Origin: a virus
UHGV virus genome: UHGV-0335561
DNA length: 60,270 nucleotides
Direction: 5' to 3' (one strand)
The notes below the pieces were generated by a model. The model ran no database searches, was not told the DNA's origin, and saw nothing but the letters and a program-made list of their open reading frames with translations. How positions within the stretch are numbered: position 1 is the first letter of the stretch; each line of letters opens with the position of its first letter. Of the stretch, positions 1 to 60,270 are shown one piece after another. The translations under genes and the position numbers were made by a program.

Positions 1-2070
<2,070 letters not shown>

Positions 2071-2090
<20 letters not shown>

Positions 2091-3390
2091 TCTCCCGCAT
2101 ATTGCCAGTATGGCCTTTAATGAGCCGCTGATGCTTGAACCCGCCTATGCGCGGGTTTTCTTTTGTGCGCTTGCAGGCCAGCTTGGGATCAGCCGCCTGA
2201 CGGATGCGGTATCCGGCGACAGCCTGACTGCCGGAGAGGCACCCGCGGCGCTGGCGTTATCCGTTGATGATGACGGACCACGACAGGCCCGCAGTTATCA
2301 GGTCATGAACGGCATCGCCGTGCTGCCGGTGTCCGGCACGCTGGTCAGTCGGACGCGAGCGCTGCAGCCGTATTCGGGGATGACCGGTTACAACGGCATT
2401 ATCGCCCGTCTGCAACAGGCTGCCAGCGACCCGATGGTGGACGGCATTCTGCTCGATATGGATACGCCAGGCGGGATGGTGGCAGGGGCATTTGACTGCG
2501 CTGACATCATCGCCCGTGTGCGTGACATAAAGCCGGTATGGGCGCTGGCCAACGACATGAACTGCAGTGCAGGTCAGTTGCTTGCCAGCGCCGCCTCCCG
2601 ACGTCTGGTCACGCAGACCGCCCGGACAGGCTCCATCGGCGTCATGATGGCTCACAGTAATTACGGTGCTGCGCTGGAGAAACAGGGCGTGGAAATCACG
2701 CTGATTTACAGCGGCAGCCATAAGGTGGATGGCAACCCCTACAGCCATCTACCGGATGATGTCCGGGAAACACTGCAGTCCCGGATGGATGCAACCCGCC
2801 GGATGTTTGCACAGAAGGTGTCGGCATATACCGGCCTGTCCGTGCAGGCTGTGCTGGATACCGAGGCTGCAGTGTACAGCGGTCAGGAGGCCATTGATGC
2901 CGGACTGGCTGATGAACTTGTTAACAGTACCGATGCGATCACCGTCATGCGTGATGCACTGGATGCACGTAAATCCCGTCTCTCAGGAGGGCGAATGACC
3001 AAAGAGACTCAATCAACAACTGTTTCAGCCACTGCTTCGCAGGCTGACGTTACTGGCGTGGTGCCAGCGACGGAGGGCGAGAACGCCAGCGCTGCGCAGC
3101 CGGACGTGAACGCGCAGATCACCGCAGCGGTTGCGGCAGAAAACAGTCGCATTATGGGGATCCTCAACTGTGAGGAAGCTCACGGACGCGAAGAACAGGC
3201 ACGCGTGCTGGCCGAAACCCCTGGTATGACCGTGGAAACGGCCCGCCGCATTCTGGCAGTTGCACCACAGAGTGCACAGGCGCGCAGTGACACTGCGCTG
3301 GATCGTCTGATGCAGGGGGCACCGGCACCGCTGGCTGCAGGTAACCTGGCATCTGATGCCGTTAACGATTTGCTGAACACACCAGTGTAA
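2071..3390 (+). CDS. C: capsid assembly protease / minor capsid protein C
   Basis: GTG start; VTAELRNLPHIASMAFNEPLMLEP..., lambda gpC. Confidence 0.93.
2785..3390 (+). CDS. nu3: scaffolding protein Nu3 (in-frame internal start within C)
   Basis: Internal ATG (MDATRRMFAQK...) in C frame, as in lambda. Confidence 0.8.
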   Translation: MDATRRMFAQKVSAYTGLSVQAVLDTEAAVYSGQEAIDAGLADELVNSTDAITVMRDALDARKSRLSGGRMTKETQSTTVSATASQADVTGVVPATEGENASAAQPDVNAQITAAVAAENSRIMGILNCEEAHGREEQARVLAETPGMTVETARRILAVAPQSAQARSDTALDRLMQGAPAPLAAGNLASDAVNDLLNTPV

Positions 3391-3399
3391 GGGATGTTT

Positions 3400-3732
3400 A
3401 TGACGAGCAAAGAAACCTTTACCCATTACCAGCCGCTGGGCAACAGTGACCCGGCTCATACCGCAACCGCGCCCGGCGGATTGAGTGCGAAAGCGCCTGC
3501 AATGACCCCGCTGATGCTGGACACCTCCAGCCGTAAGCTGGTTGCGTGGGATGGCACCACCGACGGTGCTGCCGTTGGCATTCTTGCGGTTGCTGCTGAC
3601 CAGACCAGCACCACGCTGACGTTCTACAAGTCCGGCACGTTCCGTTATGAGGATGTGCTCTGGCCGGAGGCTGCCAGCGACGAGACGAAAAAACGGACCG
3701 CGTTTGCCGGAACGGCAATCAGCATCGTTTAA
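3400..3732 (+). CDS. D: head decoration protein D
   Basis: [27 protein letters not shown]..., lambda gpD. Confidence 0.96.
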
Positions 3733-3787
3733 CTTTACCCTTCATCACTAAAGGCCGCCTGTGCGGCTTTTTTTACGGGATTTTTTT

Positions 3788-4813
3788 ATGTCGATGTACA
3801 CAACCGCCCAGCTGCTGGCGGCAAATGAGCAGAAATTTAAGTTTGATCCGCTGTTTCTGCGTCTCTTTTTCCGTGAGAGCTATCCCTTCACCACGGAGAA
3901 AGTCTATCTCTCACAAATTCCGGGACTGGTAAACATGGCGCTGTACGTTTCGCCGATTGTTTCCGGTGAGGTTATCCGTTCCCGTGGCGGCTCCACCTCT
4001 GAATTTACGCCGGGATATGTCAAGCCGAAGCATGAAGTGAATCCGCAGATGACCCTGCGTCGCCTGCCGGATGAAGATCCGCAGAATCTGGTGGACCCGG
4101 CTTACCGCCGCCGTCGCATCATCATGCAGAACATGCGTGACGAAGAGCTGGCCATTGCTCAGGTCGAAGAGATGCAGGCAGTTTCTGCCGTGCTTAAGGG
4201 CAAATACACCATGACCGGTGAAGCCTTCGATCCGGTTGAGGTGGATATGGGCCGCAGTGAGGAGAATAACATCACGCAGTCCGGCGGCACGGAGTGGAGC
4301 AAGCGTGACAAGTCCACGTATGACCCGACCGACGATATCGAAGCCTACGCGCTGAACGCCAGCGGTGTGGTGAATATCATCGTGTTCGATCCGAAAGGCT
4401 GGGCGCTGTTCCGTTCCTTCAAAGCCGTCAAGGAGAAGCTGGATACCCGTCGTGGTTCTAATTCCGAGCTGGAGACAGCGGTGAAAGACCTGGGTAAAGC
4501 GGTGTCCTATAAGGGGATGTATGGCGATGTGGCCATCGTCGTGTATTCCGGACAGTACGTGGAAAACGGCGTCAAAAAGAACTTCCTGCCGGACAACACG
4601 ATGGTGCTGGGGAACACTCAGGCACGCGGTCTGCGCACCTATGGCTGCATTCAGGATGCGGACGCACAGCTCGAAGGCATTAACGCCTCTGCCCGTTACC
4701 CGAAAAACTGGGTGACCACCGGCGATCCGGCGCGTGAGTTCACCATGATTCAGTCAGCACCGCTGATGCTGCTGGCTGACCCTGATGAGTTCGTGTCCGT
4801 ACAACTGGCGTAA
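3788..4813 (+). CDS. E: major capsid protein E
   Basis: MSMYTTAQLLAANEQKFKFDPLFLRLFFRESYPF..., lambda gpE. Confidence 0.97.
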   Translation: MSMYTTAQLLAANEQKFKFDPLFLRLFFRESYPFTTEKVYLSQIPGLVNMALYVSPIVSGEVIRSRGGSTSEFTPGYVKPKHEVNPQMTLRRLPDEDPQNLVDPAYRRRRIIMQNMRDEELAIAQVEEMQAVSAVLKGKYTMTGEAFDPVEVDMGRSEENNITQSGGTEWSKRDKSTYDPTDDIEAYALNASGVVNIIVFDPKGWALFRSFKAVKEKLDTRRGSNSELETAVKDLGKAVSYKGMYGDVAIVVYSGQYVENGVKKNFLPDNTMVLGNTQARGLRTYGCIQDADAQLEGINASARYPKNWVTTGDPAREFTMIQSAPLMLLADPDEFVSVQLA

Positions 4814-4854
4814 TCATGGCCCTTCGGGGCCATTGTTTCTCTGTGGAGGAGTCC

Positions 4855-5253
4855 ATGACGAAAGATGAACTGATTGCCCGTCTCCGCTCGCTGGGTGAAC
4901 AACTGAACCGTGATGTCAGCCTGACGGGGACGAAAGAAGAACTGGCGCTCCGTGTGGCAGAGCTGGAAGAGGAGCTTGATGACACGGATGAAACTGCCGG
5001 TCAGGACACCCCTCTCAGCCGGGAAAATGTGCTGACCGGACATGAAAATGAGGTGGGATCAGCGCAGCCGGATACCGTGATTCTGGATACGTCTGAACTG
5101 GTCACGGTCGTGGCACTGGTGACGCTGCATACTGATGCACTTCACGCCACGCGGGATGAACCTGTGGCATTTGTGCTTCCGGGAACGGCGTTCCGTGTCT
5201 CTGCCGGTGTGGCAGCCGAAATGACAGAACGTGGCCTGGCCAGAATGCAATAA
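4855..5253 (+). CDS. FI: DNA packaging protein FI
   Basis: MTKDELIARLRSLGEQLNRDVSLTGTKEE...; GGAGGAG RBS upstream. Confidence 0.95.
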   Translation: MTKDELIARLRSLGEQLNRDVSLTGTKEELALRVAELEEELDDTDETAGQDTPLSRENVLTGHENEVGSAQPDTVILDTSELVTVVALVTLHTDALHATRDEPVAFVLPGTAFRVSAGVAAEMTERGLARMQ

Positions 5254-5264
5254 CGGGAGGCGCT

Positions 5265-5618
5265 GTGGCTGATTTCGATAACCTGTTCGATGCTGCCATT
5301 GTCCGCGCCGATGAAACGATACGCGGGTACATGGGAACGTCAGCCACCATGACATCCGGTGAGCAGTCCGGCGCAGTAATACGTGGTGTTTTTGATGACC
5401 CTGAAAATATCAGCTATGCCGGACAGGGCGTGCGCGTTGAAGGCTCCAGCCCGTCCCTGTTTGTCCGGACTGATGATGTGCGGCAGCTGCGGCGCGGCGA
5501 CACGCTGACCATCGGTGAGGAAAACTTCTGGATAGACCGGATTTCGACGGATGATGGCGGAAGCTGTCATCTCTGGCTTGGGCGTGGCGTGCCGCCTGCC
5601 GTTAACCGTCGTCGCTGA
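5265..5618 (+). CDS. FII: head-tail connector FII
   Basis: MADFDNLFDAAIVRADETIRGYMGTSATMT..., lambda gpFII. Confidence 0.96.
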   Translation: MADFDNLFDAAIVRADETIRGYMGTSATMTSGEQSGAVIRGVFDDPENISYAGQGVRVEGSSPSLFVRTDDVRQLRRGDTLTIGEENFWIDRISTDDGGSCHLWLGRGVPPAVNRRR

Positions 5619-5629
5619 AGGGGGGATGT

Positions 5630-6208
5630 ATGGCCATAAAAGGTCTTGAGCAGGCCGTTGAAAACCTCAGCCGTATCAGCAGAACGGCGGTGCCCGGTGC
5701 CGCCGCAATGGCCATTAACCGCGTTGCTTCATCCGCGATATCGCAGTCGGCGTCACAGGTTGCCCGTGAGACAAAGGTACGCCGGAAACTGGTAAAGGAA
5801 AGGGCCAGGCTGAAAAGGGCCACGGTCAAAAATCCGCAGGCCAGAATCAAGGTTAACCGGGGGGATTTGCCCGTAATCAGGCTGGGTAACGCGCGGGTTG
5901 TCCTGTCCCGACGCAGGCGTCGTAAAAAGGGGCAGCGTTCATCCCTGAAAGGTGGCGACAGCGTGCTTGTGGTGGGAAACCGTCGTATTCCCGGCGCGTT
6001 TATTCAGCAACTGAAAAATGGCCGATGGCATGTCATGCAGCGTGTGGCCGGGAAAAACCGTTACCCCATTGATGTGGTGAAAATCCCGATGGCAGTGCCG
6101 CTGACCACGGCGTTTAAACAGAATATTGAGCGGATACGGCGTGAACGTCTTCCGAAAGAGCTGGGCTATGCGCTGCAGCATCAACTGAGGATGGTAATAA
6201 AGCGATGA
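5630..6208 (+). CDS. Z: tail completion protein Z
   Basis: 192 aa, lambda gpZ. Confidence 0.95.
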   Translation: MAIKGLEQAVENLSRISRTAVPGAAAMAINRVASSAISQSASQVARETKVRRKLVKERARLKRATVKNPQARIKVNRGDLPVIRLGNARVVLSRRRRRKKGQRSSLKGGDSVLVVGNRRIPGAFIQQLKNGRWHVMQRVAGKNRYPIDVVKIPMAVPLTTAFKQNIERIRRERLPKELGYALQHQLRMVIKR

Positions 6209-6600
6209 AACATACAGAACTCCGTGCAGCCGTACTGGATGCACTGGAAAAACATGACACCGGGGCGACGCTTTTTGATGGTCGCCCCGCTGTTTTTGAT
6301 GAGGAGGATTTTCCGGCAGTTGCCGTTTATCTCACCGGCGCTGAATACACGGGCGAAGAGCTGGACAGCGATACCTGGCAGGCGGAGCTGCATATTGAAG
6401 TTTTCCTGCCTGCTCAGGTGCCGGATTCAGAGCTGGATTCGTGGATGGAGTCCCGGATTTATCCGGTGATGAGCGATGTCCCGGCACTGTCAGATTTGAT
6501 CACCAGTATGGTGGCCAGTGGCTATGACTACCGGCGCGACGATGATGCGGGCCTGTGGAGTTCAGCCGATCTGACTTATGTCATTACCTATGAAATGTGA
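6205..6600 (+). CDS. U: tail terminator protein U
   Basis: 131 aa [26 protein letters not shown]..., lambda gpU. Confidence 0.95.
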
Positions 6601-6607
6601 GGACGAT

Positions 6608-7348
6608 ATGCCTGTACCAAATCCAGTAATGCCGGTGAAAGGGGCCGGGACCACCCTGTGGGTTTATAAGGGGAACGGTGACCCTTATGCGAACCCGCTT
6701 TCAGACGTTGACTGGTCGCGTCTGGCTAAAGTTAAAGACCTGACGCCCGGCGAACTGAGCGCTGAGTCCTATGACGACAGCTATCTCGATGATGAAGATG
6801 CGGACTGGACTGCGACCGGGCAGGGGCAGAAATCTGCCGGAGATACCAGCTTCACGCTGGCGTGGATGCCCGGAGAGCAGGGGCAGCAGGCGCTGCTGGC
6901 GTGGTTTAATGAAGGGGATACCCGTGCCTATAAAATCCGCTTCCCGAACGGCACGGTCGATGTGTTCCGCGGCTGGGTCAGCAGTATCGGTAAGGCGGTG
7001 ACGGCGAAGGAAGTGATCACCCGCACGGTGAAAGTCACCAACGTGGGACGTCCGTCGATGGCAGAAGATCGCAGCACGGTGACGGCGACAACCGGCATGA
7101 CGGTGACACCCGCCAGTGCTTCCGTAGTGAAAGGGCAGAGCACTACGCTGACCGTGGCATTCCAGCCGGAGGGCGCAACCGACAAGAGCTTCCGTGCGGT
7201 GTCTGCGGATAAAACAAAAGCCACCGTGTCGGTCAGCGGTATGACCATCACCGTGAACGGCGTTGCTGCAGGCAAGGTCAACATTCCGGTTGTATCCGGT
7301 AATGGTGAGTTTGCTGCGGTTGCAGAAATCACCGTCACCGCCAGTTAA
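6608..7348 (+). CDS. V: major tail protein V (with C-terminal Ig-like domain)
   Basis: [22 protein letters not shown]..., lambda gpV with a few substitutions. Confidence 0.96.
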
Positions 7349-7363
7349 TCCGGAGAGTCAGCG

Positions 7364-7786
7364 ATGTTCCTGAAAACCGAATCATTTGAATATAACGGCG
7401 TGACCGTCACGCTTTCTGAACTGTCAGCCCTGCAGCGTATTGAGCATCTTGCCCTGATGAAACGGCAGGCAGAACCGGCGGGATCCGACAGCAACCGGCA
7501 GGTTACTGTGGAAGACGTCATCAGAACCGGCGCGTTTCTGGTGGCGATGTCCCTGTGGCATAACCATCCGAAGAAGACGCAGATGCCGTCCATGAATGAA
7601 GCCGTTAAACAGATTGAGCAGGAAGTGCTTACCACCTGGCCCACAGAGGCAATTTCTCATGCTGAAAACGTGGTGTACCGGCTGTCCGGTATGTATGAGT
7701 TTGTGGTGAATAATGCCCCCGAACAGGCAGAGGACGCCGGGCCTGCAGAGCCTGTTTCTGCGGGAAAGTGTTCGACGGTGAGCTGA
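7364..7786 (+). CDS. G: tail assembly chaperone G
   Basis: 140 aa, lambda gpG. Confidence 0.95.
   Translation: MFLKTESFEYNGVTVTLSELSALQRIEHLALMKRQAEPAGSDSNRQVTVEDVIRTGAFLVAMSLWHNHPKKTQMPSMNEAVKQIEQEVLTTWPTEAISHAENVVYRLSGMYEFVVNNAPEQAEDAGPAEPVSAGKCSTVS
7762..7768 (+). promoter_or_regulatory. -1 programmed ribosomal frameshift slippery heptamer GGGAAAG (G to G-T)
   Basis: G GGA AAG in the G/T overlap, identical to the lambda site. Confidence 0.85.
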
Positions 7787-8202
7787 GTTTTGCCCTGAAA
7801 CTGGCGCGTGAGATGGGGCGACCCGACTGGCGTGCCATGCTTGCCGGGATGTCATCCACGGAGTATGCCGACTGGCACCGCTTTTACAGTACCCATTATT
7901 TTCATGATGTTCTGCTGGATATGCACTTTTCCGGGCTGACGTACACCGTGCTCAGCCTGTTTTTCAGCGATCCGGATATGCATCCGCTGGATTTCAGTCT
8001 GCTGAACCGGCGCGAGGCTGACGAAGAGCCTGAAGATGATGTGCTGATGCAGAAAGCGGCAGGGCTTGCCGGAGGTGTCCGCTTTGGCCCGGACGGGAAT
8101 GAAGTTATCCCCGCTTCCCCGGATGTGGCGGACATGACGGAGGATGACGTAATGCTGATGACAGTATCAGAAGGGATCGCAGGAGGAGTCCGGTATGGCT
8201 GA
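7768..8202 (+). CDS. T: tail assembly chaperone T segment (made as a G-T fusion by -1 frameshift)
   Basis: -1 frame relative to G; MFDGELSFALKLAREMGRPDWRAML..., lambda gpT. Confidence 0.9.
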   Translation: MFDGELSFALKLAREMGRPDWRAMLAGMSSTEYADWHRFYSTHYFHDVLLDMHFSGLTYTVLSLFFSDPDMHPLDFSLLNRREADEEPEDDVLMQKAAGLAGGVRFGPDGNEVIPASPDVADMTEDDVMLMTVSEGIAGGVRYG

Positions 8203-10756
8203 ACCGGTAGGCGATCTGGTCGTTGATTTGAGTCTGGATGCGGCCAGATTTGACGAGCAGATGGCCAGAGTCAGGCGTCATTTTTCCGGTACGGAAAGTG
8301 ATGCGAAAAAAACAGCGGCAGTCGTTGAACAGTCGCTGAGCCGACAGGCGCTGGCTGCACAGAAAGCGGGGATTTCCGTCGGGCAGTATAAAGCCGCCAT
8401 GCGTATGCTGCCTGCACAGTTCACCGACGTGGCCACGCAGCTTGCAGGCGGGCAAAGTCCGTGGCTGATCCTGCTGCAACAGGGGGGGCAGGTGAAGGAC
8501 TCCTTCGGCGGGATGATCCCCATGTTCAGGGGGCTTGCCGGTGCGATCACCCTGCCGATGGTGGGGGCCACCTCGCTGGCGGTGGCGACCGGTGCGCTGG
8601 CGTATGCCTGGTATCAGGGCAACTCAACCCTGTCCGATTTCAACAAAACGCTGGTCCTTTCCGGCAATCAGGCGGGTCTGACGGCAGATCGTATGCTGGT
8701 CCTGTCCAGAGCCGGGCAGGCGGCAGGGCTGACGTTTAACCAGACCAGCGAGTCACTCAGCGCACTGGTTAAGGCGGGGGTAAGCGGTGAGGCTCAGATT
8801 GCGTCCATCAGCCAGAGTGTGGCGCGTTTCTCCTCTGCATCCGGCGTGGAGGTGGACAAGGTCGCTGAAGCCTTCGGGAAGCTGACCACAGACCCGACGT
8901 CGGGGCTGACGGCGATGGCACGCCAGTTCCATAACGTGACGGCGGAGCAGATTGCGTATGTTGCTCAGTTGCAGCGTTCCGGCGATGAAGCCGGGGCATT
9001 GCAGGCGGCGAACGAGGCCGCAACGAAAGGGTTTGATGACCAGACCCGCCGCCTGAAAGAGAACATGGGCACGCTGGAGACCTGGGCAGACAGGACTGCG
9101 CGGGCATTCAAATCCATGTGGGATGCGGTGCTGGATATTGGTCGTCCTGATACCGCGCAGGAGATGCTGATTAAGGCAGAGGCTGCGTTTAAGAAAGCAG
9201 ACGACATCTGGAATCTGCGCAAGGATGATTATTTTGTTAACGATGAAGCGCGGGCGCGTTACTGGGATGATCGTGAAAAGGCCCGTCTTGCGCTTGAAGC
9301 CGCCCGAAAGAAGGCTGAACAGCAGAGTCAACAGGACAAAAATGCGCAGCAGCAGAGCGATACCGAAGCGTCACGGCTGAAATATACCGAAGAGGCGCAG
9401 AAGGCTTACGAACGGCTGCAGACGCCGCTGGAGAAATATGCCGCCCGTCAGGAAGAACTGAATAAGGCCCTGAAAGACGGAAAAATCCTGCAGGCAGATT
9501 ACAACACGCTGATGGCGGCAGCGAAAAAGGACTATGAAACGACACTGAAAAAGCCGAAGCAGTCCGGCGTGAAGGTGTCTGCGGGCGATCGTCAGGAAGA
9601 CAGTGCTCATGCTGCCCTGCTGACGCTTCAGGCTGAACTCCGGACGCTGGAGAAGCATGCCGGAGCAAATGAGAAAATCAGCCAGCAGCGCCGGGATTTG
9701 TGGAAGGCGGAGAGTCAGTTCGCGGTACTGGAGGAGGCGGCGCAACGTCGCCAGCTGTCTGTACAGGAGAAATCCCTGCTGGCGCATAAAGATGAGACGC
9801 TGGAGTACAAACGCCAGCTGGCTGCACTTGGCGACAAGGTTACGTATCAGGAGCGCCTGAACGCGCTGGCGCAGCAGGCGGATAAATTCGCACAGCAGCA
9901 ACGGGCAAAACGGGCCGCCATTGATGCGAAAAGCCGGGGGCTGACTGACCGGCAGGCAGAACGGGAAGCCACGGAACAGCGCCTGAAGGAACAGTATGGC
10001 GATAATCCGCTGGCGCTGAATAACGTCATGTCAGAGCAGAAAAAGACCTGGGCGGCTGAAGACCAGCTTCGCGGGAACTGGATGGCAGGCCTGAAGTCCG
10101 GCTGGAGTGAGTGGGAAGAGAGCGCCACGGACAGTATGTCGCAGGTAAAAAGTGCAGCCACGCAGACCTTTGATGGTATTGCACAGAATATGGCGGCGAT
10201 GCTGACCGGCAGTGAGCAGAACTGGCGCAGCTTCACCCGTTCCGTGCTGTCCATGATGACAGAAATTCTGCTTAAGCAGGCAATGGTGGGGATTGTCGGG
10301 AGTATCGGCAGCGCCATTGGCGGGGCTGTTGGTGGCGGCGCATCCGCGTCAGGCGGTACAGCCATTCAGGCCGCTGCGGCGAAATTCCATTTTGCAACCG
10401 GAGGATTTACGGGAACCGGCGGCAAATATGAGCCAGCGGGGATTGTTCACCGTGGTGAGTTTGTCTTCACGAAGGAGGCAACCAGCCGGATTGGCGTGGG
10501 GAATCTTTACCGGCTGATGCGCGGCTATGCCACCGGCGGTTATGTCGGTACACCGGGCAGCATGGCAGACAGCCGGTCGCAGGCGTCCGGGACGTTTGAG
10601 CAGAATAACCATGTGGTGATTAACAACGACGGCACGAACGGGCAGATAGGTCCGGCTGCTCTGAAGGCGGTGTATGACATGGCCCGCAAGGGTGCCCGTG
10701 ATGAAATTCAGACACAGATGCGTGATGGTGGCCTGTTCTCCGGAGGTGGACGATGA
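8195..10756 (+). CDS. H: tail tape measure protein H
   Basis: 853 aa, lambda gpH. Confidence 0.97.
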   Translation: MAEPVGDLVVDLSLDAARFDEQMARVRRHFSGTESDAKKTAAVVEQSLSRQALAAQKAGISVGQYKAAMRMLPAQFTDVATQLAGGQSPWLILLQQGGQVKDSFGGMIPMFRGLAGAITLPMVGATSLAVATGALAYAWYQGNSTLSDFNKTLVLSGNQAGLTADRMLVLSRAGQAAGLTFNQTSESLSALVKAGVSGEAQIASISQSVARFSSASGVEVDKVAEAFGKLTTDPTSGLTAMARQFHNVTAEQIAYVAQLQRSGDEAGALQAANEAATKGFDDQTRRLKENMGTLETWADRTARAFKSMWDAVLDIGRPDTAQEMLIKAEAAFKKADDIWNLRKDDYFVNDEARARYWDDREKARLALEAARKKAEQQSQQDKNAQQQSDTEASRLKYTEEAQKAYERLQTPLEKYAARQEELNKALKDGKILQADYNTLMAAAKKDYETTLKKPKQSGVKVSAGDRQEDSAHAALLTLQAELRTLEKHAGANEKISQQRRDLWKAESQFAVLEEAAQRRQLSVQEKSLLAHKDETLEYKRQLAALGDKVTYQERLNALAQQADKFAQQQRAKRAAIDAKSRGLTDRQAEREATEQRLKEQYGDNPLALNNVMSEQKKTWAAEDQLRGNWMAGLKSGWSEWEESATDSMSQVKSAATQTFDGIAQNMAAMLTGSEQNWRSFTRSVLSMMTEILLKQAMVGIVGSIGSAIGGAVGGGASASGGTAIQAAAAKFHFATGGFTGTGGKYEPAGIVHRGEFVFTKEATSRIGVGNLYRLMRGYATGGYVGTPGSMADSRSQASGTFEQNNHVVINNDGTNGQIGPAALKAVYDMARKGARDEIQTQMRDGGLFSGGGR

Positions 10757-11082
10757 AGACCTTCCGCTGGAAAGTGAAACCCGGTATGGATGTGGCTTCG
10801 GTCCCTTCTGTAAGAAAGGTGCGCTTTGGTGATGGCTATTCTCAGCGAGCGCCTGCCGGGCTGAATGCCAACCTGAAAACGTACAGCGTGACGCTTTCTG
10901 TCCCCCGTGAGGAGGCCACGGTACTGGAGTCGTTTCTGGAAGAGCACGGGGGCTGGAAATCCTTTCTGTGGACGCCGCCTTATGAGTGGCAGCAGATAAA
11001 GGTGACCTGCGCAAAATGGTCGTCGCGGGTCAGTATGCTGCGTGTTGAGTTCAGCGCAGAGTTTGAACAGGTGGTGAACTGA
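10753..11082 (+). CDS. M: tail tip assembly protein M
   Basis: 109 aa, lambda gpM. Confidence 0.95.
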   Translation: MKTFRWKVKPGMDVASVPSVRKVRFGDGYSQRAPAGLNANLKTYSVTLSVPREEATVLESFLEEHGGWKSFLWTPPYEWQQIKVTCAKWSSRVSMLRVEFSAEFEQVVN

Positions 11083-11780
11083 TGCAGGATATCCGGCAGG
11101 AAACACTGAATGAATGCACCCGTGCGGAGCAGTCGGCCAGCGTGGTGCTCTGGGAAATCGACCTGACAGAGGTCGGTGGAGAACGTTATTTTTTCTGTAA
11201 TGAGCAGAACGAAAAAGGTGAGCCGGTCACCTGGCAGGGGCGACAGTATCAGCCGTATCCCATTCAGGGGAGCGGTTTTGAACTGAATGGCAAAGGCACC
11301 AGTACGCGCCCCACGCTGACGGTTTCTAACCTGTACGGTATGGTCACCGGGATGGCGGAAGATCTGCAGAGTCTGGTCGGCGGAACGGTGGTCCGGCGTA
11401 AGGTTTACGCCCGTTTTCTGGATGCGGTGAACTTCGTCAACGGAAACAGTTATGCCGATCCGGAGCAGGAGGTGATCAGCCGCTGGCGCATTGAGCAGTG
11501 CAGCGAACTGAGCGCGGTGAGTGCCTCCTTTGTACTGTCCACGCCGACGGAAACGGATGGCGCTGTTTTTCCGGGACGTATCATGCTGGCCAACACCTGC
11601 ACCTGGACCTATCGCGGTGACGAGTGCGGTTATAGCGGTCCGGCTGTCGCGGATGAATATGACCAGCCAACGTCCGATATCACGAAGGATAAATGCAGCA
11701 AATGCCTGAGCGGTTGTAAGTTCCGCAATAACGTCGGCAACTTTGGCGGCTTCCTTTCCATTAACAAACTTTCGCAGTAA
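11082..11780 (+). CDS. L: tail tip protein L
   Basis: 232 aa, lambda gpL; Cys-rich C-terminus. Confidence 0.95.
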   Translation: MQDIRQETLNECTRAEQSASVVLWEIDLTEVGGERYFFCNEQNEKGEPVTWQGRQYQPYPIQGSGFELNGKGTSTRPTLTVSNLYGMVTGMAEDLQSLVGGTVVRRKVYARFLDAVNFVNGNSYADPEQEVISRWRIEQCSELSAVSASFVLSTPTETDGAVFPGRIMLANTCTWTYRGDECGYSGPAVADEYDQPTSDITKDKCSKCLSGCKFRNNVGNFGGFLSINKLSQ

Positions 11781-11784
11781 TCCC

Positions 11785-12528
11785 ATGACACAGACAGAAT
11801 CAGCGATTCTGGCGCACGCCCGGCGATGTGCGCCAGCGGAGTCGTGTGGCTTCGTGGTGAGAACGCCGAAGGGGGAAAGATATTTTCCCTGCGTGAATAT
11901 CTCCGGTGAGCCGGAGGCGTATTTCCGGATGTCGCCGGAGGACTGGCTGCGGGCAGAGATGCAGGGTGAGATTGTGGCGCTGGTCCACAGCCACCCCGGT
12001 GGTCTGCCCTGGCTGAGTGAGGCTGACAGGCGGCTGCAGGTGCAGAGCGATTTGCCGTGGTGGCTGGTCTGCCGGGGTGAGATTCATAAATTCCGCTGTG
12101 TGCCGCATCTTACCGGGCGGTGCTTTGAGCACGGGGTGACGGACTGTTACACGCTGTTCCGGGATGCTTATCATCTGGCGGGGATTGAGATGCCGGATTT
12201 TCATCGCGGGGATGACTGGTGGCGTCACGGTCAGAATCTCTATCTGGATAATCTGGAGGCCACAGGGCTGTATCAGGTGCCGTTGTCATCAGCACAACCG
12301 GGCGATGTGCTGCTGTGCTGTTTTGGTTCATCGGTGCCGAATCATGCCGCCATTTACTGTGGTGATGGCGAGCTGCTGCACCATATTCCTGAACAACTGA
12401 GCAAACGAGAGAGGTATACCGACAAATGGCAGCGACGCACACACTCCCTCTGGCGTCACCGGGCATGGCGCGCATCTGCCTTTACGGGGATTTACAACGA
12501 TTTGGCCGCCGCATCGACCTTCGTGTGA
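11785..12528 (+). CDS. K: tail tip assembly protein K (JAB/MPN and NlpC/P60-like)
   Basis: MTQTESAILAHARRCAPAESCGF... HSHPGG motif, lambda gpK. Confidence 0.93.
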   Translation: MTQTESAILAHARRCAPAESCGFVVRTPKGERYFPCVNISGEPEAYFRMSPEDWLRAEMQGEIVALVHSHPGGLPWLSEADRRLQVQSDLPWWLVCRGEIHKFRCVPHLTGRCFEHGVTDCYTLFRDAYHLAGIEMPDFHRGDDWWRHGQNLYLDNLEATGLYQVPLSSAQPGDVLLCCFGSSVPNHAAIYCGDGELLHHIPEQLSKRERYTDKWQRRTHSLWRHRAWRASAFTGIYNDLAAASTFV

Positions 12529-13067
12529 AAACGGGGGCTGAAGCCATCCGGGCGCTGGCCACACAGCTCCCGGCGTTTCGTCAGAAACTGAGCGACGGCT
12601 GGTATCAGGTACGGATTGCCGGGCGTGATACAGGTGAAACGGAATTATCAGCCCGTCTTAATGAACCGCTGGCAAATGGTGCTGTGATCCATATCGTGCC
12701 GCGTCTGGCAGGAGCCAAAAGTGGCGGTGTGTTTCAGGCTGTGCTGGGGGCGGCTGTTATGGCGGTTGCTATATGGATGCCGGGGGTAGGAATTATGGCG
12801 AGTAATCTGCTGTTTTCTCTCGGTGCCAGTATGACGCTTGGCGGTGTTGCACAGATGCTGGCCCCTAAACCCAGAACCCCCCGCACACAGACAACGGATA
12901 ACGGCAAACAGAACACCTATTTTTCTTCACTGGATAATATGGTTGCCCAGGGCAATGTTCTGCCCGTTCTGTACGGTGAAATGCGCGTGGGATCACGTGT
13001 GGTATCTCAGGAGATCAGCACAGCAGATGAAGGTGATGGTGGTCAGGTTGTGGTGATTGGTCGCTGA
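12426..13067 (+). CDS. I: tail tip assembly protein I
   Basis: 213 aa; lambda gpI with a roughly 10-aa internal difference. Confidence 0.93.
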   Translation: MAATHTLPLASPGMARICLYGDLQRFGRRIDLRVKTGAEAIRALATQLPAFRQKLSDGWYQVRIAGRDTGETELSARLNEPLANGAVIHIVPRLAGAKSGGVFQAVLGAAVMAVAIWMPGVGIMASNLLFSLGASMTLGGVAQMLAPKPRTPRTQTTDNGKQNTYFSSLDNMVAQGNVLPVLYGEMRVGSRVVSQEISTADEGDGGQVVVIGR

Positions 13068-13127
13068 TGAAAAACGTTTTATGTGAAACCGCCTCCGGGC
13101 GGTTTTATCGTTTATGGAGCATGACGA

Positions 13128-15795
13128 ATGGGTAAAGGCAGCAGTAAGGGGCATACCCCGCGCGAAGCGAAGGACAACCTGAAGTCCACGCAGCTGCTGA
13201 GTGTGATCGATGCCATCAGCGAAGGGCCGGTTGAAGGTCCGGTGGATGGATTAAAAAGCGTGCTGCTGAACAGTACGCCGGTGCTGGACAGTGAGGGGAA
13301 TACCAATATATCCGGCGTCACGGTGGTGTTCCGGGCCGGTGAGCAGGAGCAGTCACCGCCGGAGGGATTTGAATCCTCCGGCTCCGAGACGGTGCTGGGT
13401 ACGGAAGTGAAATATGACACGCCGATCACCCGGACCATCACGTCGGCAAACATCGACCGTCTGCGCTTTACCTTCGGTGTACAGGCACTGGTGGAAACCA
13501 CCTCAAAGGGAGACAGGAATCCGTCGGAAGTTCGCCTGCTGGTTCAGATACAGCGTAACGGTGGCTGGGTGACGGAAAAAGACATCACCATTAAGGGCAA
13601 AACCACCTCGCAGTATCTGGCCTCGGTGGTGGTGGATAACCTGCCGCCGCGCCCGTTTAATATCCGGATGCGCAGGATGACGCCGGACAGCACCACAGAC
13701 CAGCTGCTGAACAAAACGCTCTGGTCGTCATACACCGAAATCATCGATGTGAAACAGTGCTACCCGAACACGGCACTGGTTGGCGTGCAGGTGGACTCGG
13801 AGCAGTTCGGCAGCCAGCAGGTGAGCCGTAATTATCATCTTCGCGGGCGCATTCTGCAGGTGCCGTCGAACTATAACCCGCAGACGCGGCAATACAGCGG
13901 TATCTGGGACGGAACGTTAAAACCGGCATACAGCAACAACATGGCCTGGTGTCTGTGGGATATGCTGACCCATCCGCGCTACGGCATGGGGAAACGTCTT
14001 GGTGCGGCGGATGTGGATAAATGGGCGCTGTATGTCATCGGCCAGTACTGCGACCAGTCGGTGCCGGACGGCTTTGGCGGCACGGAGCCGCGCATTACCT
14101 GTAATGCGTACCTGACCACACAGCGCAAGGCGTGGGATGTGCTCAGTGATTTCTGCTCGGCGATGCGCTGTATGCCGGTATGGAACGGGCAGACGCTGAC
14201 GTTCGTGCAGGACCGACCATCAGATAAGGTGTGGACCTATAACCGCAGTAATGTGGTGATGCCGGATGATGGCGCGCCGTTCCGCTACAGCTTCAGCGCC
14301 CTGAAGGACCGCCATAATGCCGTTGAGGTGAACTGGATTGACCCGGATAACGGCTGGGAGACGGCGACAGAGCTCGTGGAGGATACGCAGGCCATTGCCC
14401 GTTACGGCCGTAACGTCACGAAGATGGATGCCTTTGGCTGTACCAGCCGGGGGCAGGCACACCGCGCCGGGCTGTGGCTGATTAAAACGGAGCTGCTGGA
14501 AACGCAGACCGTGGACTTCAGCGTGGGTGCTGAAGGGCTTCGCCATGTACCGGGGGATGTCATTGAAATCTGCGATGATGACTATGCCGGTATCAGCACC
14601 GGTGGTCGTGTGCTGGCGGTGAACAGCCAGACCCGGACGCTGACGCTCGACCGTGAAATCACGCTGCCATCCTCCGGTACCACGCTGATAAGCCTGGTTG
14701 ACGGAAGTGGCAATCCGGTCAGCGTGGAGGTTCAGTCCGTCACCGACGGCGTGAAGGTGAAAGTGAGCCGTGTTCCTGACGGTGTTGCTGAATACAGCGT
14801 ATGGGGGCTGAAGCTGCCGACGCTGCGCCAGCGACTGTTCCGCTGCGTGAGTATCCGTGAAAACGACGACGGCACGTATGCCATCACCGCCGTGCAGCAT
14901 GTGCCGGAAAAAGAGACCATCGTGGATAACGGGGCGCACTTTGACGGCGAACAGAGTGGCACGGTGAATGGTGTCACGCCGCCCGCGGTGCAGCACCTGA
15001 CCGCAGAAGTCACCGCAGACAGCGGGGAATATCAGGTGCTGGCGCGATGGGACACACCGAAGGTGGTGAAGGGGGTGAGCTTTATGCTTCGCCTGACCGT
15101 GGCAGCGGATGACGGCAGTGAGCGGCTGGTCAGCACGGCCAGGACGACGGAAACCACATACCGCTTCAGGCAACTGGCGCTGGGGAACTACAGGCTGACA
15201 GTCCGGGCGGTAAATGCGTGGGGGCAGCAGGGGGATCCGGCGTCGGTATCGTTCCGGATTGCCGCACCGGCAGCGCCATCGCGGATTGAGCTGACGCCGG
15301 GCTATTTTCAGATAACCGCAACGCCACATCTTGCCGTTTATGACCCGACGGTACAGTTTGAGTTCTGGTTCTCGGAAAAGCGGATTGCGGATATCAGGCA
15401 GGTTGAAACCGCAGCCCGCTATCTTGGCTCGGCGCTGTACTGGATAGCTGCCAGTATCAATATCAAACCGGGCCATGATTATTATTTTTATATCCGCAGT
15501 GTGAATACTGTTGGCAAATCGGCATTCGTGGAGGCTGTCGGTCGGGCGAGCGATGATGCGGAAGGTTACCTGGATTTTTTCAAAGGAGAAATCGGGAAAA
15601 CACATCTGGCCCAGGAGCTGTGGACGCAGATTGATAACGGTCAGCTTGCGCCGGACCTGGCTGAAATCAGGACGTCCATTACGAATGTCAGCAATGAAAT
15701 CACGCAGACCGTCAATAAAAAACTGGAAAATCAGAGTGCGGCAATCCAGCAGATACAGAAAGTTCAGGTTGATACAAATAATAACCTGAACAGCG
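13128..15795 (+). pseudogene. J: tail tip/host-specificity protein J, truncated (C-terminal receptor-binding part missing)
   Basis: Lambda gpJ-like to about residue 890 (...[15 protein letters not shown]), then the frame runs into the reverse complement of the second J; the track ORF 13128-16154 is read-through. Confidence 0.88.
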
Positions 15796-17978
15796 GTTAT
15801 CTGAAAATAGCCCGGCGTCAGCTCAATCCGCGACGGTGCTGCCGGTGCGGCAATCCGGAAGGTGGTGGTGGCAGGTTCACCCTGCTGGCCATAGCTGTTT
15901 ATCGCCCGCACCGTCAGGGTGTATTCCCCGAGCGGCAGGCCGCTGAAACGGTGCTCCGTGTCTGCGGTGATGGCGGTGGTCACCAGTCTGGCATCCGTTC
16001 CCTTACCACTGGTCAGGCGCAGACTGAAGCGCACACCCTTCACCACCCGCGGCGTGTCCCATTTCGCCTGCGCCAGATACTGGCCGTCAGCTGCGCTCAC
16101 CTCCACCGTCAGGTGCTGCACTGCCGGTGGGATGACGCTGTTCAGGGAACCTGACTGCGGCTCAAAGCGGGCACCGTTATCCACGATGGCTTCTTTTTCC
16201 GGTACGTGCTGCACCGCCGTGATGGCAAAGGTGCCGTCCGTGTTTTCCCGGATGGAGACACAGCGGAACAGGCGACGGCGCAGTGACGGCAGGGAGAGTC
16301 CCCACACCCCGTATGTCTCCACACCATCAGGCAGGGTACTGACCTGTATCCGGTCCGGCGCGGGGTGTGCGGTGATGTCCACACTCACCGGCTTACCGCT
16401 GCCGTTAATCAGGTTCACCGCCGATGTACCTGTCTCCGGCAGGGTAACCTCACGGTCCAGCGTCAGGGTGCGGGTGGCAGCATCAATGGACAGGACACGT
16501 CCGCCGGTCAGGGTCCCGGCATAGTCATTATCACAGATTTCAATAATGTCACCGGGTGTGTGCCGCAGCCCCTGAGACCCGAGCGTGAAATCCACCGTCT
16601 GCGTTTCCAGCAGTTCGGTCTTTATCACCCACAGTCCGGCACGGTGGGCCTGACCGCGGCTGGTACAGCCGAACGCGTCCATCTTCAGCAGGTTGCGTCC
16701 GTAGCGCAGTATGGCTTCCGGGTCTTCCACCAGTTCCGTGGAGGTCTGCCAGCCGTTCTGCGGGTCGGTGTAATTCACCTCCACCGCCGTGTGCCGGTCC
16801 TTCAGGGCACTGAAGCTGTAGCGGAATCCCACGCCGTTATCATCCACCACCACATCGCTGTTGGTGTACGGCCACACCACATCCGACGGGCGGTCCTGAA
16901 CGAACGTCAGCGTCTGACCGTTCCATACCGGCATACAGCGCATCGCAGAGCAGAAATCACTGAGAACGTCCCACGCCTTACGCTGTTGTGCCAGGTACGC
17001 ATTAAAGGTCATCCGCGGCTCGGTCCCCCCGAAACCATCCGGGACCGTCTGGTCGCAGTACTGCCCGATGGCATACAGCGCCCACTTGTCCACATCCGCC
17101 GCCCCCAGACGTTTTCCCATGCCGTAGCGCGGGTGAGTCAGCATGTCCCACAGACACCAGGCCGGGTTGTTGCTGTATGCCGGTTTCAGACTGCCGTCCC
17201 AGATACCACTATACGTGCGTTTTTCCGGGTCATAGTTTGACGGCACCTGGATGATGCGACCGCGGATATGGTAGTTCACCGTCATCTGCTGGCCGCCGAA
17301 CTGCTCCGCATCCACCTGCAGCCCCACAATGGCCGTGTTCGGGTAGCACTGTTTCACATCGATGATTTCGGTGTATGACGACCACAGCGTCTTATTCTGC
17401 AGCTGGTCCGTGGTGCTGTCCGCCGTCTCCCTGACCATCCGGATGTTAAAGGGCCGGGGAGGCAGATTATCCAGAATCACCGAGGCCAGGAACTGTGAGG
17501 TGGTCTTGCCGTTAATGGTGACGTCCTTTTCTGTCACCCAGTTACCGTTACGCTGTAACTGAATCAGCAGGCGGACGGATGCCGGGTTACGGTCACCCTT
17601 TGAGGTGGTCTCCACCAGTGACTGCACCCCGAAGGTAACCCGCAGGCGGTCAATGTTCGCGGACGTAATGGTGCGCGTCACCGGTTTTGCCTTCGTCACT
17701 TCCACGCCCAGTCCGGTTTCAGCTCCGGAGGACTCAAAGCCTTCCGGTGGTGTCTGCTCCTGCTCCCCGGCGCGCCAGACCGCCGTCACACCGTGTATCA
17801 CGGGATTGCCGTCCGTGTCCGTCAGTGGGGTTTTGTTCACCAGAATACTCTGCAGTCCCTTCACCGGACCTTCTATCGGTCCCTCACCAATCGCATCAAT
17901 CACGCTCATCATCTGCGTGGATTTGAGATTATCCTTCGCCTCACGAGGCGTGTGTGCCTTACCGCCACCTTTTCCCAT
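15796..17978 (-). pseudogene. J: second tail tip/host-specificity protein J, truncated after about residue 728
   Basis: [26 protein letters not shown]..., roughly 75-80% identical to the first J by eye; ends at ...[13 protein letters not shown], then reverse complement of the first J. Confidence 0.88.
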
Positions 17979-18183
17979 ACAGCCTTCCCCTGAATAAATT
18001 AACCGCCACTTGCCATTCCGTACAGAAGTCGGATATCCTTCGCCCGAAAAGCATGAAACACATTTCTGCCATGCTAAAGAGAAACCCCGGTATCAGCAGA
18101 TACCGGGGTTTTCTTTCATGCCCACCGATAATCCTGTTGGTTAAAACCGGTAATGGCATAAAAATTCTGAATATCTTCACATT

Positions 18184-18211
18184 TTCACACACTGACTGTG
18201 GCGCTTATAAT
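18184..18211 (+). promoter_or_regulatory. sigma70-like promoter (TTCACA, 16-bp spacer, TATAAT) in the I-J intergenic insert
   Basis: Perfect -10 TATAAT with a 5/6 -35; points toward a downstream hairpin plus T-tract. Confidence 0.4.
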
Positions 18212-18214
18212 TTC

Positions 18215-18316
18215 GCTGCGTTAGTGTTTTTTTGCCCGAGTAACAAAAACAACTCCTTAACATTGATCTTCATTTGTCTGTCCCCGCAGCTCCGCGATCA
18301 CTGCGGGATTTTTTTA
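18215..18316 (+). ncRNA. candidate small RNA (promoter-to-terminator unit of about 100 nt), antisense to the late operon
   Basis: Bounded by the promoter above and a GC hairpin (CCCGCAG...CTGCGGG) followed by a run of T; no convincing ORF. Confidence 0.3.
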
Positions 18317-18320
18317 TGTT

Positions 18321-19001
18321 TTATCCCTGTCGCCCGATAACCACGACCGTTCCGCCCCCGCCTTCATCACGGGTGCTGATGTCCTGGGATATACGGCGGG
18401 AGCCAACCAGCATTTCCCCGTAAGGCACCGGCATCGGGTTCCCCTGGGCAATCATGTTATCCAGCGAGGAAAAGTACGTGTTCTGTCTGCCGTTATCCGT
18501 TGCGCGGTAATCCGGTGTTTTTGCCTTCGGGGCCAGCATCTGGGCCACACCGCCCAGAATCATGCTGGCTCCAAGTGAAAACAGCATCGTGGTGGCAGAA
18601 AAACCACCGGCTGCCAGGGCTGAACCCCATAACGCCATTGATGCCCCGGCAGTGAAGAAAGAGCCCACGATGGCTGCCGCCCCCAGCACAATCTGCAGTC
18701 CACCCTTTCCGGCCCCGGCCAGTCGCGGCACAATATGGATGACCGTTCCCTCACCCAGCTGTTCGTGAAGACGGGCGTACACCGCCTCCGGTGCCGTGTC
18801 ATAACCGGCAATACGTATCTGGTACCAGCCTTCGTTCATCTGACGGCGAAAGCCCGGCACCTGTAACGACAGCGCCCGGATGGCTTCCGCTGCCGTGTTC
18901 ACATACAGGCTGAGGCGGCGGCCAAATCGTTGTAAATCCCCGTGAAGGCAGATGCGTGCCAGTGGCGGTGACGCCAGACAGAATGCGTTCGTCGTTGCCA
19001 T
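18321..19001 (-). CDS. I: tail tip assembly protein I
   Basis: 226 aa ...ARICLHGDLQRFGRR..., lambda gpI homolog. Confidence 0.9.
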   Translation of the reverse strand: MATTNAFCLASPPLARICLHGDLQRFGRRLSLYVNTAAEAIRALSLQVPGFRRQMNEGWYQIRIAGYDTAPEAVYARLHEQLGEGTVIHIVPRLAGAGKGGLQIVLGAAAIVGSFFTAGASMALWGSALAAGGFSATTMLFSLGASMILGGVAQMLAPKAKTPDYRATDNGRQNTYFSSLDNMIAQGNPMPVPYGEMLVGSRRISQDISTRDEGGGGTVVVIGRQG

Positions 19002-19642
19002 TTTTCGGAATACCTCTCCCGTTTACTCAGTTGTTCAGGCAGATGGTGAAGCAGCTCACCGTTGCCGCAGTAAATGGCGGCATGGTTCGGTACCGAAGCA
19101 CCAAAGCAGCACAGCAGAATATCGCCCGCCTGTGCAGAGGACAGGGGCACCCGGTAAAAGCCGGTGACCGCCATATTGTCCAGGTAAAGGTTCTGACCGT
19201 TGCGCCACCAGTCATCCTCGCGATGAAAATCCGGCATTTCAGTCCCCGCCAGATGATAAGCATCCCGGAACAGCGTGTAACAGTCCGTCACCCCGTGCTC
19301 AAAGCGCCGTCCTGTCAGATGTGGCACACAGCGGAATTTGTGAATGTCACCCCGGCAGACCAGCCACCAGGGCAGTGCGCTTTTTATCTGCAGCCGCCGG
19401 TCAGCCTCGCTCAGCCAGGGCAGCCCACCGGGATGACTGTGGACCAGTGCCACAATCTCCCCCTGCATCTCTGCCCGCAGCCAGTCTTCCGGTGCGATAC
19501 GAAAATACGCCTCCGGCTCTGCAGAAATATTCACACAAGGGATATACCACTCCCCCTCCGACGTGCTTATCACGAAGCCGCACGACTCCGCAGGCGCACA
19601 CCGCCGGGCATGCGCCAGAATCGCTGATTCAGTCTGTGTCAT
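18899..19642 (-). CDS. K: tail tip assembly protein K
   Basis: MTQTESAILAHARRCAPAESCGFVISTSEG... HSHPGG; start set at the internal Met after the L stop. Confidence 0.9.
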   Translation of the reverse strand: MTQTESAILAHARRCAPAESCGFVISTSEGEWYIPCVNISAEPEAYFRIAPEDWLRAEMQGEIVALVHSHPGGLPWLSEADRRLQIKSALPWWLVCRGDIHKFRCVPHLTGRRFEHGVTDCYTLFRDAYHLAGTEMPDFHREDDWWRNGQNLYLDNMAVTGFYRVPLSSAQAGDILLCCFGASVPNHAAIYCGNGELLHHLPEQLSKRERYSEKWQRRTHSVWRHRHWHASAFTGIYNDLAAASACM

Positions 19643-19652
19643 AAACCGGGAT

Positions 19653-20351
19653 TTACTGCGAAAGTTTATTAATGGAAAGGAAACCGCCAAAATTGCCGAC
19701 ATTCCTGCGCAGTTCACACCCGCGCATGCACTTGCTGCATCTGTCCTTACGGATATCCGTGGTGGGGTTGTCGAACTCATCCGCCACCGCAGGACCGTTA
19801 TACCCGCATTCATCTCCCCGGTAATCCCACATACAGGTGTTCGCCAGCATGATGCGACCGGGAAACAGCGCCCCATCCGTCTCGGTCGGTGTAGCCAGCA
19901 CAAACGAGGCCGTCATGGCTGTCAGCTGCGACATCTGCTCCACCACCCAGCGGTCACTCAGCTCCTGCTCCGGGTCCGCCTCCGGATTGCCCGCAACGAA
20001 ATTCACCGCATCCAGAAAACGGGCATACACCCGGCGGCGGACCACCGTGGCCCCCACCAGACTCTGCAGGTCTTCCGCCATCCCGGTGACCAGACCGAAC
20101 AGATTGGACACCGTCAGCGACGGTCTGGCACTGCTGCCCTTCCCGCTCATCTCAAAACCGCTGCCGTCAATCGGGTATGCCTGATATTGCCGCCCCTGCC
20201 AGGTGACCGGCTCCCCTTTTTCATTCAGCTCATTACAGAAAAAATACCGCTCACCGCCCTGTACCGTCAGGTCGATTTCCCAGAGTACCACCCGCGGTGA
20301 CTGCTCTGACTTAACCGACTCGTTCAGACTTTCTTCGCGAATATCCTGCAT
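19653..20351 (-). CDS. L: tail tip protein L
   Basis: 232 aa MQDIREESLNESVKSEQSPRVVLWEIDLTVQGGERYFF... Confidence 0.93.
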   Translation of the reverse strand: MQDIREESLNESVKSEQSPRVVLWEIDLTVQGGERYFFCNELNEKGEPVTWQGRQYQAYPIDGSGFEMSGKGSSARPSLTVSNLFGLVTGMAEDLQSLVGATVVRRRVYARFLDAVNFVAGNPEADPEQELSDRWVVEQMSQLTAMTASFVLATPTETDGALFPGRIMLANTCMWDYRGDECGYNGPAVADEFDNPTTDIRKDRCSKCMRGCELRRNVGNFGGFLSINKLSQ

Positions 20352-20692
20352 CAGTTCACCACCTGCTCAATCGTACAACTGAAATCACTGTGCCTGGCGT
20401 TATCTGTGACGCTCCACTCCCGGCACACCACCCTCACCGTCAGGTTATGTTTCGGCGGTCGCCACAAAAAGGCACGGTAACCACCATGCCACGATAAAAA
20501 TTCATCCAGCCAGCGCCGGGTTGGTTCATCCGTCACCCGGAACACCGCCTGAAACGTCTTCAGTCTGGCATTAAGTCCCGTCGGTCGGCGCTGTTCATAA
20601 CCGTCACCAAACCGAACCCTCACCACCGACGGTTTCTCACTCACCTGCATCCCTTCACGCGGGACCAGATGCAGCGTTTTTATCTCAGCCAC
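20351..20692 (-). CDS. M: tail tip assembly protein M
   Basis: 113 aa, lambda gpM-like. Confidence 0.9.
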   Translation of the reverse strand: MAEIKTLHLVPREGMQVSEKPSVVRVRFGDGYEQRRPTGLNARLKTFQAVFRVTDEPTRRWLDEFLSWHGGYRAFLWRPPKHNLTVRVVCREWSVTDNARHSDFSCTIEQVVN

Positions 20693-23600
20693 TCAGCATT
20701 CCTCCGTCACGTCGCATGGACAGCATCACCGCCTGCACCCGCTGGTCAATCAGCTGCACAAGACTGCCTGCCGCCTCCGCCCCTATCTGTCCGTTAGCCC
20801 CGTCATTCTGAATGGCGATGTGGTAGACCGGGGAATACACCAGACCGGCACTGCCGTTCATACTGCCCACCGCGCGTACGCCCAGCGAGCCATCCGCCGC
20901 CCGGGTCAGGGGCATAATGGCTTCAGGTCCGGCTTCCCCCATCAGCCCGGCCCCTTTTGCAAACGCAAAGTACGTGGGCGTGTCCACAATGCTGTTGCTG
21001 TACGCACTCAGGTTTGCCGAGGTATACACGCCGCCTTTTGCATTGGCCACCGCACCGCCCAGCCAGTCACCAATGCTGCCAATAAATCCTCCCGCACCGG
21101 ACATACCGTTTGCCGCCGTCTTAATTCCGTTGACAATCGCAGCATTCATAAGAACTTTTGAGATTTCCTGCAGTACGGATGAGGCCCAGTTGCGCCATTC
21201 CACTTTGTTTCCGTTCAGCATCTCCGTGATGTTATTCACCATCCCTGAGATACCCTCCGTCGCAAGCTGTGCTGCCTGTGAGGCGTAATCGGATGCATTG
21301 TCCACCCAGTTACTGAGCCCCTCCTGCAAGCCTTTCTGCCAGTCCGCACGCTGCGCATCCGATTCGGCATAAAAGGCTGCCTGGTCCTTAAGGCGTTCGC
21401 TCAGATACTGCGCGTTCTGTGCCCGTGCCTGTCTGTAAAAATCCTCACTGATATCCCCGGTCTGATACTGAGACTGAAGGTCCGCATCCTTCTGGCGGAA
21501 GCTGTCACGGATCTGCTGCAACTCCCGCATGCGTTCCCTGGCTCGTTCTCCCTGCCCGTATCCCAGCAGTTCGGCTTCATTTGATGCACGCGCAGCCACA
21601 TTATCATTCTTCAGGGTCTCTTCCCGGGATCGCAACTGTTCCCGGATTTTTTGCTGGTCAATCAGGGCCGCGTTACGCAGCAGTTCCTGCTTCTGCATCT
21701 CCGTCAGGGTTTTCAGTTCGCCCTGCGCAGTCTGGTACTTCAGCTTCGCCAGCTCTGTATTCTGACCCGCCAGTGCCAGTTGCTCTTTCTGCTGCTTCAG
21801 TAGCCGGGAAAAACTGTCTTCCGCTTTTTCCGTCTCTGATTTTCCACCCCGGGATTTAGGTTTGTTCGCCTCGTTATTACGCCAGGCTTCCAGAGCATTA
21901 CTGATATAACGCTGTCTCGCCTCCTGATACGAATCCCCCACAAAACCAAGGTCATCCGCCGCATACCCCAGCCGGGCACGCTCTTTTTCCTCCCCCTTCA
22001 GTCGGGACAGGGCCAGCTCACGTTCTGTTTTTGTCAGGGCGCTCTGCTGTTTATCATCCAGGGTGGCCTGCGGCAGCCGTAACGGTACATTCACCAGTCC
22101 CTGACGCTGCTGAAGCAGTTCATTCCCCAGCCCCAGCAGACGGTTGAATTCCGTATGCTGACCGTTCATAACCAGCATGGACTGGTACACCTTATTCTGC
22201 TCTGCCGCCTGCTGACGAATTAACGCCACACGACGGTCTTCCAGCCCGGCAAGCACATCCTGAATGGACTGCGCTTTTTCCTGCATCTGTGCCAGACGGG
22301 ACTGCTCAACGGCAAGCTGCTCTGTTGCCTGAGAAAGCCCTTCCGTCACGGTCTTCACCGATGTCAGATGGTTTATCATGAATCCGTCACCGGTTGTCCA
22401 GCCAGGGTTAGCCAGAACATACTGATATCCAGCGATTTTTTCCTGCAGGGATTTCACCCGGCTGGCCTGTTCATCAATCAGCCGGTTCTGCTCTGCCAGC
22501 GCCGCCCGTGTTCGTCCTTCATTATCTGAGGCTTCAGGCAAAGACATTGACGGCGTTTTATGCGCGATTTCATCTATCGTCAGTGCATACTGGCGCGCTG
22601 ACTCCCTGGCCTGCTCCTGATTCTGGTACAGCGTATACCATGCTGCTGCCCCCAGCATCACCAGTCCGGGTACGCCACCAACCAGTCCCAACGCACCAGT
22701 CATCAGACGTGAGCCCACCGCCGTTGTACTGTTCAGCTCATTCTGGGCTGCGGTTCTGGCAGCAATATTTCTGTTCAGGCGTTCCTGTGTGGCCGCCAGA
22801 CGGGCTTCTGCAGCAATCTGCATCTCCGTCCCGCGGGCTGCCGCCACAGCCTGCTGTGCACGGTACACGGCTGCCCTTGCCCGCGCCGTGGCAATCTGCG
22901 TCCCCCTGAGCTGTGCTTCCGCCAGTGCCACTTCATTACGTGCTGCCGTCACAAGTCCTGCCGTGGCAGACACCGCTCCGGAGGCCATATTGCCAAAGTA
23001 CCGGGCAACCCCGACGGCAACCAGCGCCCCCGCGGCTGTTGCCACATTATCAATATTACCGGCAACACCGTTCAGCACGCCGGAGAGCGTTTTCGTCGCT
23101 CCGCTGGCTTCATTCGCGCCACCCACCCAGGCCATAAAGGCGTTTTCCACCTTTGTGATCCCGTCAGAGACCGTTTCCGGCATGGCGGCATATTCATCAC
23201 GCAATACCCCCAGCTGGCTGATTAACGCAGGAACGACTTTATCCGCCGTCAGTTTGCCGTCGTCCGCCATCGCCTTAAGGTCTTTACGGGCCACGCCCAT
23301 ACCCGCAGCCAGTGCACGTACGATCCGGTCTCCGCTTTCATTGACCGAATTAAATTCCTCACCGCGTAACACACCCTGTGCCAGCGCCTGGCTGAACTGG
23401 GTGATCACCGAGCCCGCCTCTGCCGTACTGGCACCGGAGATTTTCAGCCCCGTGGAAATGGCCTCCGTCACCTTCAGCACATCATCAGCACTGTAACCAT
23501 ATTCACGCATTGAGGCTGCCGAGCGGGCAAACAGGGCCGCATTATCTGAAAATGCCGTGCCCGTCCGCTGGCTGATATCCATCAGCACTTTCTGTGATGA

Positions 23601-23927
23601 CGAAAATTCATCGGATGACTGCGACGCCTGTTTCAGTCGGGCATTCACGGAACTCCATTCATCGGCCAGAGAAATCAGGTGTCCGGTGGCAAAGGCACCT
23701 GCAAATGCCCCCGCCGTTCCGGCAGCTGAAGCGCGGATTTCCGTCAACTGGCTGTTCAGCTCAGCCAGGGCGCGTCGCTGCACCCGGGCGACTGCGGCAG
23801 CCTGACGCCCGCCATTCTGCAGGGTCCGGTAATATTCACTGCCCATGCGGGAAGCCCGCTGGATCTCCGACTGGAATGACTGCGAATTTGCCGAAATTTT
23901 GATAATCAGTTCACGTAACGTCGCCAT
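20685..23927 (-). CDS. H: tail tape measure protein
   Basis: 1080 aa, coiled-coil-rich with glycine-rich C-terminus; position before M. Confidence 0.92.
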   Translation of the reverse strand: MATLRELIIKISANSQSFQSEIQRASRMGSEYYRTLQNGGRQAAAVARVQRRALAELNSQLTEIRASAAGTAGAFAGAFATGHLISLADEWSSVNARLKQASQSSDEFSSSQKVLMDISQRTGTAFSDNAALFARSAASMREYGYSADDVLKVTEAISTGLKISGASTAEAGSVITQFSQALAQGVLRGEEFNSVNESGDRIVRALAAGMGVARKDLKAMADDGKLTADKVVPALISQLGVLRDEYAAMPETVSDGITKVENAFMAWVGGANEASGATKTLSGVLNGVAGNIDNVATAAGALVAVGVARYFGNMASGAVSATAGLVTAARNEVALAEAQLRGTQIATARARAAVYRAQQAVAAARGTEMQIAAEARLAATQERLNRNIAARTAAQNELNSTTAVGSRLMTGALGLVGGVPGLVMLGAAAWYTLYQNQEQARESARQYALTIDEIAHKTPSMSLPEASDNEGRTRAALAEQNRLIDEQASRVKSLQEKIAGYQYVLANPGWTTGDGFMINHLTSVKTVTEGLSQATEQLAVEQSRLAQMQEKAQSIQDVLAGLEDRRVALIRQQAAEQNKVYQSMLVMNGQHTEFNRLLGLGNELLQQRQGLVNVPLRLPQATLDDKQQSALTKTERELALSRLKGEEKERARLGYAADDLGFVGDSYQEARQRYISNALEAWRNNEANKPKSRGGKSETEKAEDSFSRLLKQQKEQLALAGQNTELAKLKYQTAQGELKTLTEMQKQELLRNAALIDQQKIREQLRSREETLKNDNVAARASNEAELLGYGQGERARERMRELQQIRDSFRQKDADLQSQYQTGDISEDFYRQARAQNAQYLSERLKDQAAFYAESDAQRADWQKGLQEGLSNWVDNASDYASQAAQLATEGISGMVNNITEMLNGNKVEWRNWASSVLQEISKVLMNAAIVNGIKTAANGMSGAGGFIGSIGDWLGGAVANAKGGVYTSANLSAYSNSIVDTPTYFAFAKGAGLMGEAGPEAIMPLTRAADGSLGVRAVGSMNGSAGLVYSPVYHIAIQNDGANGQIGAEAAGSLVQLIDQRVQAVMLSMRRDGGMLSG

Positions 23928-23974
23928 TCACCTTTCTCCGGGCGTAAAAAAACCGCCTCAGCGGTTCTCATCAT

Positions 23975-24256
23975 TCATGACTGTGCTGCGAAGCTCAGCG
24001 CGTCTTCCAGCGCCGCAAACGGATCCACCTCCGGCTTATCCTCATCCTCGCCCCAGCAGAGCATGGCGTCCTTCAGTGCAACATTCATCCCCTGTGCCCC
24101 AAAAACCGCTTTCACGATCTGTGCATTACGGATATCCCCGCGCTCATCACCCAGCGGGGATACCCTGTCGAACTCCATCCACATCATCGCCTCGCTCACA
24201 CTCAGGCTGTGCCGCAGTTCGGATAAGGTGCGCCCCAGACGGAGCGCAAGTCGCAT
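23975..24256 (-). CDS. tail assembly chaperone T-like extension (probable G-T frameshift product)
   Basis: -1 frame relative to the upstream chaperone; AAAAAAG heptamer at that gene's last codons. Confidence 0.7.
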   Translation of the reverse strand: MRLALRLGRTLSELRHSLSVSEAMMWMEFDRVSPLGDERGDIRNAQIVKAVFGAQGMNVALKDAMLCWGEDEDKPEVDPFAALEDALSFAAQS

Positions 24257-24279
24257 CAGAAAGCGAATTTCCGGGCGGG

Positions 24280-24654
24280 CTACTTTTTTCTGGCCGACTC
24301 TGCATCAGCGATCAGTTCCAGTGCCTGACGCAGCAACCGGGCATGTACCGGACCATAGACGGCCAGCACCTGCTCACGGTCGTCCGGAGCGAACACCCGC
24401 TGCAGATCCGTATCACACAGGACATCGCAGAACAGCGTCACATCCGCTTCTAGGTTACGGCGGGTTTTCGCCACCACCGACAGGGTATCGTCATCCTCTC
24501 CATCACCATTGAGCACTTCCTGCCACAGATACCAGGCCTCTGCCGAAGGCTCCCGCAGCACCACGCTGACATTACCCCATTCCGGCACCTTCACCGTTTT
24601 ATGACGAAACCCTGACAGTCTGGCCAGCGCCAGCGTTTTCAGATCCTTTTTCAT
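24280..24654 (-). CDS. tail assembly chaperone (G-like)
   Basis: MKKDLKTLALARLSGFRHKTVKVPEWG...; between major tail and tape measure genes. Confidence 0.8.
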   Translation of the reverse strand: MKKDLKTLALARLSGFRHKTVKVPEWGNVSVVLREPSAEAWYLWQEVLNGDGEDDDTLSVVAKTRRNLEADVTLFCDVLCDTDLQRVFAPDDREQVLAVYGPVHARLLRQALELIADAESARKK

Positions 24655-24668
24655 GATGACCCATCCCC

Positions 24669-25385
24669 TTATCCGGCGGCTGCGCTCACTGTCACGGTGC
24701 ATTCAACAGACGTCACACTCTGTGCTTTCTCTGCCGAATCGGTCACCACGCAGGTATATTTCCCCGCATCAGCGGACTGCGCACCTGGCTTACTGAAGGT
24801 GTCTGTCGTCTGCCCGTCAACCGGCTGACCATCCTTCTTCCAGGCGTATTTATACGGCGGCGTTCCCCCGTTGGCACTGACTGACATTGTCAGCAGCGCA
24901 CCTGTATTCACGGTAAGTGTTTTATCCAGATTTTTCACAAACGCCAGCGGTACCACAAAGGACACCGGTTTGCCTTTCATACGCAGTGAAAACGTTGCTG
25001 CCACCACGCCGTTGGTACCGGATGACCAGGTGTGCTGACGCACTTCCGCCAGGAACTTAAAGCCCTTACCGGACGGAAACAGCACCTTAAACGCATACAA
25101 CGCGTCATTGTCATAGGCATCACGCAGGGCGTTCTGGGCCTGATTCAGATAAAAATTACCCGACATGGAAATCTCAGACGACGCCCCCAGACCGTTGATG
25201 TTCTCCTGCTCGGTGGAGCAGAGCGTGGTCACATCAATATCCTGTTTCTGACCAGCGGTGAACTGGACTTCCTTGATGGTGCAGTCCAGGCGCAGATATT
25301 CCGCCTTATCCATAGTTTCAGCAGTCGCCGGGGCAGATGAAATCATCACCTGCGTCAGCTGTGAGCGTTCATACAAAGCAGACAT
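24669..25385 (-). CDS. major tail protein with C-terminal Ig-like (Big_2-type) domain
   Basis: 238 aa; C-terminal ...KYAWKKDGQPVDGQTTDTFSKPGAQSADAGKYTCVVTD... Ig-like fold signature. Confidence 0.85.
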   Translation of the reverse strand: MSALYERSQLTQVMISSAPATAETMDKAEYLRLDCTIKEVQFTAGQKQDIDVTTLCSTEQENINGLGASSEISMSGNFYLNQAQNALRDAYDNDALYAFKVLFPSGKGFKFLAEVRQHTWSSGTNGVVAATFSLRMKGKPVSFVVPLAFVKNLDKTLTVNTGALLTMSVSANGGTPPYKYAWKKDGQPVDGQTTDTFSKPGAQSADAGKYTCVVTDSAEKAQSVTSVECTVTVSAAAG

Positions 25386-25451
25386 TCTGCCTCCTGATAA
25401 TAAAAAACCCGCACGCGGCGGGGTATGGGTTTTGTAGAAAAAAAGAAAAAG

Positions 25452-25796
25452 TCACACCGTGACCTGAAACTCCAGGGTTGCACGGTAACAGCGGTTTTCC
25501 GGAATATAGTCCTGCATTTCACTGACGGATCCCGGGGCCAGCAGCATTATGGCTTCACGGGCGTCCTGACGTATCTGACGCGCCTGCGTCACAGTCCCGG
25601 CATAAACGTCTATCTGCACCGACACTGAGGACTCCGCCTGCCCGCCCATCACGTCCGCAGACACCGATGAAATCAGGCTGAAAACCACCCACGGAAGCGC
25701 CACCGACGGCCTGCCATCCAGCAGGGGGACCACATACGGGTACACCTGCCCGCCGGCAAGATGCGCCAGATGAGGATACAAATCCGCCTCCGTCAT
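25452..25796 (-). CDS. tail terminator / tail completion protein (putative)
   Basis: 114 aa between the HK97 gp10-like gene and the major tail gene; start overlaps upstream stop. Confidence 0.6.
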   Translation of the reverse strand: MTEADLYPHLAHLAGGQVYPYVVPLLDGRPSVALPWVVFSLISSVSADVMGGQAESSVSVQIDVYAGTVTQARQIRQDAREAIMLLAPGSVSEMQDYIPENRCYRATLEFQVTV

Positions 25797-26239
25797 CGTC
25801 TCAGTACCTCATCAATGGCCCGGTTCATCCGCGCAATCGCCACCTGAGCTGCCTGTTCACTGCGCACATCAAACGCCGGGCGCACAAACGGGTGCGGTGG
25901 CATATTCACGGTCCCCATTTCCACAAACCGCCAGTAGAAAGCATTGCGCGGGTTATCCGCCTTCATGGTGTTATCGCTGTTACCGGTGTCCGGATTAACA
26001 CCACGGATATGGACACCGGATTCCATCCCGCCATCGCGGGAGCGCCGGGAAAGGACCACCACATTGCGGCGCAGTTTTCCCCTGCGTACCGGTGCCCGTG
26101 ACACCACTTCTTCTTTCAGCACATTCGCACCCGCACGGGTTGCCTCACGCAGCACCCGGTTATTTTCCGCACCACTCAGAAGCTGCAAATCGCGGCTGAT
26201 GTCCTCCAGCCCCGAAAAATCCAGCAGGGTTTCGATCAT
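25793..26239 (-). CDS. HK97 gp10-family tail component
   Basis: 148 aa; position and family resemblance. Confidence 0.65.
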   Translation of the reverse strand: MIETLLDFSGLEDISRDLQLLSGAENNRVLREATRAGANVLKEEVVSRAPVRRGKLRRNVVVLSRRSRDGGMESGVHIRGVNPDTGNSDNTMKADNPRNAFYWRFVEMGTVNMPPHPFVRPAFDVRSEQAAQVAIARMNRAIDEVLRR

Positions 26240-26586
26240 TTTTCCCCTCCCAGCCGACAGAGAATTTCCAGACGCCCGCCGGTCGCATCCGGCACGGGCA
26301 GCCCGACAACGTTCAGGATCCGGTCACGCCATGGACCACTCAGCACATGAAGTCGTGACGCTGCCGTGATTTCCCGACCGGACTGACCGCGCACCCAGAT
26401 GCGGATTTCCGCCTGCGCCATTTCCGCACCGGACTGCATCCGCTCCCGGCTGCTCCTGCCTCGGATATCCGCATGAATTTTCCCGCATGACACCCATTCT
26501 TCCGTCATTTCTCCGGCAGCGTTACGGGTTAACACCGGGTTCAGAACACTTATCATCTGTGTCAGACGACCTGCAGATATTGCCAT
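26236..26586 (-). CDS. head-tail adaptor / head closure protein
   Basis: 116 aa; overlapping-stop coupling in the head-tail joining block. Confidence 0.65.
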   Translation of the reverse strand: MAISAGRLTQMISVLNPVLTRNAAGEMTEEWVSCGKIHADIRGRSSRERMQSGAEMAQAEIRIWVRGQSGREITAASRLHVLSGPWRDRILNVVGLPVPDATGGRLEILCRLGGEK

Positions 26587-26595
26587 TCCCCCTCC

Positions 26596-26922
26596 TCATA
26601 ACACCGTCGGACAACGCAAATCGTAAATCAGCACGGAAACAGAAAACGGCAGCTCCCCCTGAAGCAGTTCTTCCCGCTCCGCAAGATCCGGATTCCGGTA
26701 CAGCATCCCGGTCAGTCGCATGGCAGCCCCCTTCATCCGGGTTAATGCCTCGCCCGGGATCAGTTCACCGTCCTCACGGATCACTTTATCCCGGCTGCCC
26801 TGAATGTAGGCCAGCAGCACGGCGGTAGCCTGACGAACCTTGTCCATCAGCATGTCATCATCCGCGTCATGGTCGACACGCAGATGTGCCTTGATCTCTT
26901 CCAGTGTCAGTAATGCCGTCAT
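26596..26922 (-). CDS. gp6-like head-tail connector protein
   Basis: 108 aa MTALLTLEEIKAHLRVDHDADDDMLMDK...; start overlaps portal stop. Confidence 0.7.
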   Translation of the reverse strand: MTALLTLEEIKAHLRVDHDADDDMLMDKVRQATAVLLAYIQGSRDKVIREDGELIPGEALTRMKGAAMRLTGMLYRNPDLAEREELLQGELPFSVSVLIYDLRCPTVL

Positions 26923-29180
26923 TTTCCGCCTCCTGCATCCCGCCCACGTTTTGCAGCCAGGGTCCAGGCTGATGAATGAGCTTCTCCGGGTTTATCTTCG
27001 GTCATACTGTTGCAGTGCCACAGCGAGCCCCCCCACGTCACCGTATCGCCGGGGTGGTAGGTTTCACCGGCTCTGAACACACCGCGGTAGAGCATCACCG
27101 GCAGGGAAAATGTTTTTTCCGTACGCTGGCCACTGCTCTGCCGGACCACCACAGAGAACAACCGCTCACCCGTCATGCTGACGTCAATATCCGCCACCCC
27201 GTCAACCAGGCATTCCCATCCCCGCATCCCGTGCGTTTTTTCATACGCCCGCCAGAGTCCGCCCTGGTGTGTGGCATACGTGCCCCGGGGAAAGGATTTT
27301 TGATCGTCAATGGCGGGGAGTATTTCCAGAGCCGTGGCATCACGCCCGTCCTGCGGAGCCGGCAGGGCACTCACCGCATCCAGAACCGCCTTCTGCAGAA
27401 CATCCGGATCGTAGTCACGACCATCACGCGGAACATGAATATGGCTTACCGCCTCCTTCACCATCTGTTCAAGCATCGGACGCACATCATCCGGGGTGAG
27501 ACTTTTACCGTCCGCCGGCTGCGGAATATTTGCGACCGCATCATTCACCGCCTGCTGCAGTACATCCGGATCATAATCACGACCATCACGCGGTACCGGA
27601 ATGGCCCCCACAGCGTCATCCACCATCGCCTGCAGAACCGGACGCACCTCATCCACCGTCACATGCTTCTGTAATACCGCCGACAGGGAAGTCAGTTTCT
27701 CTTCAAACGCTTGTGCCTGCGAGGCCATCTTCCCCTCAAATGTGCGCTGTAAATCCGCCAGCACTGTGGAGAATTCTTCTCCCAGTGCACGAATAATGGA
27801 CAGTTCCCGTTCCGTCATTTTCTCAGTATCCCCCCTGAACATCGCTTTCACCGCATCATGCTCTGTTTCACTGATTGCCTTATTACCGTCAGATGCGCCG
27901 TCAGGCAGCTGTGATGAAACTGTTTTCCCGGCAGACGCGAACGGATCCTCACGGGCATCACGACGGGACAGCGCCTCCAGACTGTAGTTCTGCTGCTGAA
28001 GATACAGTGCATCACCGCCGGCCAGGGGCGGCAGGTTCTCCCGTTTACGGGCCTCATTGGGCGTGAGAAGCGTATTTTTCACCGCATCCCCCAGCGTTTT
28101 CATGCGCCGCTCACTGTCCATTCTCAGCAGCGTGGTGACATCAAATTCTGTACTCTCGTTTTCCCCCGTTTCCAGCGCCTCATCCAGTAACAGTTCAATG
28201 GACTCAATCAGCGTCTGCAGGCACTGGGAATAATACTGCTGCTCCAGCGCCTCCACGTTGTCACTGGAAGGCGGTTGTCCCACGCCAATCTTGTAGGCCG
28301 GGACACGGAACACCGAACAGACAATTTCAGCGGTCATCTTCAGTTGTTCCACCGTCTGCGCATCCACAGGTGAAAACGTCGTGGGGTTGTATTTTGCCCC
28401 GTTGCTCAGAATGGCCGTTTTCCCCGCATTTTCGCCTGTATACCCGCTGTCCCAGTTGCTCTTCAGTTTTTTCGCATTTTCTTCCGTAATACTGCCGGGG
28501 ATCTCAATCACCCCGGACGGCCTGCCGCCATTTCTGAAAAAAGACGTCGAATTTTCCTGAATATGATGCCCCTGCGTGGCCGCCAGCCCGGCGGCATACA
28601 CCGGCGGCAATCCTATAAGCGGATGAAAAAAACAGTTAAACCGGTCGTGGATCACTTCCCGGGCAGGCACCGTCACCGCCTCCGTGATCCCGCAGTTCCG
28701 GTCCGGCGTGATGCGGTAGAACACCTCGCCGTCATCCGCCACCAGAGGTTCAACCCGGCTCCAGTCCAGAATACGCAGTTCTTTGATCTGCCCCCGGGCA
28801 TTACGGATTTTCAGCACCACCGTATTGCCATGACGCAGTTTGGCGTTCAGCCACAGTTCAAAAAACTGGATGCGGTTCTGCTGGGCGTTGGGACGACGAC
28901 AGAGGCGGGCAATATCCCCCCGGCGCGTTTCCCTGCGTATCCCATGCGCATCCGTCTGCATAAGACGCAGCCGCATTTTGGCGATATCCTGGGATATCAG
29001 CGAAATACATGCAAACACCGCATGAAAGGAGAGGACGGCTTCAGGATCGGCTTTCACGCCCTGCTGCCAGGCGCCGGAAAAGGGCTCAGCCACCGCCTGA
29101 AACAGGCTGGTCCAGCCCGCCTCTCTTACGTCACGTCCTGATTTCTGGTTTTTTCGGGTTCGCCGTAAAAGGTTCCACAT
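26919..29180 (-). CDS. portal protein (HK97 family) with long repeat-containing C-terminal extension
   Basis: 753 aa; N-terminal 450 aa portal-like; C-terminus has repeated VPRDGRDYDPDVLQ.AV.DAV units. Confidence 0.85.
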   Translation of the reverse strand: MWNLLRRTRKNQKSGRDVREAGWTSLFQAVAEPFSGAWQQGVKADPEAVLSFHAVFACISLISQDIAKMRLRLMQTDAHGIRRETRRGDIARLCRRPNAQQNRIQFFELWLNAKLRHGNTVVLKIRNARGQIKELRILDWSRVEPLVADDGEVFYRITPDRNCGITEAVTVPAREVIHDRFNCFFHPLIGLPPVYAAGLAATQGHHIQENSTSFFRNGGRPSGVIEIPGSITEENAKKLKSNWDSGYTGENAGKTAILSNGAKYNPTTFSPVDAQTVEQLKMTAEIVCSVFRVPAYKIGVGQPPSSDNVEALEQQYYSQCLQTLIESIELLLDEALETGENESTEFDVTTLLRMDSERRMKTLGDAVKNTLLTPNEARKRENLPPLAGGDALYLQQQNYSLEALSRRDAREDPFASAGKTVSSQLPDGASDGNKAISETEHDAVKAMFRGDTEKMTERELSIIRALGEEFSTVLADLQRTFEGKMASQAQAFEEKLTSLSAVLQKHVTVDEVRPVLQAMVDDAVGAIPVPRDGRDYDPDVLQQAVNDAVANIPQPADGKSLTPDDVRPMLEQMVKEAVSHIHVPRDGRDYDPDVLQKAVLDAVSALPAPQDGRDATALEILPAIDDQKSFPRGTYATHQGGLWRAYEKTHGMRGWECLVDGVADIDVSMTGERLFSVVVRQSSGQRTEKTFSLPVMLYRGVFRAGETYHPGDTVTWGGSLWHCNSMTEDKPGEAHSSAWTLAAKRGRDAGGGK
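27300..27720. repeat. imperfect tandem repeat of about 126 bp (2-3 copies) inside the portal gene 3' region
   Basis: Repeated nucleotide blocks ...catccggatc(g/a)ta(g/a)tcacgaccatcacgcgg...; protein repeats HVPRDGRDYDPDVLQ. Confidence 0.7.
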
Positions 29181-29391
29181 TCGCCATGCTCCGCATCACG
29201 TTTCTTTTTCTGACCTGCCGGACGTCGCACCGTGATGTACTCCGCCTTTCCCAGGCGAACCAGCACCTCCGCACACGGCTGTGCCACATCACGGATATCC
29301 CCGGCCCGGGCATCATGCGTGCCCTGCAGATATCGGATCTTTGCCATAACCTGTTACGGGAGGCGCACGCCTCCCGTCCTCCTTATCAGAC

Positions 29392-31329
29392 TCAGCCGCC
29401 GGACGCACTGCCGTAGTTCACTCCGGTGATCACCGCCACCGCCGCAGTACGGCGACGACGCCAGTTGATCCAGCGCTCCGCACGGATGGCCACGCTGCCT
29501 GTCTGGAACATGGAAACCAGCTCCACCGGGGACGGCGTGGTACTGTCGCCGGTCGGCTCAGACTGCATTTCCAGTGATGCCTCGCGGGACATATCCACTG
29601 CCACGCCGCCGTCATCCGCCAGATAAATATCCGGGGCATTCACCAGCACCAGCTGGTCACCCACGTACTGGGAGACAATCACCGGCAGCCCCTGGAAGGA
29701 GCCACCCAGCAGGGTCATGTCCGGGTATTCCTTCTGACCCAGCGCATTTTTACGCATGGACAGTGCCAGGGCATTGGTGCTGGACATCAGCCAGACCGCA
29801 CCGGTGGGCTGCAGGTTTGCTGCCACAAACTGTCCAAACGCAGCCTCTGCATCCGCATCCGGGTTACCGGTTGATGCCGTGCCCTTCACATCATGGGTGA
29901 TGGACGCCGGGGAGACATCTGCCACTGCGGCTTTTTTCGGGTCCACAAAGTCTGTATCCAGACGCGCCACCACCGCTTCCGCCAGCGCATTACGGACCAG
30001 TGCATCAGCAGCCGGACTGGAAAAACGGATCAATTCTTCCGTCAGTACCGCAATGGCCGACACCTTCGCATGACTGAAGGTGATGGATTCAAAATCAAAC
30101 TTCGTCAGGGGTTTTGCCTTACCCTCACCCACCCAGCCGGCAGCACCGCCGGACACCTGGGCGTGCACACGGATATTGAATGGCACCTGACGAAGTGCAG
30201 GGATCCCGCCCTGACCAAATCGCCCGATAATGGTCTGCGGACGCAGGTAATCAATAAAGTCCTGTGCGTATTCCTGATATTCAGACAGGCTGCCTGCCCA
30301 CTGCGGATCCGTGGTGGTCCCCGCGCCCACTGCCGATTTCAGGACATGATGCAGACGACTGTCATCCGGATACTGACGACGGGCCACTTCCAGGGCTTCA
30401 GATCGGACGCCTTTAGCCGCAGCCAGCGATTTGGCAAAGCGGGCGAAGCCAATCCCCTTATCCAGTTTCTGCTCCACACGGATCACCGGCGCAGAAGCCA
30501 CCGCGGCCACATTCCCGTTACCGGCCTGTTTCACCGGCTGCGCCGTGGCGGCCTTACCGGCTTCCAGTTCACGCAGGCGCTTCAGGTGCGCATCCACCTG
30601 ACGGATTTCCGCTGCGGTGTTGTCGTAATGCTCTTCCTCCTCCACATCCAGCGTGCGCCCTTCCTCTGCGGCTTTGGTCATGACCTCCTCAAGGGAGGCT
30701 GCCAGCGCTGCACGCTTGTTTTCAAAACTTTTAATCTGTTCGCCAATATTCATTATGGTCTTTTCCTTATGAAAAACGGTTGTTGACTGTGCCGCAGCGC
30801 CGGCAGAAGATGCGATTTTCACCACCGGTTTCCGGTTGCCGGACGCGGCAGAAAACGGGCGGTCGTAAGATTTAATGGTCCGGATGGTGCATTCCGCATT
30901 CGCGGGCACGGTGACGGCAGACACCTCCATCAGTTCCCAGCGCAGAAAATGCAGTCCGCCTCCGTCCAGAAAGGTGTATTCATGGGGACGGAAGCCCACG
31001 GACAGCCCCCTGACCAGCCCGGTCTTAATGGCCGCCCAGACCTCATCCAGCCGGGCAGCCAGTTGCGACGGCATATCCGGTACGGGCTTCACCAGTGTTG
31101 CCGTGATTTCCAGCCCTTCGCTGACCCGGCGCACCGTACACTGCCCCACCGGGCGGGAATGGTCATGCTGCCAGAGAAACGGGATCGCACTGCCAAACTC
31201 CGCGCCCTCCGGCTCCAGGATGTCACCATCCCGATCCGGAGAAGGCGTTGACGCAATCCCGGTGATCACCCGTTCATCCTCACTGAAGGATTTCACCGTC
31301 AGCAGGGAACAGGCCCGTTTAAGAGTCAC
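29392..31329 (-). CDS. prohead protease - major capsid protein fusion (HK97 family)
   Basis: 645 aa; N-terminal GIASTPSPDRDGDIL protease motif, coiled-coil delta region, then capsid domain. Confidence 0.85.
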   Translation of the reverse strand: MTLKRACSLLTVKSFSEDERVITGIASTPSPDRDGDILEPEGAEFGSAIPFLWQHDHSRPVGQCTVRRVSEGLEITATLVKPVPDMPSQLAARLDEVWAAIKTGLVRGLSVGFRPHEYTFLDGGGLHFLRWELMEVSAVTVPANAECTIRTIKSYDRPFSAASGNRKPVVKIASSAGAAAQSTTVFHKEKTIMNIGEQIKSFENKRAALAASLEEVMTKAAEEGRTLDVEEEEHYDNTAAEIRQVDAHLKRLRELEAGKAATAQPVKQAGNGNVAAVASAPVIRVEQKLDKGIGFARFAKSLAAAKGVRSEALEVARRQYPDDSRLHHVLKSAVGAGTTTDPQWAGSLSEYQEYAQDFIDYLRPQTIIGRFGQGGIPALRQVPFNIRVHAQVSGGAAGWVGEGKAKPLTKFDFESITFSHAKVSAIAVLTEELIRFSSPAADALVRNALAEAVVARLDTDFVDPKKAAVADVSPASITHDVKGTASTGNPDADAEAAFGQFVAANLQPTGAVWLMSSTNALALSMRKNALGQKEYPDMTLLGGSFQGLPVIVSQYVGDQLVLVNAPDIYLADDGGVAVDMSREASLEMQSEPTGDSTTPSPVELVSMFQTGSVAIRAERWINWRRRRTAAVAVITGVNYGSASGG

Positions 31330-31392
31330 ATCAGCCTCCTGAAAATAAAAAAACCGCCGGAGCGGTTCGTGATGGTTACAGTGTGAACAGGG

Positions 31393-33054
31393 TTATATGA
31401 AAAAAACCGCATATTCTTTCTTTTTCGGTTCCGGGTTAAGGGACATCAGGGAGACCGCATTGAACAGCGCCATCAGCGGGTCAATTTTTCCCCGTCCACT
31501 GGCCTGTTTGGTGATAAGAATGGCGTTACCTTTAGGCTCCACCCGGGCATTGCCGACACACCAGGCCATCAGGGGCTGGTCACCATGCACCAGCACCCCT
31601 TCAGCCAGTTTGCGCTCGGTGGTTTTAATGGCCCCGCCCAGTTTCCAGCCCTGGCTTATCCCCACCACAATTCCGTCGGGGATCCCGGCTTCCGCCAGTG
31701 AATCCAGAATCTGCCCCACCCCTGACGGGTCAATACCGATATGGTCCAGTAACTCAGCCTCATGAATGCGACGCACATATTCCGCCACTTCCGCCGTGTC
31801 ATCCCCGACACGCCGGACAATGGTCATATCTCCACAGGCAACAAGATCCTGAAACCGGGACGCCTCGCTCTTCCGTCGGACCACCGCGGTTTCATGCGCC
31901 CAGGCATGGCCCCAGCCCAGCCATTCGCGGGTCTCCCGGTCACGCCCAATCACATACATCCCCAGCAGATCATCCAGCCCTCCGCCGTCAATCCCCACCG
32001 TCACCACATCAGCACGACGCAGGATATCGTCCAGGCTGATACAACGGCCCTGCTCTTCCCAGAAATCAGCCCCCGCCCAGCGGTCAGAGCGCAGGGCAAG
32101 ACCAATTTCCACATTGGCGTGTTTTGACATGAACCCCCGGAATGTCTCTTCACCGGCTTCCCGGGCTTTACGGTACTCCCGGTACAGAAAGGCCTCATCC
32201 ACTGAATAGCCGAGATTCGGATTGACCATGGCGAGGTTTTCCATCAGCAGGTTAGTCCCGCTTTCCACCATTTCAGGAGGGTGTTCAAATATCACCGGCA
32301 GAAAGTGCGGATCATGAATTTTGCCGTCGCGCACATCCCGGGCGTACTGCAGTTTCTGTCTGAACACCCCGGCGGGCGGTTCATTCGACTGGGTGGTCGT
32401 ATACACCACAAACCCTTCCGGGCGGGAGGCAAGGCCGCCTATGGCTTCACGTAACATGTCCTCCGCCTTGCACTGCTTGCCAAACAGCCACAACTCATCA
32501 ATCAGCGTACCCACGGACTTGATACCGGACACCGTATTCGGATCGGCTGCCACCACCTTCAGGGTGGTGTCCGTCACTCGGTGGGTGATGGTCCGGATAT
32601 GGGTCTGTACCTGGCAGAGGTCATCCAGATCATCGTCACGTCGTACCATATCCCGGGCAGGGTTGAAGGCGTTGGCCGCCACCTCCACAGTCGGGGCCAG
32701 AATCGTGTAACCCGCCGCCTGCCGCCAGTTCAGTAACAGTGCAGTCATCATGATCCCCGCGGCCAGCGTGGACTTCGAGTTTTTCTTGGGGATAAGGATA
32801 AAAACTTCCTTGATATGGCGTACACCGGTCTGCGCATCGTAGGAGCCAAACAGGGCCGCCACCAGGTCAAACACCCACGGTGCACAGGACTCCCCGAACG
32901 TAGGGCTACCAGGTGCATCCACAATCCGCAGTTGTTTAAAAATCGCCAGGGCATGTGCGGCCTCGTCCGGATAAATCGGATCCGGAATAATCGACAGCCC
33001 CTTTTTCAGGCGCTCTGCCCAGTCCGGGCAGGCTGTGCTCCATACAGGTATCAT
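31393..33054 (-). CDS. terminase large subunit
   Basis: 553 aa; Walker A-like PKKNSKST; follows TerS with 4-bp overlap. Confidence 0.9.
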   Translation of the reverse strand: MIPVWSTACPDWAERLKKGLSIIPDPIYPDEAAHALAIFKQLRIVDAPGSPTFGESCAPWVFDLVAALFGSYDAQTGVRHIKEVFILIPKKNSKSTLAAGIMMTALLLNWRQAAGYTILAPTVEVAANAFNPARDMVRRDDDLDDLCQVQTHIRTITHRVTDTTLKVVAADPNTVSGIKSVGTLIDELWLFGKQCKAEDMLREAIGGLASRPEGFVVYTTTQSNEPPAGVFRQKLQYARDVRDGKIHDPHFLPVIFEHPPEMVESGTNLLMENLAMVNPNLGYSVDEAFLYREYRKAREAGEETFRGFMSKHANVEIGLALRSDRWAGADFWEEQGRCISLDDILRRADVVTVGIDGGGLDDLLGMYVIGRDRETREWLGWGHAWAHETAVVRRKSEASRFQDLVACGDMTIVRRVGDDTAEVAEYVRRIHEAELLDHIGIDPSGVGQILDSLAEAGIPDGIVVGISQGWKLGGAIKTTERKLAEGVLVHGDQPLMAWCVGNARVEPKGNAILITKQASGRGKIDPLMALFNAVSLMSLNPEPKKKEYAVFFI

Positions 33055-33614
33055 CCGTTGCCCTCATTATCGTTATTCACCACCAGTCGGGGGGGCGGTG
33101 GCACCGCAAAACGGTTAGCCGCTTTTTTCGCGGCATCACCTTTTGCCGATTTTTTCCCGGTATCCCCTTTTTTATGGTGCGTGAACTGCGCCAGACGCCA
33201 GGCCGCATCCAGTGCCAGTTTCGGATCAATGCAGAGGTTTTCCACCAGGATCCGCCCCATGGCTTTCACCGGATCGGGAAGACCATCCTCCATATATTCA
33301 ATACCAGGAGACATCACCGCGGACGGTGGCATCTCCAGATTGTTTTCGTCCGGCTGTGGTATTGCAGCCGCCTCACGGCGACGGGGTTTATCCTCCTGCT
33401 CTGATTTTTTCTGCCGGTAAACAGGAACCTCATCCACCTCCACCGTCTCGCATTGTTTACGGGCTATAAACGCAAGCACCTCAGGATCTTTTGCCAGCTG
33501 CGAGCCTTTAACCCTGGCGGTCTTCGCCGAATAACCGGCGGCAATGGCTGACGCTGTTTTGTTTTTCCCGGACATGAGCGCCAGCGCAAATTTTCGTTTT
33601 TGCGTTGTCAGCAC
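33051..33614 (-). CDS. terminase small subunit
   Basis: 187 aa with N-terminal HTH-like region (ASAIAAGYSAKTARVKGSQL). Confidence 0.8.
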   Translation of the reverse strand: MLTTQKRKFALALMSGKNKTASAIAAGYSAKTARVKGSQLAKDPEVLAFIARKQCETVEVDEVPVYRQKKSEQEDKPRRREAAAIPQPDENNLEMPPSAVMSPGIEYMEDGLPDPVKAMGRILVENLCIDPKLALDAAWRLAQFTHHKKGDTGKKSAKGDAAKKAANRFAVPPPPRLVVNNDNEGNG

Positions 33615-33679
33615 AGCCTCCTCCCGGGTCCAGAACGCACTCAGCCGGGTATGGTTCAGCCCATTTTTCCCGGCGTCTC

Positions 33680-33820
33680 ATGCCGCAAATGTTAACTGCT
33701 GCCTGGTTAACATTTGCTGAAAAAGCCTGTTAACATTTTTTCCGCACAACAAACTGAATAATAAAGATAAAAACCGCAAAAATGCCCGGGCAGCCAGTTA
33801 ACATGTTAACTGCCCTGAAA
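33680..33820. repeat. cluster of GTTAAC(AT)-containing direct and inverted repeats upstream of TerS (putative cos/terminase-binding region)
   Basis: caaatGTTAACtgctgcctgGTTAACatttg, cctGTTAACat, cagttaacatGTTAACtg. Confidence 0.5.
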
Positions 33821-33904
33821 CGGGAATTTTTTCTCTGCGTGAGAGGGGGCGCGGTGTCCAAAGCGATCGTTTTTTACGCCGGATGATACCCCCCCCGGGT
33901 TGGG

Positions 33905-34270
33905 TTACAGTCCGATGATGTCGTCCTCTCTGCCACTACCTCCGGACACCTCCGGCAGCGTCGGGTCCGGCATACCACTCGCCGCTTCACGAGCAGACTT
34001 TTGTCGATGGCATTCGGCACAGAGCGTCCAAAGATTCGTCTCCTCATTACCACCACCGAACTGAAGTGCAATTCGGTGATCGAGTTCACTGTCACAGAGG
34101 TCAACCACACGACCACAGATACAGCACTGCCCGGCGTCCCTCAGCCAGATATGACGCTTGAGGGAAACACGTGCACTGCCACTGACACGACGCTGCTCCC
34201 CCTTCAGAATATTCACCCGTCGGGTATTCAGTGTTTTGATTCTGCTCTGGAGTGTACGAAGCTCAGCCAT
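33905..34270 (-). CDS. HNH endonuclease (terminase-associated)
   Basis: 121 aa; CxxC...H...N...CxxCH HNH motif (CCICGR...LDHRIAL...CAECHRQK). Confidence 0.88.
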   Translation of the reverse strand: MAELRTLQSRIKTLNTRRVNILKGEQRRVSGSARVSLKRHIWLRDAGQCCICGRVVDLCDSELDHRIALQFGGGNEETNLWTLCAECHRQKSAREAASGMPDPTLPEVSGGSGREDDIIGL

Positions 34271-34311
34271 GTAAAATCCCCGTCATATGGCAATCAGTAA
34301 AGGAAATAAAT

Positions 34312-34512
34312 ATGTCATCGAAAAACCGGACCCGCAGAACCACAACCCGCAATATCCGTTTCCCCAATCACATAATTGAACAGATCAACATCGCCCTTGA
34401 GCATAAAGGGTCCGGTAACTTTTCAGCGTGGGTTATTGAAGCCTGCAGGAGAAGGCTGGCAACAGATGCAACGCATCTGCGCCCGGCCAGCATGACAAAT
34501 AACGAGAAATGA
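34312..34512 (+). CDS. YlcI-like small prophage protein (DUF3950-like)
   Basis: MSSKNRTRRTTTRNIRFPNHIIEQINIALEHKGSGNFSAWVIEACRRRL...; AAGGAAAT RBS. Confidence 0.65.
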   Translation: MSSKNRTRRTTTRNIRFPNHIIEQINIALEHKGSGNFSAWVIEACRRRLATDATHLRPASMTNNEK

Positions 34513-34710
34513 ACGTTCGGTTTCTTCCACCATCGCACCGGACAGGCGACTATGAGGGGACAACGCCGCGCTCCGTTAACGCGGTAAACCCCGGTGTGTA
34601 TCGTTTTTGATTATCCCCGCACACTCGCGCAGAGGAGTCTCCCTGTCGGGCTGCGGTCTCTGTTAATGCAGGAATACGGCGACAATACCGCGCATGGATA
34701 ATAAGGTCGC

Positions 34711-34926
34711 TCAACACACTGGCTGTAATACCATGCGGCATTTAGCGGCATTCATCGTACACTCCACGGTTAGCTCTTCATTCGTGGCATTCACCTGAAA
34801 GGTCCGGGAGTGTAATTGCGTACATTTACCACTGAACGAACCTTCAACAAGAACACGACCACGCTGCAAAATACGGAACGGAATTGTTCCCTGAAAAGGT
34901 TCTACGGTTACCCGTAATTTCTTCAT
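34711..34926 (-). CDS. hypothetical Cys-containing 71-aa protein
   Basis: Start overlaps Rz stop (ATGA); no family recognised. Confidence 0.45.
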
Positions 34927-35417
34927 GTATCCTCCGGATAATAAAAAGCCAGCTTAGTGCACTGAGTGCGGATATATTCCTGCGCCCCTTCCAGCTGCTT
35001 CTGCATTGTCATCAACCGTTCTCTGAGGATGAAATAATCCCGTTCAGCGGTGTCTGCCAGTCGGGGGCCGGTTGCATTATCCACGCTGGAGGTGCCGGTG
35101 GCTTCACGCACGGTACCGGGGCAGGTGGCGTTGACCCGCAGGCGCTTACGACCAGCGGCAACATCAGCGCGCAGAGTTTCATTTTCAGCTCTCGCATCGG
35201 CTAATTCCTTCGTGTATCTGGCATCAAGCGCAGCGACATCTCGCTGGCGCTGCTGCATGTCAGTAATAGTGGCATTCGCCAGTTTCAGCTCACTGACTTT
35301 TTTATCGCGCTGCGCTTTGTAGGTGATGGCGTTATCGCGGTAATGATTCAGCCCCAGACTAAGCACACCACAGGCTACCAGCATGACAATAATCACCACA
35401 CACAGAACACGGTTCAT
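34923..35417 (-). CDS. Rz: i-spanin Rz
   Basis: N-terminal TM ([16 protein letters not shown]), coiled-coil periplasmic domain; contains embedded Rz1. Confidence 0.85.
35012..35182 (-). CDS. Rz1: o-spanin Rz1 (lipoprotein), embedded in Rz in the +1 frame
   Basis: [34 protein letters not shown]; lipobox and Pro-rich. Confidence 0.85.
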
Positions 35418-35628
35418 ATCACCACCAACGGATTGCCCAGACCAGAACAGCAATGGCCACAATACGAATGGCAAATGCCATTGCCCGAATAAGTTCAGCA
35501 CTCATCTTTTTAAAGTTCACGATTTCAGCGCAATGACCAGTTTTGCCAGCCCATACAGCATCGGAGACACAGCAATACCAACAGCCACCCACTTAATAGC
35601 AAAAGCCAGCGCTCTGCTGATGTCATCA

Positions 35629-35760
35629 GTCACTGTCACCCCAGCAGCCCCGACGAAGACAACATCACCCAGGCGAGGGACAGAAAAAGAGCAACCAGCA
35701 TTAGTGAAAATGAAATACCGACAATCACACACAGGACCTTTGCCGGCGTTATGAGTTTGT
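35629..35760 (-). CDS. small hydrophobic membrane peptide (43 aa) between endolysin and Rz
   Basis: MSDKLITPAKVLCVIVGISFSLMLVALFLSLAWVMLSSSGLLG; AAGGGG RBS; a second membrane-like ORF continues in another frame. Confidence 0.45.
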
Positions 35761-35939
35761 CTGACATAGCTACCCCTTAATTGCCACAATTAACTGGGAT
35801 ACTACCCATAAAAAAGGGATGCTCCAGACCAGCAAAAATTTCCAGTTTGGTAATTGACTAATCATGAGTCGCAACTCCCTAATCAGTTTGCTAAAATCAA
35901 TCAAGGCAGCCTCCCATAGCTTACTGCCATAAAAACAAA

Positions 35940-35980
35940 ACCCCGCTTGCTGCCAACAAACGGGGTTTTTACTTTTATTC
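35940..35980. terminator. bidirectional rho-independent terminator downstream of the SAR endolysin
   Basis: aaaaccccgtttgttggcagcaagcggggtttt with flanking A/T runs. Confidence 0.7.
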
Positions 35981-36059
35981 ACTTAGGTTTTGCCAGTTCA
36001 CAGGACTTCGTGTTATCCGCCCGCGTTGGCCAACCTCATTTTTCAGCAAAATATTCTGC

Positions 36060-36593
36060 TTATCTGTCGATTCCCCAGCACGCCAGCGCGCTCTCCTGGT
36101 CACGACGGAATACCTGACCGTAACAGTTATTTGAGCGAATACGGCAGTCTCTGCCACCGTCCTTAATCCACCAGCGAATCGCTTCGCATGCTCCCCTGCG
36201 ATCACCTGCATTAATTCGTCTGTAAAACGTCGACGGGAAACACTTACCGGGACCAATGTTGTACGGACAGAATGACGCGATCCCCGCTTTCTGGGGTTCG
36301 GTCAATGGCACTTTGATGTTTTTCTCCACCCATGCCAGCGCCTTATCACGCTCAATGGCGTTAACCCGGTCGCATTTTTCCTTCGACAACTTCATGCCCG
36401 GAACGACAGGTTTGCCATCCACCAGGATGGCACCGCGGCAGATGGTCCAGATACCCGCGCCATCACGGTATGCCGTGGTGTGGTTACCTTCCTTTTCATC
36501 CAGAAACTGGTCGAGAATGTCAGGCGCAGGCGCACCAGCGGCAATCAGCGCCAGAACGGCAGCCGACAGGCCGTATCTGATTTTTGCGTTCAT
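36060..36593 (-). CDS. R: SAR endolysin (phage 21 / P1 Lyz-type lysozyme)
   Basis: 177 aa; N-terminal signal-anchor-release region (LSAAVLALIAAGAPAP), lysozyme catalytic region. Confidence 0.88.
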   Translation of the reverse strand: MNAKIRYGLSAAVLALIAAGAPAPDILDQFLDEKEGNHTTAYRDGAGIWTICRGAILVDGKPVVPGMKLSKEKCDRVNAIERDKALAWVEKNIKVPLTEPQKAGIASFCPYNIGPGKCFPSTFYRRINAGDRRGACEAIRWWIKDGGRDCRIRSNNCYGQVFRRDQESALACWGIDR

Positions 36594-36698
36594 GGATATT
36601 TATCAGGATTTATCGGTTTCTGAGCCCTGGATATGTTTATCAGTTCCAGCCTGTTGCCTCAGGCTGCTAACAGGTCAATACAATCATGAGGATTATTT

Positions 36699-36971
36699 AT
36701 GGACAATAACACCATTTCTCTACAGGAGTTGCTCGACAGCATTTCCAGGCTTCGGGAAGACGTGAATACCCTTACCGTCGCCTTCTCATATCTGGCATTC
36801 TCAATTCCAAGGGAACAGATGCAATCAACGCTGGCATCAATCCAGTTTGAATCATGCAATCCCAAATGGTCTCAGGAACAACAAGACTCTTTCAGGCGGC
36901 TTGCTGTATTACTGGATGAAAAATATGCTGGTAAAATTACCATTTCGGCGGACTCTTCAGAGAACCCGTAA
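36699..36971 (+). CDS. hypothetical 90-aa protein, opposite orientation to the lysis operon
   Basis: GAGGA RBS 7 nt upstream of ATG; 3' end overlaps the convergent 114-aa gene. Confidence 0.45.
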   Translation: MDNNTISLQELLDSISRLREDVNTLTVAFSYLAFSIPREQMQSTLASIQFESCNPKWSQEQQDSFRRLAVLLDEKYAGKITISADSSENP

Positions 36972-37281
36972 TTATTCCCGGTAGTTTTCCTCTGTAGGTT
37001 ATCAACACATCCTGCGCCTCTAAAATTACGGGGCGCTTTTCCGGCGACTGCTCATCCCCTTCACATAACCCGGCAGCAACATCCAGGAAGACCTGTCTGA
37101 TGCTCCTTCTGGCTGCTGCCTCATAAAACTCCAGCGCGGCACCTTCAACACGGTCCAGCGAGATGTCCAGGTCAAAAATTTCACCGTCAAAGCGTTTTTT
37201 GTCCCGTAACGCTAAAGTTACCGTAACTTTATTCTCAAAATTGCGGATCCCTTTCACAATCAGTTCATAGTTTTGAGTCAT
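36937..37281 (-). CDS. YdfR-like (DUF1327-like) prophage protein between holin and endolysin
   Basis: 114 aa MTQNYELIVKGIRNFENKVTVTLALRDKKRFDGEIFDLDISLDRVEGAALEFYEAAARR...; same slot as ydfR in Qin by recollection. Confidence 0.6.
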   Translation of the reverse strand: MTQNYELIVKGIRNFENKVTVTLALRDKKRFDGEIFDLDISLDRVEGAALEFYEAAARRSIRQVFLDVAAGLCEGDEQSPEKRPVILEAQDVLITYRGKLPGIITGSLKSPPKW

Positions 37282-37285
37282 TGAA

Positions 37286-37501
37286 TTACTCTCCCCGTGC
37301 CGCCTTACGACGGTCCTCTCTGATTTTGAAATACAGGTTAGTCAGATATGTCAGCAGCCCAAACAGCAGACTCCCCAGCACGCCTATTGCCGCCCACTGA
37401 GACGGGGAAACCCTGTCCAGCAACTGCAGGAACCAGTAGCCCGTTCCCACCGCTGACGTGGTGTATGACACACCTGTTGTGATTTTTTCCATCTGGTACA
37501 T
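37286..37501 (-). CDS. S: pinholin (phage 21 S21-like class II holin, dual-start)
   Basis: [71 protein letters not shown]. Confidence 0.88.
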
Positions 37502-37651
37502 ACCCCGTCTCCCGTTATCCGGAAGCTGACAACAATAAAAAAAGCCACCAGTTAAGTACTGATGGCTCTGATAACTCATGCAGGCATCTCAGACGACCCA
37601 CTGACACTACCGGTGAGTTTAACGATACCTTCCATTTGACTGGCTCACTTT

Positions 37652-39532
37652 TTATGATGATGCCGGTGCATTTATCTCCAGCACCAGACTTTCTATCTCA
37701 ACGCCATACGTTGCATTTTTGGTAATATCCGTCAGCGTCAGCGCATTCAGCCCCAGTGTCAGACTGTCTTTTATGACCTGGAATGCCGGGCCAGCCACTC
37801 CATTCAGTTTCGGAGTAACCGTGGCACTGCCGGCGGTGAACACCAGCTCCAGCGTCTGCCAGTCGTTACTGTAATTCCCGAACTCGCCCAACTTTGTGTT
37901 TCCTGCTTTCTTGTGATGCATCAGATTCAGTTTGCCGTCTGTGGTCTGGGTGAAGAACGACATCAGGAACGGGTTACCAGTCCCGGTCATCGCCACGACG
38001 TCAGGTAACGCTACATCGGTATACAGATAAATTCCCAGACCGAACTGATTGTTGGTCAGTGCGCCTGACAGTCGAAACTTACAGCTCAGTCTGCCACCCC
38101 GTGTCAGCAGGGAGACTGCGTCATCCACCGGGCGCGTCAGGGACCAGGCTTTATTGCTCTGCTTGGTGATCTTAAATACACCATCTGACAACTGAATTCC
38201 GCCATTCTTAATGCTCCAGCCCTGCGCAGCAGCATCTCCGGCTGTCGGCAACAGGGAGATTGTGCGTACGGATGCATCTTCAGACGGCCCCGATGGCGTG
38301 TCGCCGCCGGGCGAGGGTTTGATTTCCGGTGCCTTACCACTGATGAAGGCTAAGGTGCGACCGGCTACGTTCAGAATAGCAGTTGCCATACGATCGGGAA
38401 TAATGCCACGACGCGCCCATGAGCTGAAATGCGTCTGGCGATTTGATGATACCCAGTTTTTGTTCGTTCGGGATGCCGAACCGTAATATCCCTCACTTGC
38501 AGCATCCGGATCTTCCGTTGGTGCGTTGGTGGAGGTATTGTTGCCACTACCATCGGTCAGGAACGGCACAAAGAAAACGTTGTCGCTCTCCCTGTTTTTG
38601 TACGCCCCGTAAATGGTGTCGTACTGCGTGCCGTAGGTGTTTTTCCAGTAATACGTCGTGTCACCACAAATCCATGGCACACTTGCCGCTCTGCCTCCAT
38701 GACACTGCGTGTTAAACTCGGTAATGTCCGCACGAAACTGTTTCAGCATGGCCGTAAACAGCGGAGGTTGCTGTGAGTACGTAGCGGCGCTCATGTCAAA
38801 TTCGCCCTGCATCCAGCATACGGCCAGCAGCATGTTTTTTGGGTTTTTCTGCAATGCGGCCTTCGTGCGCAAAATCAGGTCCTGATATAAAGGTTTACCC
38901 ACACCCCAGCGAGCCGAATCCTGACTGGCTCCTGTGGACTCGCTGAATGTCCCCTCCGCGCCCTGGGTGAATGCCGAACCACCACGACAGCATGGAACCA
39001 GTAAAATCCCGGCATTCTGTGGAATGTAAGGCAACAGGCGTTTGGCAATATGCAAGCCCTGTCCGACACAGCCATACTGCCCTTTGCTCAGGTCTGCATT
39101 CGGGTGATTCAGTGCGCTCATATCCTGAACATCATGCAGGCAGTGGTCTGCCGGAATGATGTCGTTAAATGCGCATGCTTTACCACCGGGAGTCACTGTG
39201 TTGCGACGGGCCAGTTGCTTAATGCGTGGGTGGGGCGCATCGTAAGAATCCGGCAGCGGCATTCCCTCACCATATGACATGGCATTGGATTGACCAGCAA
39301 GTACCACCACGTAATACCACTCCGGCACGCTGCCGTGCTGGGGGGAATCAGGTGAGATGTCTGTAGTGCCATCGGCCACCATTGCCTGCATTAGATACCA
39401 CGGGGTGCCGGGTTCGTAGGCAACCCGCGTCTCCCCCTGAAGATGCCACCCTTTCGCAAGATGTTCATTCACCTTTTGAGTCAGTTCAGCCTGTGTCATG
39501 GCTGTAATCAGTGCAAAGTTCTTACTGGTCAT
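37652..39532 (-). CDS. nanS: prophage 9-O-acetyl-N-acetylneuraminate esterase NanS-p (DUF1737 N-domain plus SGNH/SASA esterase)
   Basis: 626 aa; N-terminal MTSKNFALITAMTQAELTQKVNEHLAKGW, GQSN esterase motif (VVLAGQSNAMSYGEG). Confidence 0.8.
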   Translation of the reverse strand: MTSKNFALITAMTQAELTQKVNEHLAKGWHLQGETRVAYEPGTPWYLMQAMVADGTTDISPDSPQHGSVPEWYYVVVLAGQSNAMSYGEGMPLPDSYDAPHPRIKQLARRNTVTPGGKACAFNDIIPADHCLHDVQDMSALNHPNADLSKGQYGCVGQGLHIAKRLLPYIPQNAGILLVPCCRGGSAFTQGAEGTFSESTGASQDSARWGVGKPLYQDLILRTKAALQKNPKNMLLAVCWMQGEFDMSAATYSQQPPLFTAMLKQFRADITEFNTQCHGGRAASVPWICGDTTYYWKNTYGTQYDTIYGAYKNRESDNVFFVPFLTDGSGNNTSTNAPTEDPDAASEGYYGSASRTNKNWVSSNRQTHFSSWARRGIIPDRMATAILNVAGRTLAFISGKAPEIKPSPGGDTPSGPSEDASVRTISLLPTAGDAAAQGWSIKNGGIQLSDGVFKITKQSNKAWSLTRPVDDAVSLLTRGGRLSCKFRLSGALTNNQFGLGIYLYTDVALPDVVAMTGTGNPFLMSFFTQTTDGKLNLMHHKKAGNTKLGEFGNYSNDWQTLELVFTAGSATVTPKLNGVAGPAFQVIKDSLTLGLNALTLTDITKNATYGVEIESLVLEINAPASS

Positions 39533-39810
39533 TGTGTTACTCCCGTCTGGTGTGTCAGTTCGGCTATTCTCTTATCCAGTTCAGCAATGGCCCGTTTATC
39601 CGCGTTACAGGTTTCCAGTGCATCCAGAAGGCGGTCGCCCCATATTCCGAGGTTTCCCCATGTGGGTGGGTCAGGGAAGGGGGGAGGCGTTACCGGCATG
39701 GTCAGCGTCTGCGGTATAAGCCGGACTGACGGCGCTGGCCCTGGCGCGTTCTGCGTGCCTGCGCAACCTGTCAGTAAAACGAGCGTCAGGCAAAGCGTGG
39801 GCGCATTCAT
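39529..39810 (-). CDS. o-spanin (LysC-like outer-membrane lipoprotein)
   Basis: MNAPTLCLTLVLLTGCAGTQNAPGPAPS... lipobox, Pro-rich; overlaps the i-spanin 3' end. Confidence 0.75.
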   Translation of the reverse strand: MNAPTLCLTLVLLTGCAGTQNAPGPAPSVRLIPQTLTMPVTPPPFPDPPTWGNLGIWGDRLLDALETCNADKRAIAELDKRIAELTHQTGVTQ

Positions 39811-40066
39811 CTTTTGCAATATCGTTGCGTAGCTGTTCACGTCTTACCTCTCCGTCCTGATTGCGTTGCTGATTTTCCGCGCGGAGCTGAGCCAGCACCT
39901 GCTGCATATCCTGTACCCCGGCGCTGATGATATTCAGTGTGTCGACGGTACTTTTCAGGGTGCTGGCCTGCGCTTCGTTTCTGGCGTTCTCCCGGCCCAG
40001 CGACCACGACAGACGCATGGATGTAATCAGAAGGAAAGCGACGCCAAGCGTGGGCCAGAGCTTCAT
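39671..40066 (-). CDS. i-spanin (LysB-like)
   Basis: MKLWPTLGVAFLLITSMRLSW... N-terminal TM and coiled coil; start overlaps endolysin stop. Confidence 0.75.
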   Translation of the reverse strand: MKLWPTLGVAFLLITSMRLSWSLGRENARNEAQASTLKSTVDTLNIISAGVQDMQQVLAQLRAENQQRNQDGEVRREQLRNDIAKDECAHALPDARFTDRLRRHAERARASAVSPAYTADADHAGNASPLP

Positions 40067-40455
40067 GCCGGATAGGCTCCGTGTGGTAACTGAAAATGCG
40101 GTCCGTCTTTCAGGGTCTTCCAGTCGCCGCCCCATTCCACCGGAATATTCAGTTCCTGGCTGGCCTGTCTGAATGCTGCTGCGATTTTTTCGTACAGCGG
40201 CCATTCCCATGACACCTGGTTGCCGACATAAGCCACAACATCCACGGCATGCCCTGTGAGATGGCGACTGTTCATGGTCTGGCTCTTGCCTGTGGTCACG
40301 AGCTGCTTCTGACGATAACGACTGCGCAATCCTTCGGTGATACCAAAATCCACTTCCGAGATTTCCAGCGCCCGTCGGGTCACTTTCACCAGATCAGGAT
40401 TTACACCCTGCAAATTCTTTTCGCTCCGGCTGCTGAATTTAAATGTGTTGCTCAT
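40063..40455 (-). CDS. endolysin, peptidase M15-type (L-alanyl-D-glutamate peptidase-like)
   Basis: 130 aa; HLTGHAVDV zinc-binding motif. Confidence 0.8.
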   Translation of the reverse strand: MSNTFKFSSRSEKNLQGVNPDLVKVTRRALEISEVDFGITEGLRSRYRQKQLVTTGKSQTMNSRHLTGHAVDVVAYVGNQVSWEWPLYEKIAAAFRQASQELNIPVEWGGDWKTLKDGPHFQLPHGAYPA

Positions 40456-40775
40456 TCGTTCCTCTCCTTCACCCTGCGATCAAATATTGCAATAACCTTG
40501 TCGCGTGCTTTCTCTGCGCCCATAAAACCGATTGAGGCACCAAAAAACGTCACTGCATCCTCAGGGATCCCGAAGAAGCGCAGCGACCCGGCCACGGCCA
40601 TGGCAAGAACGCCGCACGCCAGCGATCCCGTTACGGTCTGAACCAGTGTTCGTCCGTCATAAAGACTCATCAGCGCGGAAATGCTGACCGCCGCGCCTAC
40701 TGCATACACCGTTGGCAGGTGGTCAAAGAGCCACGCAATAACCTGCTCTGTGATCCCTGTTTGAATGGTGCTCAC
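40452..40775 (-). CDS. holin (GTG start after X stop)
   Basis: 2-3 predicted TM helices; GGGGGAG RBS; track ORF 40452-40994 is an upstream in-frame extension overlapping X. Confidence 0.65.
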   Translation of the reverse strand: MSTIQTGITEQVIAWLFDHLPTVYAVGAAVSISALMSLYDGRTLVQTVTGSLACGVLAMAVAGSLRFFGIPEDAVTFFGASIGFMGAEKARDKVIAIFDRRVKERNE

Positions 40776-40777
40776 TG

Positions 40778-40978
40778 CTACTCCCCCCACAACTGAATCA
40801 TTTCTCGTTTCTTCTTCTCCGGCTCCGGCATCTCCACTTCCTGCCCGGCGTCCAGAAATACCTGCTGACAGAGTCCGGGGTTGGCATCCAGCACCTTTTC
40901 GGTGACGCCCTGTGTCGTGCCGTAGTACCGGAAACAGAGCGAATCCACGGTGTCGCCTTCCAGTGCCTTCACTTTCAT
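40778..40978 (-). CDS. X: tail protein X (P2 gpX family, LysM-like)
   Basis: MKVKALEGDTVDSLCFRYYGTTQGVTEKVLDANPGL... Confidence 0.8.
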   Translation of the reverse strand: MKVKALEGDTVDSLCFRYYGTTQGVTEKVLDANPGLCQQVFLDAGQEVEMPEPEKKKREMIQLWGE

Positions 40979-41481
40979 CAGCACAGCTCCGCAAACATTC
41001 GCGGTCGTCCCAGAATGTCAGAGATGGCCCAGCTCACATCGCGCCACAAATCCGATGTCTGTATATCCAGTGCGTCCGCCCGGCGGTCGCCCTTGTCCGT
41101 TGTGTCCGCATCGCGGTAACGCTCCAGAATCAGGGCGCGTGTGGCGGTATAAACAGCATTGCGCCAGTGCCAGAGATTGACGCTTTCTCCGTTAATTACA
41201 GGGGCCGGAACATCGGCCAGCGTCTGATAGCCAGCCGCCTGTTGTTCCTGCTGCCATGCTTCCAGCTCGCGGGTAACGTGTGCTATGGCCCCGGTGGCGG
41301 TATGCAGCAGGCGGGAGGTGGTCACGCGGCCCGGCAGTCGTACCGCCAGACGCAGCTCGCGCAGCACAATATCCGGCCAGAATGCACCCGCTGAAATACG
41401 GGTATCGCCATCATCGGTGTCGGTGATGTCGTCCTCTGCGGGGCCGGGGTTAGTTCTGGCAACCATACTCATGGGGTTCAC
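40978..41481 (-). CDS. L: head completion/stabilisation protein (P2 gpL family)
   Basis: 167 aa; position between M and X. Confidence 0.75.
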   Translation of the reverse strand: MNPMSMVARTNPGPAEDDITDTDDGDTRISAGAFWPDIVLRELRLAVRLPGRVTTSRLLHTATGAIAHVTRELEAWQQEQQAAGYQTLADVPAPVINGESVNLWHWRNAVYTATRALILERYRDADTTDKGDRRADALDIQTSDLWRDVSWAISDILGRPRMFAELC

Positions 41482-41573
41482 TCCTGAAAAAATCGGGCGG
41501 TGGGTGCGCGGTGTAAACGGTCACGGAGTCAAACCGGAACACCGCGCACGCCGCCCGCTGACGGGGTCAGTCG

Positions 41574-42374
41574 TTAACCGCGCTTTGCCTTCTGCGTCGC
41601 GGTGGTTTTTCGTGTTGCAGGCTTCCGCGTTGTCTTTTTACTTTTGCTGCTTTCGTCCTGCGCCTGCTGTGCGCTGGCGTCTTCTGGTTCGGCTGCGGAA
41701 TCGGCTTTTTTCAGGGCGCGGGAAAGGGTTGCAATCTCGCGTTTCACACCTGCGTTCGGGTTCAGGTGCATCGCTTCGCGCAGCAGCTTCAGTGATGAGG
41801 CCATGTTGTCTGCATCGGTCAGGCCACGACGGGCAAAGGCACACGCCTTGCATAATTTGGCGCGCACTTCGTCCGGCATGTCCTGGTTGGCGATAATTTC
41901 CCAAAGTGTGTCCAGTGGTTCGATAAAGGCGGATAAATCCGCGTCGGCATCCGTCCCAGCCTGCGTCAGTACCGGGTTGCAGATTTCTTCGGTCAGTACC
42001 GTGGCAGCAGTACGGCCAAAGTTATCCGGCATGATGAGGTTGTGACGGACCACATATGCACCAATACGCAGCGCCAGCGGAAGATCGCCGCAGTCAATCG
42101 CCCACACCATCAGCGTGGCAATTACTTCGTCCTGTTGCCCGCCGTCAGCCTCCAGCGTTCCCTCAATCCAGCCGGAAAAGTCCGGCAACAACTCTTTTTT
42201 GATGGCGGCTTTCGCGCTTCTGGCCTGTATGGCCTTTAGCCTGGCCTGTGCCAGACGCAGACGATACAGCACCTCTTCATGCGCGGTACACGCGGCGTGG
42301 TCCACACCTTCATTCGCCCGGCCTGCGCGCTGTGCCATCACGTTCTGCCAGTGTTGTTGTGCAGGAGTAATCAT
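41574..42374 (-). CDS. M: terminase endonuclease (small) subunit (P2 gpM family)
   Basis: 266 aa; basic C-terminal tail. Confidence 0.8.
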   Translation of the reverse strand: MITPAQQHWQNVMAQRAGRANEGVDHAACTAHEEVLYRLRLAQARLKAIQARSAKAAIKKELLPDFSGWIEGTLEADGGQQDEVIATLMVWAIDCGDLPLALRIGAYVVRHNLIMPDNFGRTAATVLTEEICNPVLTQAGTDADADLSAFIEPLDTLWEIIANQDMPDEVRAKLCKACAFARRGLTDADNMASSLKLLREAMHLNPNAGVKREIATLSRALKKADSAAEPEDASAQQAQDESSKSKKTTRKPATRKTTATQKAKRG

Positions 42375-42419
42375 TTTTTCTCTCCGTTACAGGCGGGCAT
42401 GATGCCCGCCGTGAGTTGA

Positions 42420-43472
42420 TTAGCTGTCGGCGAACTTCAGGCCAGTGACCATCGCGCACTTGCCATAGTCTTCAACGACATAAGCGTCATTGATGGACTG
42501 GTAGGTGGCGATGCGGTTGTATTCCGGCTCGTCTTTCATCAGGCGACGCATTGAACCTTTCTGCCAGTAAATCGACAGGTTGTTGAACGAGGTGATAAGC
42601 ATCGTTGCATCCGGGAAGAACGGCGCAAGGAACACGCCCAGCCCGCCAATGGTGCGCGATGACAGGATGAGCTGCCCGGCAAGTAATTCCGCATTGGGAT
42701 TCTGGCCGCTGATGCTGTTCAGCACGGGCAGACGCAGCGAGTTAAACAGGTTGCGCCCCATAATCACCGCGAGGTCGTCAGCTTCCTTGTGCCATTCATC
42801 CAGCAGGGATGAGCGCGCATCCTGTACCAGAGCATCGGCATTCGCATACTTACCCGCGTGCGCCACAGTGTTGTCCATGTTGCGGGAGGTCAGCGTCACG
42901 TCATTCATTACGCGCTCGCTGGCATCGGTTCTGATGTGCTCCAGCCAGCCCACGTTAACGTCCTGAAGCAGCTTGTTGGTGTGAAAATCAGACTCGTAGG
43001 CGTGGGATGTGCCGTTAAAGCCAATCATGATGCGATCAAGCGCTACCTGCCGGGCGATCTGTGTACTGATACGGGACTGAAAATCGCTGTGGGCCGCCCA
43101 GGTATCAAGCTGTGGGTACGAAATAAAGGTATCGTAGTTCACCTGTTCGCACTGGTACTGACGAGACTTCATATCGATCACGTTATTCGGGTTACGGCGT
43201 TTGATGCCGTCATAACTGCTATTCGTGCGCGCAATTGGCCCGGTGGTGTCCAGGAGGATTTTTTCGCCTTTCTGGTCGGTCACGCCGATCACGTTAATTC
43301 TTTTCGTAAATTCGGTACTTTCCTTTGAGGCGTTTTCAAAACGCTGCTGCACCGCGGGTTCCACGGTAAATCGCGATACCAGTGCAGATACCGGGATATT
43401 GTTAAGCGACGCCTGCTGCGCCATATAGCAACCCAGCTTGTTGCGGGTAATATCTGACATCACCAGATTCAT
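42420..43472 (-). CDS. N: major capsid protein (P2 gpN family)
   Basis: 350 aa; P2 gpN-like; exact start uncertain. Confidence 0.85.
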   Translation of the reverse strand: MNLVMSDITRNKLGCYMAQQASLNNIPVSALVSRFTVEPAVQQRFENASKESTEFTKRINVIGVTDQKGEKILLDTTGPIARTNSSYDGIKRRNPNNVIDMKSRQYQCEQVNYDTFISYPQLDTWAAHSDFQSRISTQIARQVALDRIMIGFNGTSHAYESDFHTNKLLQDVNVGWLEHIRTDASERVMNDVTLTSRNMDNTVAHAGKYANADALVQDARSSLLDEWHKEADDLAVIMGRNLFNSLRLPVLNSISGQNPNAELLAGQLILSSRTIGGLGVFLAPFFPDATMLITSFNNLSIYWQKGSMRRLMKDEPEYNRIATYQSINDAYVVEDYGKCAMVTGLKFADS

Positions 43473-43495
43473 AAAAAATTTGCTCCTTTGTCTTA

Positions 43496-44365
43496 TCAGA
43501 AGTCAGCCAGCTGGTCGGAGGCTGCGCCCGTTGCGGTGAAGCGGTTCTGCGGATCGCCGTCCTGCGTGCGCAGTTTTTCCTTCAATGCTGTCAGCTCTGT
43601 GGTCAGTGACGTGATTTTCTGGCGGTCCTGCTGATGGCGGGTTTCCAGCACATTAAAACGGTCGATAATGTCGGCCTGTGACGTTGCAACGCCTTCCACC
43701 GCTTCCTGAATTCGGGAGAAACTGGCGTCATCCGCTTTGCGGCCACGACCAATAATCCCCATTACGCGGTTAAACCACTGGGTGCCTTCTTCCTGGCGTT
43801 GTTCTGCCATTTCGATGATTTCAGACTCGATGGCTTCGGAGATAAGCGGTGCTTCACCCTGGATACTGTTGAACGTCATCACCGCCTGACGTTGCTGTGC
43901 CGTGAATTTCAGGCGCTCAGTGCCCAGGCTTGCCGGGGTGTCGGTCATCGCCAGCCCGACCAGATAGGCGCGCCCGTTAACGGAGAACTGCGGGTGCAGT
44001 TCGATACTGGAATAGATTTTCTTGCCGTCAGCGACAAGCTGCTTCATGCGCTCGGTCGGTTCGATTTCTGCATACAGCGCAGTACGTCCGGCCAGCGGAC
44101 CTTCCGTAATGTCTTCCGTACTCAGTGCGGTGACATCGCCCATTGCGGAAAATTCGCTTGACGGACATGGCGAGAGATAGTGCTCAACGTTCACGCGGGC
44201 AGCGTAAACATCCGGGTTGAAGTTCTCGGCGGCTTCACGCAGATGCACCGGACTGATTTCACGGCCATCAACAGTTGATCCGGAGACAGCCACGCGAAAC
44301 TTTTTGCGGGATGTCTTTTTTTCATTAGCCATAGTTTTTGCCCCTCTGACTGGTTCTTCAGTCAT
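43496..44365 (-). CDS. O: capsid scaffolding protein (P2 gpO family)
   Basis: 289 aa; divergent from P. Confidence 0.82.
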   Translation of the reverse strand: MTEEPVRGAKTMANEKKTSRKKFRVAVSGSTVDGREISPVHLREAAENFNPDVYAARVNVEHYLSPCPSSEFSAMGDVTALSTEDITEGPLAGRTALYAEIEPTERMKQLVADGKKIYSSIELHPQFSVNGRAYLVGLAMTDTPASLGTERLKFTAQQRQAVMTFNSIQGEAPLISEAIESEIIEMAEQRQEEGTQWFNRVMGIIGRGRKADDASFSRIQEAVEGVATSQADIIDRFNVLETRHQQDRQKITSLTTELTALKEKLRTQDGDPQNRFTATGAASDQLADF

Positions 44366-44486
44366 GATGGCAAAGCGTAACAGGCTGATACAAAGGGCTT
44401 TTGTTGTAAGAAAACAGTCAGAACAGAGGGTTAAGGAGAACAGTTTCGCGCGCGGGTAATCTTCCTGTAATTACTCAGGGGGAGCA

Positions 44487-46238
44487 ATGATTCAGGACGC
44501 TTTTGTGCGCCAGCGTGCGCGGCAACTTTACTGGCAGGGTTATCCGCCCGCAGAAATATCACGTCTGATGGGAATAAACCCGAACACGATTTATGCGTGG
44601 AAAAAACGTGACCAGTGGGATGAAACGCCACCCGTGCAGCGTGTCACGCAGTCCATCGATGCGCGCCTCATCCAGCTTACTGAAAAACAGAATAAAACAG
44701 GCGGTGACTTTAAGGAAATAGACCTGCTGACCCGGCAGCTTAAAAAGCTGCATGATGGCCAGCCGGATGTGATGGCCGCAGGAAAGAAAGGCCGGGCGAA
44801 AAAACTCAAAAATCATTTCACGCCGGAACAGATTGCCGCACTGCGGGAAAAAATCATCAGCAGGCTGGAGTGGCATCAGCGGGGCTGGTTTGACTCCCTG
44901 ACCCTTTGCAGGGAAGCCGGGATACGTAACAGGATGATCCTGAAATCCCGACAGATTGGGGCGACCTGGTATTTTGCACAGGAAGCACTGCTGATGGCGC
45001 TGCGTGACGATGTGGCGCAACCTTACCAGCGTAACCAGATTTTTTTGTCTGCGTCGCGTCGTCAGGCGTTCCAGTTTAAAAGCATTATTCAGAAGGCCGC
45101 GGCTGAAGTTGATGTGGAGCTGAAAGGGGGCGATAAAATCATCCTCTCCAACGGCGCAGAGCTGCATTTTCTCGGCACTTCTGCTGCGTCGGCACAGTCC
45201 TATACGGGCAATTTTTATTTTGATGAATTTTTCTGGGTCAGTCGCTTTGCTGAACTGCGCAAGGTGGCTGGCGCTATGGCAACCCTCAGCGGACTGCGGC
45301 GCACCTACTTCTCCACGCCATCCACCGAAACGCACGAGGCATACGCCTACTGGAACGGCGACCGCTGGAACGAGAAAAAGGCCTCGCATAAACGCCAGCG
45401 TTTTTCTGTGGACTGGAAAACGCTGCATAATGGGCTTATCTGCCCTGACCGGACGTGGCGGCAAATTGTCACGCTGGAAGATGTGGTTAATCACGGCTGG
45501 AAACACACCGATATCGACGAAATTCGTGATGAAAACACCGAAGACGAGTTCCTCAATCTCTATATGTGTGAGTTTGTCCGCGAAGGGGAATCGGCATTTA
45601 ACCTGAATATCCTGATTGGCTGCGGTGTTGACGGATACGACGACTGGAAAGACTGGAAACCTTTTGCTCCCCGCCCGATGGGGAATCGTCCGGTATGGAT
45701 TGGGTATGACGCAAACGGCAGTAGTGGCAACGGCGACAGCGGCGCTGTGTCCGTGGTGGTTCCTCCGGCTGTTCCTGGCGGCCGTTTTCGAACGGTGGAG
45801 ACGCGACGCGTTCAGGGGCTGGAGTTTGAAGAACAGGCCAGAGTCATTGAAGAGTTCACGTGTCGCTACAACGTGGAACACATCGGCATTGATGTGACGG
45901 GCGGGAACGGGGAGGCTGTTTATCAGATAGTGAAGCGGTTTTTCCCTGCTGCTATTCCGTACACCTTCACGCTGTCATCAAAACGGTCGCTGGTACTGAA
46001 AATGCTGCAAATAATGCGTGCCGGGCGGTGGGAATACGATCGCGCCGAACGCGAGCTGGTCGCGGCCTTTAACGCCGTGCGTAAGGTGAAAACACCGGGC
46101 GGCTTTATCACTTACGAAACGGACCGCGCGAGGGGGATCAGCCACGGCGACCTTGCGTGGGCAACCATGCTTGCTGTCATTAACGAACCAATTGGCGGCG
46201 AAGGAGAAAACGAGCGTTTCATGGTTATGGAGTTCTGA
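44487..46238 (+). CDS. P: terminase ATPase (large) subunit (P2 gpP family)
   Basis: 583 aa; Walker A-like KSRQIGAT. Confidence 0.88.
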   Translation: MIQDAFVRQRARQLYWQGYPPAEISRLMGINPNTIYAWKKRDQWDETPPVQRVTQSIDARLIQLTEKQNKTGGDFKEIDLLTRQLKKLHDGQPDVMAAGKKGRAKKLKNHFTPEQIAALREKIISRLEWHQRGWFDSLTLCREAGIRNRMILKSRQIGATWYFAQEALLMALRDDVAQPYQRNQIFLSASRRQAFQFKSIIQKAAAEVDVELKGGDKIILSNGAELHFLGTSAASAQSYTGNFYFDEFFWVSRFAELRKVAGAMATLSGLRRTYFSTPSTETHEAYAYWNGDRWNEKKASHKRQRFSVDWKTLHNGLICPDRTWRQIVTLEDVVNHGWKHTDIDEIRDENTEDEFLNLYMCEFVREGESAFNLNILIGCGVDGYDDWKDWKPFAPRPMGNRPVWIGYDANGSSGNGDSGAVSVVVPPAVPGGRFRTVETRRVQGLEFEEQARVIEEFTCRYNVEHIGIDVTGGNGEAVYQIVKRFFPAAIPYTFTLSSKRSLVLKMLQIMRAGRWEYDRAERELVAAFNAVRKVKTPGGFITYETDRARGISHGDLAWATMLAVINEPIGGEGENERFMVMEF

Positions 46239-47284
46239 TGAGCAGAAAAAATAAAAAAGTGCGCATGAGTTCACGCATTGATCTCGCTGATGCGCTCAGG
46301 AAAGAATCATCGCTCAGTGCATTCACATTTGATGGTCCTTATCGCCTGACCGGGCATGACCTGCTGGACAATATGTACTGTGCTGATAACGGGCGGTGGT
46401 ATGAAACCCCGGTGGACTGGTACGGTCTGGCAAGAGCAGCCCGGCAAACGTCCTGGCATCAGTCTGCGCTTTACTTTAAGCGCAATGTATTACTCGGTTG
46501 CTACATCCCGCACCCGCTGCTTTCCCGGCAGGATTTCTCGGCGCTGGCGCTGGACTGGTTTGTGTTCGGTAACGCATTCCTTGAGCTTCGAAGCAATATG
46601 CTCGGCGAACCGCTTAAATTACGGCACGCCCTGGCGAAATACATGCGACGCGGAAGCGATCTTGAATCATGGTGGTATGTGCAGGATGGCAAGGACGCGT
46701 TTCAGTTTCGTCCTGGCAAAGTGTGCCACCTGATGAATCCGGATATTAACCAGGAAATCTACGGCATGCCGGAATATCTTGGCGCATTACTCTCGGCCAG
46801 CCTTTCTCATTCGGCGGACATGTTCAGAAAACTGTACTACGACAACGGATCCCACGCCGGGTGCATCATCTACATCGGTGCAGCGCAGGTAAACCGCGAA
46901 AGCATGGACTCCCTGAAAGAAACGCTACAGGGGGCACGTGGTGGTGGTGCGTTTAAAAACGTGCTCATTCATGCGCCCAACGGGGGCAAAGAGGGGGTGC
47001 AAATTTTGCCGTTCCAGCAGATCACCGCAAAAGATGAATTCATGAATGTTAAGGCGGCATCCCGTGATGATGTGCTGGCTGCGCACCGCGTTCCGCCGCA
47101 ACTGATGGGGGCGATGCCGGGCGAAAAAAGTGCGTTTGGCGATGTGGAGAAGGCAGCGCGGGTTTACGCAATTAACGAGCTGATGCCCGTTATGGAGGCT
47201 ATGAAGCACATCAATGACTGGCTTGGCGAAGAGGTGATCCGTTTTAACTCTTATGCTCTTCTTGATGAAAAAACAGCCCCGTGA
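46238..47284 (+). CDS. Q: portal protein (P2 gpQ family)
   Basis: 348 aa; start overlaps P stop. Confidence 0.85.
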   Translation: MSRKNKKVRMSSRIDLADALRKESSLSAFTFDGPYRLTGHDLLDNMYCADNGRWYETPVDWYGLARAARQTSWHQSALYFKRNVLLGCYIPHPLLSRQDFSALALDWFVFGNAFLELRSNMLGEPLKLRHALAKYMRRGSDLESWWYVQDGKDAFQFRPGKVCHLMNPDINQEIYGMPEYLGALLSASLSHSADMFRKLYYDNGSHAGCIIYIGAAQVNRESMDSLKETLQGARGGGAFKNVLIHAPNGGKEGVQILPFQQITAKDEFMNVKAASRDDVLAAHRVPPQLMGAMPGEKSAFGDVEKAARVYAINELMPVMEAMKHINDWLGEEVIRFNSYALLDEKTAP

Positions 47285-47300
47285 TGGGGCTGTCCTTTTT
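47268..47300. terminator. bidirectional terminator between convergent Q and the 174-aa gene
   Basis: acagccccgtgatggggctgt hairpin with T run after and A run before. Confidence 0.65.
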
Positions 47301-47823
47301 ACCAGAGTTGAACCATTTTCTGGGTGCCGTCAGGCTTGAGATTATCAATTTCAGAGAGAACGTAATATTGAATGGCTTCACAAACGGTGGTGTAGGGTGA
47401 ATTACCTTCTTTAAGTGGCACGATATTATTATTAACGCGAACCTGTATTTCATCGTTATACATTGCGATCGAAACAGGAGTGTGCACGAACGCGACTTCG
47501 CCAGGTGTGTCGTCAACCACCGTTTCAATACTAAAAGTCAGTTTTCGCTCATCATTGCTGCCCCGTGCTTTGGGGGTAGCGGCAGGGATCTGGGATAAAG
47601 GCATTCTGCGAAATCCTTCGGCTGCTTCCAGTCCGCATGAAACGTAATGCTGGCGATTACCGTCGCTATCTGTCCAGGTCTGTGATGGCAGCTCCAGCGA
47701 GATTTCATAAGCATCAACAATGCCCTGGGCAAGGCGTACAAGCGGGGTCAGATCTTCATTGCGGCGAAAGCTCTCCTTTACCTGCTCCCGTTTTTCTCTT
47801 AACTGCTTGTAATTAATGACCAT
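47299..47823 (-). CDS. hypothetical 174-aa protein at the cos-proximal edge of the cargo locus
   Basis: GGAGG RBS 7 nt upstream of ATG (MVINYKQLREKREQVKESF...); own terminator; no TM; no family recognised. Confidence 0.6.
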   Translation of the reverse strand: MVINYKQLREKREQVKESFRRNEDLTPLVRLAQGIVDAYEISLELPSQTWTDSDGNRQHYVSCGLEAAEGFRRMPLSQIPAATPKARGSNDERKLTFSIETVVDDTPGEVAFVHTPVSIAMYNDEIQVRVNNNIVPLKEGNSPYTTVCEAIQYYVLSEIDNLKPDGTQKMVQLW

Positions 47824-48368
47824 AAGACAGCCTCCATTGATTTCTTTGCTCGTATTTTGCACTTATGAAGTATGGTCGGCAAGGTGCCGTATCGCTGACG
47901 CGCTTCGCTTGTCTGCTGCTTCGCCGGGGCATAAAAAATTTATGCCCCGGCTCTCCAGCTCCTGTATCAATCAGATAATTTCACGACGCCTTCCAGTTTA
48001 TCGCCACCATCGACGGTCAGACTCTTACGCAATTCCACCGCGTTGACTGCATGTTCTCGCTGCCTCAGTGCGATTTTGACGGCCTTACCTTTCACCCCAT
48101 CAAATCAAAAGCCCTCACGCCTTTTTCATGCTCAGCGTGAGAAATATGGCCATTCTGTTGTGTCTCTGCGACATCGTTCAGGGAATGCTATTTACCCCCT
48201 GAAACGCGGGCTGTTCCCCCGTCACCTGCGCGCAGAAAAAGCGCGTTTTTTTGTGCACGCACGGATCCTTGACGGATCCAGCCGCCATGCGGGCCGGAAG
48301 GGTAAAAAGTCGTTCAAAAAAATTGTGCAAATTTGTGCACTTTTGTGCAGGTAAGCATGCCTATATAT

Positions 48369-48397
48369 TTGACCGTGGCTTGCCTTTGATGTAGTTT
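48369..48397 (+). promoter_or_regulatory. putative sigma70 promoter (TTGACC, 17 bp, TAGTTT) preceded by three TTGTGCA repeats at 10-bp spacing
   Basis: aattgtgcaaatttgtgcacttttgtgcag upstream of the -35/-10 pair. Confidence 0.35.
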
Positions 48398-48449
48398 ATA
48401 CGTCACAAAAACCACAAAACGTGGTTATGATTTCTATGAGGGGGTTGAT

Positions 48450-48485
48450 ATGAAAAAAATGTATGATGAATTTGATGGTTTCTAA
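48450..48485 (+). other. leader mini-ORF (11 codons, MKKMYDEFDGF) with strong RBS, just upstream of a terminator
   Basis: GAGGGGG RBS 5 nt upstream of ATG; stop about 20 nt before the hairpin. Confidence 0.35.
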
Positions 48486-48503
48486 GCTACGTTGACCTCT
48501 AAT

Positions 48504-48534
48504 GAGGCGGGGATTTGCTCCCCGCCTTTTTTAT
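48504..48534 (+). terminator. rho-independent terminator/attenuator 13 bp upstream of the first cassette gene
   Basis: gaggcgggga-tttgc-tccccgcc followed by tttttt. Confidence 0.7.
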
Positions 48535-48546
48535 GGATGAAATAGG

Positions 48547-49044
48547 ATGAACCCAATAACACTACAAATCATCAGCAATGCTATTGTTCTGCTTGGCGTT
48601 TTGGTTGCCATTGGAACCATTATCTACAATGTGCGTACCGCAAAAAAAACTCAAACGGCCAACTTTCTTTTTGAGAGTCGGCAAGATATGCAATATATAG
48701 AGTCATTGCATACCCTGAAACAAGTGCATCGTTCAGGCAAATCATTTCGTTCTTATGTTTTTCCTTGTGATGGTTGCATAATAACAGATGAAGAAATGGC
48801 CGAGCGTCGAAAATTTCAATATATTTTAAATTTTTACGAGCGAGTTGCTGTAAGTATTCGTGAAGGTATTTATGATGAAAAAATGATAAAAAGAACATCT
48901 TACACAACAGTTGTAGAGACATATGATATTGCCGAGCCATTAATTAAAGCAATCAGAGAAAGCATTAATTCGGATACTACATATCAAGAATTCGAATGGT
49001 TAGTAAGAAGATGGAAAGCTAATCCTTTACGGAAAAACAAATAA
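48547..49044 (+). CDS. hypothetical membrane-anchored protein (single N-terminal TM plus about 135-aa soluble domain), AT-rich
   Basis: 165 aa MNPITLQIISNAIVLLGVLVAIGTIIYNV...; visibly lower GC than flanks. Confidence 0.7.
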   Translation: MNPITLQIISNAIVLLGVLVAIGTIIYNVRTAKKTQTANFLFESRQDMQYIESLHTLKQVHRSGKSFRSYVFPCDGCIITDEEMAERRKFQYILNFYERVAVSIREGIYDEKMIKRTSYTTVVETYDIAEPLIKAIRESINSDTTYQEFEWLVRRWKANPLRKNK

Positions 49045-49083
49045 TGTTTTACCCTTTAATTTACAAGTAACACAGGGGGAAGT

Positions 49084-49926
49084 GTGACACAGAATCCGTT
49101 TTCATTTTATGACTTTTTGGGCTATCTAATTCCAGGTGGGTTATTCCTGTTTATCCTTTTTTTGTTTTCTATTGAAATTAACCCTGTTTATATAGAAGGT
49201 ATTCTTAACCATATCCTGAAATATAAAGAAATAATAAGTGTATTTATATATGTGGTATTAATCGTTCTATCATATATTTCAGGTCACTTCATATCTATTC
49301 TATCATCCTGTTTAATTGAAAAATACATGAACAGTAAACTTGGGTATCCTTCAATTTATCTGTTTTCTAAAAGAAGCTCCCTGAAAATAAAACGACATAA
49401 TACTAAGTTCAGTATAGTTAATTTTATTCGTGGAGTTTTTTTATTTCCTGTATCAGCTTTTGATAAAGCAGAACATCATAAAACCACACTGCATTCTATA
49501 CTTATTAAAGTCTTTTGGCCGCAAATACGAGATGGTTATATAAATGTTTTTTCTGTATCTACGCTATATCGACGTAAGGGCTTGAGGGGCGATCTTTTTC
49601 GCCTTGCTTATCATTATGTGTATGAACATTCTAAAAATCATCAGGTGAAAATGCAAAACTATGTTGCTTTGTATGGTTTTTGTAGAAACATTACATTTGT
49701 TTTTCTCGCTTCAGTCTGGTTGCTTATGTTCCTGCTCCTTCTATCCTTTTTAATAGATATAAATATCAGACTGTTACCTTTTTGTTTTCTTCTCTTGTTT
49801 TGTATTGCTGCATCCCGAGTATTTTATTATGGTTTTGTTAAGTATTATCGCCGCTATTCTCTTGAGGTTTTAATGGCATTTGCGGTACTTCAGCACGATA
49901 AAAAAACTTCGGCAATTTCATCATGA
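49084..49926 (+). CDS. hypothetical polytopic membrane protein (4-5 predicted TM helices), AT-rich
   Basis: 280 aa; hydrophobic segments at about 10-30, 50-72, 196-222, 224-250; purine-rich RBS region. Confidence 0.7.
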   Translation: MTQNPFSFYDFLGYLIPGGLFLFILFLFSIEINPVYIEGILNHILKYKEIISVFIYVVLIVLSYISGHFISILSSCLIEKYMNSKLGYPSIYLFSKRSSLKIKRHNTKFSIVNFIRGVFLFPVSAFDKAEHHKTTLHSILIKVFWPQIRDGYINVFSVSTLYRRKGLRGDLFRLAYHYVYEHSKNHQVKMQNYVALYGFCRNITFVFLASVWLLMFLLLLSFLIDINIRLLPFCFLLLFCIAASRVFYYGFVKYYRRYSLEVLMAFAVLQHDKKTSAISS

Positions 49927-49942
49927 TTTGAAACATTGGCAC

Positions 49943-49970
49943 CCTGTTAGCAAGGGTGCCAGAATGATGT
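49943..49970. terminator. hairpin between the convergent membrane cassette and parR
   Basis: ggcaccct-gttagca-agggtgcc. Confidence 0.55.
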
Positions 49971-50009
49971 GTTGGTCTGTATTTTATTAGTTCACATACA
50001 ATTATCAGA

Positions 50010-50324
50010 TTATTCTGGGAATAAGGTCTGAATATTCTTTTTTATTTTATAAAAATTGCATTCAACTCCGCTAGGCTGATTATCCTGGTATGTTTCCTTG
50101 ATGCTAACGGTATTGAAGGGGAGGTTGTCCTCTGGCCATTCGGCCATCCAGTAGGCAAATGCTGGGTTGCGCTTTATGAGCGCTAGCCCAGCCAGAAAGG
50201 CCGCGCGTTGCGCGCGGCTGCGTTCGGAGGCTGGCAGGCTATCGAGGTAATTGCACGCCTCCTGTTCACTCTTGACGGCGGCGGGCTTCAGATAGAAACT
50301 TATCCGTCTGGTTGGTGTCGTCAT
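50010..50324 (-). CDS. parR: ParR-like centromere-binding protein (type II partition, ribbon-helix-helix)
   Basis: 104 aa; RRISFYLKPAAVKSEQEACNYLDSLPASERSRAQRAAFLAGLALIKRNP resembles plasmid R1 ParR as I recall it; AAGGAG RBS. Confidence 0.75.
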   Translation of the reverse strand: MTTPTRRISFYLKPAAVKSEQEACNYLDSLPASERSRAQRAAFLAGLALIKRNPAFAYWMAEWPEDNLPFNTVSIKETYQDNQPSGVECNFYKIKKNIQTLFPE

Positions 50325-50328
50325 TGGT

Positions 50329-51288
50329 TTACTCCTTGTCCATTGCGTACAGCCCATTAACCAGAGCAAACTGTGGCACCCCGTCCGCGATGAAAGTCGC
50401 ATTAACTCCGCAGACTTCGCGGATAGCGGGTGCCACAATCTCCGCCCCTCCACCGACAACCATCACCCGCCCGTAACCCGAAAAAACCGCCAGCGCGCGG
50501 ATCACGCGTTGTTTCAGTGTTTCTTCCTTTTCACGAATAACCGCCATCAGGCTGGCGTAATGCGCGTCATTGTGGATGTGCTGGCGCAGCCAGGCTTCAT
50601 CATGGCGATGTTCGATAATGGTATTGGCGATGTGGTGACTGGTGCGCATACCGTTAGTGGCCATCACCGACAGTACGGCATCGGCCATCAGGGAAACGCC
50701 TACGTGTGGATCGCAAAACACCTGGCTGATACCTGCCAGTTGCCCTTGAACCTTTGCCACATCCAGCGTGGTTCCGCCTAAATCCACAATCAGCAGGGAT
50801 TCAAACGGACTCATGTCAGCCAGTGCTTTAAAGCCAGCCGGAATGGATTCAGGCATAACCCGCACGTTACGGATAGTGAATGCTTCGCCGTTCTGGTATT
50901 CCACCGGGCGCATAACGTTCGCTTTTTTGCGGTTGATGTTGGCCATGTCCGGCTGTGCGTTTGTGTCGAAATACTCGCTCAGTGGCAGGGTGACAACCAC
51001 ATCCACCTCCTGTGGCGTGATGCCTGATTTGACCAGCGCGTGATGAATGGCGATTACATTCACATCGCTGTACTGGTATTGCGTGTCGGTCGTCTGGACA
51101 AAGCGATCGCTAACCGGATCAAAACCATAGCGCACGCCATCAAGCATGTAGTTCGCGGGCTGCATGCCACCGAACGGCGCAGACCATTCCGACTTGAAGC
51201 TGTTCGGGCTGATGGCGTTGCGGCGTTCGCCATTCTCAGTCCATGCCAGCTTGATGTTGGTGGAGCCGTCGTCGATACAAATTTTCAT
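50329..51288 (-). CDS. parM: ParM/StbA-family actin-like segregation ATPase
   Basis: 319 aa; MKICIDDGSTNIKLAW...ISPNSFK.EW...YSDVNVIAIHHAL... motifs of R1 ParM. Confidence 0.85.
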   Translation of the reverse strand: MKICIDDGSTNIKLAWTENGERRNAISPNSFKSEWSAPFGGMQPANYMLDGVRYGFDPVSDRFVQTTDTQYQYSDVNVIAIHHALVKSGITPQEVDVVVTLPLSEYFDTNAQPDMANINRKKANVMRPVEYQNGEAFTIRNVRVMPESIPAGFKALADMSPFESLLIVDLGGTTLDVAKVQGQLAGISQVFCDPHVGVSLMADAVLSVMATNGMRTSHHIANTIIEHRHDEAWLRQHIHNDAHYASLMAVIREKEETLKQRVIRALAVFSGYGRVMVVGGGAEIVAPAIREVCGVNATFIADGVPQFALVNGLYAMDKE

Positions 51289-51304
51289 GTCGCTTTTCCT
51301 TATG

Positions 51305-51440
51305 TTGATTAATTAATCGTTTACGGGATTCTGAAATCCCGTTTTTGCCTGTTTTGTGCGCGCTTCATATATCGCTGCGCGTTTTTTGCTCATTTACGGG
51401 ATTCGTAAGTCCCGTTTCTGTCTGTTTTTTGTTTCCACTG
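51305..51440. repeat. two direct repeats of about 45 bp, each with an internal palindrome (ACGGGATT...AATCCCGT), upstream of parM; putative parC-like centromere/operator
   Basis: cgtttacgggattctgaaatcccgtttttgcctgtttt and tcatttacgggattcgtaagtcccgtttctgtctgtttt; the second copy overlaps the last codons of A. Confidence 0.55.
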
Positions 51441-54187
51441 GTCAGGCCACCCCGCAGCAGGTCTGCTTTGCGGCTGGCGCGTTCAGTGGTTTCACTGATT
51501 CTCTGTGCGTGCTCTGCGTCGCGGATGGCGCGCAGCATGTCAGAAAGCACGGTAACGGGTGTTTTCATGGTGTTCTGGCCCTGCTGAAGTGTGGATGCCA
51601 GGCGTGCGGCGGCTTCAGGGTCTGATGCCCCCAGCTGTGCCAGATAGCTGGCGACCGGGTTATGGCGGATCTCCGTGCTGCTTACGCCATGATTACGGCT
51701 CAGGCGCTGCCAGAGCTGCGTGATTCGGCTGTCCGGGCGGGTATCCGGTTTGCGTACAATTTCAAATCCCTGCGGTGCAATGATGCTGCCGTCAACGTAC
51801 AGACTGCCGCCCCGTAACAGGTGCTGCATCTGTTGTTCACCGATATGCAGGCCGAGAGATTCAGCAGACTCCCGCCATTCTTTAGCGAGTAATTCGTGGT
51901 TATCAGGCAAAGGCCGCTGCTGTTTGCGGCTCTGTGTCCAGCTCTGCATTTCATCGCTGCTGTTTTTTGCCTGTTTGTCACGAAGCGAACGCATCAGCGC
52001 CCGGCGTTCGTGTCGTTTCAGTGAGCGCATCCATTCGTTCACTTCAACGCCGTCAGGGAGCTGCGGCCACGGTGCTGGCCGTTCTTCCGGCTGTTCTGTC
52101 CCGTTGTTGTCCGTTTCCTGTACACGGGGACAGTTATTGCCACGAGTCCAAGGGGCGGCAGGGCCGCCCTGAAGGTCAAAACCATTTTCGCGGGCGCTGT
52201 CTTCCGCTTCCGGTTTACGTCTTACCAGCTTCCAGTTATCCGGATGCGTGCACACACGGGAGGATTCCCCGATGAGTGGTGACCAGATCCCGTAAATCTG
52301 TACGCTCTGTTCGCCGTAATCGTTCAGCTCATCTGCGAGGTCGTAGGCGGTGCGAATCAGGTAGTCCTTGCGTGGAACAAGCACGCCACCCTGTTTTTCA
52401 ATGTAGGTGGCAAAACACCCGGCATCGGCGGCAGCGAGTACCGCATCCATTGCATCATCTTTCAGCCGTTGCGGGCCTTCCGGATTGCGTGCCATCTGGC
52501 TGGCAAGGCGGCGCAGTTCACGCCACACCTGACGGGAGGGGATGCCAAAGAACTGGAACTGACGGACCCGGTGAAGGCGCGCCCAGCCGATGGCGCGCTC
52601 CACGCTCTCGGCCATTGATTTTCCGGTTTCGTGGTCCACGCGTGGCTTGCCCGTTTTCGGGTCGATGCCATCCACGGCGCGGCTGTCCAGGTTCTTTCCG
52701 ATGTAGGTGGCGATGTAGCTGGTTGGCGTGCCTTTTGAGCCGTCGACATACTCCACCTTAAAGCGCGGAGTAATATCATTGCCCAGCTCGTGGCGGTCTT
52801 CCTGAATGGCAATATCGCGGGTATGGGACACAATGGTGTCGATTTCTTCCGGATGTGCAAAGACCATCATATGCCAGTGCACGGTGCCGTCATGATGAGG
52901 CTCCACCGTGCGGATGCCATACCAGCGCAGGCCGTCGCGGTTCAGTTTTTTGCGGACCGCCGCAAAAAACGTGTTAACCAGGTAATCGCTGGAGTCGCGC
53001 ATTGTGGCCCCGTTCCATTTGGGATTCGGATGACCGTTCTCCGTTGTGGCGTGGTATTTTGACGGGCAGGTGACAGTCAGAAACACCGCTTTGTCGCCAC
53101 GGGCTTCGGCCAGAAGTTCCAGTCCCTTCATGGTGGCCATCATTTCTGCCTTACGGTGAACCGGGTTACTTACTCCCGCGTAATACACTGTCTCGAGATC
53201 AATCGTGAACCCGTCTTCATTTTCCAGCATGAAACTTTTCAGGAAATCGCGTGTTTTCTCGCGCTGTGCGCGAAACTCGCTTAACGCGTCCTGGCTCAGA
53301 TAGGGTGATGTTTTTCTGGAAACCAGACAGGCGGCGCGGAGTTGTTCTTCTCTCCACTCGCAACGTAACAGCCACAGTTTGCGTTTCCACCATTCCGCAC
53401 AGGTCAGGCGAAGGATTGCGCCCGGCAGCAGCTCCGTGTCCGGTTCGTTCCTCCGGTCTTTGTCTGTTGTCAGTGCGTCATAATGTGGAGGCATGGCGTG
53501 CAGGTGTAACGCCATGCGGGCCAGCATCTGATACGCCTTCAGGGTTACATCCATGGTCAGCTCGCCATCGGTCGCGCCAAAGCCATCGCAGAGTTTTTCG
53601 AAGGTGCTGCTGAACATCGCCGCCGTCATGGTGGCCAGCGTCTGTATCTGGTGTTTGTTGAGCTGCGGCAGGTAAAGCAAATCGTCCAGGCGTTCGCGTC
53701 CGGCAAGGGAGCGATAACCCGGTGTCAGCCAGCGTCCGTCAGTGCTATCCAGACGTTCGAATATTTTGCGCAGGGTTCCGCGTGCATAGCGTTCCGCCTG
53801 CCAGCTCTTTTTGCCTTTCCGGCGATCGGCTTCCTGTTTTTTGCGCAGGAAGGAGAGGTGGCGAATAAGCGGATCGCGCAGATAGGACGGCAGCAGGCGC
53901 AGCGAGGCCATGGCTTCATCCACCGCGCCACGTGCCTGTTTTCTGGCGTCTCCTGCCAGTGTGATGGTTTTGTCCTGTTTTTCCTGTGCGTCCAGGCTTT
54001 TATTAATCAGGTTGCCCAGCGGCGTGGCTGAGAACGCCGCATCAGCCATTTCCTGGCGGCGCTCGTTCTCTGCCCGGTAGGCATCCAGCCAGGAGGAAAG
54101 CGCGGATTCAGGAGCGGGGATCCCCGTTCCTTCACGCCCCACTGCGTGGCGCGGTTGTTGCCAGTCCCTGAGGTACTCTGCCGTCAT
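51365..54187 (-). CDS. A: replication initiation endonuclease (P2 gpA-family rolling-circle initiator)
   Basis: 940 aa; P2/186 A-like domains; position in the early operon. Confidence 0.85.
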   Translation of the reverse strand: MTAEYLRDWQQPRHAVGREGTGIPAPESALSSWLDAYRAENERRQEMADAAFSATPLGNLINKSLDAQEKQDKTITLAGDARKQARGAVDEAMASLRLLPSYLRDPLIRHLSFLRKKQEADRRKGKKSWQAERYARGTLRKIFERLDSTDGRWLTPGYRSLAGRERLDDLLYLPQLNKHQIQTLATMTAAMFSSTFEKLCDGFGATDGELTMDVTLKAYQMLARMALHLHAMPPHYDALTTDKDRRNEPDTELLPGAILRLTCAEWWKRKLWLLRCEWREEQLRAACLVSRKTSPYLSQDALSEFRAQREKTRDFLKSFMLENEDGFTIDLETVYYAGVSNPVHRKAEMMATMKGLELLAEARGDKAVFLTVTCPSKYHATTENGHPNPKWNGATMRDSSDYLVNTFFAAVRKKLNRDGLRWYGIRTVEPHHDGTVHWHMMVFAHPEEIDTIVSHTRDIAIQEDRHELGNDITPRFKVEYVDGSKGTPTSYIATYIGKNLDSRAVDGIDPKTGKPRVDHETGKSMAESVERAIGWARLHRVRQFQFFGIPSRQVWRELRRLASQMARNPEGPQRLKDDAMDAVLAAADAGCFATYIEKQGGVLVPRKDYLIRTAYDLADELNDYGEQSVQIYGIWSPLIGESSRVCTHPDNWKLVRRKPEAEDSARENGFDLQGGPAAPWTRGNNCPRVQETDNNGTEQPEERPAPWPQLPDGVEVNEWMRSLKRHERRALMRSLRDKQAKNSSDEMQSWTQSRKQQRPLPDNHELLAKEWRESAESLGLHIGEQQMQHLLRGGSLYVDGSIIAPQGFEIVRKPDTRPDSRITQLWQRLSRNHGVSSTEIRHNPVASYLAQLGASDPEAAARLASTLQQGQNTMKTPVTVLSDMLRAIRDAEHAQRISETTERASRKADLLRGGLTSGNKKQTETGLTNPVNEQKTRSDI

Positions 54188-54193
54188 AGTGAT

Positions 54194-54559
54194 TTACTTC
54201 GTCATGCCATTCAGGGTGTCGCGGCAGACTGTAGCCAGCCGCTGAATTTCCAGCACGGTGTCTTCTGTGTCGGCATGGCGATGTGTGATGCGGATGCTGT
54301 CGGCAATCACATCGACGATTGCAGAGGATGGGCGCTGGTAAATGCCAATAACGGACGGGGTGCCACCTTCAATGCGGTAAAGCCTGTAATTTCCCTCGTG
54401 GCTGTCAATCATGTAGCGACCATCAATAACAATCTTTCCGTCAGCGAGCTGCGGTACAGGCAGGGATTTCAGGTACATGTCATAACGATCACGCACGCGA
54501 GCGGCAAGATCACGTTCTGTATTGAGCAGGTATTCAAGAAAGTCGTTGGCGAGAATCAT
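54194..54559 (-). CDS. hypothetical early-operon protein (121 aa)
   Basis: Immediately upstream of A, same strand. Confidence 0.55.
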   Translation of the reverse strand: MILANDFLEYLLNTERDLAARVRDRYDMYLKSLPVPQLADGKIVIDGRYMIDSHEGNYRLYRIEGGTPSVIGIYQRPSSAIVDVIADSIRITHRHADTEDTVLEIQRLATVCRDTLNGMTK

Positions 54560-54631
54560 TGCGGCAATCCTCTTGTTACAGATGTGCGAAGGCCTCCCGC
54601 CGCAAGGTGCAGGAAAGGCCCGGAACAGGAA

Positions 54632-54862
54632 TTAATGGAGTTTGTTTTGCTGCTGGATGAGCTGTTGAAGCTCGTGCAGATCATCCGCCAGATAGCTGAA
54701 AACAGAGGCGGAATAAATGTTTGATAGTGCGTGGCTGCGCTCATGCAGCATATTGATGTGCATGATTTGCGCGACGCGTGATGCGCGGGAAAGTCTGCGG
54801 TTGATTTCAGTCTGGATGTGACGACGCTCCGCGATAGCGCGGTGCTGTTTGCGGTTTGCCAT
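54632..54862 (-). CDS. hypothetical early-operon protein (76 aa)
   Basis: Same-strand small ORF with basic N-terminus. Confidence 0.45.
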   Translation of the reverse strand: MANRKQHRAIAERRHIQTEINRRLSRASRVAQIMHINMLHERSHALSNIYSASVFSYLADDLHELQQLIQQQNKLH

Positions 54863-55184
54863 GGTGTGGCCCCTTGTGTAGTAAGTTGTGAAAACTCACC
54901 ATCCAGAGCTGCGAAACTGTGGGTGGCGAGACGTACGAGGTTCGCAGTACCGGCTACACAAGAACCCGGCCCGACCGAAGTCGGCCCCGTACGCCCCGCC
55001 ATAATTCTGACGCGAAAAAAACGTGGCAATACAGTACGCACAAAAAAACCGCTGGCGCGGTTGTGCGCTTGTGTAGTCAGCAGGCTGCGAAACCCGGCAC
55101 CCGTTTTATGAGGTGCAGCGGAAATGTAACCTGACTGATTGCGGCATGGCAAGCGGTTTTTTTGTGTGTGCATGCTCTGGTTTC

Positions 55185-55484
55185 TTACTGGTTCAGAAAA
55201 AAATCAAAAACCTTGTCAATACGTTGCAGCAGCTCTTGCTGTATTGCTTCCGGCGTTTCCGGTTCGCCTGGCACCTCCAATGTCGCGCAGAAATCAGCGA
55301 TTTCATGATGGAGCGTCAGGCGAATGGCAGGAGCCGTGGTTCTGGCGTGCTCCAGCTCATCCAGCAATGCCAGCGCAGCAGACGGCGAGAGCATTGCGCG
55401 AAATGCCAGTAATTTTTGAGGTGTTGCCATTCGTTGCAGGGCAAATGCCAGTTCGCGTAGCTTCTGGTGGTTGATGGTGCTCAT
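55185..55484 (-). CDS. hypothetical early-operon protein (99 aa)
   Basis: Start overlaps upstream stop. Confidence 0.5.
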   Translation of the reverse strand: MSTINHQKLRELAFALQRMATPQKLLAFRAMLSPSAALALLDELEHARTTAPAIRLTLHHEIADFCATLEVPGEPETPEAIQQELLQRIDKVFDFFLNQ

Positions 55485-55747
55485 GTTCTGGCTTCCTTCA
55501 GTAGCTGGTTAAACATGTGAGTAAGTGGATTGCTACACCCGAACGGCATCGGGTTTACGTGGTAAGAAGCCTGGCCTCCAGTTTTGCGAGCGCGACCACC
55601 TGTGCTGCGGTTTGTTCTGATGACTAAGCCGCCGCGCCAAAGTTGGCGTAACTCAGCATTAATGGCTGTGGTTGGAGTATTCAGTGCTGCGGCGATCTCT
55701 CCGCCGCTACACCCCGGATGAGTAGCGATGTAGTCCAGAATGGTCAT
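55481..55747 (-). CDS. putative winged-helix DNA-binding protein (88 aa)
   Basis: MTILDYIATHPGCSGGEIAAALNTPTTAINAELRQLWRGGLV... Confidence 0.55.
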   Translation of the reverse strand: MTILDYIATHPGCSGGEIAAALNTPTTAINAELRQLWRGGLVIRTNRSTGGRARKTGGQASYHVNPMPFGCSNPLTHMFNQLLKEART

Positions 55748-55947
55748 CTGCGTGGCTCCTGTACCTGTCGGATAAGGTTTACCCGCGCCACATTAGTGGC
55801 GCAGAAGTAAGTGCCGTCAGTGAGGTAGATGTGGTGTGCATCCTTTTCCGAACGATGTTTGTCGATAGTGGTAATCAGGCGTTCGTCGACCTCGTATTCG
55901 CGCCCTCTGGAGGTAAAGCGAACGACGGGAAAATGCTTAATTGCCAT
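55744..55947 (-). CDS. hypothetical early-operon protein (67 aa)
   Basis: 4-bp overlap coupling with neighbours. Confidence 0.45.
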   Translation of the reverse strand: MAIKHFPVVRFTSRGREYEVDERLITTIDKHRSEKDAHHIYLTDGTYFCATNVARVNLIRQVQEPRR

Positions 55948-55970
55948 TGCGCCCCCTTTGTCCAGTAACT

Positions 55971-56381
55971 CTATGCGTTAAATACGGTGCACTGTGCGTC
56001 ATCAATGAATGCGACTTGAGAGCGCTCTATCAGGCGGAGATTTGTCAGAATTTCTGATTCCCTTATGGGGTGAGGAGTGATCAGGTATTTATCCTGTAAC
56101 CCGGCGATAATGGTGTATCGCTGTAGCTCCGAGCCAATTGTGTAAATAAGGCGTCCGGTGTTAGACAAATCCAGTCCGGTGACTGGTTGTGTTCTGAGAA
56201 CCGCCAGTTCAGCATCCTGTTTTGCGATAATTTCGGCTGCTTCTGCCGTGACTCTTGCGACTATCAGTGTGTGGGTTGCGACGTCCATATGATTATTTGC
56301 TATGGCTTTTTTCGCTACTTCGTTTTCTGTCTTTGAAATTTCTTTCAGTGCTCTGATGATACCTTCTTCTTTTGCGTGCAT
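55971..56381 (-). CDS. hypothetical early-operon protein (136 aa)
   Basis: Same-strand ORF in the early operon. Confidence 0.5.
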   Translation of the reverse strand: MHAKEEGIIRALKEISKTENEVAKKAIANNHMDVATHTLIVARVTAEAAEIIAKQDAELAVLRTQPVTGLDLSNTGRLIYTIGSELQRYTIIAGLQDKYLITPHPIRESEILTNLRLIERSQVAFIDDAQCTVFNA

Positions 56382-56479
56382 TTTTGTATCTCCGTTATTT
56401 GCGTGTGCGAATACCTCCGTTAATACGGATGGTTTTCACGTTTTCTTATTTAATTTGATGTTTTATTTGTATCGTTATT

Positions 56480-56578
56480 CACCAGTGAAAAAACGTTCAA
56501 TCTTTTTTACTGAATGAATAATTCGCACAATGCCAATTGCGCAGACCACTGAAATAATCAGAACAATCCATGACATAA
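56480..56578 (-). CDS. small hydrophobic peptide (32 aa), possible membrane-active peptide
   Basis: MSWIVLIISVVCAIGIVRIIHSVKKIERFFTGE directly after the upstream gene stop; not in the ORF track (under 60 aa). Confidence 0.35.
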
Positions 56579-56584
56579 ATATAC

Positions 56585-56827
56585 TCATGCGATATTCCCC
56601 AGCTTATACGGTTCAATATGTTCCCCGCATTCTGCGGCACAGATCAGCTCGGAAAGTTCGTTAAGTGCATCCAGATCATCAGCGTAAAAAGCCACGTCAT
56701 ACAGACTCCGGATTGCCCTGGTCAATGAGTCACGGGCTGCACGTTCAGCATGAGCGCCTGATGCACTTAAGCGAAAATAAAAACGCTCAAGTGCTTTGTT
56801 AATGAGAGTTTTATATTCTTTGCCCAT
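56585..56827 (-). CDS. hypothetical early-operon protein (80 aa)
   Basis: Internal Met start MGKEYKTLINKALERF... Confidence 0.45.
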   Translation of the reverse strand: MGKEYKTLINKALERFYFRLSASGAHAERAARDSLTRAIRSLYDVAFYADDLDALNELSELICAAECGEHIEPYKLGNIA

Positions 56828-56838
56828 CGCAACGCCCT

Positions 56839-57117
56839 TTAATCTGCTTTCTGAATTTCTGCTTCTGAATCCATACAAATAATTTCGATATAGGGTTCAT
56901 CGCCATTAGTCTTACGTGCTTTTTCCGCTTCGCTAATGATTTCGTGTACAGTCTGGTACGGAAGTTCTACGGTCAGGCGCGTGCCGTTCAGATAAACGTA
57001 AGTAGCTGCATTTTTTTCGGATGGAACAACTCCGTCAATGGCTGATGCGCGTAATAACAGTTCACCGCGAAAATCAATAAAACGGATAAATACACCTTGT
57101 GCATGCTCTTTGGTCAT
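56839..57117 (-). CDS. hypothetical early-operon protein (92 aa)
   Basis: MTKEHAQGVFIRFIDFRGELLL... Confidence 0.45.
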   Translation of the reverse strand: MTKEHAQGVFIRFIDFRGELLLRASAIDGVVPSEKNAATYVYLNGTRLTVELPYQTVHEIISEAEKARKTNGDEPYIEIICMDSEAEIQKAD

Positions 57118-57127
57118 AAAGCACCTG

Positions 57128-57478
57128 TTATAAATCAGCCTGTTTAATAAAACTTTGCCCGTGAAGCAGACGATCAACCGTGCGAAGTGCTTCGTATAAT
57201 GTGAAATCCTGCCCGAACTGATTGTCGCCGTTGCTCAGTGCAAAAATGCGGTTTCCGGTAAATGGGTTGCGCTGGCATCTGTGAACCACGATTCCTGCTT
57301 TTTCAATCAGCCAAGTGTGTTCACCAATTTGTTTTACTGGGTAGCCATCCGGCGTTGCGTGTGTTTCGCTCAGGCTGTAGCGAGAGTTGCTACGTGATGC
57401 ACTGGTAGCGAAACGGTTAGCATGGCGTTCCGCACCGTTGCGGAAGCGCTGCTGTGAAGAATTGCGCTGTAGTTTCAT
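57128..57478 (-). CDS. hypothetical early-operon protein (116 aa)
   Basis: Same-strand ORF. Confidence 0.45.
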   Translation of the reverse strand: MKLQRNSSQQRFRNGAERHANRFATSASRSNSRYSLSETHATPDGYPVKQIGEHTWLIEKAGIVVHRCQRNPFTGNRIFALSNGDNQFGQDFTLYEALRTVDRLLHGQSFIKQADL

Positions 57479-57615
57479 ATTAAAACTCTGTACCTTCGGT
57501 AAGGTGTACTCGTGTCACCTTGTATTGATTTGTGGTATTTTTTTTGTGTGTCTAGGACTTGGACTGGCCGGTTCAGGTCCTGGCTTATGTTTAATTAAAT
57601 TGTTAAGAGGTTTTC

Positions 57616-57807
57616 ATGTCAGAAGATAAAAAAGTTGTTAATTTGTTGAGTGAACTTAGTGCTGCTCTGGATAACATTAACCCTCCCAGGGTAAAAACGA
57701 CGGGTGATAAAGACGCATTAAACACAGAGATTCATATATTACTGGCGTTAGTAACTGACAAAATTCAGCGTAAATACCCACCTGTCACACAACTGGTTGA
57801 TTTTTAA
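57616..57807 (+). CDS. hypothetical 63-aa protein, opposite orientation within the early region
   Basis: AAGAGG RBS 7 nt upstream of ATG; convergent with the 140-aa gene. Confidence 0.5.
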   Translation: MSEDKKVVNLLSELSAALDNINPPRVKTTGDKDALNTEIHILLALVTDKIQRKYPPVTQLVDF

Positions 57808-57813
57808 TTTGAT

Positions 57814-58236
57814 TTATGCCGGGCTGCTCCCGGCATCTTCTAGCTGCCATAATGTCTCGTCACCTGATAGAGCAAAACGAAATGAGTGAAGTATATCCCC
57901 CCGAGAGAAGCTCACGGCTACAGCTGCGGGAAAGTCAAATATAATCCCACCTTCATTTTTAAAACGATTACGCAATTGATAGGCTATCGGTTTGATTTGT
58001 GCAGGAAGAGTATCTATATCTCTTCCATTGACAACAGAATCTTTGTTTTCAAGTACTGATTTAGCGATTAGATATAGATGCCAGTAACTGGTTACAATTG
58101 TTACTCCTGTGATGTGTCGTAAATTAATTGCAATTCGTCCGTTATTATGTTTTTCCGCAAGGTATTTCAGGTTATCAATTAATGCTTGGTCATTTTTTGA
58201 AATAGTTATTGTGAAATCTGACGTGTTTGTTTTCAT
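57814..58236 (-). CDS. hypothetical 140-aa protein, relatively AT-rich
   Basis: Internal Met start just after the upstream stop; track ORF 57814-58479 extends into the upstream gene. Confidence 0.5.
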   Translation of the reverse strand: MKTNTSDFTITISKNDQALIDNLKYLAEKHNNGRIAINLRHITGVTIVTSYWHLYLIAKSVLENKDSVVNGRDIDTLPAQIKPIAYQLRNRFKNEGGIIFDFPAAVAVSFSRGDILHSFRFALSGDETLWQLEDAGSSPA

Positions 58237-58240
58237 ACGA

Positions 58241-58762
58241 TTAGTTGCCTCTGTTGTTTCTGAGTTGGTCCAGTTTTGAGCTTCTGCCTGTATAAACTCG
58301 CTTACCGTTAATGGTCTGGCAGTCTTCTTTATTAGCTGGAGAGAACTTCCTTTTCTGGCGGTCATACGTCCAGTAACTTTTCCAGTTGTGCCATTCTGGG
58401 GGCTCGTGCTCTGGTAGCTCATCAGCCAACTTGTCCCACTCTTTGGCGTTAAACCACCATACTCCGTCTGAGTTTTCATCTTCCGGGTTTGTGCGCGTCT
58501 TGTGTCCCGGCATTTGACCGCGATGAATGGCTACGCGCAGTGCAGATTTTGTTAGCCCAATATATGCCGCGCCTTTTTCCAGAGAGCAAAGCCCGGCGAT
58601 CGGACCATCCAGCCGCAAAGTCGCTCCTTTTTTGTAGGAACGCTTTTTCTTGTTTTCTTCGTGCTCGTCGTCGTTGGCGGCATCAATGGATCCGCTGAGT
58701 GCGTCACTTTCCTGAAGTGGTTGGTGGTCAGATAACTCTTTATCGGCAATGAAGTCCCGCAT
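58241..58762 (-). CDS. first early-operon gene: AlpA/Cox/Apl-like HTH regulator (putative excisionase/early regulator) with acidic N-terminus
   Basis: 173 aa; LRLDGPIAGLCSLEKGAAYIGLTKSALRVAIHRGQMPGHK HTH; divergent from the repressor gene. Confidence 0.6.
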   Translation of the reverse strand: MRDFIADKELSDHQPLQESDALSGSIDAANDDEHEENKKKRSYKKGATLRLDGPIAGLCSLEKGAAYIGLTKSALRVAIHRGQMPGHKTRTNPEDENSDGVWWFNAKEWDKLADELPEHEPPEWHNWKSYWTYDRQKRKFSPANKEDCQTINGKRVYTGRSSKLDQLRNNRGN

Positions 58763-58822
58763 TTGTTATCCTCTTGCGTTGGTGCGCTTGTCGCGCCTTG
58801 TGATGGTTTGTTTTGGCTTGTA

Positions 58823-58880
58823 AAGATAACCAAAAGGTTATCTTTGTGCGAGAGGTTAATACTCAAATGGTTATCTTGTC
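58823..58880. promoter_or_regulatory. operator region between divergent repressor and early operon: perfect palindrome AAAGATAACC-aaaa-GGTTATCTTT plus a third GGTTATCTT half-site
   Basis: Seen directly in the sequence between the two divergent start codons. Confidence 0.6.
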
Positions 58881-59208
58881 AATAGACTACGCAAAAAAGT
58901 TACGTCAGATACGTAAGGCGGAAGGGTTAACACAAAAGCAGTTTGCGGATATTACTGGGTTGTCTTTGGCAACCATAAGGAATTACGAATCGGGGCAAAA
59001 GAACGCTAGAGCAAAAATCGTTGAGGCGGTTCTGCAAGTCGATCGCTTTGAAAAATACATGCTGTGGCTAATAAAAGATAAGACGCTACCTGTCGCCGGG
59101 CAGATTGCTCCGGCTCTCTCTCTTGATGGATCTATTCAGTCGGAGGGCGATCAGGTTTCAATCGGTATTACCCAAAAATCACCCCGATCAGGCCGCAATG
59201 TTGGCTGA
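58867..59208 (+). CDS. immunity repressor (HTH-XRE family, P2 C / 186 cI-like)
   Basis: LSIDYAKKLRQIRKAEGLTQKQFADITGLSLATIRNYESGQ HTH; upstream of int, same strand. Confidence 0.8.
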   Translation: MVILSIDYAKKLRQIRKAEGLTQKQFADITGLSLATIRNYESGQKNARAKIVEAVLQVDRFEKYMLWLIKDKTLPVAGQIAPALSLDGSIQSEGDQVSIGITQKSPRSGRNVG

Positions 59209-59277
59209 CTCTACACATTGAGCGAATTACATATCGCAAGGAGTGTTTAGTTAATTTATCCGTTGGAGGGGCTAATC

Positions 59278-60270
59278 ATGTCGATTAAGCAACTCAAAGA
59301 CGGACGTTATCAGGTCGATGTCAGACCGCAGGGGGCGGAAGGAAAGCGGATTCGAAAAATCTTTGCCCTGAAATCAAAGGCTCAGGAGTTTGAGAAGTAT
59401 GTGTTACAGAACTTTCATGACAAGCCATGGCAGGCTAAGCCAGCTGATCAGCGGCGATTATCAGAGCTGCTTGATGCGTGGTGGATGCTTGATGGGCGTA
59501 ATCAGGCTTACGGGGATAGCTACAGGGTTAGGCTAGGGAAGGTTGTTCGTGAAATGGGAGATCCTCGCGCCAGTCAGATGACGCGAAAATTTATGCTTGA
59601 ATATCGGTCAGAGAAATTACAGGCCGGATTAATGCCGTCCAGTATTAATCGTGACTTATGCGTACTGTCTACCATGTTCACGGTGCTGATTGAAGCTGAG
59701 GTCTTTCACAACGCGAACCCTGTACGCGGTATACGAAAACTGAAAGTTCAGAACACAGAGATGGCCTTTCTTTCTGATGATGAGATTGAACGGCTTCTTG
59801 AGCGACTGGAGGGTGATGTGCGTCGTGTTGCCATTCTGTGTCTTTCTACTGGTGCCCGATGGAGTGAAGCATCGGAACTACGTGGAGAGCATATCGTTGG
59901 CAACCGGGTGACGTTCTTTAACACCAAAAACGGAAAATCCCGTTCGGTTCCTGTGGCGGATTCGGTCGTGCCTCTGATTAAAACCCGTCGAACGGGGTTA
60001 TTGTATCAGGTTGATTATCTGAAGTTCCGGGAGATTCTTCAGGAGGTGAAACCGGATTTGCCGAAGGGGCAGGCTACGCATGTCATGCGTCATACATTTG
60101 CCACACACTTTATGATGAATGGCGGAAATATTGTTACGTTGCAACGAATCCTGGGGCACGCAACGATTCAGCAAACAATGACGTACGCTCATTTTTCGCC
60201 GGACTTTTTACTGGACGCGATCAACTTTAATCCGCTGGCTGAAAGTGTCCATAAACTGTCCATCGATTAG
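59278..60270 (+). CDS. int: tyrosine integrase (P2-type)
   Basis: 330 aa; R...HxxR...Y catalytic signature (ATHVMRHTFATHF...TMTYAHF); GGAGGGG RBS; stop at window end. Confidence 0.9.
   Translation: MSIKQLKDGRYQVDVRPQGAEGKRIRKIFALKSKAQEFEKYVLQNFHDKPWQAKPADQRRLSELLDAWWMLDGRNQAYGDSYRVRLGKVVREMGDPRASQMTRKFMLEYRSEKLQAGLMPSSINRDLCVLSTMFTVLIEAEVFHNANPVRGIRKLKVQNTEMAFLSDDEIERLLERLEGDVRRVAILCLSTGARWSEASELRGEHIVGNRVTFFNTKNGKSRSVPVADSVVPLIKTRRTGLLYQVDYLKFREILQEVKPDLPKGQATHVMRHTFATHFMMNGGNIVTLQRILGHATIQQTMTYAHFSPDFLLDAINFNPLAESVHKLSID

What the first reader, a model, noticed from the sequence alone, without database searches (positions are those of the whole stretch)
13128..17978. Two lambdoid J genes joined tail-to-tail: a roughly 2.2-kb imperfect inverted repeat with both receptor-binding C-termini missing
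The + strand J (13128 onward) and the - strand J (17978 downward) are paralogs that converge and meet near 15795. The minus copy stops exactly after the conserved ...[13 protein letters not shown] motif and the plus copy about 160 aa later. Each ORF then reads into the antisense of the other, so neither encodes a complete tail fibre. A long near-palindrome like this is unusual and unstable in E. coli; it points to an illegitimate recombination or inversion between two prophages, or to an assembly chimera.
Basis: seen in the sequence. Interest (0 to 1): 0.55.

Follow-up and report, generated by a model that had tools for sequence, protein, structure and literature searches.

The report
Fold-back join between two prophage J genes
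Two truncated phage tail-tip (J) genes really do face each other here, but the join is a one-off strand-switch junction seen in no other public sequence, and it is more likely a sequencing or assembly chimera than a biological feature.

Summary
J of prophage A (+, from 13128) and J of prophage B (-, from 17978) converge at 15792|15793, and both lack the tail-tip and receptor-binding domains.

Window 215-15325 is 100% prophage A. Within a 47-nt block identical in both genes (15279-15325) the sequence switches to J_B type. The next 473 nt (15320-15792) are J_B's own downstream sequence in forward orientation. After a 2-nt GC overlap, 1-3 nt past a 9-bp hairpin, the sequence continues as the reverse complement of J_B from nt 2186. 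So the join is a fold-back with a 473-nt loop and a 41-nt perfect inverted repeat, not a simple A/B breakpoint.

Both flanks are ordinary ST131-type prophage DNA. The junction is absent from 5,426 complete E. coli genomes, the phage, plasmid, IMG/VR and JGI collections, and the gene-position index. The window's first 214 nt hold two more inverted joins with flanking deletions.

Best reading (about 0.6): a fold-back chimeric molecule or read, plus a path crossing in the 47-nt block. Rival (about 0.3): a real replication template switch between inverted J paralogs. There is no invertase switch. Interest is low.

The parts
1..107 (+). Fragment of the prophage A large-terminase gene in forward orientation. 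It is the first piece of a zig-zag at the window start.
   Evidence: 100% match to L001 10737-10843. No complete genome holds the arrangement of window 1-420.
108..214 (-). Inverted 107-nt terminase fragment flanked by 137-nt and 128-nt deletions. Both joins are blunt (0-nt overlap).
   Evidence: 100% match to the reverse complement of L001 10981-11087; collinearity resumes at 215 = L001 11216.
215..13067 (+). Prophage A (sit/icd-locus lambdoid prophage of ST131) head and tail genes: portal 489-2090, tape measure 8195-10756, M 10753-11082, L 11082-11780, K 11785-12528, I 12465-13067.
   Evidence: 100% identical and collinear with NZ_CP023844.1 (L001) over 215-15325.
13128..15278 (+). J_A-specific 5' part of the plus-strand J (aa 1 to about 717): FNIII-A, Phage-tail_3 and Ig_J domains.
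   Evidence: 100% J_A; J_B differs heavily here. Pfam domains.
15279..15325 (+). Block M: 47 nt identical in the window, J_A and J_B, encoding ...[15 protein letters not shown]. The J_A-type to J_B-type switch lies inside it.
   Evidence: Three-way comparison. The first J_A mismatch is at 15326.
15279..15319 (+). Left copy of the 41-nt perfect inverted repeat that flanks the loop.
   Evidence: perfect inverted repeat 15279-15319 / 15793-15833.
15320..15792 (+). The 473-nt 'loop': J_B-type sequence (J_B nt 2187-2659) in forward orientation, encoding most of the Ig_J_second domain.
   Evidence: 100% to J_B (reverse strand of L002, 20068->19526); 39 mismatches to J_A, all within 15326-15761.
15762..15791 (+). 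Native hairpin GTTCAGGTT-12 nt-AACCTGAAC, ending 1-3 nt before the breakpoint.
   Evidence: dG -7.6 kcal/mol, z = -4.1, 0 of 200 shuffles fold as well. Only 0.2% of window positions lie within 3 nt of such a hairpin.
15792..15794 (.). Fold-back junction. J_B-type nt 2659-2661 is joined to the reverse complement of J_B nt 2186, with a 2-nt GC overlap (15793-15794).
   Evidence: Absent from every collection searched.
15793..17978 (-). J_B 5' part (aa 1-728): FNIII-A, Phage-tail_3 and Ig_J domains. Its first 41 nt are the right copy of the inverted repeat.
   Evidence: 100% to many ST131 genomes. 100.000% to L023 over 15793-33927, and L023 then continues into an intact J_B. Pfam domains.
18321..23927 (-). 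Prophage B (trp/ompW-locus lambdoid prophage) tail genes: I 18321-18902, K 18899-19642, L 19653-20351, M 20351-20692, tape measure 20685-23927.
   Evidence: Annotation of L002 transferred through the alignment.
37652..39532 (-). Hybrid SASA/DUF6645 esterase gene. This is the second, homologous junction, joining prophage B late genes to the right half of the P2-like prophage. It sets the chromosomal background of the J join.
   Evidence: Overlap of the L002 and L003 alignments at 37670-39326. The exact 626-aa product is on at least 24 public contigs in the same gene order. No complete genome holds this junction.

Best explanation
The tail-to-tail J pair is a chimeric join that was probably created outside the cell and then fixed by the assembler.

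Shown:
- The window is made of blocks that are each native to ST131-type E. coli. These are prophage A up to the 47-nt block M, 473 nt of J_B-type sequence in forward orientation, and then prophage B read backwards from J_B nt 2186.
- The only non-homologous step is a strand-switch (fold-back) join with a GC overlap, 1-3 nt past a stable 9-bp hairpin.
- The two joined points are 473 nt apart on opposite strands of J_B-type sequence.
- Two more inverted joins with flanking deletions sit in the first 214 nt of the window.

Inferred:
- In a library with fold-back or template-switch chimeras, a 3' end that had copied J_B to nt 2659 came loose at the hairpin. Possible sources are displacement amplification, ligation-based long-read preparation, or fragmentation artefacts.
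- That end re-primed, or was ligated, 473 nt upstream on the complementary strand.
- The resulting molecule is a J_B hairpin. Its stem starts inside block M, which J_A shares exactly, so the assembler could leave the hairpin on the prophage A side instead of re-entering J_B. That produced a long contig with different arms.

On this reading neither J gene is truncated in the real genome.
For: 1. Uniqueness. The junction is in 0 of 5,426 complete E. coli genomes, 0 phage and 0 plasmid records, and 0 IMG/VR and 0 JGI contigs. Neither chimeric ORF product is on record in the 153-billion-gene-position index. The flanks, in contrast, are common. The prophage B tape measure is listed in 8,826 blocks of that index, and the shown loci that are long enough carry J_B sequence through to its C-terminal domain, most as one intact 1157-aa gene.
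2. The closest relative, L023, is 100.000% identical over 18,135 nt up to base 15793 exactly, then continues into an intact J_B.
3. Geometry. The joined points lie 473 nt apart on opposite strands of the same J_B-type sequence, with a 2-nt overlap. This is the signature of local fold-back chimeras. In displacement amplification, 85% of chimeras are inverted with an intervening deletion, most join points lie <10 kb apart, 76.8% have >=2 nt of complementarity, and 495 chimeras were found in 10.9 Mb, about one per 22 kb (PMC1855051). Fold-back artefacts make up about 0.55-0.6% of ONT gDNA reads, some with extra sequence between the arms (PMC12870357). Short-read libraries also give chimeric reads at inverted repeats (PMC10908179).
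4. The window begins with two further inverted joins, 107 nt apart, with flanking deletions. These are also absent from all complete genomes. Such a feature in the first 214 nt is what a contig tip built on a chimeric read looks like.
5. The J_B-type tract begins inside the 47-nt block shared by both genes, which is where a graph path can cross between paralogs.
Against: - No reads, coverage or assembly metadata are available, so nothing here directly shows an artefact.
- The two joins at the window start have 0-nt overlap, the minority class for displacement-amplification chimeras (PMC1855051).
- A path crossing in a 47-nt block needs a small k or overlap length. Modern assemblers with k >= 55 would not cross without read support.
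- A full-length J with the same A-to-B switch at the protein level is real in other assemblies, on k=141 and k=127 contigs. So that part of the structure may be genuine rather than an assembler path.
- An interior chimeric join normally loses to the true path unless coverage is low.
Confidence: 0.6

Rival explanations
1. The join is a real structural variant made in one replication-repair event between two inverted J paralogs.

Background: the chromosome already carries the inversion between the two esterase paralogs (junction 2). In that order J_A and J_B are inverted repeats flanking a block of about 351 kb.

Proposed event:
- A broken or stalled 3' end in J_A invades J_B at the 47-nt identical block.
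- It copies 473 nt of J_B.
- It stalls at the hairpin.
- It switches by GC microhomology onto the displaced strand at the base of the D-loop, and copies back into prophage B.

The result is a tandem-duplication-type junction with a small inverted insert. Intact J_A and J_B would survive at the outer ends.
For: - One event explains three facts together. These are the homology-driven switch in block M, the short J_B-type tract, and the acceptor lying inside the region that a D-loop would make single-stranded.
- The breakpoint abuts a strong hairpin.
- Junction 2 is real: its exact hybrid protein and gene order occur on at least 24 public contigs, including a 213-kb isolate contig.
- The two J genes do recombine in nature. 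Both reciprocal full-length hybrids exist (P0121 and P0138) in the predicted contexts: tail_A-hybrid-lom_B, and tail_B-hybrid-stf_A-sitDCBA.
- The pattern of one junction inside inverted repeats plus a second by microhomology is the pattern described for DUP-TRP/INV-DUP rearrangements, attributed to iterative template switches (PMC11293582).
- Hairpin-mediated inverted chromosome duplications have been observed in E. coli (PMC3315005).
Against: - The junction occurs in no other public sequence.
- A duplication of about 351 kb is unstable without selection and would have to dominate the sequenced culture.
- It does not explain the two extra inverted joins in the first 214 nt.
- Copy number cannot be tested here.
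Confidence: 0.3
2. The join is a simple illegitimate inversion of about 185 kb between two same-orientation prophages of an EC958-like chromosome, with breakpoints in J_A and J_B.
For: In reference ST131 chromosomes J_A and J_B lie on the same strand about 185 kb apart. An inversion with ends in both genes would therefore give a tail-to-tail join.
Against: - The 473 nt before the join are J_B type, not J_A type, so the breakpoint is not in J_A sequence.
- The same window carries junction 2 at about 38.3 kb. That junction already inverts prophage A relative to the late genes of prophage B, so the join has head-to-tail topology, not inversion topology.
- E. coli has no efficient end-joining pathway (my own knowledge, not tested here).
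Confidence: 0.05
3. The structure is a programmed invertible tail-fibre switch. The 473-nt segment between the 41-nt inverted repeats would flip to fuse alternative J 5' parts to a shared segment, as in the Mu G, P1 C or e14 P segments.
For: - A short segment is flanked by perfect 41-nt inverted repeats inside tail genes.
- ST131 prophages Phi1, Phi2 and Phi4 do carry invertase-driven tail-fibre switches (PMC4134206).
Against: - No match to the 26-bp crossover-site pattern (modelled on the EC958 Phi1/Phi4 sites) anywhere in the window, with up to 2 mismatches allowed.
- No ORF other than the two J reading frames and their antisense ORFs lies between 13067 and 18321.
- Either orientation of the segment leaves both products without the tail-tip and receptor-binding domains (and reading of the sequence).
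- The arrangement is unique to this window.
Confidence: 0.01

Closest known systems
Inverted (fold-back) chimeras of displacement amplification and of sequencing-library preparation (Lasken & Stockwell 2007, PMC1855051; Heinz et al. 2026, PMC12870357; Chen et al. 2024, PMC10908179)
   Same: The two segments are joined in inverted orientation. They lie a few hundred nt apart in the source sequence. The overlap is 2 nt. Sequence is retained between the arms. Several such joins occur within about 16 kb.
   Different: The arms differ (prophage A on the left, prophage B on the right), which needs an extra crossing in the 47-nt shared block. Two of the three joins have no overlap at all. No read data are available to show low support.
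DUP-TRP/INV-DUP and related rearrangements formed by iterative template switches or break-induced replication (PMC11293582)
   Same: One junction lies inside a pair of inverted homologous repeats and the second is a microhomology join nearby. A short inverted segment sits between two direct copies.
   Different: These were described in human genomic disorders, with repeats of several kb or more. Here the homology used is 47 nt, the organism is E. coli, and copy-number gain is untested.
Palindrome- or hairpin-induced inverted chromosome duplication in E. coli (Darmon et al. 2010, PMC3315005)
   Same: A hairpin sits next to the break and the topology is fold-back.
   Different: Those events are centred on the palindrome itself and were seen in sbcCD recA mutants. 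Here the join is 1-3 nt past the hairpin and lands 473 nt upstream, so it is not a snap-back on the hairpin.
Invertase-mediated tail-fibre allele switching in ST131 prophages Phi1, Phi2 and Phi4 (Forde et al. 2014, PMC4134206)
   Same: Tail genes of the same ST131-type prophage set are arranged as mirror images, and spurious or alternative contigs can appear in assemblies.
   Different: That system acts on the side tail-fibre (stf) genes through 26-bp crossover sites and a serine invertase. None of these is present at the J join.
Homologous recombination between prophage paralogs (junction 2 in this window; public J hybrids P0121 and P0138)
   Same: The J_A-type to J_B-type switch in block M looks like these exchanges, and the same two prophages are involved.
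   Different: The join at 15792|15793 is not at homologous positions, has only a 2-nt overlap, and gives truncated genes rather than full-length hybrids.

Membership tests
Lambda-type tail-tip attachment protein J (gpJ / TipJ) | N-terminal and central domains (FNIII-A_GpJ, Phage-tail_3, Ig_J), encoded downstream of tail genes M-L-K-I | tested here: met
   Both copies match these Pfam families at E = 1e-38 to 1e-43. The gene order H-M-L-K-I-J holds on both strands.
Lambda-type tail-tip attachment protein J (gpJ / TipJ) | Complete C-terminal part: Phage_Tail_Tip plus the receptor-binding domain Ig_GpJ_C | tested here: not met
   Both domains are present in intact J_B (aa 870-998 and 1027-1157) and absent from both window copies. 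The minus copy also lacks Ig_J_second.
Invertase-driven tail-fibre switch (Mu Gin, P1 Cin, e14 Pin, EC958 Phi1/2/4) | Paired 26-bp crossover sites in inverted orientation | tested here: not met
   0 matches in the window to TTNNNNNANACCNNGGTTTANNNGAA with up to 2 mismatches. Example sites were taken from PMC4134206.
Invertase-driven tail-fibre switch (Mu Gin, P1 Cin, e14 Pin, EC958 Phi1/2/4) | Serine invertase gene next to the invertible segment | tested here: not met
   No ORF other than the J frames and their antisense ORFs lies between 13067 and 18321. No Pfam scan was run on the rest of the window.
Invertase-driven tail-fibre switch (Mu Gin, P1 Cin, e14 Pin, EC958 Phi1/2/4) | Each orientation yields a complete alternative fibre gene | tested here: not met
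   Flipping 15320-15792 would only exchange which J 5' part is fused to the same 158 codons. Both products still lack the tip and receptor-binding domains (sequence reading).
Long DNA palindrome that is a hairpin / SbcCD substrate | Long, nearly identical arms with a short or absent spacer | tested here: not met
   The perfect inverted repeat is only 41 nt, the arms are 73-84% identical, and the spacer is 473 nt. The criteria come from PMC7999016.
Fold-back / inverted chimeric artefact | Segments joined in opposite orientation that lie close together in the true sequence, with little or no overlap | tested here: met
   J_B nt 2659 is joined to the reverse complement of nt 2186 (473 nt apart, GC overlap). 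The window start has joins 244 and 235 nt apart.
Fold-back / inverted chimeric artefact | Junction supported by few or no reads relative to the flanking depth | not testable with these tools
   No reads or coverage are available. The only indirect evidence is that the junction is absent from all public collections searched.
Template-switch rearrangement mediated by inverted repeats (DUP-TRP/INV-DUP type) | One junction inside inverted homologous repeats and a second microhomology junction in cis | tested here: met
   The switch lies inside the 47-nt identical block and the GC join lies 473 nt away. The inverted orientation of J_A and J_B follows from junction 2 on the same window.
Template-switch rearrangement mediated by inverted repeats (DUP-TRP/INV-DUP type) | Copy-number gain of the flanked segment | not testable with these tools
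   This needs read depth across the block of about 351 kb.
Homologous-recombination inversion between prophages | Breakpoint at homologous positions within a stretch of identity, giving full-length hybrid genes | tested here: not met
   For the join at 15792|15793 the positions are nt 2659 and nt 2186 on opposite strands, with a 2-nt overlap. The feature is met only for the upstream switch in block M and for junction 2.

The most novel reading that the evidence does not exclude
The join is genuine: a bacterial counterpart of the inverted-repeat-mediated, two-step template-switch rearrangements known from human genomic disorders. Two inverted prophage J genes would have captured a broken replication end through only 47 nt of identity. 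After 473 nt the end would have folded back at a hairpin onto the displaced strand. This would create the junction of a tandem duplication of about 351 kb in a clinical-type E. coli.
Probability: 0.3. Interest if true: 0.4.

Novelty: not a real feature. Interest (0 to 1): 0.15.

Why it matters
If it is an artefact, the value is practical. Multi-copy lambdoid tail genes are a trap for assemblers, and a chimeric contig like this creates false 'truncated J' pseudogenes and a false link between three prophages.

If it is real, it would be a cleanly resolved example in E. coli of homology-plus-microhomology template switching between prophages. It would also show that prophage paralogs seed large duplications as well as inversions.

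Either way it does not reveal a new kind of genetic system. The side findings are more solid: the same prophage pairs have undergone ordinary homologous exchanges, seen repeatedly in public assemblies but in none of 5,426 complete genomes.

Tried and rejected
- **Chance inverted repeat.** Rejected: the arms are homologous tail modules.
- **Search for the exact junction elsewhere.** Nothing was found in complete E. coli genomes, GTDB representatives (of little value, since there is one genome per species), IMG/VR, JGI metagenomes, phage records, plasmid records, or exact look-ups of both chimeric ORF products.
- **A third J gene as donor of 15320-15792.** Rejected: the segment is 100% J_B.
- **The A-to-B switch inherited from the public hybrid-J lineage.** Not simply so. 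L026-L028 still carry J_A-type bases at 15326 and 15344, so their crossover lies further downstream. The IMG/VR locus L015 shares the window's interval, but its J region is a stuttered tiling of overlapping pieces and cannot be trusted.
- **Protein search for a 100% identical hybrid fragment.** Inconclusive, because the database is clustered at 90% identity. This was solved instead by exact look-up of constructed full-length hybrids.
- **Invertase switch.** Rejected.
- **Snap-back on the 9-bp hairpin itself.** Rejected: the native sequence continues 3 nt past the stem, and the acceptor is 473 nt upstream, not at the stem.
- **Microhomology or hairpins at the two joins of the window start.** None found.
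- **Window start as a gene boundary.** No. It falls inside a terminase codon.


Full report
**Observation.** The ORF list shows a + strand ORF at 13128-16154 (1008 aa) and a - strand ORF at 17978-14220 (1252 aa). Both begin as lambda-type J proteins and run into each other's antisense. The inverted-repeat scan finds arms 13128-14615 / 16491-17978 (1488 nt, 79% complementary) and further pieces up to 15319 / 15793. It also finds matching arms for the upstream tail genes, so the inverted homology spans 11046-20387 at 73-84%. These are two convergent H-M-L-K-I-J tail modules, not a chance repeat. Pfam shows that the plus product (aa 1-888) keeps FNIII-A_GpJ, Phage-tail_3, Ig_J and Ig_J_second. 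The minus product (aa 1-728) keeps the first three of these.

**Where the pieces come from.** Megablast against 5,426 complete E. coli genomes finds no genome that holds the junction. The right half, from 15793 on, is 100% identical to ordinary full-length J genes of many ST131-type chromosomes. The left and right arms map to two different prophages of the same chromosomes. In NZ_CP023844.1, prophage A lies next to sitABCD and an icd fragment at about 1.29 Mb, and prophage B lies next to trp/ompW at about 1.478 Mb. Both J genes are on the same strand, about 185 kb apart. Window 37670-60270 maps to a third locus, the P2-like prophage beside serS/dmsA at about 0.97-0.99 Mb in EC958. The window ends on the last base of that prophage's integrase gene.

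**Fine structure of the J join.** Window 215-15325 is 100% identical and collinear with prophage A. All 39 differences from prophage A fall in 15326-15761. That stretch is 100% identical to J_B's own sequence downstream of the GYFQITA motif, in forward orientation. The window, J_A and J_B are identical over 15279-15325, a 47-nt block M, so the switch from A type to B type lies inside it. At 15792|15793 the sequence continues as the reverse complement of J_B from nt 2186, and bases 15793-15794 (GC) align to both sides.

The structure is therefore: J_A 5' part, block M, 473 nt of J_B sense sequence, then the reverse complement of M (41 nt) and of the J_B 5' part. This is a fold-back with a 473-nt loop and a 41-nt perfect inverted repeat. 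The donor breakpoint lies 1-3 nt past a native 9-bp-stem hairpin at 15762-15791 (dG -7.6 kcal/mol, z = -4.1, 0 of 200 shuffles fold as well). Only 0.2% of window positions lie that close to such a hairpin (a post hoc test).

**Other junctions in the window.**
1. The first 214 nt are a zig-zag. Positions 1-107 match L001 10737-10843 in forward orientation. Positions 108-214 match the reverse complement of L001 10981-11087. Normal collinearity resumes at 215 = L001 11216. Both joins are blunt, and no complete genome has this arrangement.
2. At about 38.3 kb, prophage B's SASA esterase gene and the P2-like prophage's DUF6645 gene share about 1.6 kb of homology, and the window crosses from one to the other there. 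No complete genome has this junction. However, the exact 626-aa hybrid product is on at least 24 public contigs with the same gene order. These include a 213-kb isolate contig and MEGAHIT and SPAdes metagenome contigs, and they match the window at 99.99-100%.

Junction 2 is therefore very probably real. Because the two esterase genes are inverted in the reference order, it corresponds to an inversion of about 490 kb. In that order J_A and J_B are inverted repeats flanking a block of about 351 kb. The J join then links the end of that block to its beginning, which is tandem-duplication or circle topology, not a simple inversion. This step is inference from coordinates.

**Do the two J genes recombine in nature?** I built the full-length hybrids in silico and looked them up by exact sequence.
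- J_A5'-M-J_B3' (1159 aa) exists as P0121 / HGY8869343.1. It lies on k=141 and k=127 contigs and on an isolate draft, downstream of prophage A tail genes and upstream of prophage B's lom fragment.
- The reciprocal J_B5'-M-J_A3' (1158 aa) exists as P0138. It lies on a 165-kb contig and isolate drafts, between prophage B tail genes and prophage A's side tail fibre and sitDCBA.

Homologous exchange between these two genes is therefore real and fits a reciprocal inversion, although I did not see both hybrids in one sample. The window's crossover interval (15279-15325) differs from that of L026-L028, which still carry J_A-type bases at 15326 and 15344. It is shared only with L015, an IMG/VR locus whose J region is a stuttered tiling. 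A small metagenome contig (L014) shows yet another A/B/A/B mosaic. All of these loci pass straight through position 15794 into a normal J 3' part. L023 is identical to the window over 18,135 nt and departs from it exactly at 15793, continuing into an intact J_B.

**Interpretation.** The only adjacency that needs a non-homologous event is 15792|15793, plus the two joins at the window start. All three join nearby points on opposite strands with 0-2 nt of overlap (473, 244 and 235 nt apart). This is the signature of local strand-switch chimeras:
- In displacement amplification of E. coli DNA, 85% of chimeras are inverted with an intervening deletion. Most join points lie <10 kb apart, 76.8% show >=2 nt of complementarity, and 495 chimeras were found in 10.9 Mb, about one per 22 kb (PMC1855051).
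- Fold-back artefacts are about 0.55-0.6% of nanopore gDNA reads, sometimes with extra sequence between the arms (PMC12870357).
- Short-read libraries also give chimeric reads at inverted repeats (PMC10908179).

A fold-back in J_B would give a hairpin whose stem starts inside block M. J_A shares M exactly, so an assembler that will not re-enter the same unique sequence can exit on the prophage A side. This would also explain, by ascertainment, why the acceptor lies in M. I rate this reading at about 0.6. Its weak points are that there are no read data, two joins are blunt, a small k or overlap is needed, and an interior chimeric path normally loses to the true path.

**The main rival (about 0.3)** is a real event. 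A 3' end from J_A invades inverted J_B through the 47-nt block and copies 473 nt. It then stalls at the hairpin and switches by GC microhomology onto the displaced strand. This matches the two-junction logic described for DUP-TRP/INV-DUP rearrangements (PMC11293582) and resembles hairpin-driven inverted duplications seen in E. coli (PMC3315005). It explains the J join in one step, but not the zig-zag at the window start or the total absence of the junction elsewhere.

**Lesser rivals.**
- A programmed invertible segment is excluded (0.01). The window has no 26-bp crossover site and no invertase gene between 13067 and 18321. Both orientations would also give truncated products.
- The claim of palindrome instability is overstated. 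Only 41 nt are perfect, the arms are about 79% identical, and the spacer is 473 nt, whereas risk grows with arm identity and falls with spacer length (PMC7999016).

**Verdict.** The sequence feature is real as written, but its anatomy is a fold-back within J_B-type sequence attached to prophage A through a shared 47-nt block. It is most likely a chimeric contig. If genuine, it is a one-off template-switch rearrangement of a known kind. Interest is low.

Noticed in passing
window 1-214: The window opens with a zig-zag in prophage A's large-terminase gene: 107 nt forward, then 107 nt inverted. Deletions of 137 nt and 128 nt flank the inverted piece, and both joins are blunt. The arrangement is absent from all 5,426 complete genomes.
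   Followed up: yes
window 37652-39532 (-), junction near 38.2-38.4 kb: A hybrid SASA/DUF6645 esterase gene joins prophage B late genes to the right half of the P2-like prophage, which implies an inversion of about 490 kb between inverted paralogs. The exact protein and gene order are on at least 24 public draft or metagenome contigs, but in 0 of 5,426 complete genomes.
   Followed up: partly
L026-L028 (P0121) and L029-L034 (P0138): Both reciprocal full-length J hybrids between prophage A and prophage B exist in public assemblies, in the contexts an inversion predicts. Their crossover (between 15345 and 15407 in window terms) differs from the window's (15279-15325). I did not see both hybrids in one sample.
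   Followed up: partly
window 26919-29180 (-), repeat around 27373-27654: The prophage B portal gene varies in length between strains (753 aa here and in several contigs; 807 aa and 861 aa in others) through a repeated stretch. This looks like a variable tandem repeat inside a portal gene.
   Followed up: no
L015 8579-12564 (IMGVR_UViG_651053022_000004): The J region of this IMG/VR provirus is a chain of pieces, each overlapping the previous one by 49-246 nt (one gap of 72 nt instead), as if small contigs were abutted without merging. It is another sign that multi-copy J genes are often misassembled.
   Followed up: partly
window 60270 (end) and 59263-60270: The window ends exactly on the last base of the P2-like prophage integrase gene, while its start falls inside a terminase codon. 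This suggests the window is a predicted provirus cut at a gene edge on one side and at a contig end on the other.
   Followed up: partly
J_B nt 2629-2658, 2738-2772 and 2841-2878 (window 15762-15791 for the first): Perfect-stem hairpins of at least 9 bp cluster within 250 nt of the J coding sequence, just after the second Ig domain: three in J_B, two of them also in J_A. Few others occur elsewhere in the genes. Their role, if any, is unknown.
   Followed up: no
window 49084-51288 (EC958 977258-979462): The P2-like prophage carries genes annotated in EC958 as the plasmid segregation protein ParM and a partitioning/stability protein. These are unusual cargo for an integrated P2-type prophage.
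   Followed up: no

What the first reader, a model, noticed from the sequence alone, without database searches (positions are those of the whole stretch)
17979..18320. About 340-bp insert between tail genes I and J carrying a strong promoter and terminators antisense to the late operon: candidate prophage sRNA
Lambda has roughly 60 bp between I and J by my recollection; this copy has about 340 bp with a near-consensus sigma70 promoter (TTCACA, 16 bp, TATAAT) on the + strand, a hairpin plus T-tract about 100 nt downstream, and a second strong hairpin. There is no credible ORF, so it looks like an independently transcribed small RNA, as lambdoid prophages are known to carry.
Basis: seen in the sequence. 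Interest (0 to 1): 0.5.

Follow-up and report, generated by a model that had tools for sequence, protein, structure and literature searches.

The report
Known prophage small RNA PasB

Summary
The gap between tail genes I (18321-19001, -) and J (14220-17978, -) is 342 bp, against 60 bp in lambda. On the + strand it carries the only near-consensus sigma-70 promoter in the window (TTCACA-16-TATAAT, 18184-18211). An intrinsic terminator follows (stem 18283-18289/18301-18307, seven T at 18309-18315).

This promoter-to-terminator unit is the known sRNA gene pasB. Window 18233-18315 matches 82 of 83 nt of PasB of EPEC E2348/69. The one difference, C to A at position 27, is the published difference between PasB and its variant PasB-2. 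The published Northern probe matches exactly, and PasB lies in the same I-J gap, antisense to the tail genes. In that strain PasB is Hfq-dependent and forms RIL-seq chimeras with 37 partner RNAs.

The EHEC sRNAs EcOnc22/23/24 (about 85 nt, Hfq-dependent) appear to be diverged relatives in the same gap.

The J-proximal half (17979-18157) is not part of PasB. It looks like a decayed second cassette with a strong two-way hairpin.

Beyond the cited papers: the RNA body is far more variable than its near-identical flanks, and some phages carry 2-4 tandem cassettes sharing a conserved promoter box.

Verdict: real, correctly interpreted, already known.

The parts
18233..18315 (+). pasB (variant PasB-2), the 83-nt sRNA as annotated in E2348/69
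   Evidence: 82 of 83 nt identical to NC_011601.1 1466343..1466261 (-). The only difference is C to A at position 27. Zhu et al. give a change at position 27 as the difference between PasB and PasB-2. The Northern probe AATCCCGCAGTGATCGCGGAGCT is the exact reverse complement of 18288-18310.
18218..18316 (+). Predicted primary transcript (about 96-99 nt), if transcription starts 7 nt after the -10 hexamer at the conserved GCGTTA
   Evidence: Inferred from promoter geometry. GCGTTA is conserved at this position in nearly all cassettes. The published 5' end (window 18233) came from RNA-seq coverage and band size, so the true start is not settled.
18184..18211 (+). Sigma-70 promoter TTCACA-16-TATAAT
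   Evidence: 11 of 12 consensus positions. The only site this good in the 60-kb window. The -10 hexamer is kept as TATAAT, AATAAT, CATAAT or TATCAT across cassettes, while the -35 is weak in several subtypes.
18160..18184 (+). Conserved upstream box AAAAATTCTGAATATCTTCACATTT, containing TCTGA-N6-TCACA at 18166-18181
   Evidence: Invariant across 18165-18189 in 11 BLAST-recovered copies. Nearly invariant in about 60 cassettes and better conserved than the -35/-10 spacer, although those cassettes were collected with the box core as the search pattern. It matches 9 of 10 core positions of the CRP consensus, but its centre is at -44.5 from the predicted start. Its function is unknown.
18250..18282 (+). 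Predicted single-stranded region and likely seed. It contains ACUCCUUAA (18252-18260) and GAUCUUC (18265-18271).
   Evidence: Unpaired in the centroid fold. ATCTT is invariant in the 11 BLAST-recovered copies. Zhu et al. place the PasB seed just upstream of the terminator.
18283..18315 (+). Intrinsic terminator and probable Hfq-binding 3' end: 7-bp stem, 11-nt loop, then A and seven U
   Evidence: The stem arms are invariant in all copies while the loop varies.
17979..18157 (.). Module A: the J-proximal segment, not part of PasB. Probably a decayed or strongly diverged second cassette.
   Evidence: Absent from E2348/69 and Sakai, where an approximately 85-bp leader with a late-strand hairpin takes its place; other phages carry sodC here. 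It aligns along its whole length with a cassette of L064/L069 (score 46-52 against 30 +/- 4.5 for shuffles; the best shuffles reached 46-48, so L064 exceeds all shuffles and L069 does not). The alignment places the terminator in the same position and includes a roughly 20-nt copy of the 3' end of gene I. The conserved promoter box is missing.
18010..18039 (+). Weak promoter-like site TTGCCA-18-TATCCT in module A
   Evidence: 9 of 12 consensus positions. Not evidence of function.
18082..18116 (.). Strong hairpin AAACCCCGGTATC-AGCA-GATACCGGGGTTT. It is followed by TTTTCTTT on the + strand and TTTCTCTTT on the - strand, so it looks like a terminator in both directions.
   Evidence: minimum free energy -32.2 kcal/mol for 18044-18122, z = -6.5. 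It is self-complementary in BLAST.
18321..19001 (-). Tail assembly gene I (flank)
   Evidence: PF06805, E = 2e-16.
14220..17978 (-). Tip attachment / host specificity gene J (flank)
   Evidence: PF24801, PF24421 and PF13550.

Best explanation
The I-proximal half of the gap (about 18160-18316, + strand) is a self-contained gene for PasB. PasB is an Hfq-dependent small RNA that acts in trans by base-pairing, and lambdoid prophages carry it between tail genes I and J, antisense to the late operon.

Transcription starts from its own sigma-70 promoter in the lysogen and stops at the intrinsic terminator, giving an RNA of about 83-98 nt. The U-rich 3' end and terminator hairpin bind Hfq. The unstructured stretch upstream of the terminator (ACUCCUUAACAUUGAUCUUCAUUUGUCUGU) pairs with host and prophage mRNAs.

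Shown by others in E2348/69: the transcript, its size, its loss without Hfq, and 37 RIL-seq partners. Shown here: the window copy is that gene (variant PasB-2) in the same place. Inferred: the start site, the seed, and that this copy is expressed in its own host.

The J-proximal half (17979-18157) is a separate, probably decayed, cassette of the same kind.
For: Identity: 82 of 83 nt to PasB, and an exact match to the probe target.

Context: PasB in E2348/69 lies between the tail assembly protein (ends 1466255) and gpJ (starts 1466496), on the opposite strand. The window has the same arrangement.

Published experiments: a Northern band of the predicted size with Hfq-dependent stability; higher expression in overnight static LB than in DMEM; 37 interactions, ranked 15th in the RIL-seq network; and DESeq2 log2 fold changes of -6.8 and -2.4 in the wild-type versus hfq-deletion comparison.

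Conservation: promoter, 5' GCGTTA, the AUCUU box and the terminator arms are invariant in 11 copies and largely kept in about 60 distinct cassettes.

Independent detection of a relative: 23 of the 33 nt of the EcOnc22/23/24 Northern probe match exactly the homologous gene in the Sakai Sp15 I-J gap. That RNA is about 85 nt and is destabilised without Hfq.

No conserved ORF on either strand.
Against: No expression data exist for this particular genome.

The published 5' end (window 18233) is 15 nt downstream of the start predicted from the -10 hexamer, so either the RNA is processed or one of the two estimates is off.

No PasB target has been validated and its physiological role is unknown.

No common target motif is listed for PasB in the paper's motif table: the supplementary-file search found no PasB entry there.

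Only the terminator is structurally robust. A 5' hairpin predicted for PasB is not kept in other subtypes, and no compensatory changes were found.
Confidence: 0.9

Rival explanations
1. PasB acts mainly in cis. Because it is fully complementary to the I-J junction of the late transcript, it would pair with that mRNA, or its transcription would collide with late transcription. Either would lower or process J expression, or silence stray late transcription in the lysogen.
For: The gene is always in the same place and always antisense to the late operon. The RNA body varies freely (69-87% identity) between otherwise near-identical prophages. That is expected if only complementarity to its own locus matters.
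Against: [quoted passage not shown] Short motifs inside the body (AUCUUC, CUCCUU) are conserved across subtypes, which a purely cis role does not require. In many lysogens the late operon is silent while PasB is abundant. The two roles are not mutually exclusive.
Confidence: 0.15
2. The gap encodes a small protein: either the 128-codon ORF on the + strand (17954-18340) or the 77-codon ORF on the - strand (17959-18192) that one phage record annotates as hypothetical.
For: A stop-free frame spans the whole gap in this copy. ASU11 and PhiR12_1 carry 'hypothetical protein' annotations in the gap.
Against: The open frames are not kept in related copies (99, 63 and 45 codons). Indels that are not multiples of three are common, and one relative has a 1-nt deletion in module A. 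There is no ribosome-binding site before the candidate starts and no Pfam match. The frames run through two terminator hairpins.
Confidence: 0.02
3. Module A (17979-18157) is a second, undescribed sRNA gene. It would be transcribed from TTGCCA-18-TATCCT (18010-18039) and end at the 18082-18116 hairpin, giving an RNA of about 70-75 nt with a 5' stem-loop, an A-rich linker and a U-rich tail.
For: It has the layout of an sRNA gene. It is homologous along its length to a true cassette, with the terminator in the same position. The A+B arrangement is present in 1445 of 5426 complete E. coli genomes.
Against: The promoter match is weak (9 of 12) and the family's conserved promoter box is deleted. 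The segment is 100% identical in all copies seen, so conservation says nothing. There is no expression evidence, and E2348/69 and Sakai lack it, so published Hfq data cannot speak to it. The hairpin looks like a terminator on both strands and may simply insulate.
Confidence: 0.25

Closest known systems
PasB (pathogenicity-associated sRNA B) of EPEC E2348/69 prophage PP6. Sources: Pearl Mizrahi et al. 2021, Sci Adv, PMC8550237; distribution in Zhu, Shabalina and Storz 2026, bioRxiv 10.64898/2026.05.13.724894.
   Same: 82 of 83 nt identical. Exact probe target. Same I-J intergenic position, same antisense orientation, same promoter and terminator.
   Different: One substitution (position 27, C to A), matching the stated position-27 difference between PasB and PasB-2. 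On the J side the window has a 179-bp module A, where E2348/69 has an approximately 85-bp leader with a late-strand hairpin.
EcOnc22/23/24 of EHEC O157:H7 Sakai prophages Sp15, Sp14 and Sp11 (Tree et al. 2014, Mol Cell, PMC4104026)
   Same: Only the Sp15 copy was fetched and compared. It has the same I-J gap, the same strand relative to the tail genes, the same conserved promoter box, the 5' GC(G/A)TTA, the GUUAAUCUUC box and the CCCGCAG...CUGCGGG-U7 terminator. The RNA is about 85 nt and is destabilised without Hfq.
   Different: The RNA body is strongly diverged, and the probe target is not present in the window (longest shared run 9-10 nt). The PasB entry in table S6 of the 2021 paper lists no EHEC homologue, so the link appears not to have been drawn there.
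AgvB and AsxR anti-sRNAs of EHEC prophages
   Same: Prophage-encoded, Hfq-binding short RNAs carried at a site that tolerates extra DNA, in families with conserved ends and a variable targeting part.
   Different: They lie downstream of the Q-dependent PR' promoter rather than in the tail region. They are 51-60 nt and share a different conserved 3' domain. The window gives no Rfam match to them at each family's curated gathering score, and none appears in the gap region down to E = 10.
sodC moron of O157 and related lambdoid prophages
   Same: Occupies the same I-J gap on the same strand, with its own terminator. This shows that the gap is a regular site for added, independently expressed genes.
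   Different: It is a protein-coding gene. It replaces module A and sits beside the pasB-like gene, not in its place.

Membership tests
PasB sRNA | Sequence match to the 83-nt PasB of E2348/69 | tested here: met
   82 of 83 nt identical at window 18233-18315.
PasB sRNA | Target of the published Northern probe | tested here: met
   Exact reverse complement at 18288-18310.
PasB sRNA | Lies within a phage structural operon, between tail genes I and J, on the opposite strand | tested here: met
   E2348/69 locus; window.
PasB sRNA | [quoted passage not shown] | tested here: met
   7-bp stem plus seven U.
PasB sRNA | Transcript present and dependent on Hfq in the source strain | not testable with these tools
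   Shown only for E2348/69.
EcOnc22/23/24 | Target of the published Northern probe | tested here: not met
   The probe target shares at most 9-10 nt in a row with the window. By contrast, 23 of its 33 nt match Sakai Sp15 exactly. The window copy is a relative, not this RNA.
EcOnc22/23/24 | Same locus and gene layout (promoter box, 5' GCGTTA, AUCUUC box, terminator) | tested here: met
AgvB / AsxR anti-sRNAs (RF02702, RF02703) | Match to the Rfam covariance model, and position downstream of PR' | tested here: not met
   No hit in the window at the gathering score, and none in the region up to E = 10. The position is the tail region.
Class II CRP-dependent promoter | CRP site centred near -41.5 | tested here: inconclusive
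   TCTGA-N6-TCACA matches 9 of 10 core positions and is conserved, but its centre is at -44.5 from the predicted start. The start has not been mapped.

The most novel reading that the evidence does not exclude
The I-J gap of lambdoid prophages is a modular sRNA cassette site. Each unit has one conserved promoter box and one conserved terminator around an interchangeable RNA body. Units can be swapped between otherwise identical prophages, stacked into arrays of up to four, or left to decay, as module A may have been. PasB and EcOnc22/23/24 would be just two members of this larger family, under one shared but unidentified regulator. The papers consulted here do not describe this: they treat PasB as showing few nucleotide differences and as usually occurring singly. 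If module A were also expressed, the window would carry a second, undescribed sRNA.
Probability: 0.4. Interest if true: 0.4.

Novelty: already known. Interest (0 to 1): 0.15.

Why it matters
For this window it matters little: the feature can simply be annotated as pasB (PasB-2 variant).

It does show that reading promoter and terminator signals by eye can recover a real sRNA gene that neither Rfam 15 nor genome annotation marks. None of the 30 E. coli genome hits listed carried any annotated feature at the match.

The wider pattern may be worth a short follow-up for people working on prophage sRNAs. The RNA body is hypervariable between conserved ends, some phages carry arrays, and two separately named sRNAs from two pathotypes appear to belong to one family.

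Tried and rejected
- **Rfam:** no family matches the gap at the gathering score. The best permissive hit (SSRC34_2, 27 bits against a cut-off of 48) only reflects the module A hairpin.
- **AgvB/AsxR:** considered first from memory, then rejected, because they lie at the PR' site and differ in sequence.
- **EcOnc54 in Sakai Sp6:** this is in a different gap, between L and K.
- **Coding potential:** rejected.
- **A conserved 5' hairpin (U-run pairing with A-run):** predicted for PasB itself but not kept in other subtypes. RNAalifold keeps only the terminator, and no pair shows a compensatory change.
- **Other regulator sites for the conserved box:** compared from memory with Cra, ArgR, OmpR, FNR and lambda CII sites; none fits. 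CRP fits in sequence but not in spacing.
- **Module A elsewhere:** it occurs only in PPompW-type phages in the phage collection, always at 100% identity. The 'second place' in each record is just the hairpin matching itself.
- **Genome-contig scan:** five of the ten hits were chance matches to unrelated terminators.

Full report
**Observation**

The late (tail) genes run on the - strand. Gene I is 18321-19001 and gene J is 14220-17978. Pfam confirms both: Lambda_tail_I for I, and the GpJ FNIII-A, Ig_J and Phage-tail_3 domains for J. The space between them is 17979-18320, 342 bp. Lambda has 60 bp there.

The + strand carries TTCACA-16-TATAAT at 18184-18211. This is the only site matching 11 of 12 consensus positions or better on either strand of the 60-kb window; shuffled sequence gives 0.23 on average.

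About 70 nt downstream of the -10 hexamer comes a 7-bp GC-rich stem (18283-18289 with 18301-18307). It is followed by A and seven T, and ends 5 nt before the I stop codon.

A second, stronger hairpin (18082-18111, followed by TTTTCTTT) lies upstream of the promoter.

**Two modules**

BLAST against phage records and 5,426 complete E. coli genomes splits the gap in two.

- Bases 18158-18320 (promoter, transcript and terminator) recur in many lambdoid prophages.
- Bases 17979-18157 ('module A') occur only in one lineage (PPompW-type prophages). The full 342-bp arrangement is nevertheless found in 1445 of the 5426 genomes.
- In other prophages the J-proximal part is different. It is either an approximately 85-bp leader with a hairpin on the late strand, or the superoxide dismutase gene sodC with its own terminator.

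**Identity of the I-proximal module**

Literature searching led to the Pas sRNAs of EPEC E2348/69.

- Table S6 of Pearl Mizrahi et al. gives PasB as NC_011601.1, - strand, 1466343 to 1466261, 83 nt, in prophage PP6, with Northern probe AATCCCGCAGTGATCGCGGAGCT.
- That interval lies between the tail assembly gene (ending at 1466255) and gpJ (starting at 1466496), both on the + strand.
- Window 18233-18315 matches 82 of the 83 nt, and the probe is the exact reverse complement of 18288-18310.
- The single difference is C to A at position 27. Zhu et al. name a change at position 27 as the difference between PasB and PasB-2.

The window therefore carries pasB, variant PasB-2.

**What is known about PasB**

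- In E2348/69 it gives a Northern band of the predicted size whose stability depends on Hfq.
- It is higher in overnight static LB than in DMEM.
- It is the second RNA in Hfq RIL-seq chimeras with 37 partners from the core and accessory genome.
- It falls sharply in the wild-type versus hfq-deletion comparison, with log2 fold changes of -6.8 and -2.4 in the two tables.
- No target has been validated. Zhu et al. place the likely seed in the single-stranded stretch just before the terminator. In the window that is about 18250-18282, unpaired in the centroid fold.
- Rfam 15 has no model for it, and none of the 30 E. coli genome hits listed carried any annotated feature at the match.

**A diverged relative was found earlier**

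Tree et al. list EcOnc22/23/24 in Sakai prophages Sp15, Sp14 and Sp11: about 85 nt and destabilised without Hfq. I fetched only the Sp15 locus. Its listed coordinate falls in the Sp15 I-J gap, on the strand antisense to the tail genes.

That gap holds a gene with the same promoter box, 5' GCATTA, GTTAATCTTC box and CCCGCAG...CTGCGGG-T7 terminator as pasB, but a different body. The reverse complement of the EcOnc22/23/24 probe shares 23 consecutive nt (of 33) with it.

The PasB entry in table S6 of the 2021 paper lists no EHEC homologue, so this link seems not to have been drawn there.

**Family survey**

Among species-representative genomes it found two Escherichia albertii contigs and three probable contaminant contigs.

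Collecting units by promoter box plus T-run gave about 60 distinct cassettes. These cassettes show the following:

- a nearly invariant box AAAA(A/T)TTCTGAAnnTCTTCACATTT upstream of a variable, often weak, -35, although the core of this box was the search pattern;
- a -10 hexamer, then GCGTTA;
- a U-run, an A-rich stretch and a C/U-rich motif (often CUCCUUA);
- in most, GUUAAUCUUC and the terminator.

At least six body types exist, including one with a different terminator.

Structure prediction supports only the terminator. The 5' hairpin predicted for PasB is not kept in other types, and no compensatory changes were seen.

**Local hypervariability**

Two E. coli prophages are 97-100% identical to the window for 1.2 kb on either side, and 99-100% in module A. 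They are only 69-87% identical across the sRNA body. Either the body has been exchanged between conserved ends, or it evolves much faster than its surroundings.

**Arrays and decay**

Most loci have one cassette, but four have two, two have three and one has four in tandem.

In at least 13 sodC-type loci, a deletion of about 80 bp between TCTCTG repeats removes the promoter and joins the RNA body to the sodC 3' region.

**Module A**

Module A aligns along its whole length with one cassette type. The scores are 46 and 52, against 30 +/- 4.5 for shuffles; the best shuffles reached 46-48, so the L064 score exceeds all shuffles and the L069 score does not. The alignment places the terminator in the same position and includes a short copy of the 3' end of gene I, but the promoter box is missing.

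I read module A as a decayed or strongly diverged second cassette. Its hairpin looks like a terminator in both directions and may act as an insulator.

It could still be a live sRNA gene, using the weak TTGCCA-18-TATCCT site at 18010-18039. Every copy seen is identical, and neither strain with Hfq data carries it, so this stays open (about 0.25).

**Promoter box**

TCTGA-N6-TCACA (18166-18181) matches 9 of 10 core CRP positions and has the TTT flank. Higher PasB in glucose-free stationary LB would fit CRP activation. However, the centre is at -44.5 from the predicted start, 3 bp off the usual class II position, and the start has not been mapped. I leave this as a lead only.

**Rivals**

- A cis-antisense role against the I-J junction of the late mRNA is possible alongside the trans role. 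It fits the fixed position and the free-drifting body, but not the conserved internal motifs or the RIL-seq partners.
- Coding is rejected. The stop-free frame in this copy is not kept in relatives, indels break the frames, and there is no Pfam match.

**Verdict**

Interest is low for the finding itself. The cassette-family picture is a modest extension that I could not find in the papers consulted.

Noticed in passing
window 54919-55006 (-) and 55042-55116 (-): Rfam matches above the gathering score to C4 antisense RNA (RF01695, 83 bits) and isrK (RF01394, 65 bits), lying next to each other. This looks like an immunity or antirepressor control module of P1/Gifsy type.
   Followed up: no
L010 429-1357 (E. 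coli CFSAN004176), and Stx2c and Stx1a phage records: In these prophages the I-J gap holds sodC on the strand antisense to the tail genes, with its own terminator, in place of module A and next to a pasB-like gene. The gap is therefore a regular site for added genes.
   Followed up: partly
L024, L074, L022, L023, L094 (IMG/VR and other contigs): A deletion of about 80 bp between TCTCTG repeats removes the pasB-like promoter and joins the sRNA body directly to the sodC 3' region. Such copies are either silent or made from the sodC transcript.
   Followed up: partly
L069 (4 units), L060 and L064 (3 units), L026, L037, L075 (2 units): Tandem arrays of promoter-sRNA-terminator cassettes in the I-J gap. 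Each starts with the same promoter box. The bodies differ, and one body type has a different terminator (CTCCCGT...ACGGGAG).
   Followed up: partly
window 18179-18320 compared with L004 and L007: The sRNA body is 69-87% identical between prophages whose flanks are 97-100% identical over 1.2 kb on each side.
   Followed up: partly
L021 (Streptomyces flavalbus contig), L017 (Parendozoicomonas haliclonae, 460-nt contig), L022 (Clostridiales MAG): Short contigs filed under unrelated organisms carry E. coli-type pasB-like sequence. This is probably contamination of those assemblies.
   Followed up: no
L144 846-905 (lambda); L002, L005, L009, L011, L013 gaps: Lambda and the E2348/69-type gaps have a hairpin plus U-run on the late strand just upstream of J. 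L002 and L009 differ by a compensatory C:G to T:A change in its stem, so the hairpin seems to be maintained. Its role inside the late operon is unclear.
   Followed up: no
window 13128-16154 (+): A 1008-codon open frame antisense to gene J. This is most likely a by-product of the codon composition of J rather than a gene.
   Followed up: no

What the first reader, a model, noticed from the sequence alone, without database searches (positions are those of the whole stretch)
36594..37285. Convergent, 3'-overlapping gene pair inserted between pinholin and endolysin
Between S and R lie a 114-aa YdfR-like gene in operon orientation and a 90-aa gene on the opposite strand with a good RBS; their 3' ends overlap by about 35 bp. 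A convergent overlapping pair inside a lysis operon suggests antisense-regulated cargo, possibly a toxin-antitoxin-like pair or a lysis-timing modulator.
Basis: seen in the sequence. Interest (0 to 1): 0.45.

Follow-up and report, generated by a model that had tools for sequence, protein, structure and literature searches.

The report
Convergent two-gene moron in lysis cassette
Between the holin and endolysin genes of this E. coli prophage sits a real, conserved accessory module: a late-strand YdfR gene and a small opposite-strand gene whose ends interlock. The same kind of module recurs in the tail and lysis operons of many lambdoid phages, and its function is unknown.

Summary
On the minus strand run S21-type pinholin (37286-37501), ydfR/DUF1327 (36937-37281) and SAR endolysin R (36060-36593). 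A 90-aa ORF (36699-36971, + strand, GAGGA 6 nt before the ATG) converges on ydfR with exactly 35 bp of 3' overlap.

The + ORF is a real gene. It matches PHROG 2411, stays open in alleles diverged to saturation, has pN/pS of about 0.2-0.37, and occurs in 1123 of 5426 complete E. coli genomes.

It is not lysis-specific and shows no toxin-antitoxin features. ES18 genes 24/25 and HK022 gp22/gp23, annotated as possible morons, show the same architecture in tail operons.

New here:
- In five phage lineages the convergent partner, otherwise unrelated, ends in the same C-terminal motif (G-[SD]-[LI]-x-x-P-x-x-x-stop).
- The motif differs between lineages at synonymous codon positions.
- Diverged relatives carry a conserved, covarying structured leader that also precedes at least 21 unrelated small cargo genes.
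- Chromosomal relatives stand alone.

Best reading: an independently transcribed accessory gene that Q-dependent late transcription would silence, paired with a co-evolving late protein. This resembles the noncontiguous operon of phi80 Tai/Ati, but there is no homology to it. Function is untested.

The parts
37286..37501 (-). S21-type pinholin (71 aa, MYQM dual start). This is the upstream late gene and flanks the module.
   Evidence: Pfam Phage_holin_2_1 E 2e-32 and PHROG holin. 53.7% GC.
36937..37281 (-). ydfR, a 114-aa DUF1327/YdfR-family protein: N-terminal three strands plus a long helix, and a low-confidence C-terminal tail ending GIITGSLKSPPKW.
   Evidence: Pfam DUF1327 E 7e-43. AF2: strands 5-14, 18-27 and 34-43, helix 50-73, pLDDT below 50 from residue 73. 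Tail motif conserved in the partners of other lineages.
36699..36971 (+). orf90, a 90-aa protein of PHROG 2411: predicted three helices with a disordered tail at residues 79-90.
   Evidence: PHROG 2411 E 1e-58. Homologues. Purifying selection and an open frame. AF2 helices 8-34, 38-52 and 59-77, mean pLDDT 78.
36937..36971 (.). 35-bp tail-to-tail overlap. The last 11 codons plus stop of ydfR lie antisense to the last 11 codons plus stop of orf90. The ydfR stop sits inside the conserved I-T codons of orf90's ITIS.
   Evidence: Coordinates. Codon register. The overlap is 7-35 nt in other lineages.
36688..36692 (+). Shine-Dalgarno GAGGA, 6 nt upstream of the orf90 ATG.
   Evidence: Sequence. GAGGA or AAGGA is conserved before the ATG in all 8 alleles examined.
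36616..36698 (+). Leader of orf90: box CCCTGGATATGTT (36625-36637), TTCCAGCC, and a 7-bp hairpin CAGCCTG-TTGCCT-CAGGCTG (36647-36666). It looks like a degenerate copy of the conserved structured leader found before diverged family members and many other cargo genes.
   Evidence: Box match. Covariance model R1 aligns its positions 1-107 to 36616-36701, ending exactly at the ATG, but scores only 12.4 bits, E 0.6. Canonical copies score 46-110 bits in L087, Perceval, ES18 and HK022.
36060..36593 (-). SAR endolysin R (177 aa), the downstream late gene. It can be reached only by transcription antisense through the whole of orf90.
   Evidence: Pfam Phage_lysozyme E 9e-24. Gene order.

Best explanation
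The pair is a two-gene, convergently arranged accessory module (a moron) lodged in the Q-dependent late operon. It is not part of the lysis machinery.

Shown here:
- orf90 is a genuine protein-coding gene of a narrow Enterobacterales family (PHROG 2411) that encodes a small three-helix cytoplasmic protein.
- ydfR is a DUF1327 late-strand gene.
- Both are AT-richer than their neighbours.
- The module is present or absent between otherwise near-identical S-R cassettes.
- The same architecture recurs in tail operons and beside other lysis cassettes.
- In every phage lineage found, the PHROG 2411 gene is interlocked 3'-to-3' with a late-strand gene. That gene's C-terminus carries the motif [KR]-[IL]-x-G-[SD]-[LI]-x-x-P-x-x-x-stop, conserved at the protein level, while its N-terminal part differs.

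Inferred:
- orf90 is transcribed on its own from the + strand through a structured 5' leader when late transcription is off, that is in the lysogen or a carrier state.
- After induction, Q-modified polymerase must read antisense through all of orf90 to reach R. That would shut orf90 down by transcriptional interference and full-length antisense RNA, while producing YdfR.

More speculative:
- The co-inheritance of cargo type with the partner's C-terminal tail suggests the two proteins interact. The late protein may neutralise or redirect the prophage-expressed one, as in the noncontiguous operon of phi80 TaiEcA/AtiEcA.
- Published work reports that the K-12 YdfR N-domain binds the catalytic half of RNase E and co-purifies RNA. 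The effector side may therefore concern RNA decay.
For: Real gene:
-.

Insertion polymorphism and mosaic junction at the ydfR ...TPP codons:
-.

Low GC of the whole ydfR + orf90 block:
-.

Same architecture elsewhere:
- ES18 genes 24 (DUF1327) and 25, and HK022 gp22/gp23, are annotated as morons between tail genes.
- Atlantibacter prophage, between tail genes M and L.
- Citrobacter prophage, upstream of a different holin.
- Klebsiella phage, near the terminase genes.
- Stx2k phage, with a different downstream lysis cassette.

Partner motif:
- It sits in a fixed register (G at -9 and P at -4 from the stop) in five lineages, with synonymous codon differences. In four of these lineages it lies mostly outside the orf90-family reading frame.

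Cargo and tail swap together:
- In the same slot, Perceval/NC101 has a different 79-aa cargo (PHROG 21218) and a different ydfR tail. ydfR residues 1-85 are 95% identical.

Structured leader on the cargo-sense strand:
-. Compensatory changes occur in 8 of 18 pairs, and 0 of 500 shuffles reach the observed values.
- The conserved U-G and G-U pairs would be mismatches on the late strand.
- The start codon lies at a fixed distance.
- The covariance model hits independent loci.

Published support:
- Architecture precedent with experimental backing: PMC11364771.
- YdfR and RNase E: PMC13232886.
Against: - No promoter could be identified with confidence upstream of orf90. The consensus scan found none, and my relaxed scan gives only weak candidates.
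- No convincing intrinsic terminator for orf90.
- The window's own leader is only a marginal match to the conserved leader model (12.4 bits, E 0.6).
- No expression data exist here.
- Most ydfR genes carry the motif without any orf90 (116-aa and 176/183-aa forms).
- Chromosomal PHROG 2411 relatives have no such partner. A protein-protein dependency is therefore not obligatory.
- There is no sequence similarity to the phi80 reverse-strand 204-aa gene and its 76-aa neighbour, which I presumed to be TaiEcA and AtiEcA. In phi80 those two genes lie head-to-head, not tail-to-tail.
- Fold searches gave nothing.
- No multimer prediction could be run.
Confidence: 0.6

Rival explanations
1. orf90 is an independent single-gene moron with no functional tie to YdfR. 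The overlap and the shared partner tail reflect only where such cassettes recombine: the ydfR 3' end acts as a homology arm or junction.
For: - Solitary chromosomal family members: between dinI and bssS, in Sodalis ligni, and after an AIDA-type autotransporter gene.
- ydfR-like DNA is in about four times more genomes than orf90.
- L088-L090 keep orf90 with only a ydfR remnant.
- The orf90 tail that overlaps ydfR is predicted disordered and varies in length between 83, 85 and 90 aa.
- The mosaic junction lies exactly at ...TPP.
Against: - The partner motif is kept at the protein level with synonymous codon changes across lineages whose DNA is saturated with substitutions. The partners are otherwise unrelated, which is hard to explain by a recombination arm alone.
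- Other cargo types pair with other partner tails.
- Even the L088 remnant keeps the motif in frame.
Confidence: 0.27
2. The pair modulates lysis timing. YdfR and/or orf90 would act on the pinholin or the SAR endolysin, or would tune R expression by lengthening the untranslated spacer and by antisense transcription.
For: - The pair lies between S and R.
- The ydfR-to-R spacer grows from 63 bp to 343 bp when orf90 is present.
- The late transcript and an orf90 transcript would collide (inference from gene order).
Against: - The same module type sits in tail operons and near terminase genes.
- The pair travels with a different lysis cassette in the Stx2k phage and sits upstream of an unrelated holin in Citrobacter.
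- Many S21/R21 cassettes lack orf90.
- Neither protein has a membrane segment or any similarity to lysis proteins.
Confidence: 0.08
3. It is a toxin-antitoxin-like pair: either a type I-like system with 3'-overlapping convergent transcripts, or a protein toxin with a protein antitoxin.
For: - A convergent 3' overlap is the geometry of Bacillus prophage type I systems such as txpA/RatA and bsrG/SR4 (from my own knowledge).
- The two genes are linked in phages.
Against: - No hit to any toxin, antitoxin or defence model.
- Both genes encode soluble proteins under purifying selection, not a hydrophobic peptide plus an sRNA.
- Either partner occurs without the other.
- Overproduced K-12 YdfR is not growth-inhibitory, although that allele lacks this C-terminal tail.
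Confidence: 0.04
4. The + strand ORF is a spurious open frame over the untranslated spacer of the late operon.
For: - No Pfam family.
- The antisense frame shows an equally low pN/pS.
Against: - The frame is open in all alleles, including those with saturated dS, with a conserved ATG and SD.
- The antisense frame is broken by stops.
- Family members at 26-43% identity keep their length and motifs in unrelated genomic contexts.
Confidence: 0.01

Closest known systems
Salmonella phage ES18 genes 24/25 and coliphage HK022 gp22/gp23 ('srb'), annotated as possible morons
   Same: - A small late-strand gene (DUF1327 in ES18) converges on a small reverse-strand gene inside a late operon.
- The reverse gene is preceded by the conserved structured leader (R1: 102 and 110 bits).
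- HK022 gp22 and gp23 overlap by 81 nt.
- No function is known for these genes.
   Different: - They lie in the tail operon (between M and L, or between I and J), not in the lysis cassette.
- Their cargo proteins are not PHROG 2411. The hhalign similarity is only weak (E 0.001-0.009 for a single comparison).
- ES18 gp24 lacks the G[SD]LxxP tail.
- The window's leader is degenerate.
phi80 TaiEcA/AtiEcA noncontiguous operon (He et al. 2024, PMC11364771)
   Same: - A reverse-strand gene interrupts the Q-dependent late operon and is expressed in the lysogen.
- Q expression reduces its level.
- An adjacent small late-strand gene encodes its cognate neutraliser. Binding was shown for the TaiSalB/AtiSalB pair.
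   Different: - No sequence similarity.
- The phi80 reverse-strand gene that I presumed to be TaiEcA encodes 204 aa, against 90 aa for orf90.
- The phi80 genes lie head-to-head, whereas this pair is tail-to-tail with coding overlap.
- No anti-phage activity, expression or binding has been tested for orf90 or YdfR.
P22 pid moron (Cenens et al. 2013, PMC3573128)
   Same: - An 86-aa soluble ORFan protein is encoded opposite to the surrounding late genes.
- The slot holds different inserts in related phages, and the gene has its own terminator.
- It acts on host physiology and is expressed only in a special (carrier) state.
   Different: - A single gene, with no interlocked partner.
- No R1 leader.
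- Only a marginal profile similarity to orf90 (E 0.03).
E. coli K-12 YdfR (Qin prophage, P76160)
   Same: - The same DUF1327 N-domain. DNA is 89.5% identical over window 37076-37283.
- The same position between essQ and rrrQ.
- Residues 1-72 are reported to bind the RNase E catalytic half and to co-purify RNA.
   Different: - The K-12 protein has 103 aa with a different C-terminus (the nucleotide match stops at window 37076).
- No nucleotide match to orf90 was found next to K-12 ydfR.
- The interaction has not been tested for this allele.
Classical lambdoid morons (lambda bor and lom, HK97 gp15)
   Same: - Extra genes inside or beside late operons.
- Atypical GC.
- Present or absent among relatives.
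- Thought to be expressed from the repressed prophage.
   Different: - Those are single genes with a recognisable promoter and terminator, and they encode membrane or surface proteins.
- Here there are two interlocked genes, a structured leader and no confident promoter or terminator.

Membership tests
PHROG 2411 (orf90) | Full-length match to the family profile | tested here: met
   E 1.1e-58 over 1-90 of 90 profile positions. Diverged relatives P0185, P0186 and P0197 also match, with E 1e-19 to 6e-9.
DUF1327 / YdfR family (114-aa gene) | Pfam PF07041 score above the gathering threshold | tested here: met
   145.2 bits against a cut-off of 25, E 7e-43. RefSeq names the same gene 'YdfR family protein'.
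Moron (Juhala et al. 2000 sense) | Present in some phages and absent at the same site in close relatives | tested here: met
   In phage 611R1 and relatives, ydfR is followed directly by R. Perceval has another insert at this site.
Moron (Juhala et al. 2000 sense) | Base composition differs from that of the neighbours | tested here: met
   Leader 41.0%, orf90 44.5% and ydfR 47.7% GC, against S 53.7% and R 55.1%.
Moron (Juhala et al. 2000 sense) | Own promoter and own terminator | tested here: inconclusive
   The consensus scan found no promoter or terminator for orf90. Only weak candidates appear (TTGCCT-19-TACAAT and TTTATC-17-TATGTT). The downstream hairpin is not significant (z -1.17). A conserved structured leader in relatives argues for a separate transcript.
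Moron (Juhala et al. 2000 sense) | Expressed from the repressed prophage | not testable with these tools
   No transcriptome or proteome data were available.
Conserved structured leader of reverse-strand phage cargo genes (model R1, built here) | Significant covariance-model match immediately upstream of the start codon | tested here: inconclusive
   Window 36616-36701 scores 12.4 bits, E 0.6. The match is full-length and ends at the ATG, but it is not significant. L087, a diverged orf90 relative not used to build the model, scores 46.5 bits, E 5e-9.
Tai/Ati defence and counter-defence noncontiguous operon | Reverse-strand gene interrupting the Q-dependent late operon beside a small late-strand gene | tested here: met
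   Gene order and strands. A Q gene lies upstream of the S-ydfR-orf90-R cassette in the related phages Chlobot and 611R1.
Tai/Ati defence and counter-defence noncontiguous operon | Sequence homology to Tai or Ati proteins | tested here: not met
   hhalign of the orf90 profile against the phi80 204-aa reverse gene, and of the YdfR profile against its 76-aa neighbour, gave probabilities of 1.2% and 0.2%. I assigned these two phi80 genes to orf63 and orf64 from their size and orientation.
Tai/Ati defence and counter-defence noncontiguous operon | Anti-phage activity of the reverse gene, and neutralisation and binding by the late gene | not testable with these tools
   This needs plaque assays and interaction assays. 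No multimer prediction was available.
Toxin-antitoxin system | Homology to a known toxin or antitoxin family | tested here: not met
   No Pfam, NCBIfam or PADLOC hit beyond DUF1327.
Toxin-antitoxin system | Obligate co-occurrence of the two genes | tested here: not met
   ydfR-like DNA is in 4305 genomes and orf90 in 1123. orf90 occurs with only a ydfR remnant. Solitary chromosomal relatives exist.
Toxin-antitoxin system | One partner is growth-inhibitory on its own | not tested
   The only indirect evidence is that overproduced K-12 YdfR, an allele with a different C-terminus, gives no growth defect (PMC13232886).

The most novel reading that the evidence does not exclude
Lambdoid phages of Enterobacterales may carry a widespread, so far uncharacterised class of two-gene 'lock-and-tail' cassettes. 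In each, a reverse-strand, prophage-expressed small helical protein is driven through a conserved structured 5' leader that is absent from Rfam. More than 20 unrelated cargo types share this leader. The cargo gene is interlocked with a late-strand gene whose C-terminal tail co-evolves with the cargo. The late protein would use that tail to bind and switch off, or retarget, the prophage-expressed protein at the onset of late transcription. That would be a generic defence/self-immunity or host-manipulation switch. The YdfR N-domain would link one branch of it to RNase E. orf90/YdfR in this window would be one member.
Probability: 0.22. Interest if true: 0.75.

Novelty: new member of a known kind. 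Interest (0 to 1): 0.5.

Why it matters
About one complete E. coli genome in five carries orf90, among them the ST131 strain JJ1886 and E. coli B laboratory strains. Four in five carry a ydfR-like gene. Neither has an assigned role.

Placing the pair in a recurrent class of convergent two-gene morons turns an anonymous 'hypothetical protein' into a testable system. The class has a shared structured leader and cargo-specific partner tails.

Three questions follow:
- Is the reverse gene a prophage-expressed defence or host-modulating factor?
- Does late transcription silence it?
- Does the late protein neutralise it through its tail?

If the answers are yes, the slot would be a new hot spot of prophage accessory functions inside late operons. 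It would also give a function to DUF1327, for which published work already suggests a link to RNase E.

Tried and rejected
- Rfam scans of the window region and of six related loci found no family.
- Sequence searches against solved structures, for YdfR and for the orf90 profile, found nothing.
- Foldseek of the orf90 model against PDB and BFVD gave no match below E 0.4. This is usual for a short helical bundle.
- The sigma-70 and terminator scan gave nothing for orf90. A hairpin inside ydfR (37014-37036, followed by TTTTCC) that could terminate orf90 is not supported by folding (z -1.17), and it is also present in phages without orf90.
- I tested whether the 79-aa ORF in Perceval is a diverged orf90. 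It is not (BLASTP gave nothing; it belongs to a different PHROG).
- I tested whether the C-terminal extension of the 176/183-aa YdfR forms is related to orf90. It is not.
- I tested whether the 238-aa Citrobacter partner is a hidden DUF1327. There is no Pfam hit, and hhalign matches only the last 17 residues.
- pN/pS alone could not tell the coding strand, because the antisense frame scores equally. Stop-codon counts settled it.
- The name 'ybl58', attached to some database entries, led to no paper. One such entry is a doubly frameshifted copy.
- The search for related loci with a diverse alignment failed. Single-protein scans added only three loci.
- hhalign of orf90 against Pid, HK022 gp23 and ES18 gp25 gave only weak, same-register similarity (E 0.03, 0.001, 0.009). 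That is not enough to claim one superfamily.
Full report
**1. What is there**

The lysis operon runs on the minus strand:
- An S21-type pinholin at 37286-37501, 71 aa with a MYQM dual start.
- A 114-aa DUF1327/YdfR protein at 36937-37281.
- A SAR endolysin at 36060-36593.
- Rz at 34923-35501.

On the plus strand a 90-aa ORF spans 36699-36971. GAGGA lies 6 nt before its ATG. Its last 35 bp (36937-36971) overlap the last 35 bp of ydfR.

**2. The plus-strand ORF is a real gene**

- It matches PHROG 2411 over its full length (E 1e-58). RefSeq annotates it as a hypothetical protein.
- Homologues at 58-100% identity keep a length of about 90 aa in E. coli, E. albertii, Shigella, E. ruysiae and Citrobacter.
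- Across eight alleles, two of them with saturated synonymous divergence, the +1 frame has no stop. All other frames are interrupted in most alleles. The ATG and an SD are conserved.
- Pairwise dN/dS in the 78 non-overlapping codons is 0.08-0.35, and uncorrected pN/pS is 0.19-0.37. Substitutions fall 77/44/156 on codon positions 1/2/3.
- The antisense frame that shares wobble positions gives a similar pN/pS. I discount this because that frame is broken by stops in 6 of 8 alleles.
- An exhaustive profile search of 1.8 billion representative proteins found only 21 clusters, so the family is narrow. The diverged members (26-43% identity to one another) keep their length, the AFSYLAF and ES-N motifs, and significant PHROG 2411 scores.
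- AlphaFold predicts three helices (8-34, 38-52, 59-77) and a disordered tail at 79-90, which is the part that overlaps ydfR. Fold searches were uninformative.

**3. It is cargo, not lysis machinery**

- The nucleotide match to orf90 occurs in 1123 of 5426 complete E. coli genomes, including JJ1886 and E. coli B. ydfR-like DNA occurs in 4305.
- Phage vB_EcoS-611R1 and its relatives have a 116-aa ydfR followed 63 bp later by R, with no orf90.
- Phage Perceval and strain NC101 hold an unrelated 79-aa plus-strand ORF (PHROG 21218) in the same slot.
- The Stx2k phage has S21-ydfR-orf90 followed by a different holin/endolysin set.
- The leader, orf90 and ydfR have 41-48% GC. S and R have 54-55%.
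- The mosaic junction lies at the ydfR codons ...TPP. After them come KW-stop (with orf90), ESQP-stop (no orf90), or an in-frame extension of about 65 aa (the 176/183-aa forms).

**4. The same architecture elsewhere**

- In ES18, gene 24 (DUF1327, late strand) and gene 25 (reverse strand) sit between tail genes M and L.
- In HK022, gp22 and gp23 ('srb') sit between tail genes I and J and overlap by 81 nt.
- Both pairs are annotated as morons.
- Diverged PHROG 2411 genes lie in three further phage settings: between tail genes M and L of an Atlantibacter prophage, upstream of an unrelated holin in a Citrobacter prophage, and near the terminase genes of a Klebsiella phage.
- Other family members are solitary chromosomal genes. 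They lie between dinI and bssS, in Sodalis ligni, and after an AIDA-type autotransporter gene in E. coli.

**5. A conserved partner tail**

In every phage context the PHROG 2411 gene overlaps, by 7-35 nt, the 3' end of a late-strand gene that ends in the same motif in a fixed register:

| Locus | Partner C-terminus |
|---|---|
| window | GIITGSLKSPPKW |
| L006 | EKITGSLRVPMKL |
| L087 | NRIIGSLITPPEL |
| L096 | DQIFGDLKKPPSY |
| L100 | KRLTGDILIPLES |
| L228 | EKITGSLRAPIKL |

- The codons differ at synonymous positions.
- In four lineages most of the motif lies outside the orf90-family reading frame. The conservation is therefore at the level of the partner protein.
- The partners are otherwise unrelated: DUF1327, a 238-aa protein, and a 71-85-aa coiled-coil protein.
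- Cassettes with other cargo have other partner tails.
- Perceval swaps the cargo and the last ~20 residues of YdfR together, while residues 1-85 stay 95% identical.
- The L088-L090 contigs have lost the DUF1327 domain but keep orf90 and an in-frame remnant with the motif.
- The motif often occurs without orf90, and chromosomal family members have no partner with the motif.

**6. A conserved structured leader**

Upstream of the diverged PHROG 2411 genes, and upstream of many other small reverse-strand ORFs, lies a leader of about 107 nt. In order it holds:
- CCCTGGWTAWGGT;
- TCAGCC;
- hairpin 1, with loop GUGGGA;
- hairpin 2, with loop GAUGGCUGAUUA;
- the SD and the ATG, at a fixed distance.

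The evidence is as follows.
- These hits precede at least 21 unrelated cargo clusters. In 89 of 120 cases both neighbouring genes are on the opposite strand.
- Eight of 18 pairs show compensatory changes. No shuffle out of 500 reaches the observed values, and slid controls collapse.
- One locus has an entirely different hairpin-1 stem.
- The conserved U-G and G-U pairs would be C-A mismatches on the late strand. This points to an RNA of the cargo strand, that is a 5' UTR.
- Rfam has no such family.
- A covariance model built here scores HK022 gp23 at 110 bits, ES18 gene 25 at 102, Perceval at 74 and L087 at 46.5. L087 was not used to build the model.
- The window's leader (36616-36701) aligns full-length and ends at the ATG, but it scores only 12.4 bits, E 0.6. 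It is at best a shortened copy, with a 7-bp hairpin at 36647-36666.
- No confident sigma-70 promoter or terminator was found.

**7. Mechanism**

Shown: gene order forces the late transcript to run antisense through the whole of orf90 to reach R.

Inferred:
- orf90 has its own transcript with a structured leader.
- It is made when late transcription is off and is silenced by Q-dependent transcription.

Speculative: YdfR's tail contacts the orf90 protein.

The closest experimentally studied analogue is the phi80 TaiEcA/AtiEcA noncontiguous operon.
- The reverse gene is expressed in the lysogen.
- Its level drops when Q is expressed.
- The late-strand neighbour is its cognate neutraliser.
- There is no homology to it.
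- The phi80 genes lie head-to-head.

P22 pid is a single-gene analogue.

Residues 1-72 of K-12 YdfR bind the RNase E catalytic half and co-purify RNA. Overproducing that protein is not toxic.

**8. Verdict**

- The toxin-antitoxin and lysis-timing readings are not supported.
- The idea of antisense-regulated cargo that behaves as a pair is partly supported.
- The module is a new member of a known kind (a lambdoid moron, or noncontiguous operon).
- The shared structured leader and the cargo-specific partner tails are the parts most worth pursuing.

Noticed in passing
L105, L114, L223 (HK022 2554-2660), L224 (ES18 2561-2666), L004 (Perceval 2523-2637), and more than 120 IMG/VR loci (L103-L222): A conserved ~107-nt leader with two covarying hairpins precedes at least 21 unrelated small reverse-strand ORFs in the late operons of lambdoid phages. 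No Rfam family matches it. Its wobble pairs fit only the cargo-sense strand.
   Followed up: partly
L004 2635-2874 (+) and ydfR at 2871-3185 (-); also E. coli NC101 (H44): The same slot between ydfR and R holds an alternative 79-aa cargo (PHROG 21218). It comes with a different YdfR C-terminal tail (...NSSDNSITGC, 104 aa), so cargo and partner tail are exchanged together.
   Followed up: partly
P0091, P0069 and P0095 (YdfR variants): 176- and 183-aa YdfR forms continue in frame after ...TPP into a helical extension of about 65 aa (ALRSEKDDIES...). P0091 is seen on 463 contigs. I found no relation to orf90.
   Followed up: partly
L093 4001-4279 and L102 193-468: Diverged PHROG 2411 relatives (P0197, P0199) are ordinary chromosomal genes between dinI and bssS. 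They have no phage context and no convergent partner. I did not determine the host taxon.
   Followed up: no
window 37541-37569 (-): A strong intrinsic-terminator-like hairpin (12-bp stem followed by a T run) lies just upstream of the pinholin start on the late strand. It is presumably read through by the Q-modified polymerase.
   Followed up: no
window 36594-36606 and 36630-36644: An imperfect direct repeat, GGATATTTATCAG and GGATATGTTTATCAG, lies in the orf90 leader immediately next to the R start codon. It may be a scar of module exchange.
   Followed up: no
L088 1589-2123; L006 4087-4770 and 4945-5847: Related prophages carry other cargo next to the lysis region: a ParE/ParD-like pair downstream of R (L088), and a HicA/HicB-like pair plus a 300-aa ORF that looks like an ADP-ribosyltransferase toxin (L006). 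The L006 identifications are by eye and were not tested.
   Followed up: no
L035 3001-4500: One viral contig has a rearranged cassette. An intact orf90 is followed by fused Rz and R fragments and then a second, 116-aa ydfR. This shows recombination inside the slot.
   Followed up: partly
window 37652-39532 (-): A 626-aa ORF lies upstream of the holin. From memory it resembles the prophage sialate O-acetylesterases (NanS-p) found between Q/stx and S in Stx-type phages. I did not analyse it.
   Followed up: no
L092 (E. coli B strain C3029, Rac prophage): E. coli B laboratory strains carry an intact essD-ydfR-orf90-lysozyme cassette (86.5% identical DNA) in the defective Rac prophage. That makes a convenient strain for experiments.
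   Followed up: no

What the first reader, a model, noticed from the sequence alone, without database searches (positions are those of the whole stretch)
47299..47862. Orphan 174-aa gene in the 'old' position next to the portal gene
A standalone minus-strand gene with a good RBS and its own bidirectional terminator sits convergent to Q at the cos-proximal edge of the cargo locus. It is soluble, has normal GC and matches nothing I recognise. Single-gene defence or anti-defence proteins are common at exactly this position.
Basis: partly seen in the sequence, partly recalled or inferred. Interest (0 to 1): 0.5.

Follow-up and report, generated by a model that had tools for sequence, protein, structure and literature searches.

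The report
Unknown-function moron gene beside prophage portal
A real, well-conserved 174-residue accessory gene of unknown function was inserted between the portal gene and the DNA-packaging site of a P2-family (P88-like) E. coli prophage; it belongs to an unstudied temperate-phage protein family and is an untested candidate for a role in phage-phage or phage-host conflict.

Summary
The gene is real. The CDS runs 47823..47299 (minus strand), starts at ATG, has a GGAGG RBS 7 nt upstream and encodes 174 aa. It shares a bidirectional hairpin terminator (47273-47293) with the convergent portal gene Q.

- **Accessory status:** it lies on a ~650-bp module that P88, P88_4B11 and Citrobacter phiSM lack. 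It is present in 397 of 5426 complete E. coli genomes, about 31% of P88-type loci, and always in this context.
- **Selection:** dN/dS among E. coli alleles is 0.07-0.12.
- **Position:** it is not strictly in the P2 old/tin position. It lies on the Q side of the conserved packaging (cos) block, which is the slot holding the ctx toxin gene in Pseudomonas phage phiCTX. The AT-rich DUF4760 + 4TM pair across cos occupies the old/tin-like slot.
- **Family:** it is not a true orphan. It belongs to PHROG 5091 (unknown function), with 89 clusters found only in Enterobacterales so far. Members sit as single-gene cassettes with their own terminators in classic moron slots of unrelated temperate phages.
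- **Known matches:** no Pfam, NCBIfam or PADLOC hit and no convincing structural relative.

The function is unknown and apparently untested. My best guess, at low confidence, is a small soluble non-enzymatic binding protein expressed from the prophage that excludes other phages. A counter-defence inhibitor is the main rival.

The parts
47299..47823 (-). CDS, 174 aa + stop (WP_000236495.1); PHROG 5091 member, function unknown
   Evidence: Translation; RefSeq annotation; PHROG hit E 1.4e-67 over residues 1-168; dN/dS 0.07-0.12; AF2 model pLDDT 80, pTM 0.73
47831..47835 (-). Shine-Dalgarno GGAGG, 7 nt before the ATG
   Evidence: Sequence read; GGAG conserved in the E. coli, Salmonella-type and Trabulsiella homologues
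47854..47882 (-). Candidate sigma-70 promoter TTGCCG-17 nt-CAAAAT (8 of 12 matches), inside the inserted module
   Evidence: Below the scan threshold. Both hexamers and the 17-nt spacing recur as TTGTCT-17-CAAAAT upstream of the 60%-identical Salmonella-type homologue, while the spacer has diverged. Inferred, not shown.
47273..47293 (.). Bidirectional hairpin terminator shared by the gene and portal gene Q; Q's stop codon lies in the loop
   Evidence: Terminator scan, + strand; T-run on the minus strand read directly; same architecture with a different stem sequence in L008
47240..47894 (.). Inserted module relative to P88-type phages that lack the gene: new 3' end of Q (C-tail NSYALLDEKTAP instead of NPYALLDTQPTS), hairpin, gene, RBS, candidate promoter
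   Evidence: Alignment with P88, P88_4B11 and phiSM. Homology is lost after GGCGAAGAGGTGATCCG and resumes at CTGAC (47895); blastn places query position 646 at 47895
47895..48349 (.). Conserved non-coding block that abuts Q directly in gene-less relatives. It contains the ancestral Q-distal palindrome (47923-47951), the putative cos cleavage point (~48304/48305) and three phased TTGTGCA repeats (48323-48349)
   Evidence: 93-95% identical in P88, 520873, Chuche, phiSM and others. The linear record LR595891 begins and ends at the point equivalent to 48304/48305. The block is in 1142 E. coli genomes. The exact cos site is not established; there is no match to P2 or phiCTX cos
46238..47284 (+). 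Portal gene Q (context), allele WP_000087814.1, which always accompanies the 174-aa gene in the genomes inspected
   Evidence: Pfam Phage_portal; the same portal accession in five genomes carrying three different alleles of the 174-aa protein

Best explanation
Anatomy (high confidence, ~0.9). This is a moron, a self-contained accessory cassette made of a weak sigma-70-like promoter, an RBS, a 174-aa ORF and a bidirectional terminator. It was recombined into the interval between portal gene Q and the cos packaging block of a P88-like (Xuanwuvirus, Peduoviridae) prophage, and it brought a foreign 3' end for Q with it. The protein belongs to PHROG 5091, an uncharacterised family seen so far only in Enterobacterales temperate phages.

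Mechanism (inferred, low confidence). The cassette is transcribed from its own promoter independently of the P2-type early and late operons, so it would be made in the lysogen. The product is a small, acidic, soluble alpha+beta protein: an N-terminal helical hairpin, an antiparallel sheet and a C-terminal helix. It has no catalytic or membrane features. I propose that it acts stoichiometrically, binding a protein of a superinfecting phage or a host factor that phage needs, and so excludes competitors. This would be functionally like P2 Tin, without homology to it. The confidence value below is for this functional reading.
For: - **Presence/absence in collinear relatives:** the cos block abuts Q directly in P88, P88_4B11 and phiSM. 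The gene is in 397 E. coli genomes and the block in 1142.
- **Always one context in E. coli:** the same 397 genomes cover at least 80% of the Q-gene-cos query.
- **Own signals:** RBS and terminator; promoter hexamers conserved against a diverged spacer in the Salmonella-type homologue. Homologues in other phages also carry a strong terminator just after the stop codon.
- **Composition:** GC and GC3 are lower than the backbone.
- **Functional protein:** dN/dS 0.07-0.12, conserved motifs across 61-73 members and a confident fold.
- **Independence from neighbouring cargo:**, with 12 cargo-side sequence clusters among 37 loci. There is no conserved partner gene in about 11 different contexts, so it works as a single gene.
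- **Location:** those contexts are classic moron slots, often next to toxin-antitoxin genes. The gpA-gpQ interval is a documented defence hotspot (PMC9122126). The cosL-Q slot holds a lysogenic-conversion gene with its own promoter and terminators in phiCTX.
- **No enzyme, membrane or signal features:**
Against: - There is no direct evidence for any phenotype.
- No PADLOC model matches any of 61 members convincingly, and no literature mentions the protein.
- The promoter is weak (8 of 12) and unverified.
- In lambdoid and myovirus relatives the gene is co-oriented with late operons, and in Trabulsiella it sits 94 bp after gpA. That would also fit expression during lytic growth and a counter-defence role.
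- Small acidic non-enzymatic proteins are more typical of inhibitors than of defence effectors.
- Low dN/dS is not what one expects of a rapidly evolving arms-race interface.
Confidence: 0.35

Rival explanations
1. Counter-defence or host-takeover inhibitor. The protein binds and neutralises a host or rival-prophage immunity component, or another host protein, and so helps the phage during infection or induction.
For: It is small, acidic, soluble and non-enzymatic. In the lambdoid and myovirus relatives sampled it is co-directional with late genes: between antiterminator Q and holin, or inside baseplate operons. In Trabulsiella it lies directly downstream of gpA in the early operon. It has spread across unrelated temperate phage types, as anti-defence genes do. 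There is weak fold resemblance to inhibitor and immunity proteins.
Confidence: 0.25
2. Another lysogenic-conversion or fitness function unrelated to phages, for example an orphan immunity protein against a bacterial toxin, or a modulator of a host pathway.
For: It has moron anatomy and sits in the same slot as the phiCTX toxin gene. It is common in ExPEC ST131 and in EHEC/EPEC genomes. There is weak resemblance to the T6SS/Rhs immunity proteins Imm52 and TriTu.
Against: It has no signal peptide or secretion signal. No toxin partner or consistent neighbour was found. The family is confined to prophage contexts and is essentially absent from plasmids (2 records).
Confidence: 0.2
3. Phage morphogenesis or packaging accessory that works with the portal or cos, such as a portal-associated or head-completion helper.
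For: It is tightly linked to one portal allele whose C-terminal residues came with the module. It lies next to the cos block. Relatives lie in late regions of other phages.
Against: It is absent from about 70% of phages with near-identical P, Q and cos block, including the viable phages P88, P88_4B11 and phiSM. It is convergent to, not part of, the P-Q late operon. It is separated by its own terminators in other phages. It sits at different, unrelated positions in different phage types, with no homology to virion proteins. The portal linkage is explained by physical adjacency.
Confidence: 0.07
4. Non-functional hitch-hiking ORF.
For: No known domain; small size.
Against: dN/dS is 0.07-0.12 at dS 0.08-0.20. 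It is full-length in all 397 E. coli genomes. The family has conserved motifs at 21-33% identity and a confident predicted fold.
Confidence: 0.03

Closest known systems
ctx cassette of Pseudomonas phage phiCTX (cosL-ctx-terminators-Q)
   Same: Same slot and layout in a P2-family genome. A single accessory gene lies between cosL and the portal gene, reads toward and converges on Q, and has its own promoter and terminators. The cosL-Q interval has been proposed as a pick-up site for foreign genes (PMC5694545).
   Different: No sequence relationship (hhalign probability 0.2%). Ctx is a secreted pore-forming toxin, whereas this protein is cytoplasmic and has no known activity. The cos position here is inferred, not mapped.
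P2 tin/old (TO region) lysogenic-conversion genes
   Same: Non-essential cargo within the gpA-gpQ interval, next to cos, that excludes other phages. Tin is a soluble single protein, a possible functional analogue.
   Different: tin and old lie on the other side of cos (right arm) and are transcribed away from cos. In this window that slot is taken by the DUF4760 + 4TM pair. There is no homology to Tin (hhalign probability 0.4%) and no ATPase or nuclease domain like Old.
PHROG 5091 (unknown function)
   Same: Full-length match at E 1.4e-67. All 61 sampled relatives match this PHROG and no other.
   Different: The family has no annotation, so membership says nothing about function.
Morons of lambdoid phages (Hendrix/Juhala sense, e.g. 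the stx, bor and lom slots)
   Same: A promoter-gene-terminator cassette, present or absent between close relatives, with offset base composition. Relatives occupy the antiterminator-Q-to-holin slot and the lysis-to-terminase slot.
   Different: Expression from the prophage has not been shown here, and the promoter is only a weak consensus match.

Membership tests
Phage moron (autonomous accessory cassette) | Present or absent between otherwise collinear close relatives | tested here: met
   Absent in P88, P88_4B11, phiSM and 520873, where the cos block abuts Q; gene in 397 E. coli genomes versus cos block in 1142
Phage moron (autonomous accessory cassette) | Own terminator | tested here: met
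   Bidirectional hairpin 47273-47293; terminators directly after homologues in L011, L014 and L017
Phage moron (autonomous accessory cassette) | Own promoter, transcribed from the prophage | tested here: inconclusive
   TTGCCG-17-CAAAAT is only 8 of 12 and below the scan threshold. The hexamers and spacing are conserved in the Salmonella-type homologue against a diverged spacer. No expression data.
Phage moron (autonomous accessory cassette) | Base composition differs from the flanking phage genes | tested here: met
   GC 47.4% and GC3 47% versus backbone 53% and portal GC3 59%; a modest offset
P2 old/tin (TO-region) cargo | Lies between gpA and cosR on the right arm | tested here: not met
   The gene is on the Q side of the only conserved non-coding block between Q and the variable cargo. 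The LR595891 ends map to 48304/48305, beyond the gene. Compare the P2 map. The exact cos site is inferred.
Rousset et al. 2022 P2 hotspot (operational: genes between gpA and gpQ) | Encoded between gpA and gpQ of a P2-like prophage | tested here: met
   WP_000236495 is listed 167 times in the stored part of Table S5A as 'hypothetical'. It was not among the cloned or tested systems found in Table S2.
Known anti-phage defence systems (PADLOC-DB 2.0.0) | Significant match to a defence-protein HMM | tested here: not met
   0 hits for the protein. Among 61 relatives there were only two single chance-level hits, E 0.005-0.009.
Conserved P2-family packaging or head accessory gene | Present in all relatives; homologous to a virion or packaging protein | tested here: not met
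   Absent from P2, phiCTX, P88 and phiSM. Only 5 of 50,697 phage records hold a family member. No structural-protein PHROG or Pfam hit.
186 Tum / DinI-type SOS antirepressor at the cos-proximal end | LexA box upstream; DinI-like domain | tested here: not met
   No CTGT-N8-ACAG match upstream of the gene; no Pfam hit
PHROG 5091 | Full-length HMM match | tested here: met
   E 1.4e-67, residues 1-168 on profile positions 1-164 of 164; 61 of 61 relatives match

The most novel reading that the evidence does not exclude
PHROG 5091 is a new single-protein, non-enzymatic anti-phage (or counter-defence) family with a fold unlike any solved structure. It would be spread as a promoter-gene-terminator cassette among P2-like, lambdoid and other temperate phages of Enterobacterales, and carried by about 7% of complete E. 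coli genomes, including ST131.
Probability: 0.4. Interest if true: 0.6.

Novelty: new member of a known kind. Interest (0 to 1): 0.4.

Why it matters
If the protein has a phage-exclusion or counter-defence activity, it would add a common single-gene system with no recognisable domain to the P2-family hotspot repertoire. About 7% of complete E. coli genomes carry it, including pandemic ST131 and several EHEC/EPEC lineages. Current tools (PADLOC, Pfam, NCBIfam) are blind to it. The work also shows that the gpA-gpQ "hotspot" of P88-like phages is really two slots separated by cos, which exchange cargo independently. That matters for guilt-by-association predictions. As it stands, this is an ordinary, well-behaved hypothetical moron gene and a reasonable cloning candidate, not a surprising object.

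Tried and rejected
- **Duplicated Q 3' end at the right junction:** MAFFT suggested that 47824-47900 is a decayed copy of the Q 3' end. Local alignment scored below the shuffle mean, so I rejected this.
- **P2/186 cos 19-mer and P2 or phiCTX cos-region similarity in the block:** no match with up to 3 mismatches, and local alignments are not above shuffles. The cos position therefore rests on conservation and on the ends of one linear record.
- **LexA box or Tum-like control:** none found upstream.
- **Rfam families in 47000-48700:** only a sub-threshold SorX hit at the DUF4760 leader hairpin.
- **Domain and sequence searches:** Pfam, NCBIfam and PADLOC on the protein and on 61 relatives gave nothing. 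A profile search against PDB sequences gave nothing below E 0.1.
- **Homology to Tin or Ctx:** none.
- **Other searches:** The search for related loci with the broad alignment failed because no conserved stretch was long enough. Literature searches by accession, PHROG id and peptide found no paper.

Full report
**1. What is there**

The mechanical ORF 47299..47862 (minus strand, GTG, 187 aa) contains a 174-aa CDS, 47823..47299. It starts at ATG, with GGAGG 7 nt upstream (47835-47831). RefSeq annotates exactly this CDS as WP_000236495.1, 'hypothetical protein', and all homologues begin M(V/T)(I/V)NY.

The gene converges on portal gene Q (46238..47284, Pfam Phage_portal), which follows terminase gene P (44487..46238). 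A hairpin, ACAGCCCCG-TGA-TGGGGCTGT (47273-47293), lies between the two genes. It has T-runs on both strands, and the Q stop codon sits in its loop.

The protein is 19.8 kDa with pI 5.0 and GRAVY -0.5. It has no hydrophobic segment and no signal-like N-terminus. GC is 47.4% (GC3 47%), against 53% for the prophage backbone and GC3 59% for Q.

**2. Context**

The surrounding element is a P88-like (Xuanwuvirus, Peduoviridae) prophage. Identical DNA occurs in many E. coli genomes, notably ST131, and in four induced or extracted phage records.

Reading rightward from the gene, the window holds:
- a non-coding stretch, 47863-48546;
- an AT-rich pair, DUF4760 (1 TM) plus a 280-aa 4-TM protein (48547-49926, plus strand, 33% GC);
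- StbB/ParR-like and ParM genes and the replication gene gpA, all on the minus strand.

**3. It is an insertion on the Q side of cos**

In P88, P88_4B11, 520873, Chuche and Citrobacter phiSM, window 47895-48349 is 93-95% identical and abuts the portal stop codon directly.

The four-way alignment shows where homology breaks. It is lost about 45 nt before the end of Q, after GGCGAAGAGGTGATCCG. The portal C-tail changes from NPYALLDTQPTS to NSYALLDEKTAP. Homology resumes at CTGAC (47895). The module of ~650 bp therefore carries a foreign Q 3' end, the hairpin, the gene, its RBS and ~70 bp of upstream sequence.

The 455-bp block is the only non-coding sequence between Q and the variable cargo that is shared by phages with near-identical terminases. 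It must therefore hold cos. The linear record of P88_4B11 (LR595891) begins and ends at the point equivalent to window 48304/48305. That point lies next to three TTGTGCA repeats spaced 10 bp apart (48323-48349).

The block shows no similarity to the P2 or phiCTX cos, so the exact cleavage site remains inferred.

On this reading the gene lies between cosL and Q. P2 old/tin lie on the other arm, between gpA and cosR, and are read away from cos. In this window the DUF4760 pair has that position and orientation. The closest architectural precedent is phiCTX: cosL, then ctx with its own promoter and two terminators, then a convergent Q. Askora et al. (PMC5694545), citing Dodd & Egan 1996 and Nakayama 1999, describe the cosL-Q interval as a site where P2-like phages pick up foreign genes.

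**4. Accessory, but maintained**

Among 5426 complete E. coli genomes:
- the gene is in 397 (401 places, all full length);
- the cos block is in 1142 (1308 places).

So roughly 31% of P88-type loci carry the gene. The same 397 genomes cover at least 80% of a query spanning the Q end, the gene and the cos block, so in E. coli the gene always has this context.

The cargo across cos varies independently. It can be DUF4760 + 4TM, ClpX-zinc-finger + hypothetical, other hypotheticals, or nothing annotated. Among 37 IMG/VR and window loci there are 12 cargo-side sequence clusters.

In the five genomes inspected, the portal accession is always WP_000087814.1, while three alleles of the 174-aa protein occur. 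Between alleles dS is 0.08-0.20 and dN/dS is 0.07-0.12, which indicates strong purifying selection.

A Salmonella-type P2-like phage (L008, 60% protein identity) has the same module. Its portal tail is NSYALLEENKTGL, and its portal stop codon again lies in the loop of a hairpin with a different stem sequence, 16 nt from the homologue's stop. The portal tail, hairpin and gene therefore move together as an old unit.

Upstream, both versions keep TTG(C/T)C(G/T)-17 nt-CAAAAT while the spacer differs. I take this as moderate evidence for an own, weak sigma-70 promoter at 47882-47854.

**5. The family**

- **Word-indexed search:** 19 clusters, from E. coli, Salmonella and Trabulsiella.
- **Species-representative genomes:** only Salmonella enterica and Trabulsiella guamensis carry close relatives.
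- **Exhaustive profile search:** 89 clusters at 50% identity with E below 1e-3, nearly all 155-180 aa. Those that carry names come from E. coli, Salmonella, Klebsiella, Serratia and Xenorhabdus, and all are 'hypothetical'.
- **PHROG:** all 61 sampled members match PHROG 5091 (unknown function) and nothing else.
- **Other libraries:** none matches Pfam, NCBIfam or PADLOC meaningfully.
- **Conserved motifs:** Y-x2-SLxLP-x3-W-x-D-x2-G-x4-YV, F-x-I-x-TV-x-DD-x-P, and VC-x2-I(K/Q) in the C-terminal helix.
- **Rarity:** only 5 of 50,697 phage records and 2 of 72,556 plasmid records contain a member.

**6. Contexts of relatives**

| Phage type | Position of the gene | Loci |
|---|---|---|
| P2-like | next to the portal gene | window, L008 |
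| P2-like | 94 bp after gpA | Trabulsiella L009 |
| Lambdoid | between antiterminator Q and holin | Serratia L014-L018, phage CharmingMan L023, Salmonella L026-L029, Klebsiella L030 |
| Lambdoid | between the lysis genes and terminase | E. coli L012 |
| Myovirus | inside or at the head of a baseplate operon | L011, L013 |

No partner gene recurs across these contexts. Neighbours are often other cargo, such as HicAB, YafO, Phd-Fic or an IS. A strong terminator follows the gene in L011, L014 and L017. This is the behaviour of a mobile single-gene moron.

**7. Structure**

AlphaFold2 gives a confident model (pLDDT 80, pTM 0.73). It has a helical hairpin (residues 5-42), an antiparallel sheet (49-135) and a C-terminal helix (145-159), with a disordered subfamily-specific loop at 83-89. 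A 73-sequence alignment gave the same fold.

These similarities show only a generic two-layer alpha+beta sandwich. They assign no function, and the fold has no close solved relative.

**8. Prior knowledge**

Rousset et al. 2022 list WP_000236495 as 'hypothetical' within gpA-gpQ loci (Table S5A). The adjacent DUF4760 + 4TM pair is their system #3 (1102 occurrences). Neither appears among the cloned systems in Table S2. No paper in the library mentions the protein, its alleles or PHROG 5091.

**9. Interpretation**

Shown:
- a real, selected, single-gene accessory cassette in the cosL-Q slot;
- membership of an uncharacterised temperate-phage family found so far only in Enterobacterales.

Inferred:
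- autonomous transcription from the prophage;
- action by protein binding rather than catalysis.

The role is most likely in phage-phage or phage-host conflict. I estimate:

| Reading | Probability |
|---|---|
| Lysogen-protective exclusion | ~0.35 |
| Counter-defence inhibitor | ~0.25 |
| Other conversion or immunity function | ~0.2 |
| Morphogenesis accessory | ~0.07 |
| Junk ORF | ~0.03 |

The 'old position' and 'orphan' labels both need correcting.

**10. Verdict**

This is a new member of a known kind: a moron in a known P2-family pick-up site and hotspot. It is moderately interesting as a cloning candidate and is not surprising in itself.

Noticed in passing
window 48402-48546 (+): Attenuator-like leader in front of the DUF4760 gene. 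It consists of a promoter-like site GTCACA-18-TATGAT (48402-48431), an 11-codon ORF MKKMYDEFDGF* (48450-48485) with a GAGGGGG RBS, and a terminator-like hairpin with a T-run (48504-48528) 18 nt before the DUF4760 start. Citrobacter phage phiSM has the same layout (MKKVFDEFDGF*, hairpin with changed but still complementary stem) in front of its membrane-protein gene.
   Followed up: partly
window 48547-49926 (+): An AT-rich pair (33% GC): DUF4760 (165 aa, 1 TM) plus a 280-aa 4-TM protein with a weak PADLOC Csx27 match (E 1e-5). It occupies the true P2 old/tin-equivalent slot, with a cos-proximal promoter reading toward gpA. It is system #3 (1102 occurrences) in Rousset et al. 2022 Table S5B, with no phenotype reported there.
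   Followed up: partly
window 48290-48349: A G+C-rich stretch where the ends of linear record LR595891 (P88_4B11) map (48304/48305), followed by three TTGTGCA repeats at 10-bp phase (48323-48349). These are candidates for the cos cleavage site and terminase-binding repeats of P88-type phages, and they are unlike the P2/186 cos.
   Followed up: partly
window 47923-47951: A 13-bp-stem perfect palindrome, GCCGGGGCATAAA-AAA-TTTATGCCCCGGC, without a T-run. In gene-less P88-type phages it lies just after the portal stop codon, so it is presumably the ancestral Q-distal hairpin. It now sits upstream of the moron's candidate promoter.
   Followed up: no
window 47967-48095 (-): A 42-aa ORF inside the conserved cos block, annotated as a hypothetical protein in several phage records. 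It is unclear whether it is a real gene or a by-product of the conserved packaging sequence.
   Followed up: no
L008 6534-6560 and window 47273-47293: In both the E. coli and the Salmonella-type P2-like phages, the portal stop codon lies in the loop of the hairpin shared with the convergent PHROG 5091 gene. The stems differ in sequence but stay complementary.
   Followed up: yes
L033 (NZ_OX637964.1) and two other genomes, equivalent to the window interval between the 174-aa gene and DUF4760 (insertion point not mapped): An IS421 (IS4-like) copy lies between the 174-aa gene and the DUF4760 gene in three genomes, including an ST131 isolate. The 174-aa gene itself is intact.
   Followed up: partly
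window 50010-51288 (-): StbB/ParR-like and ParM plasmid-partition genes lie directly downstream of gpA. Rousset et al. note this pair in about a quarter of P2-like phages and suggest it might allow maintenance as a plasmid.
   Followed up: no
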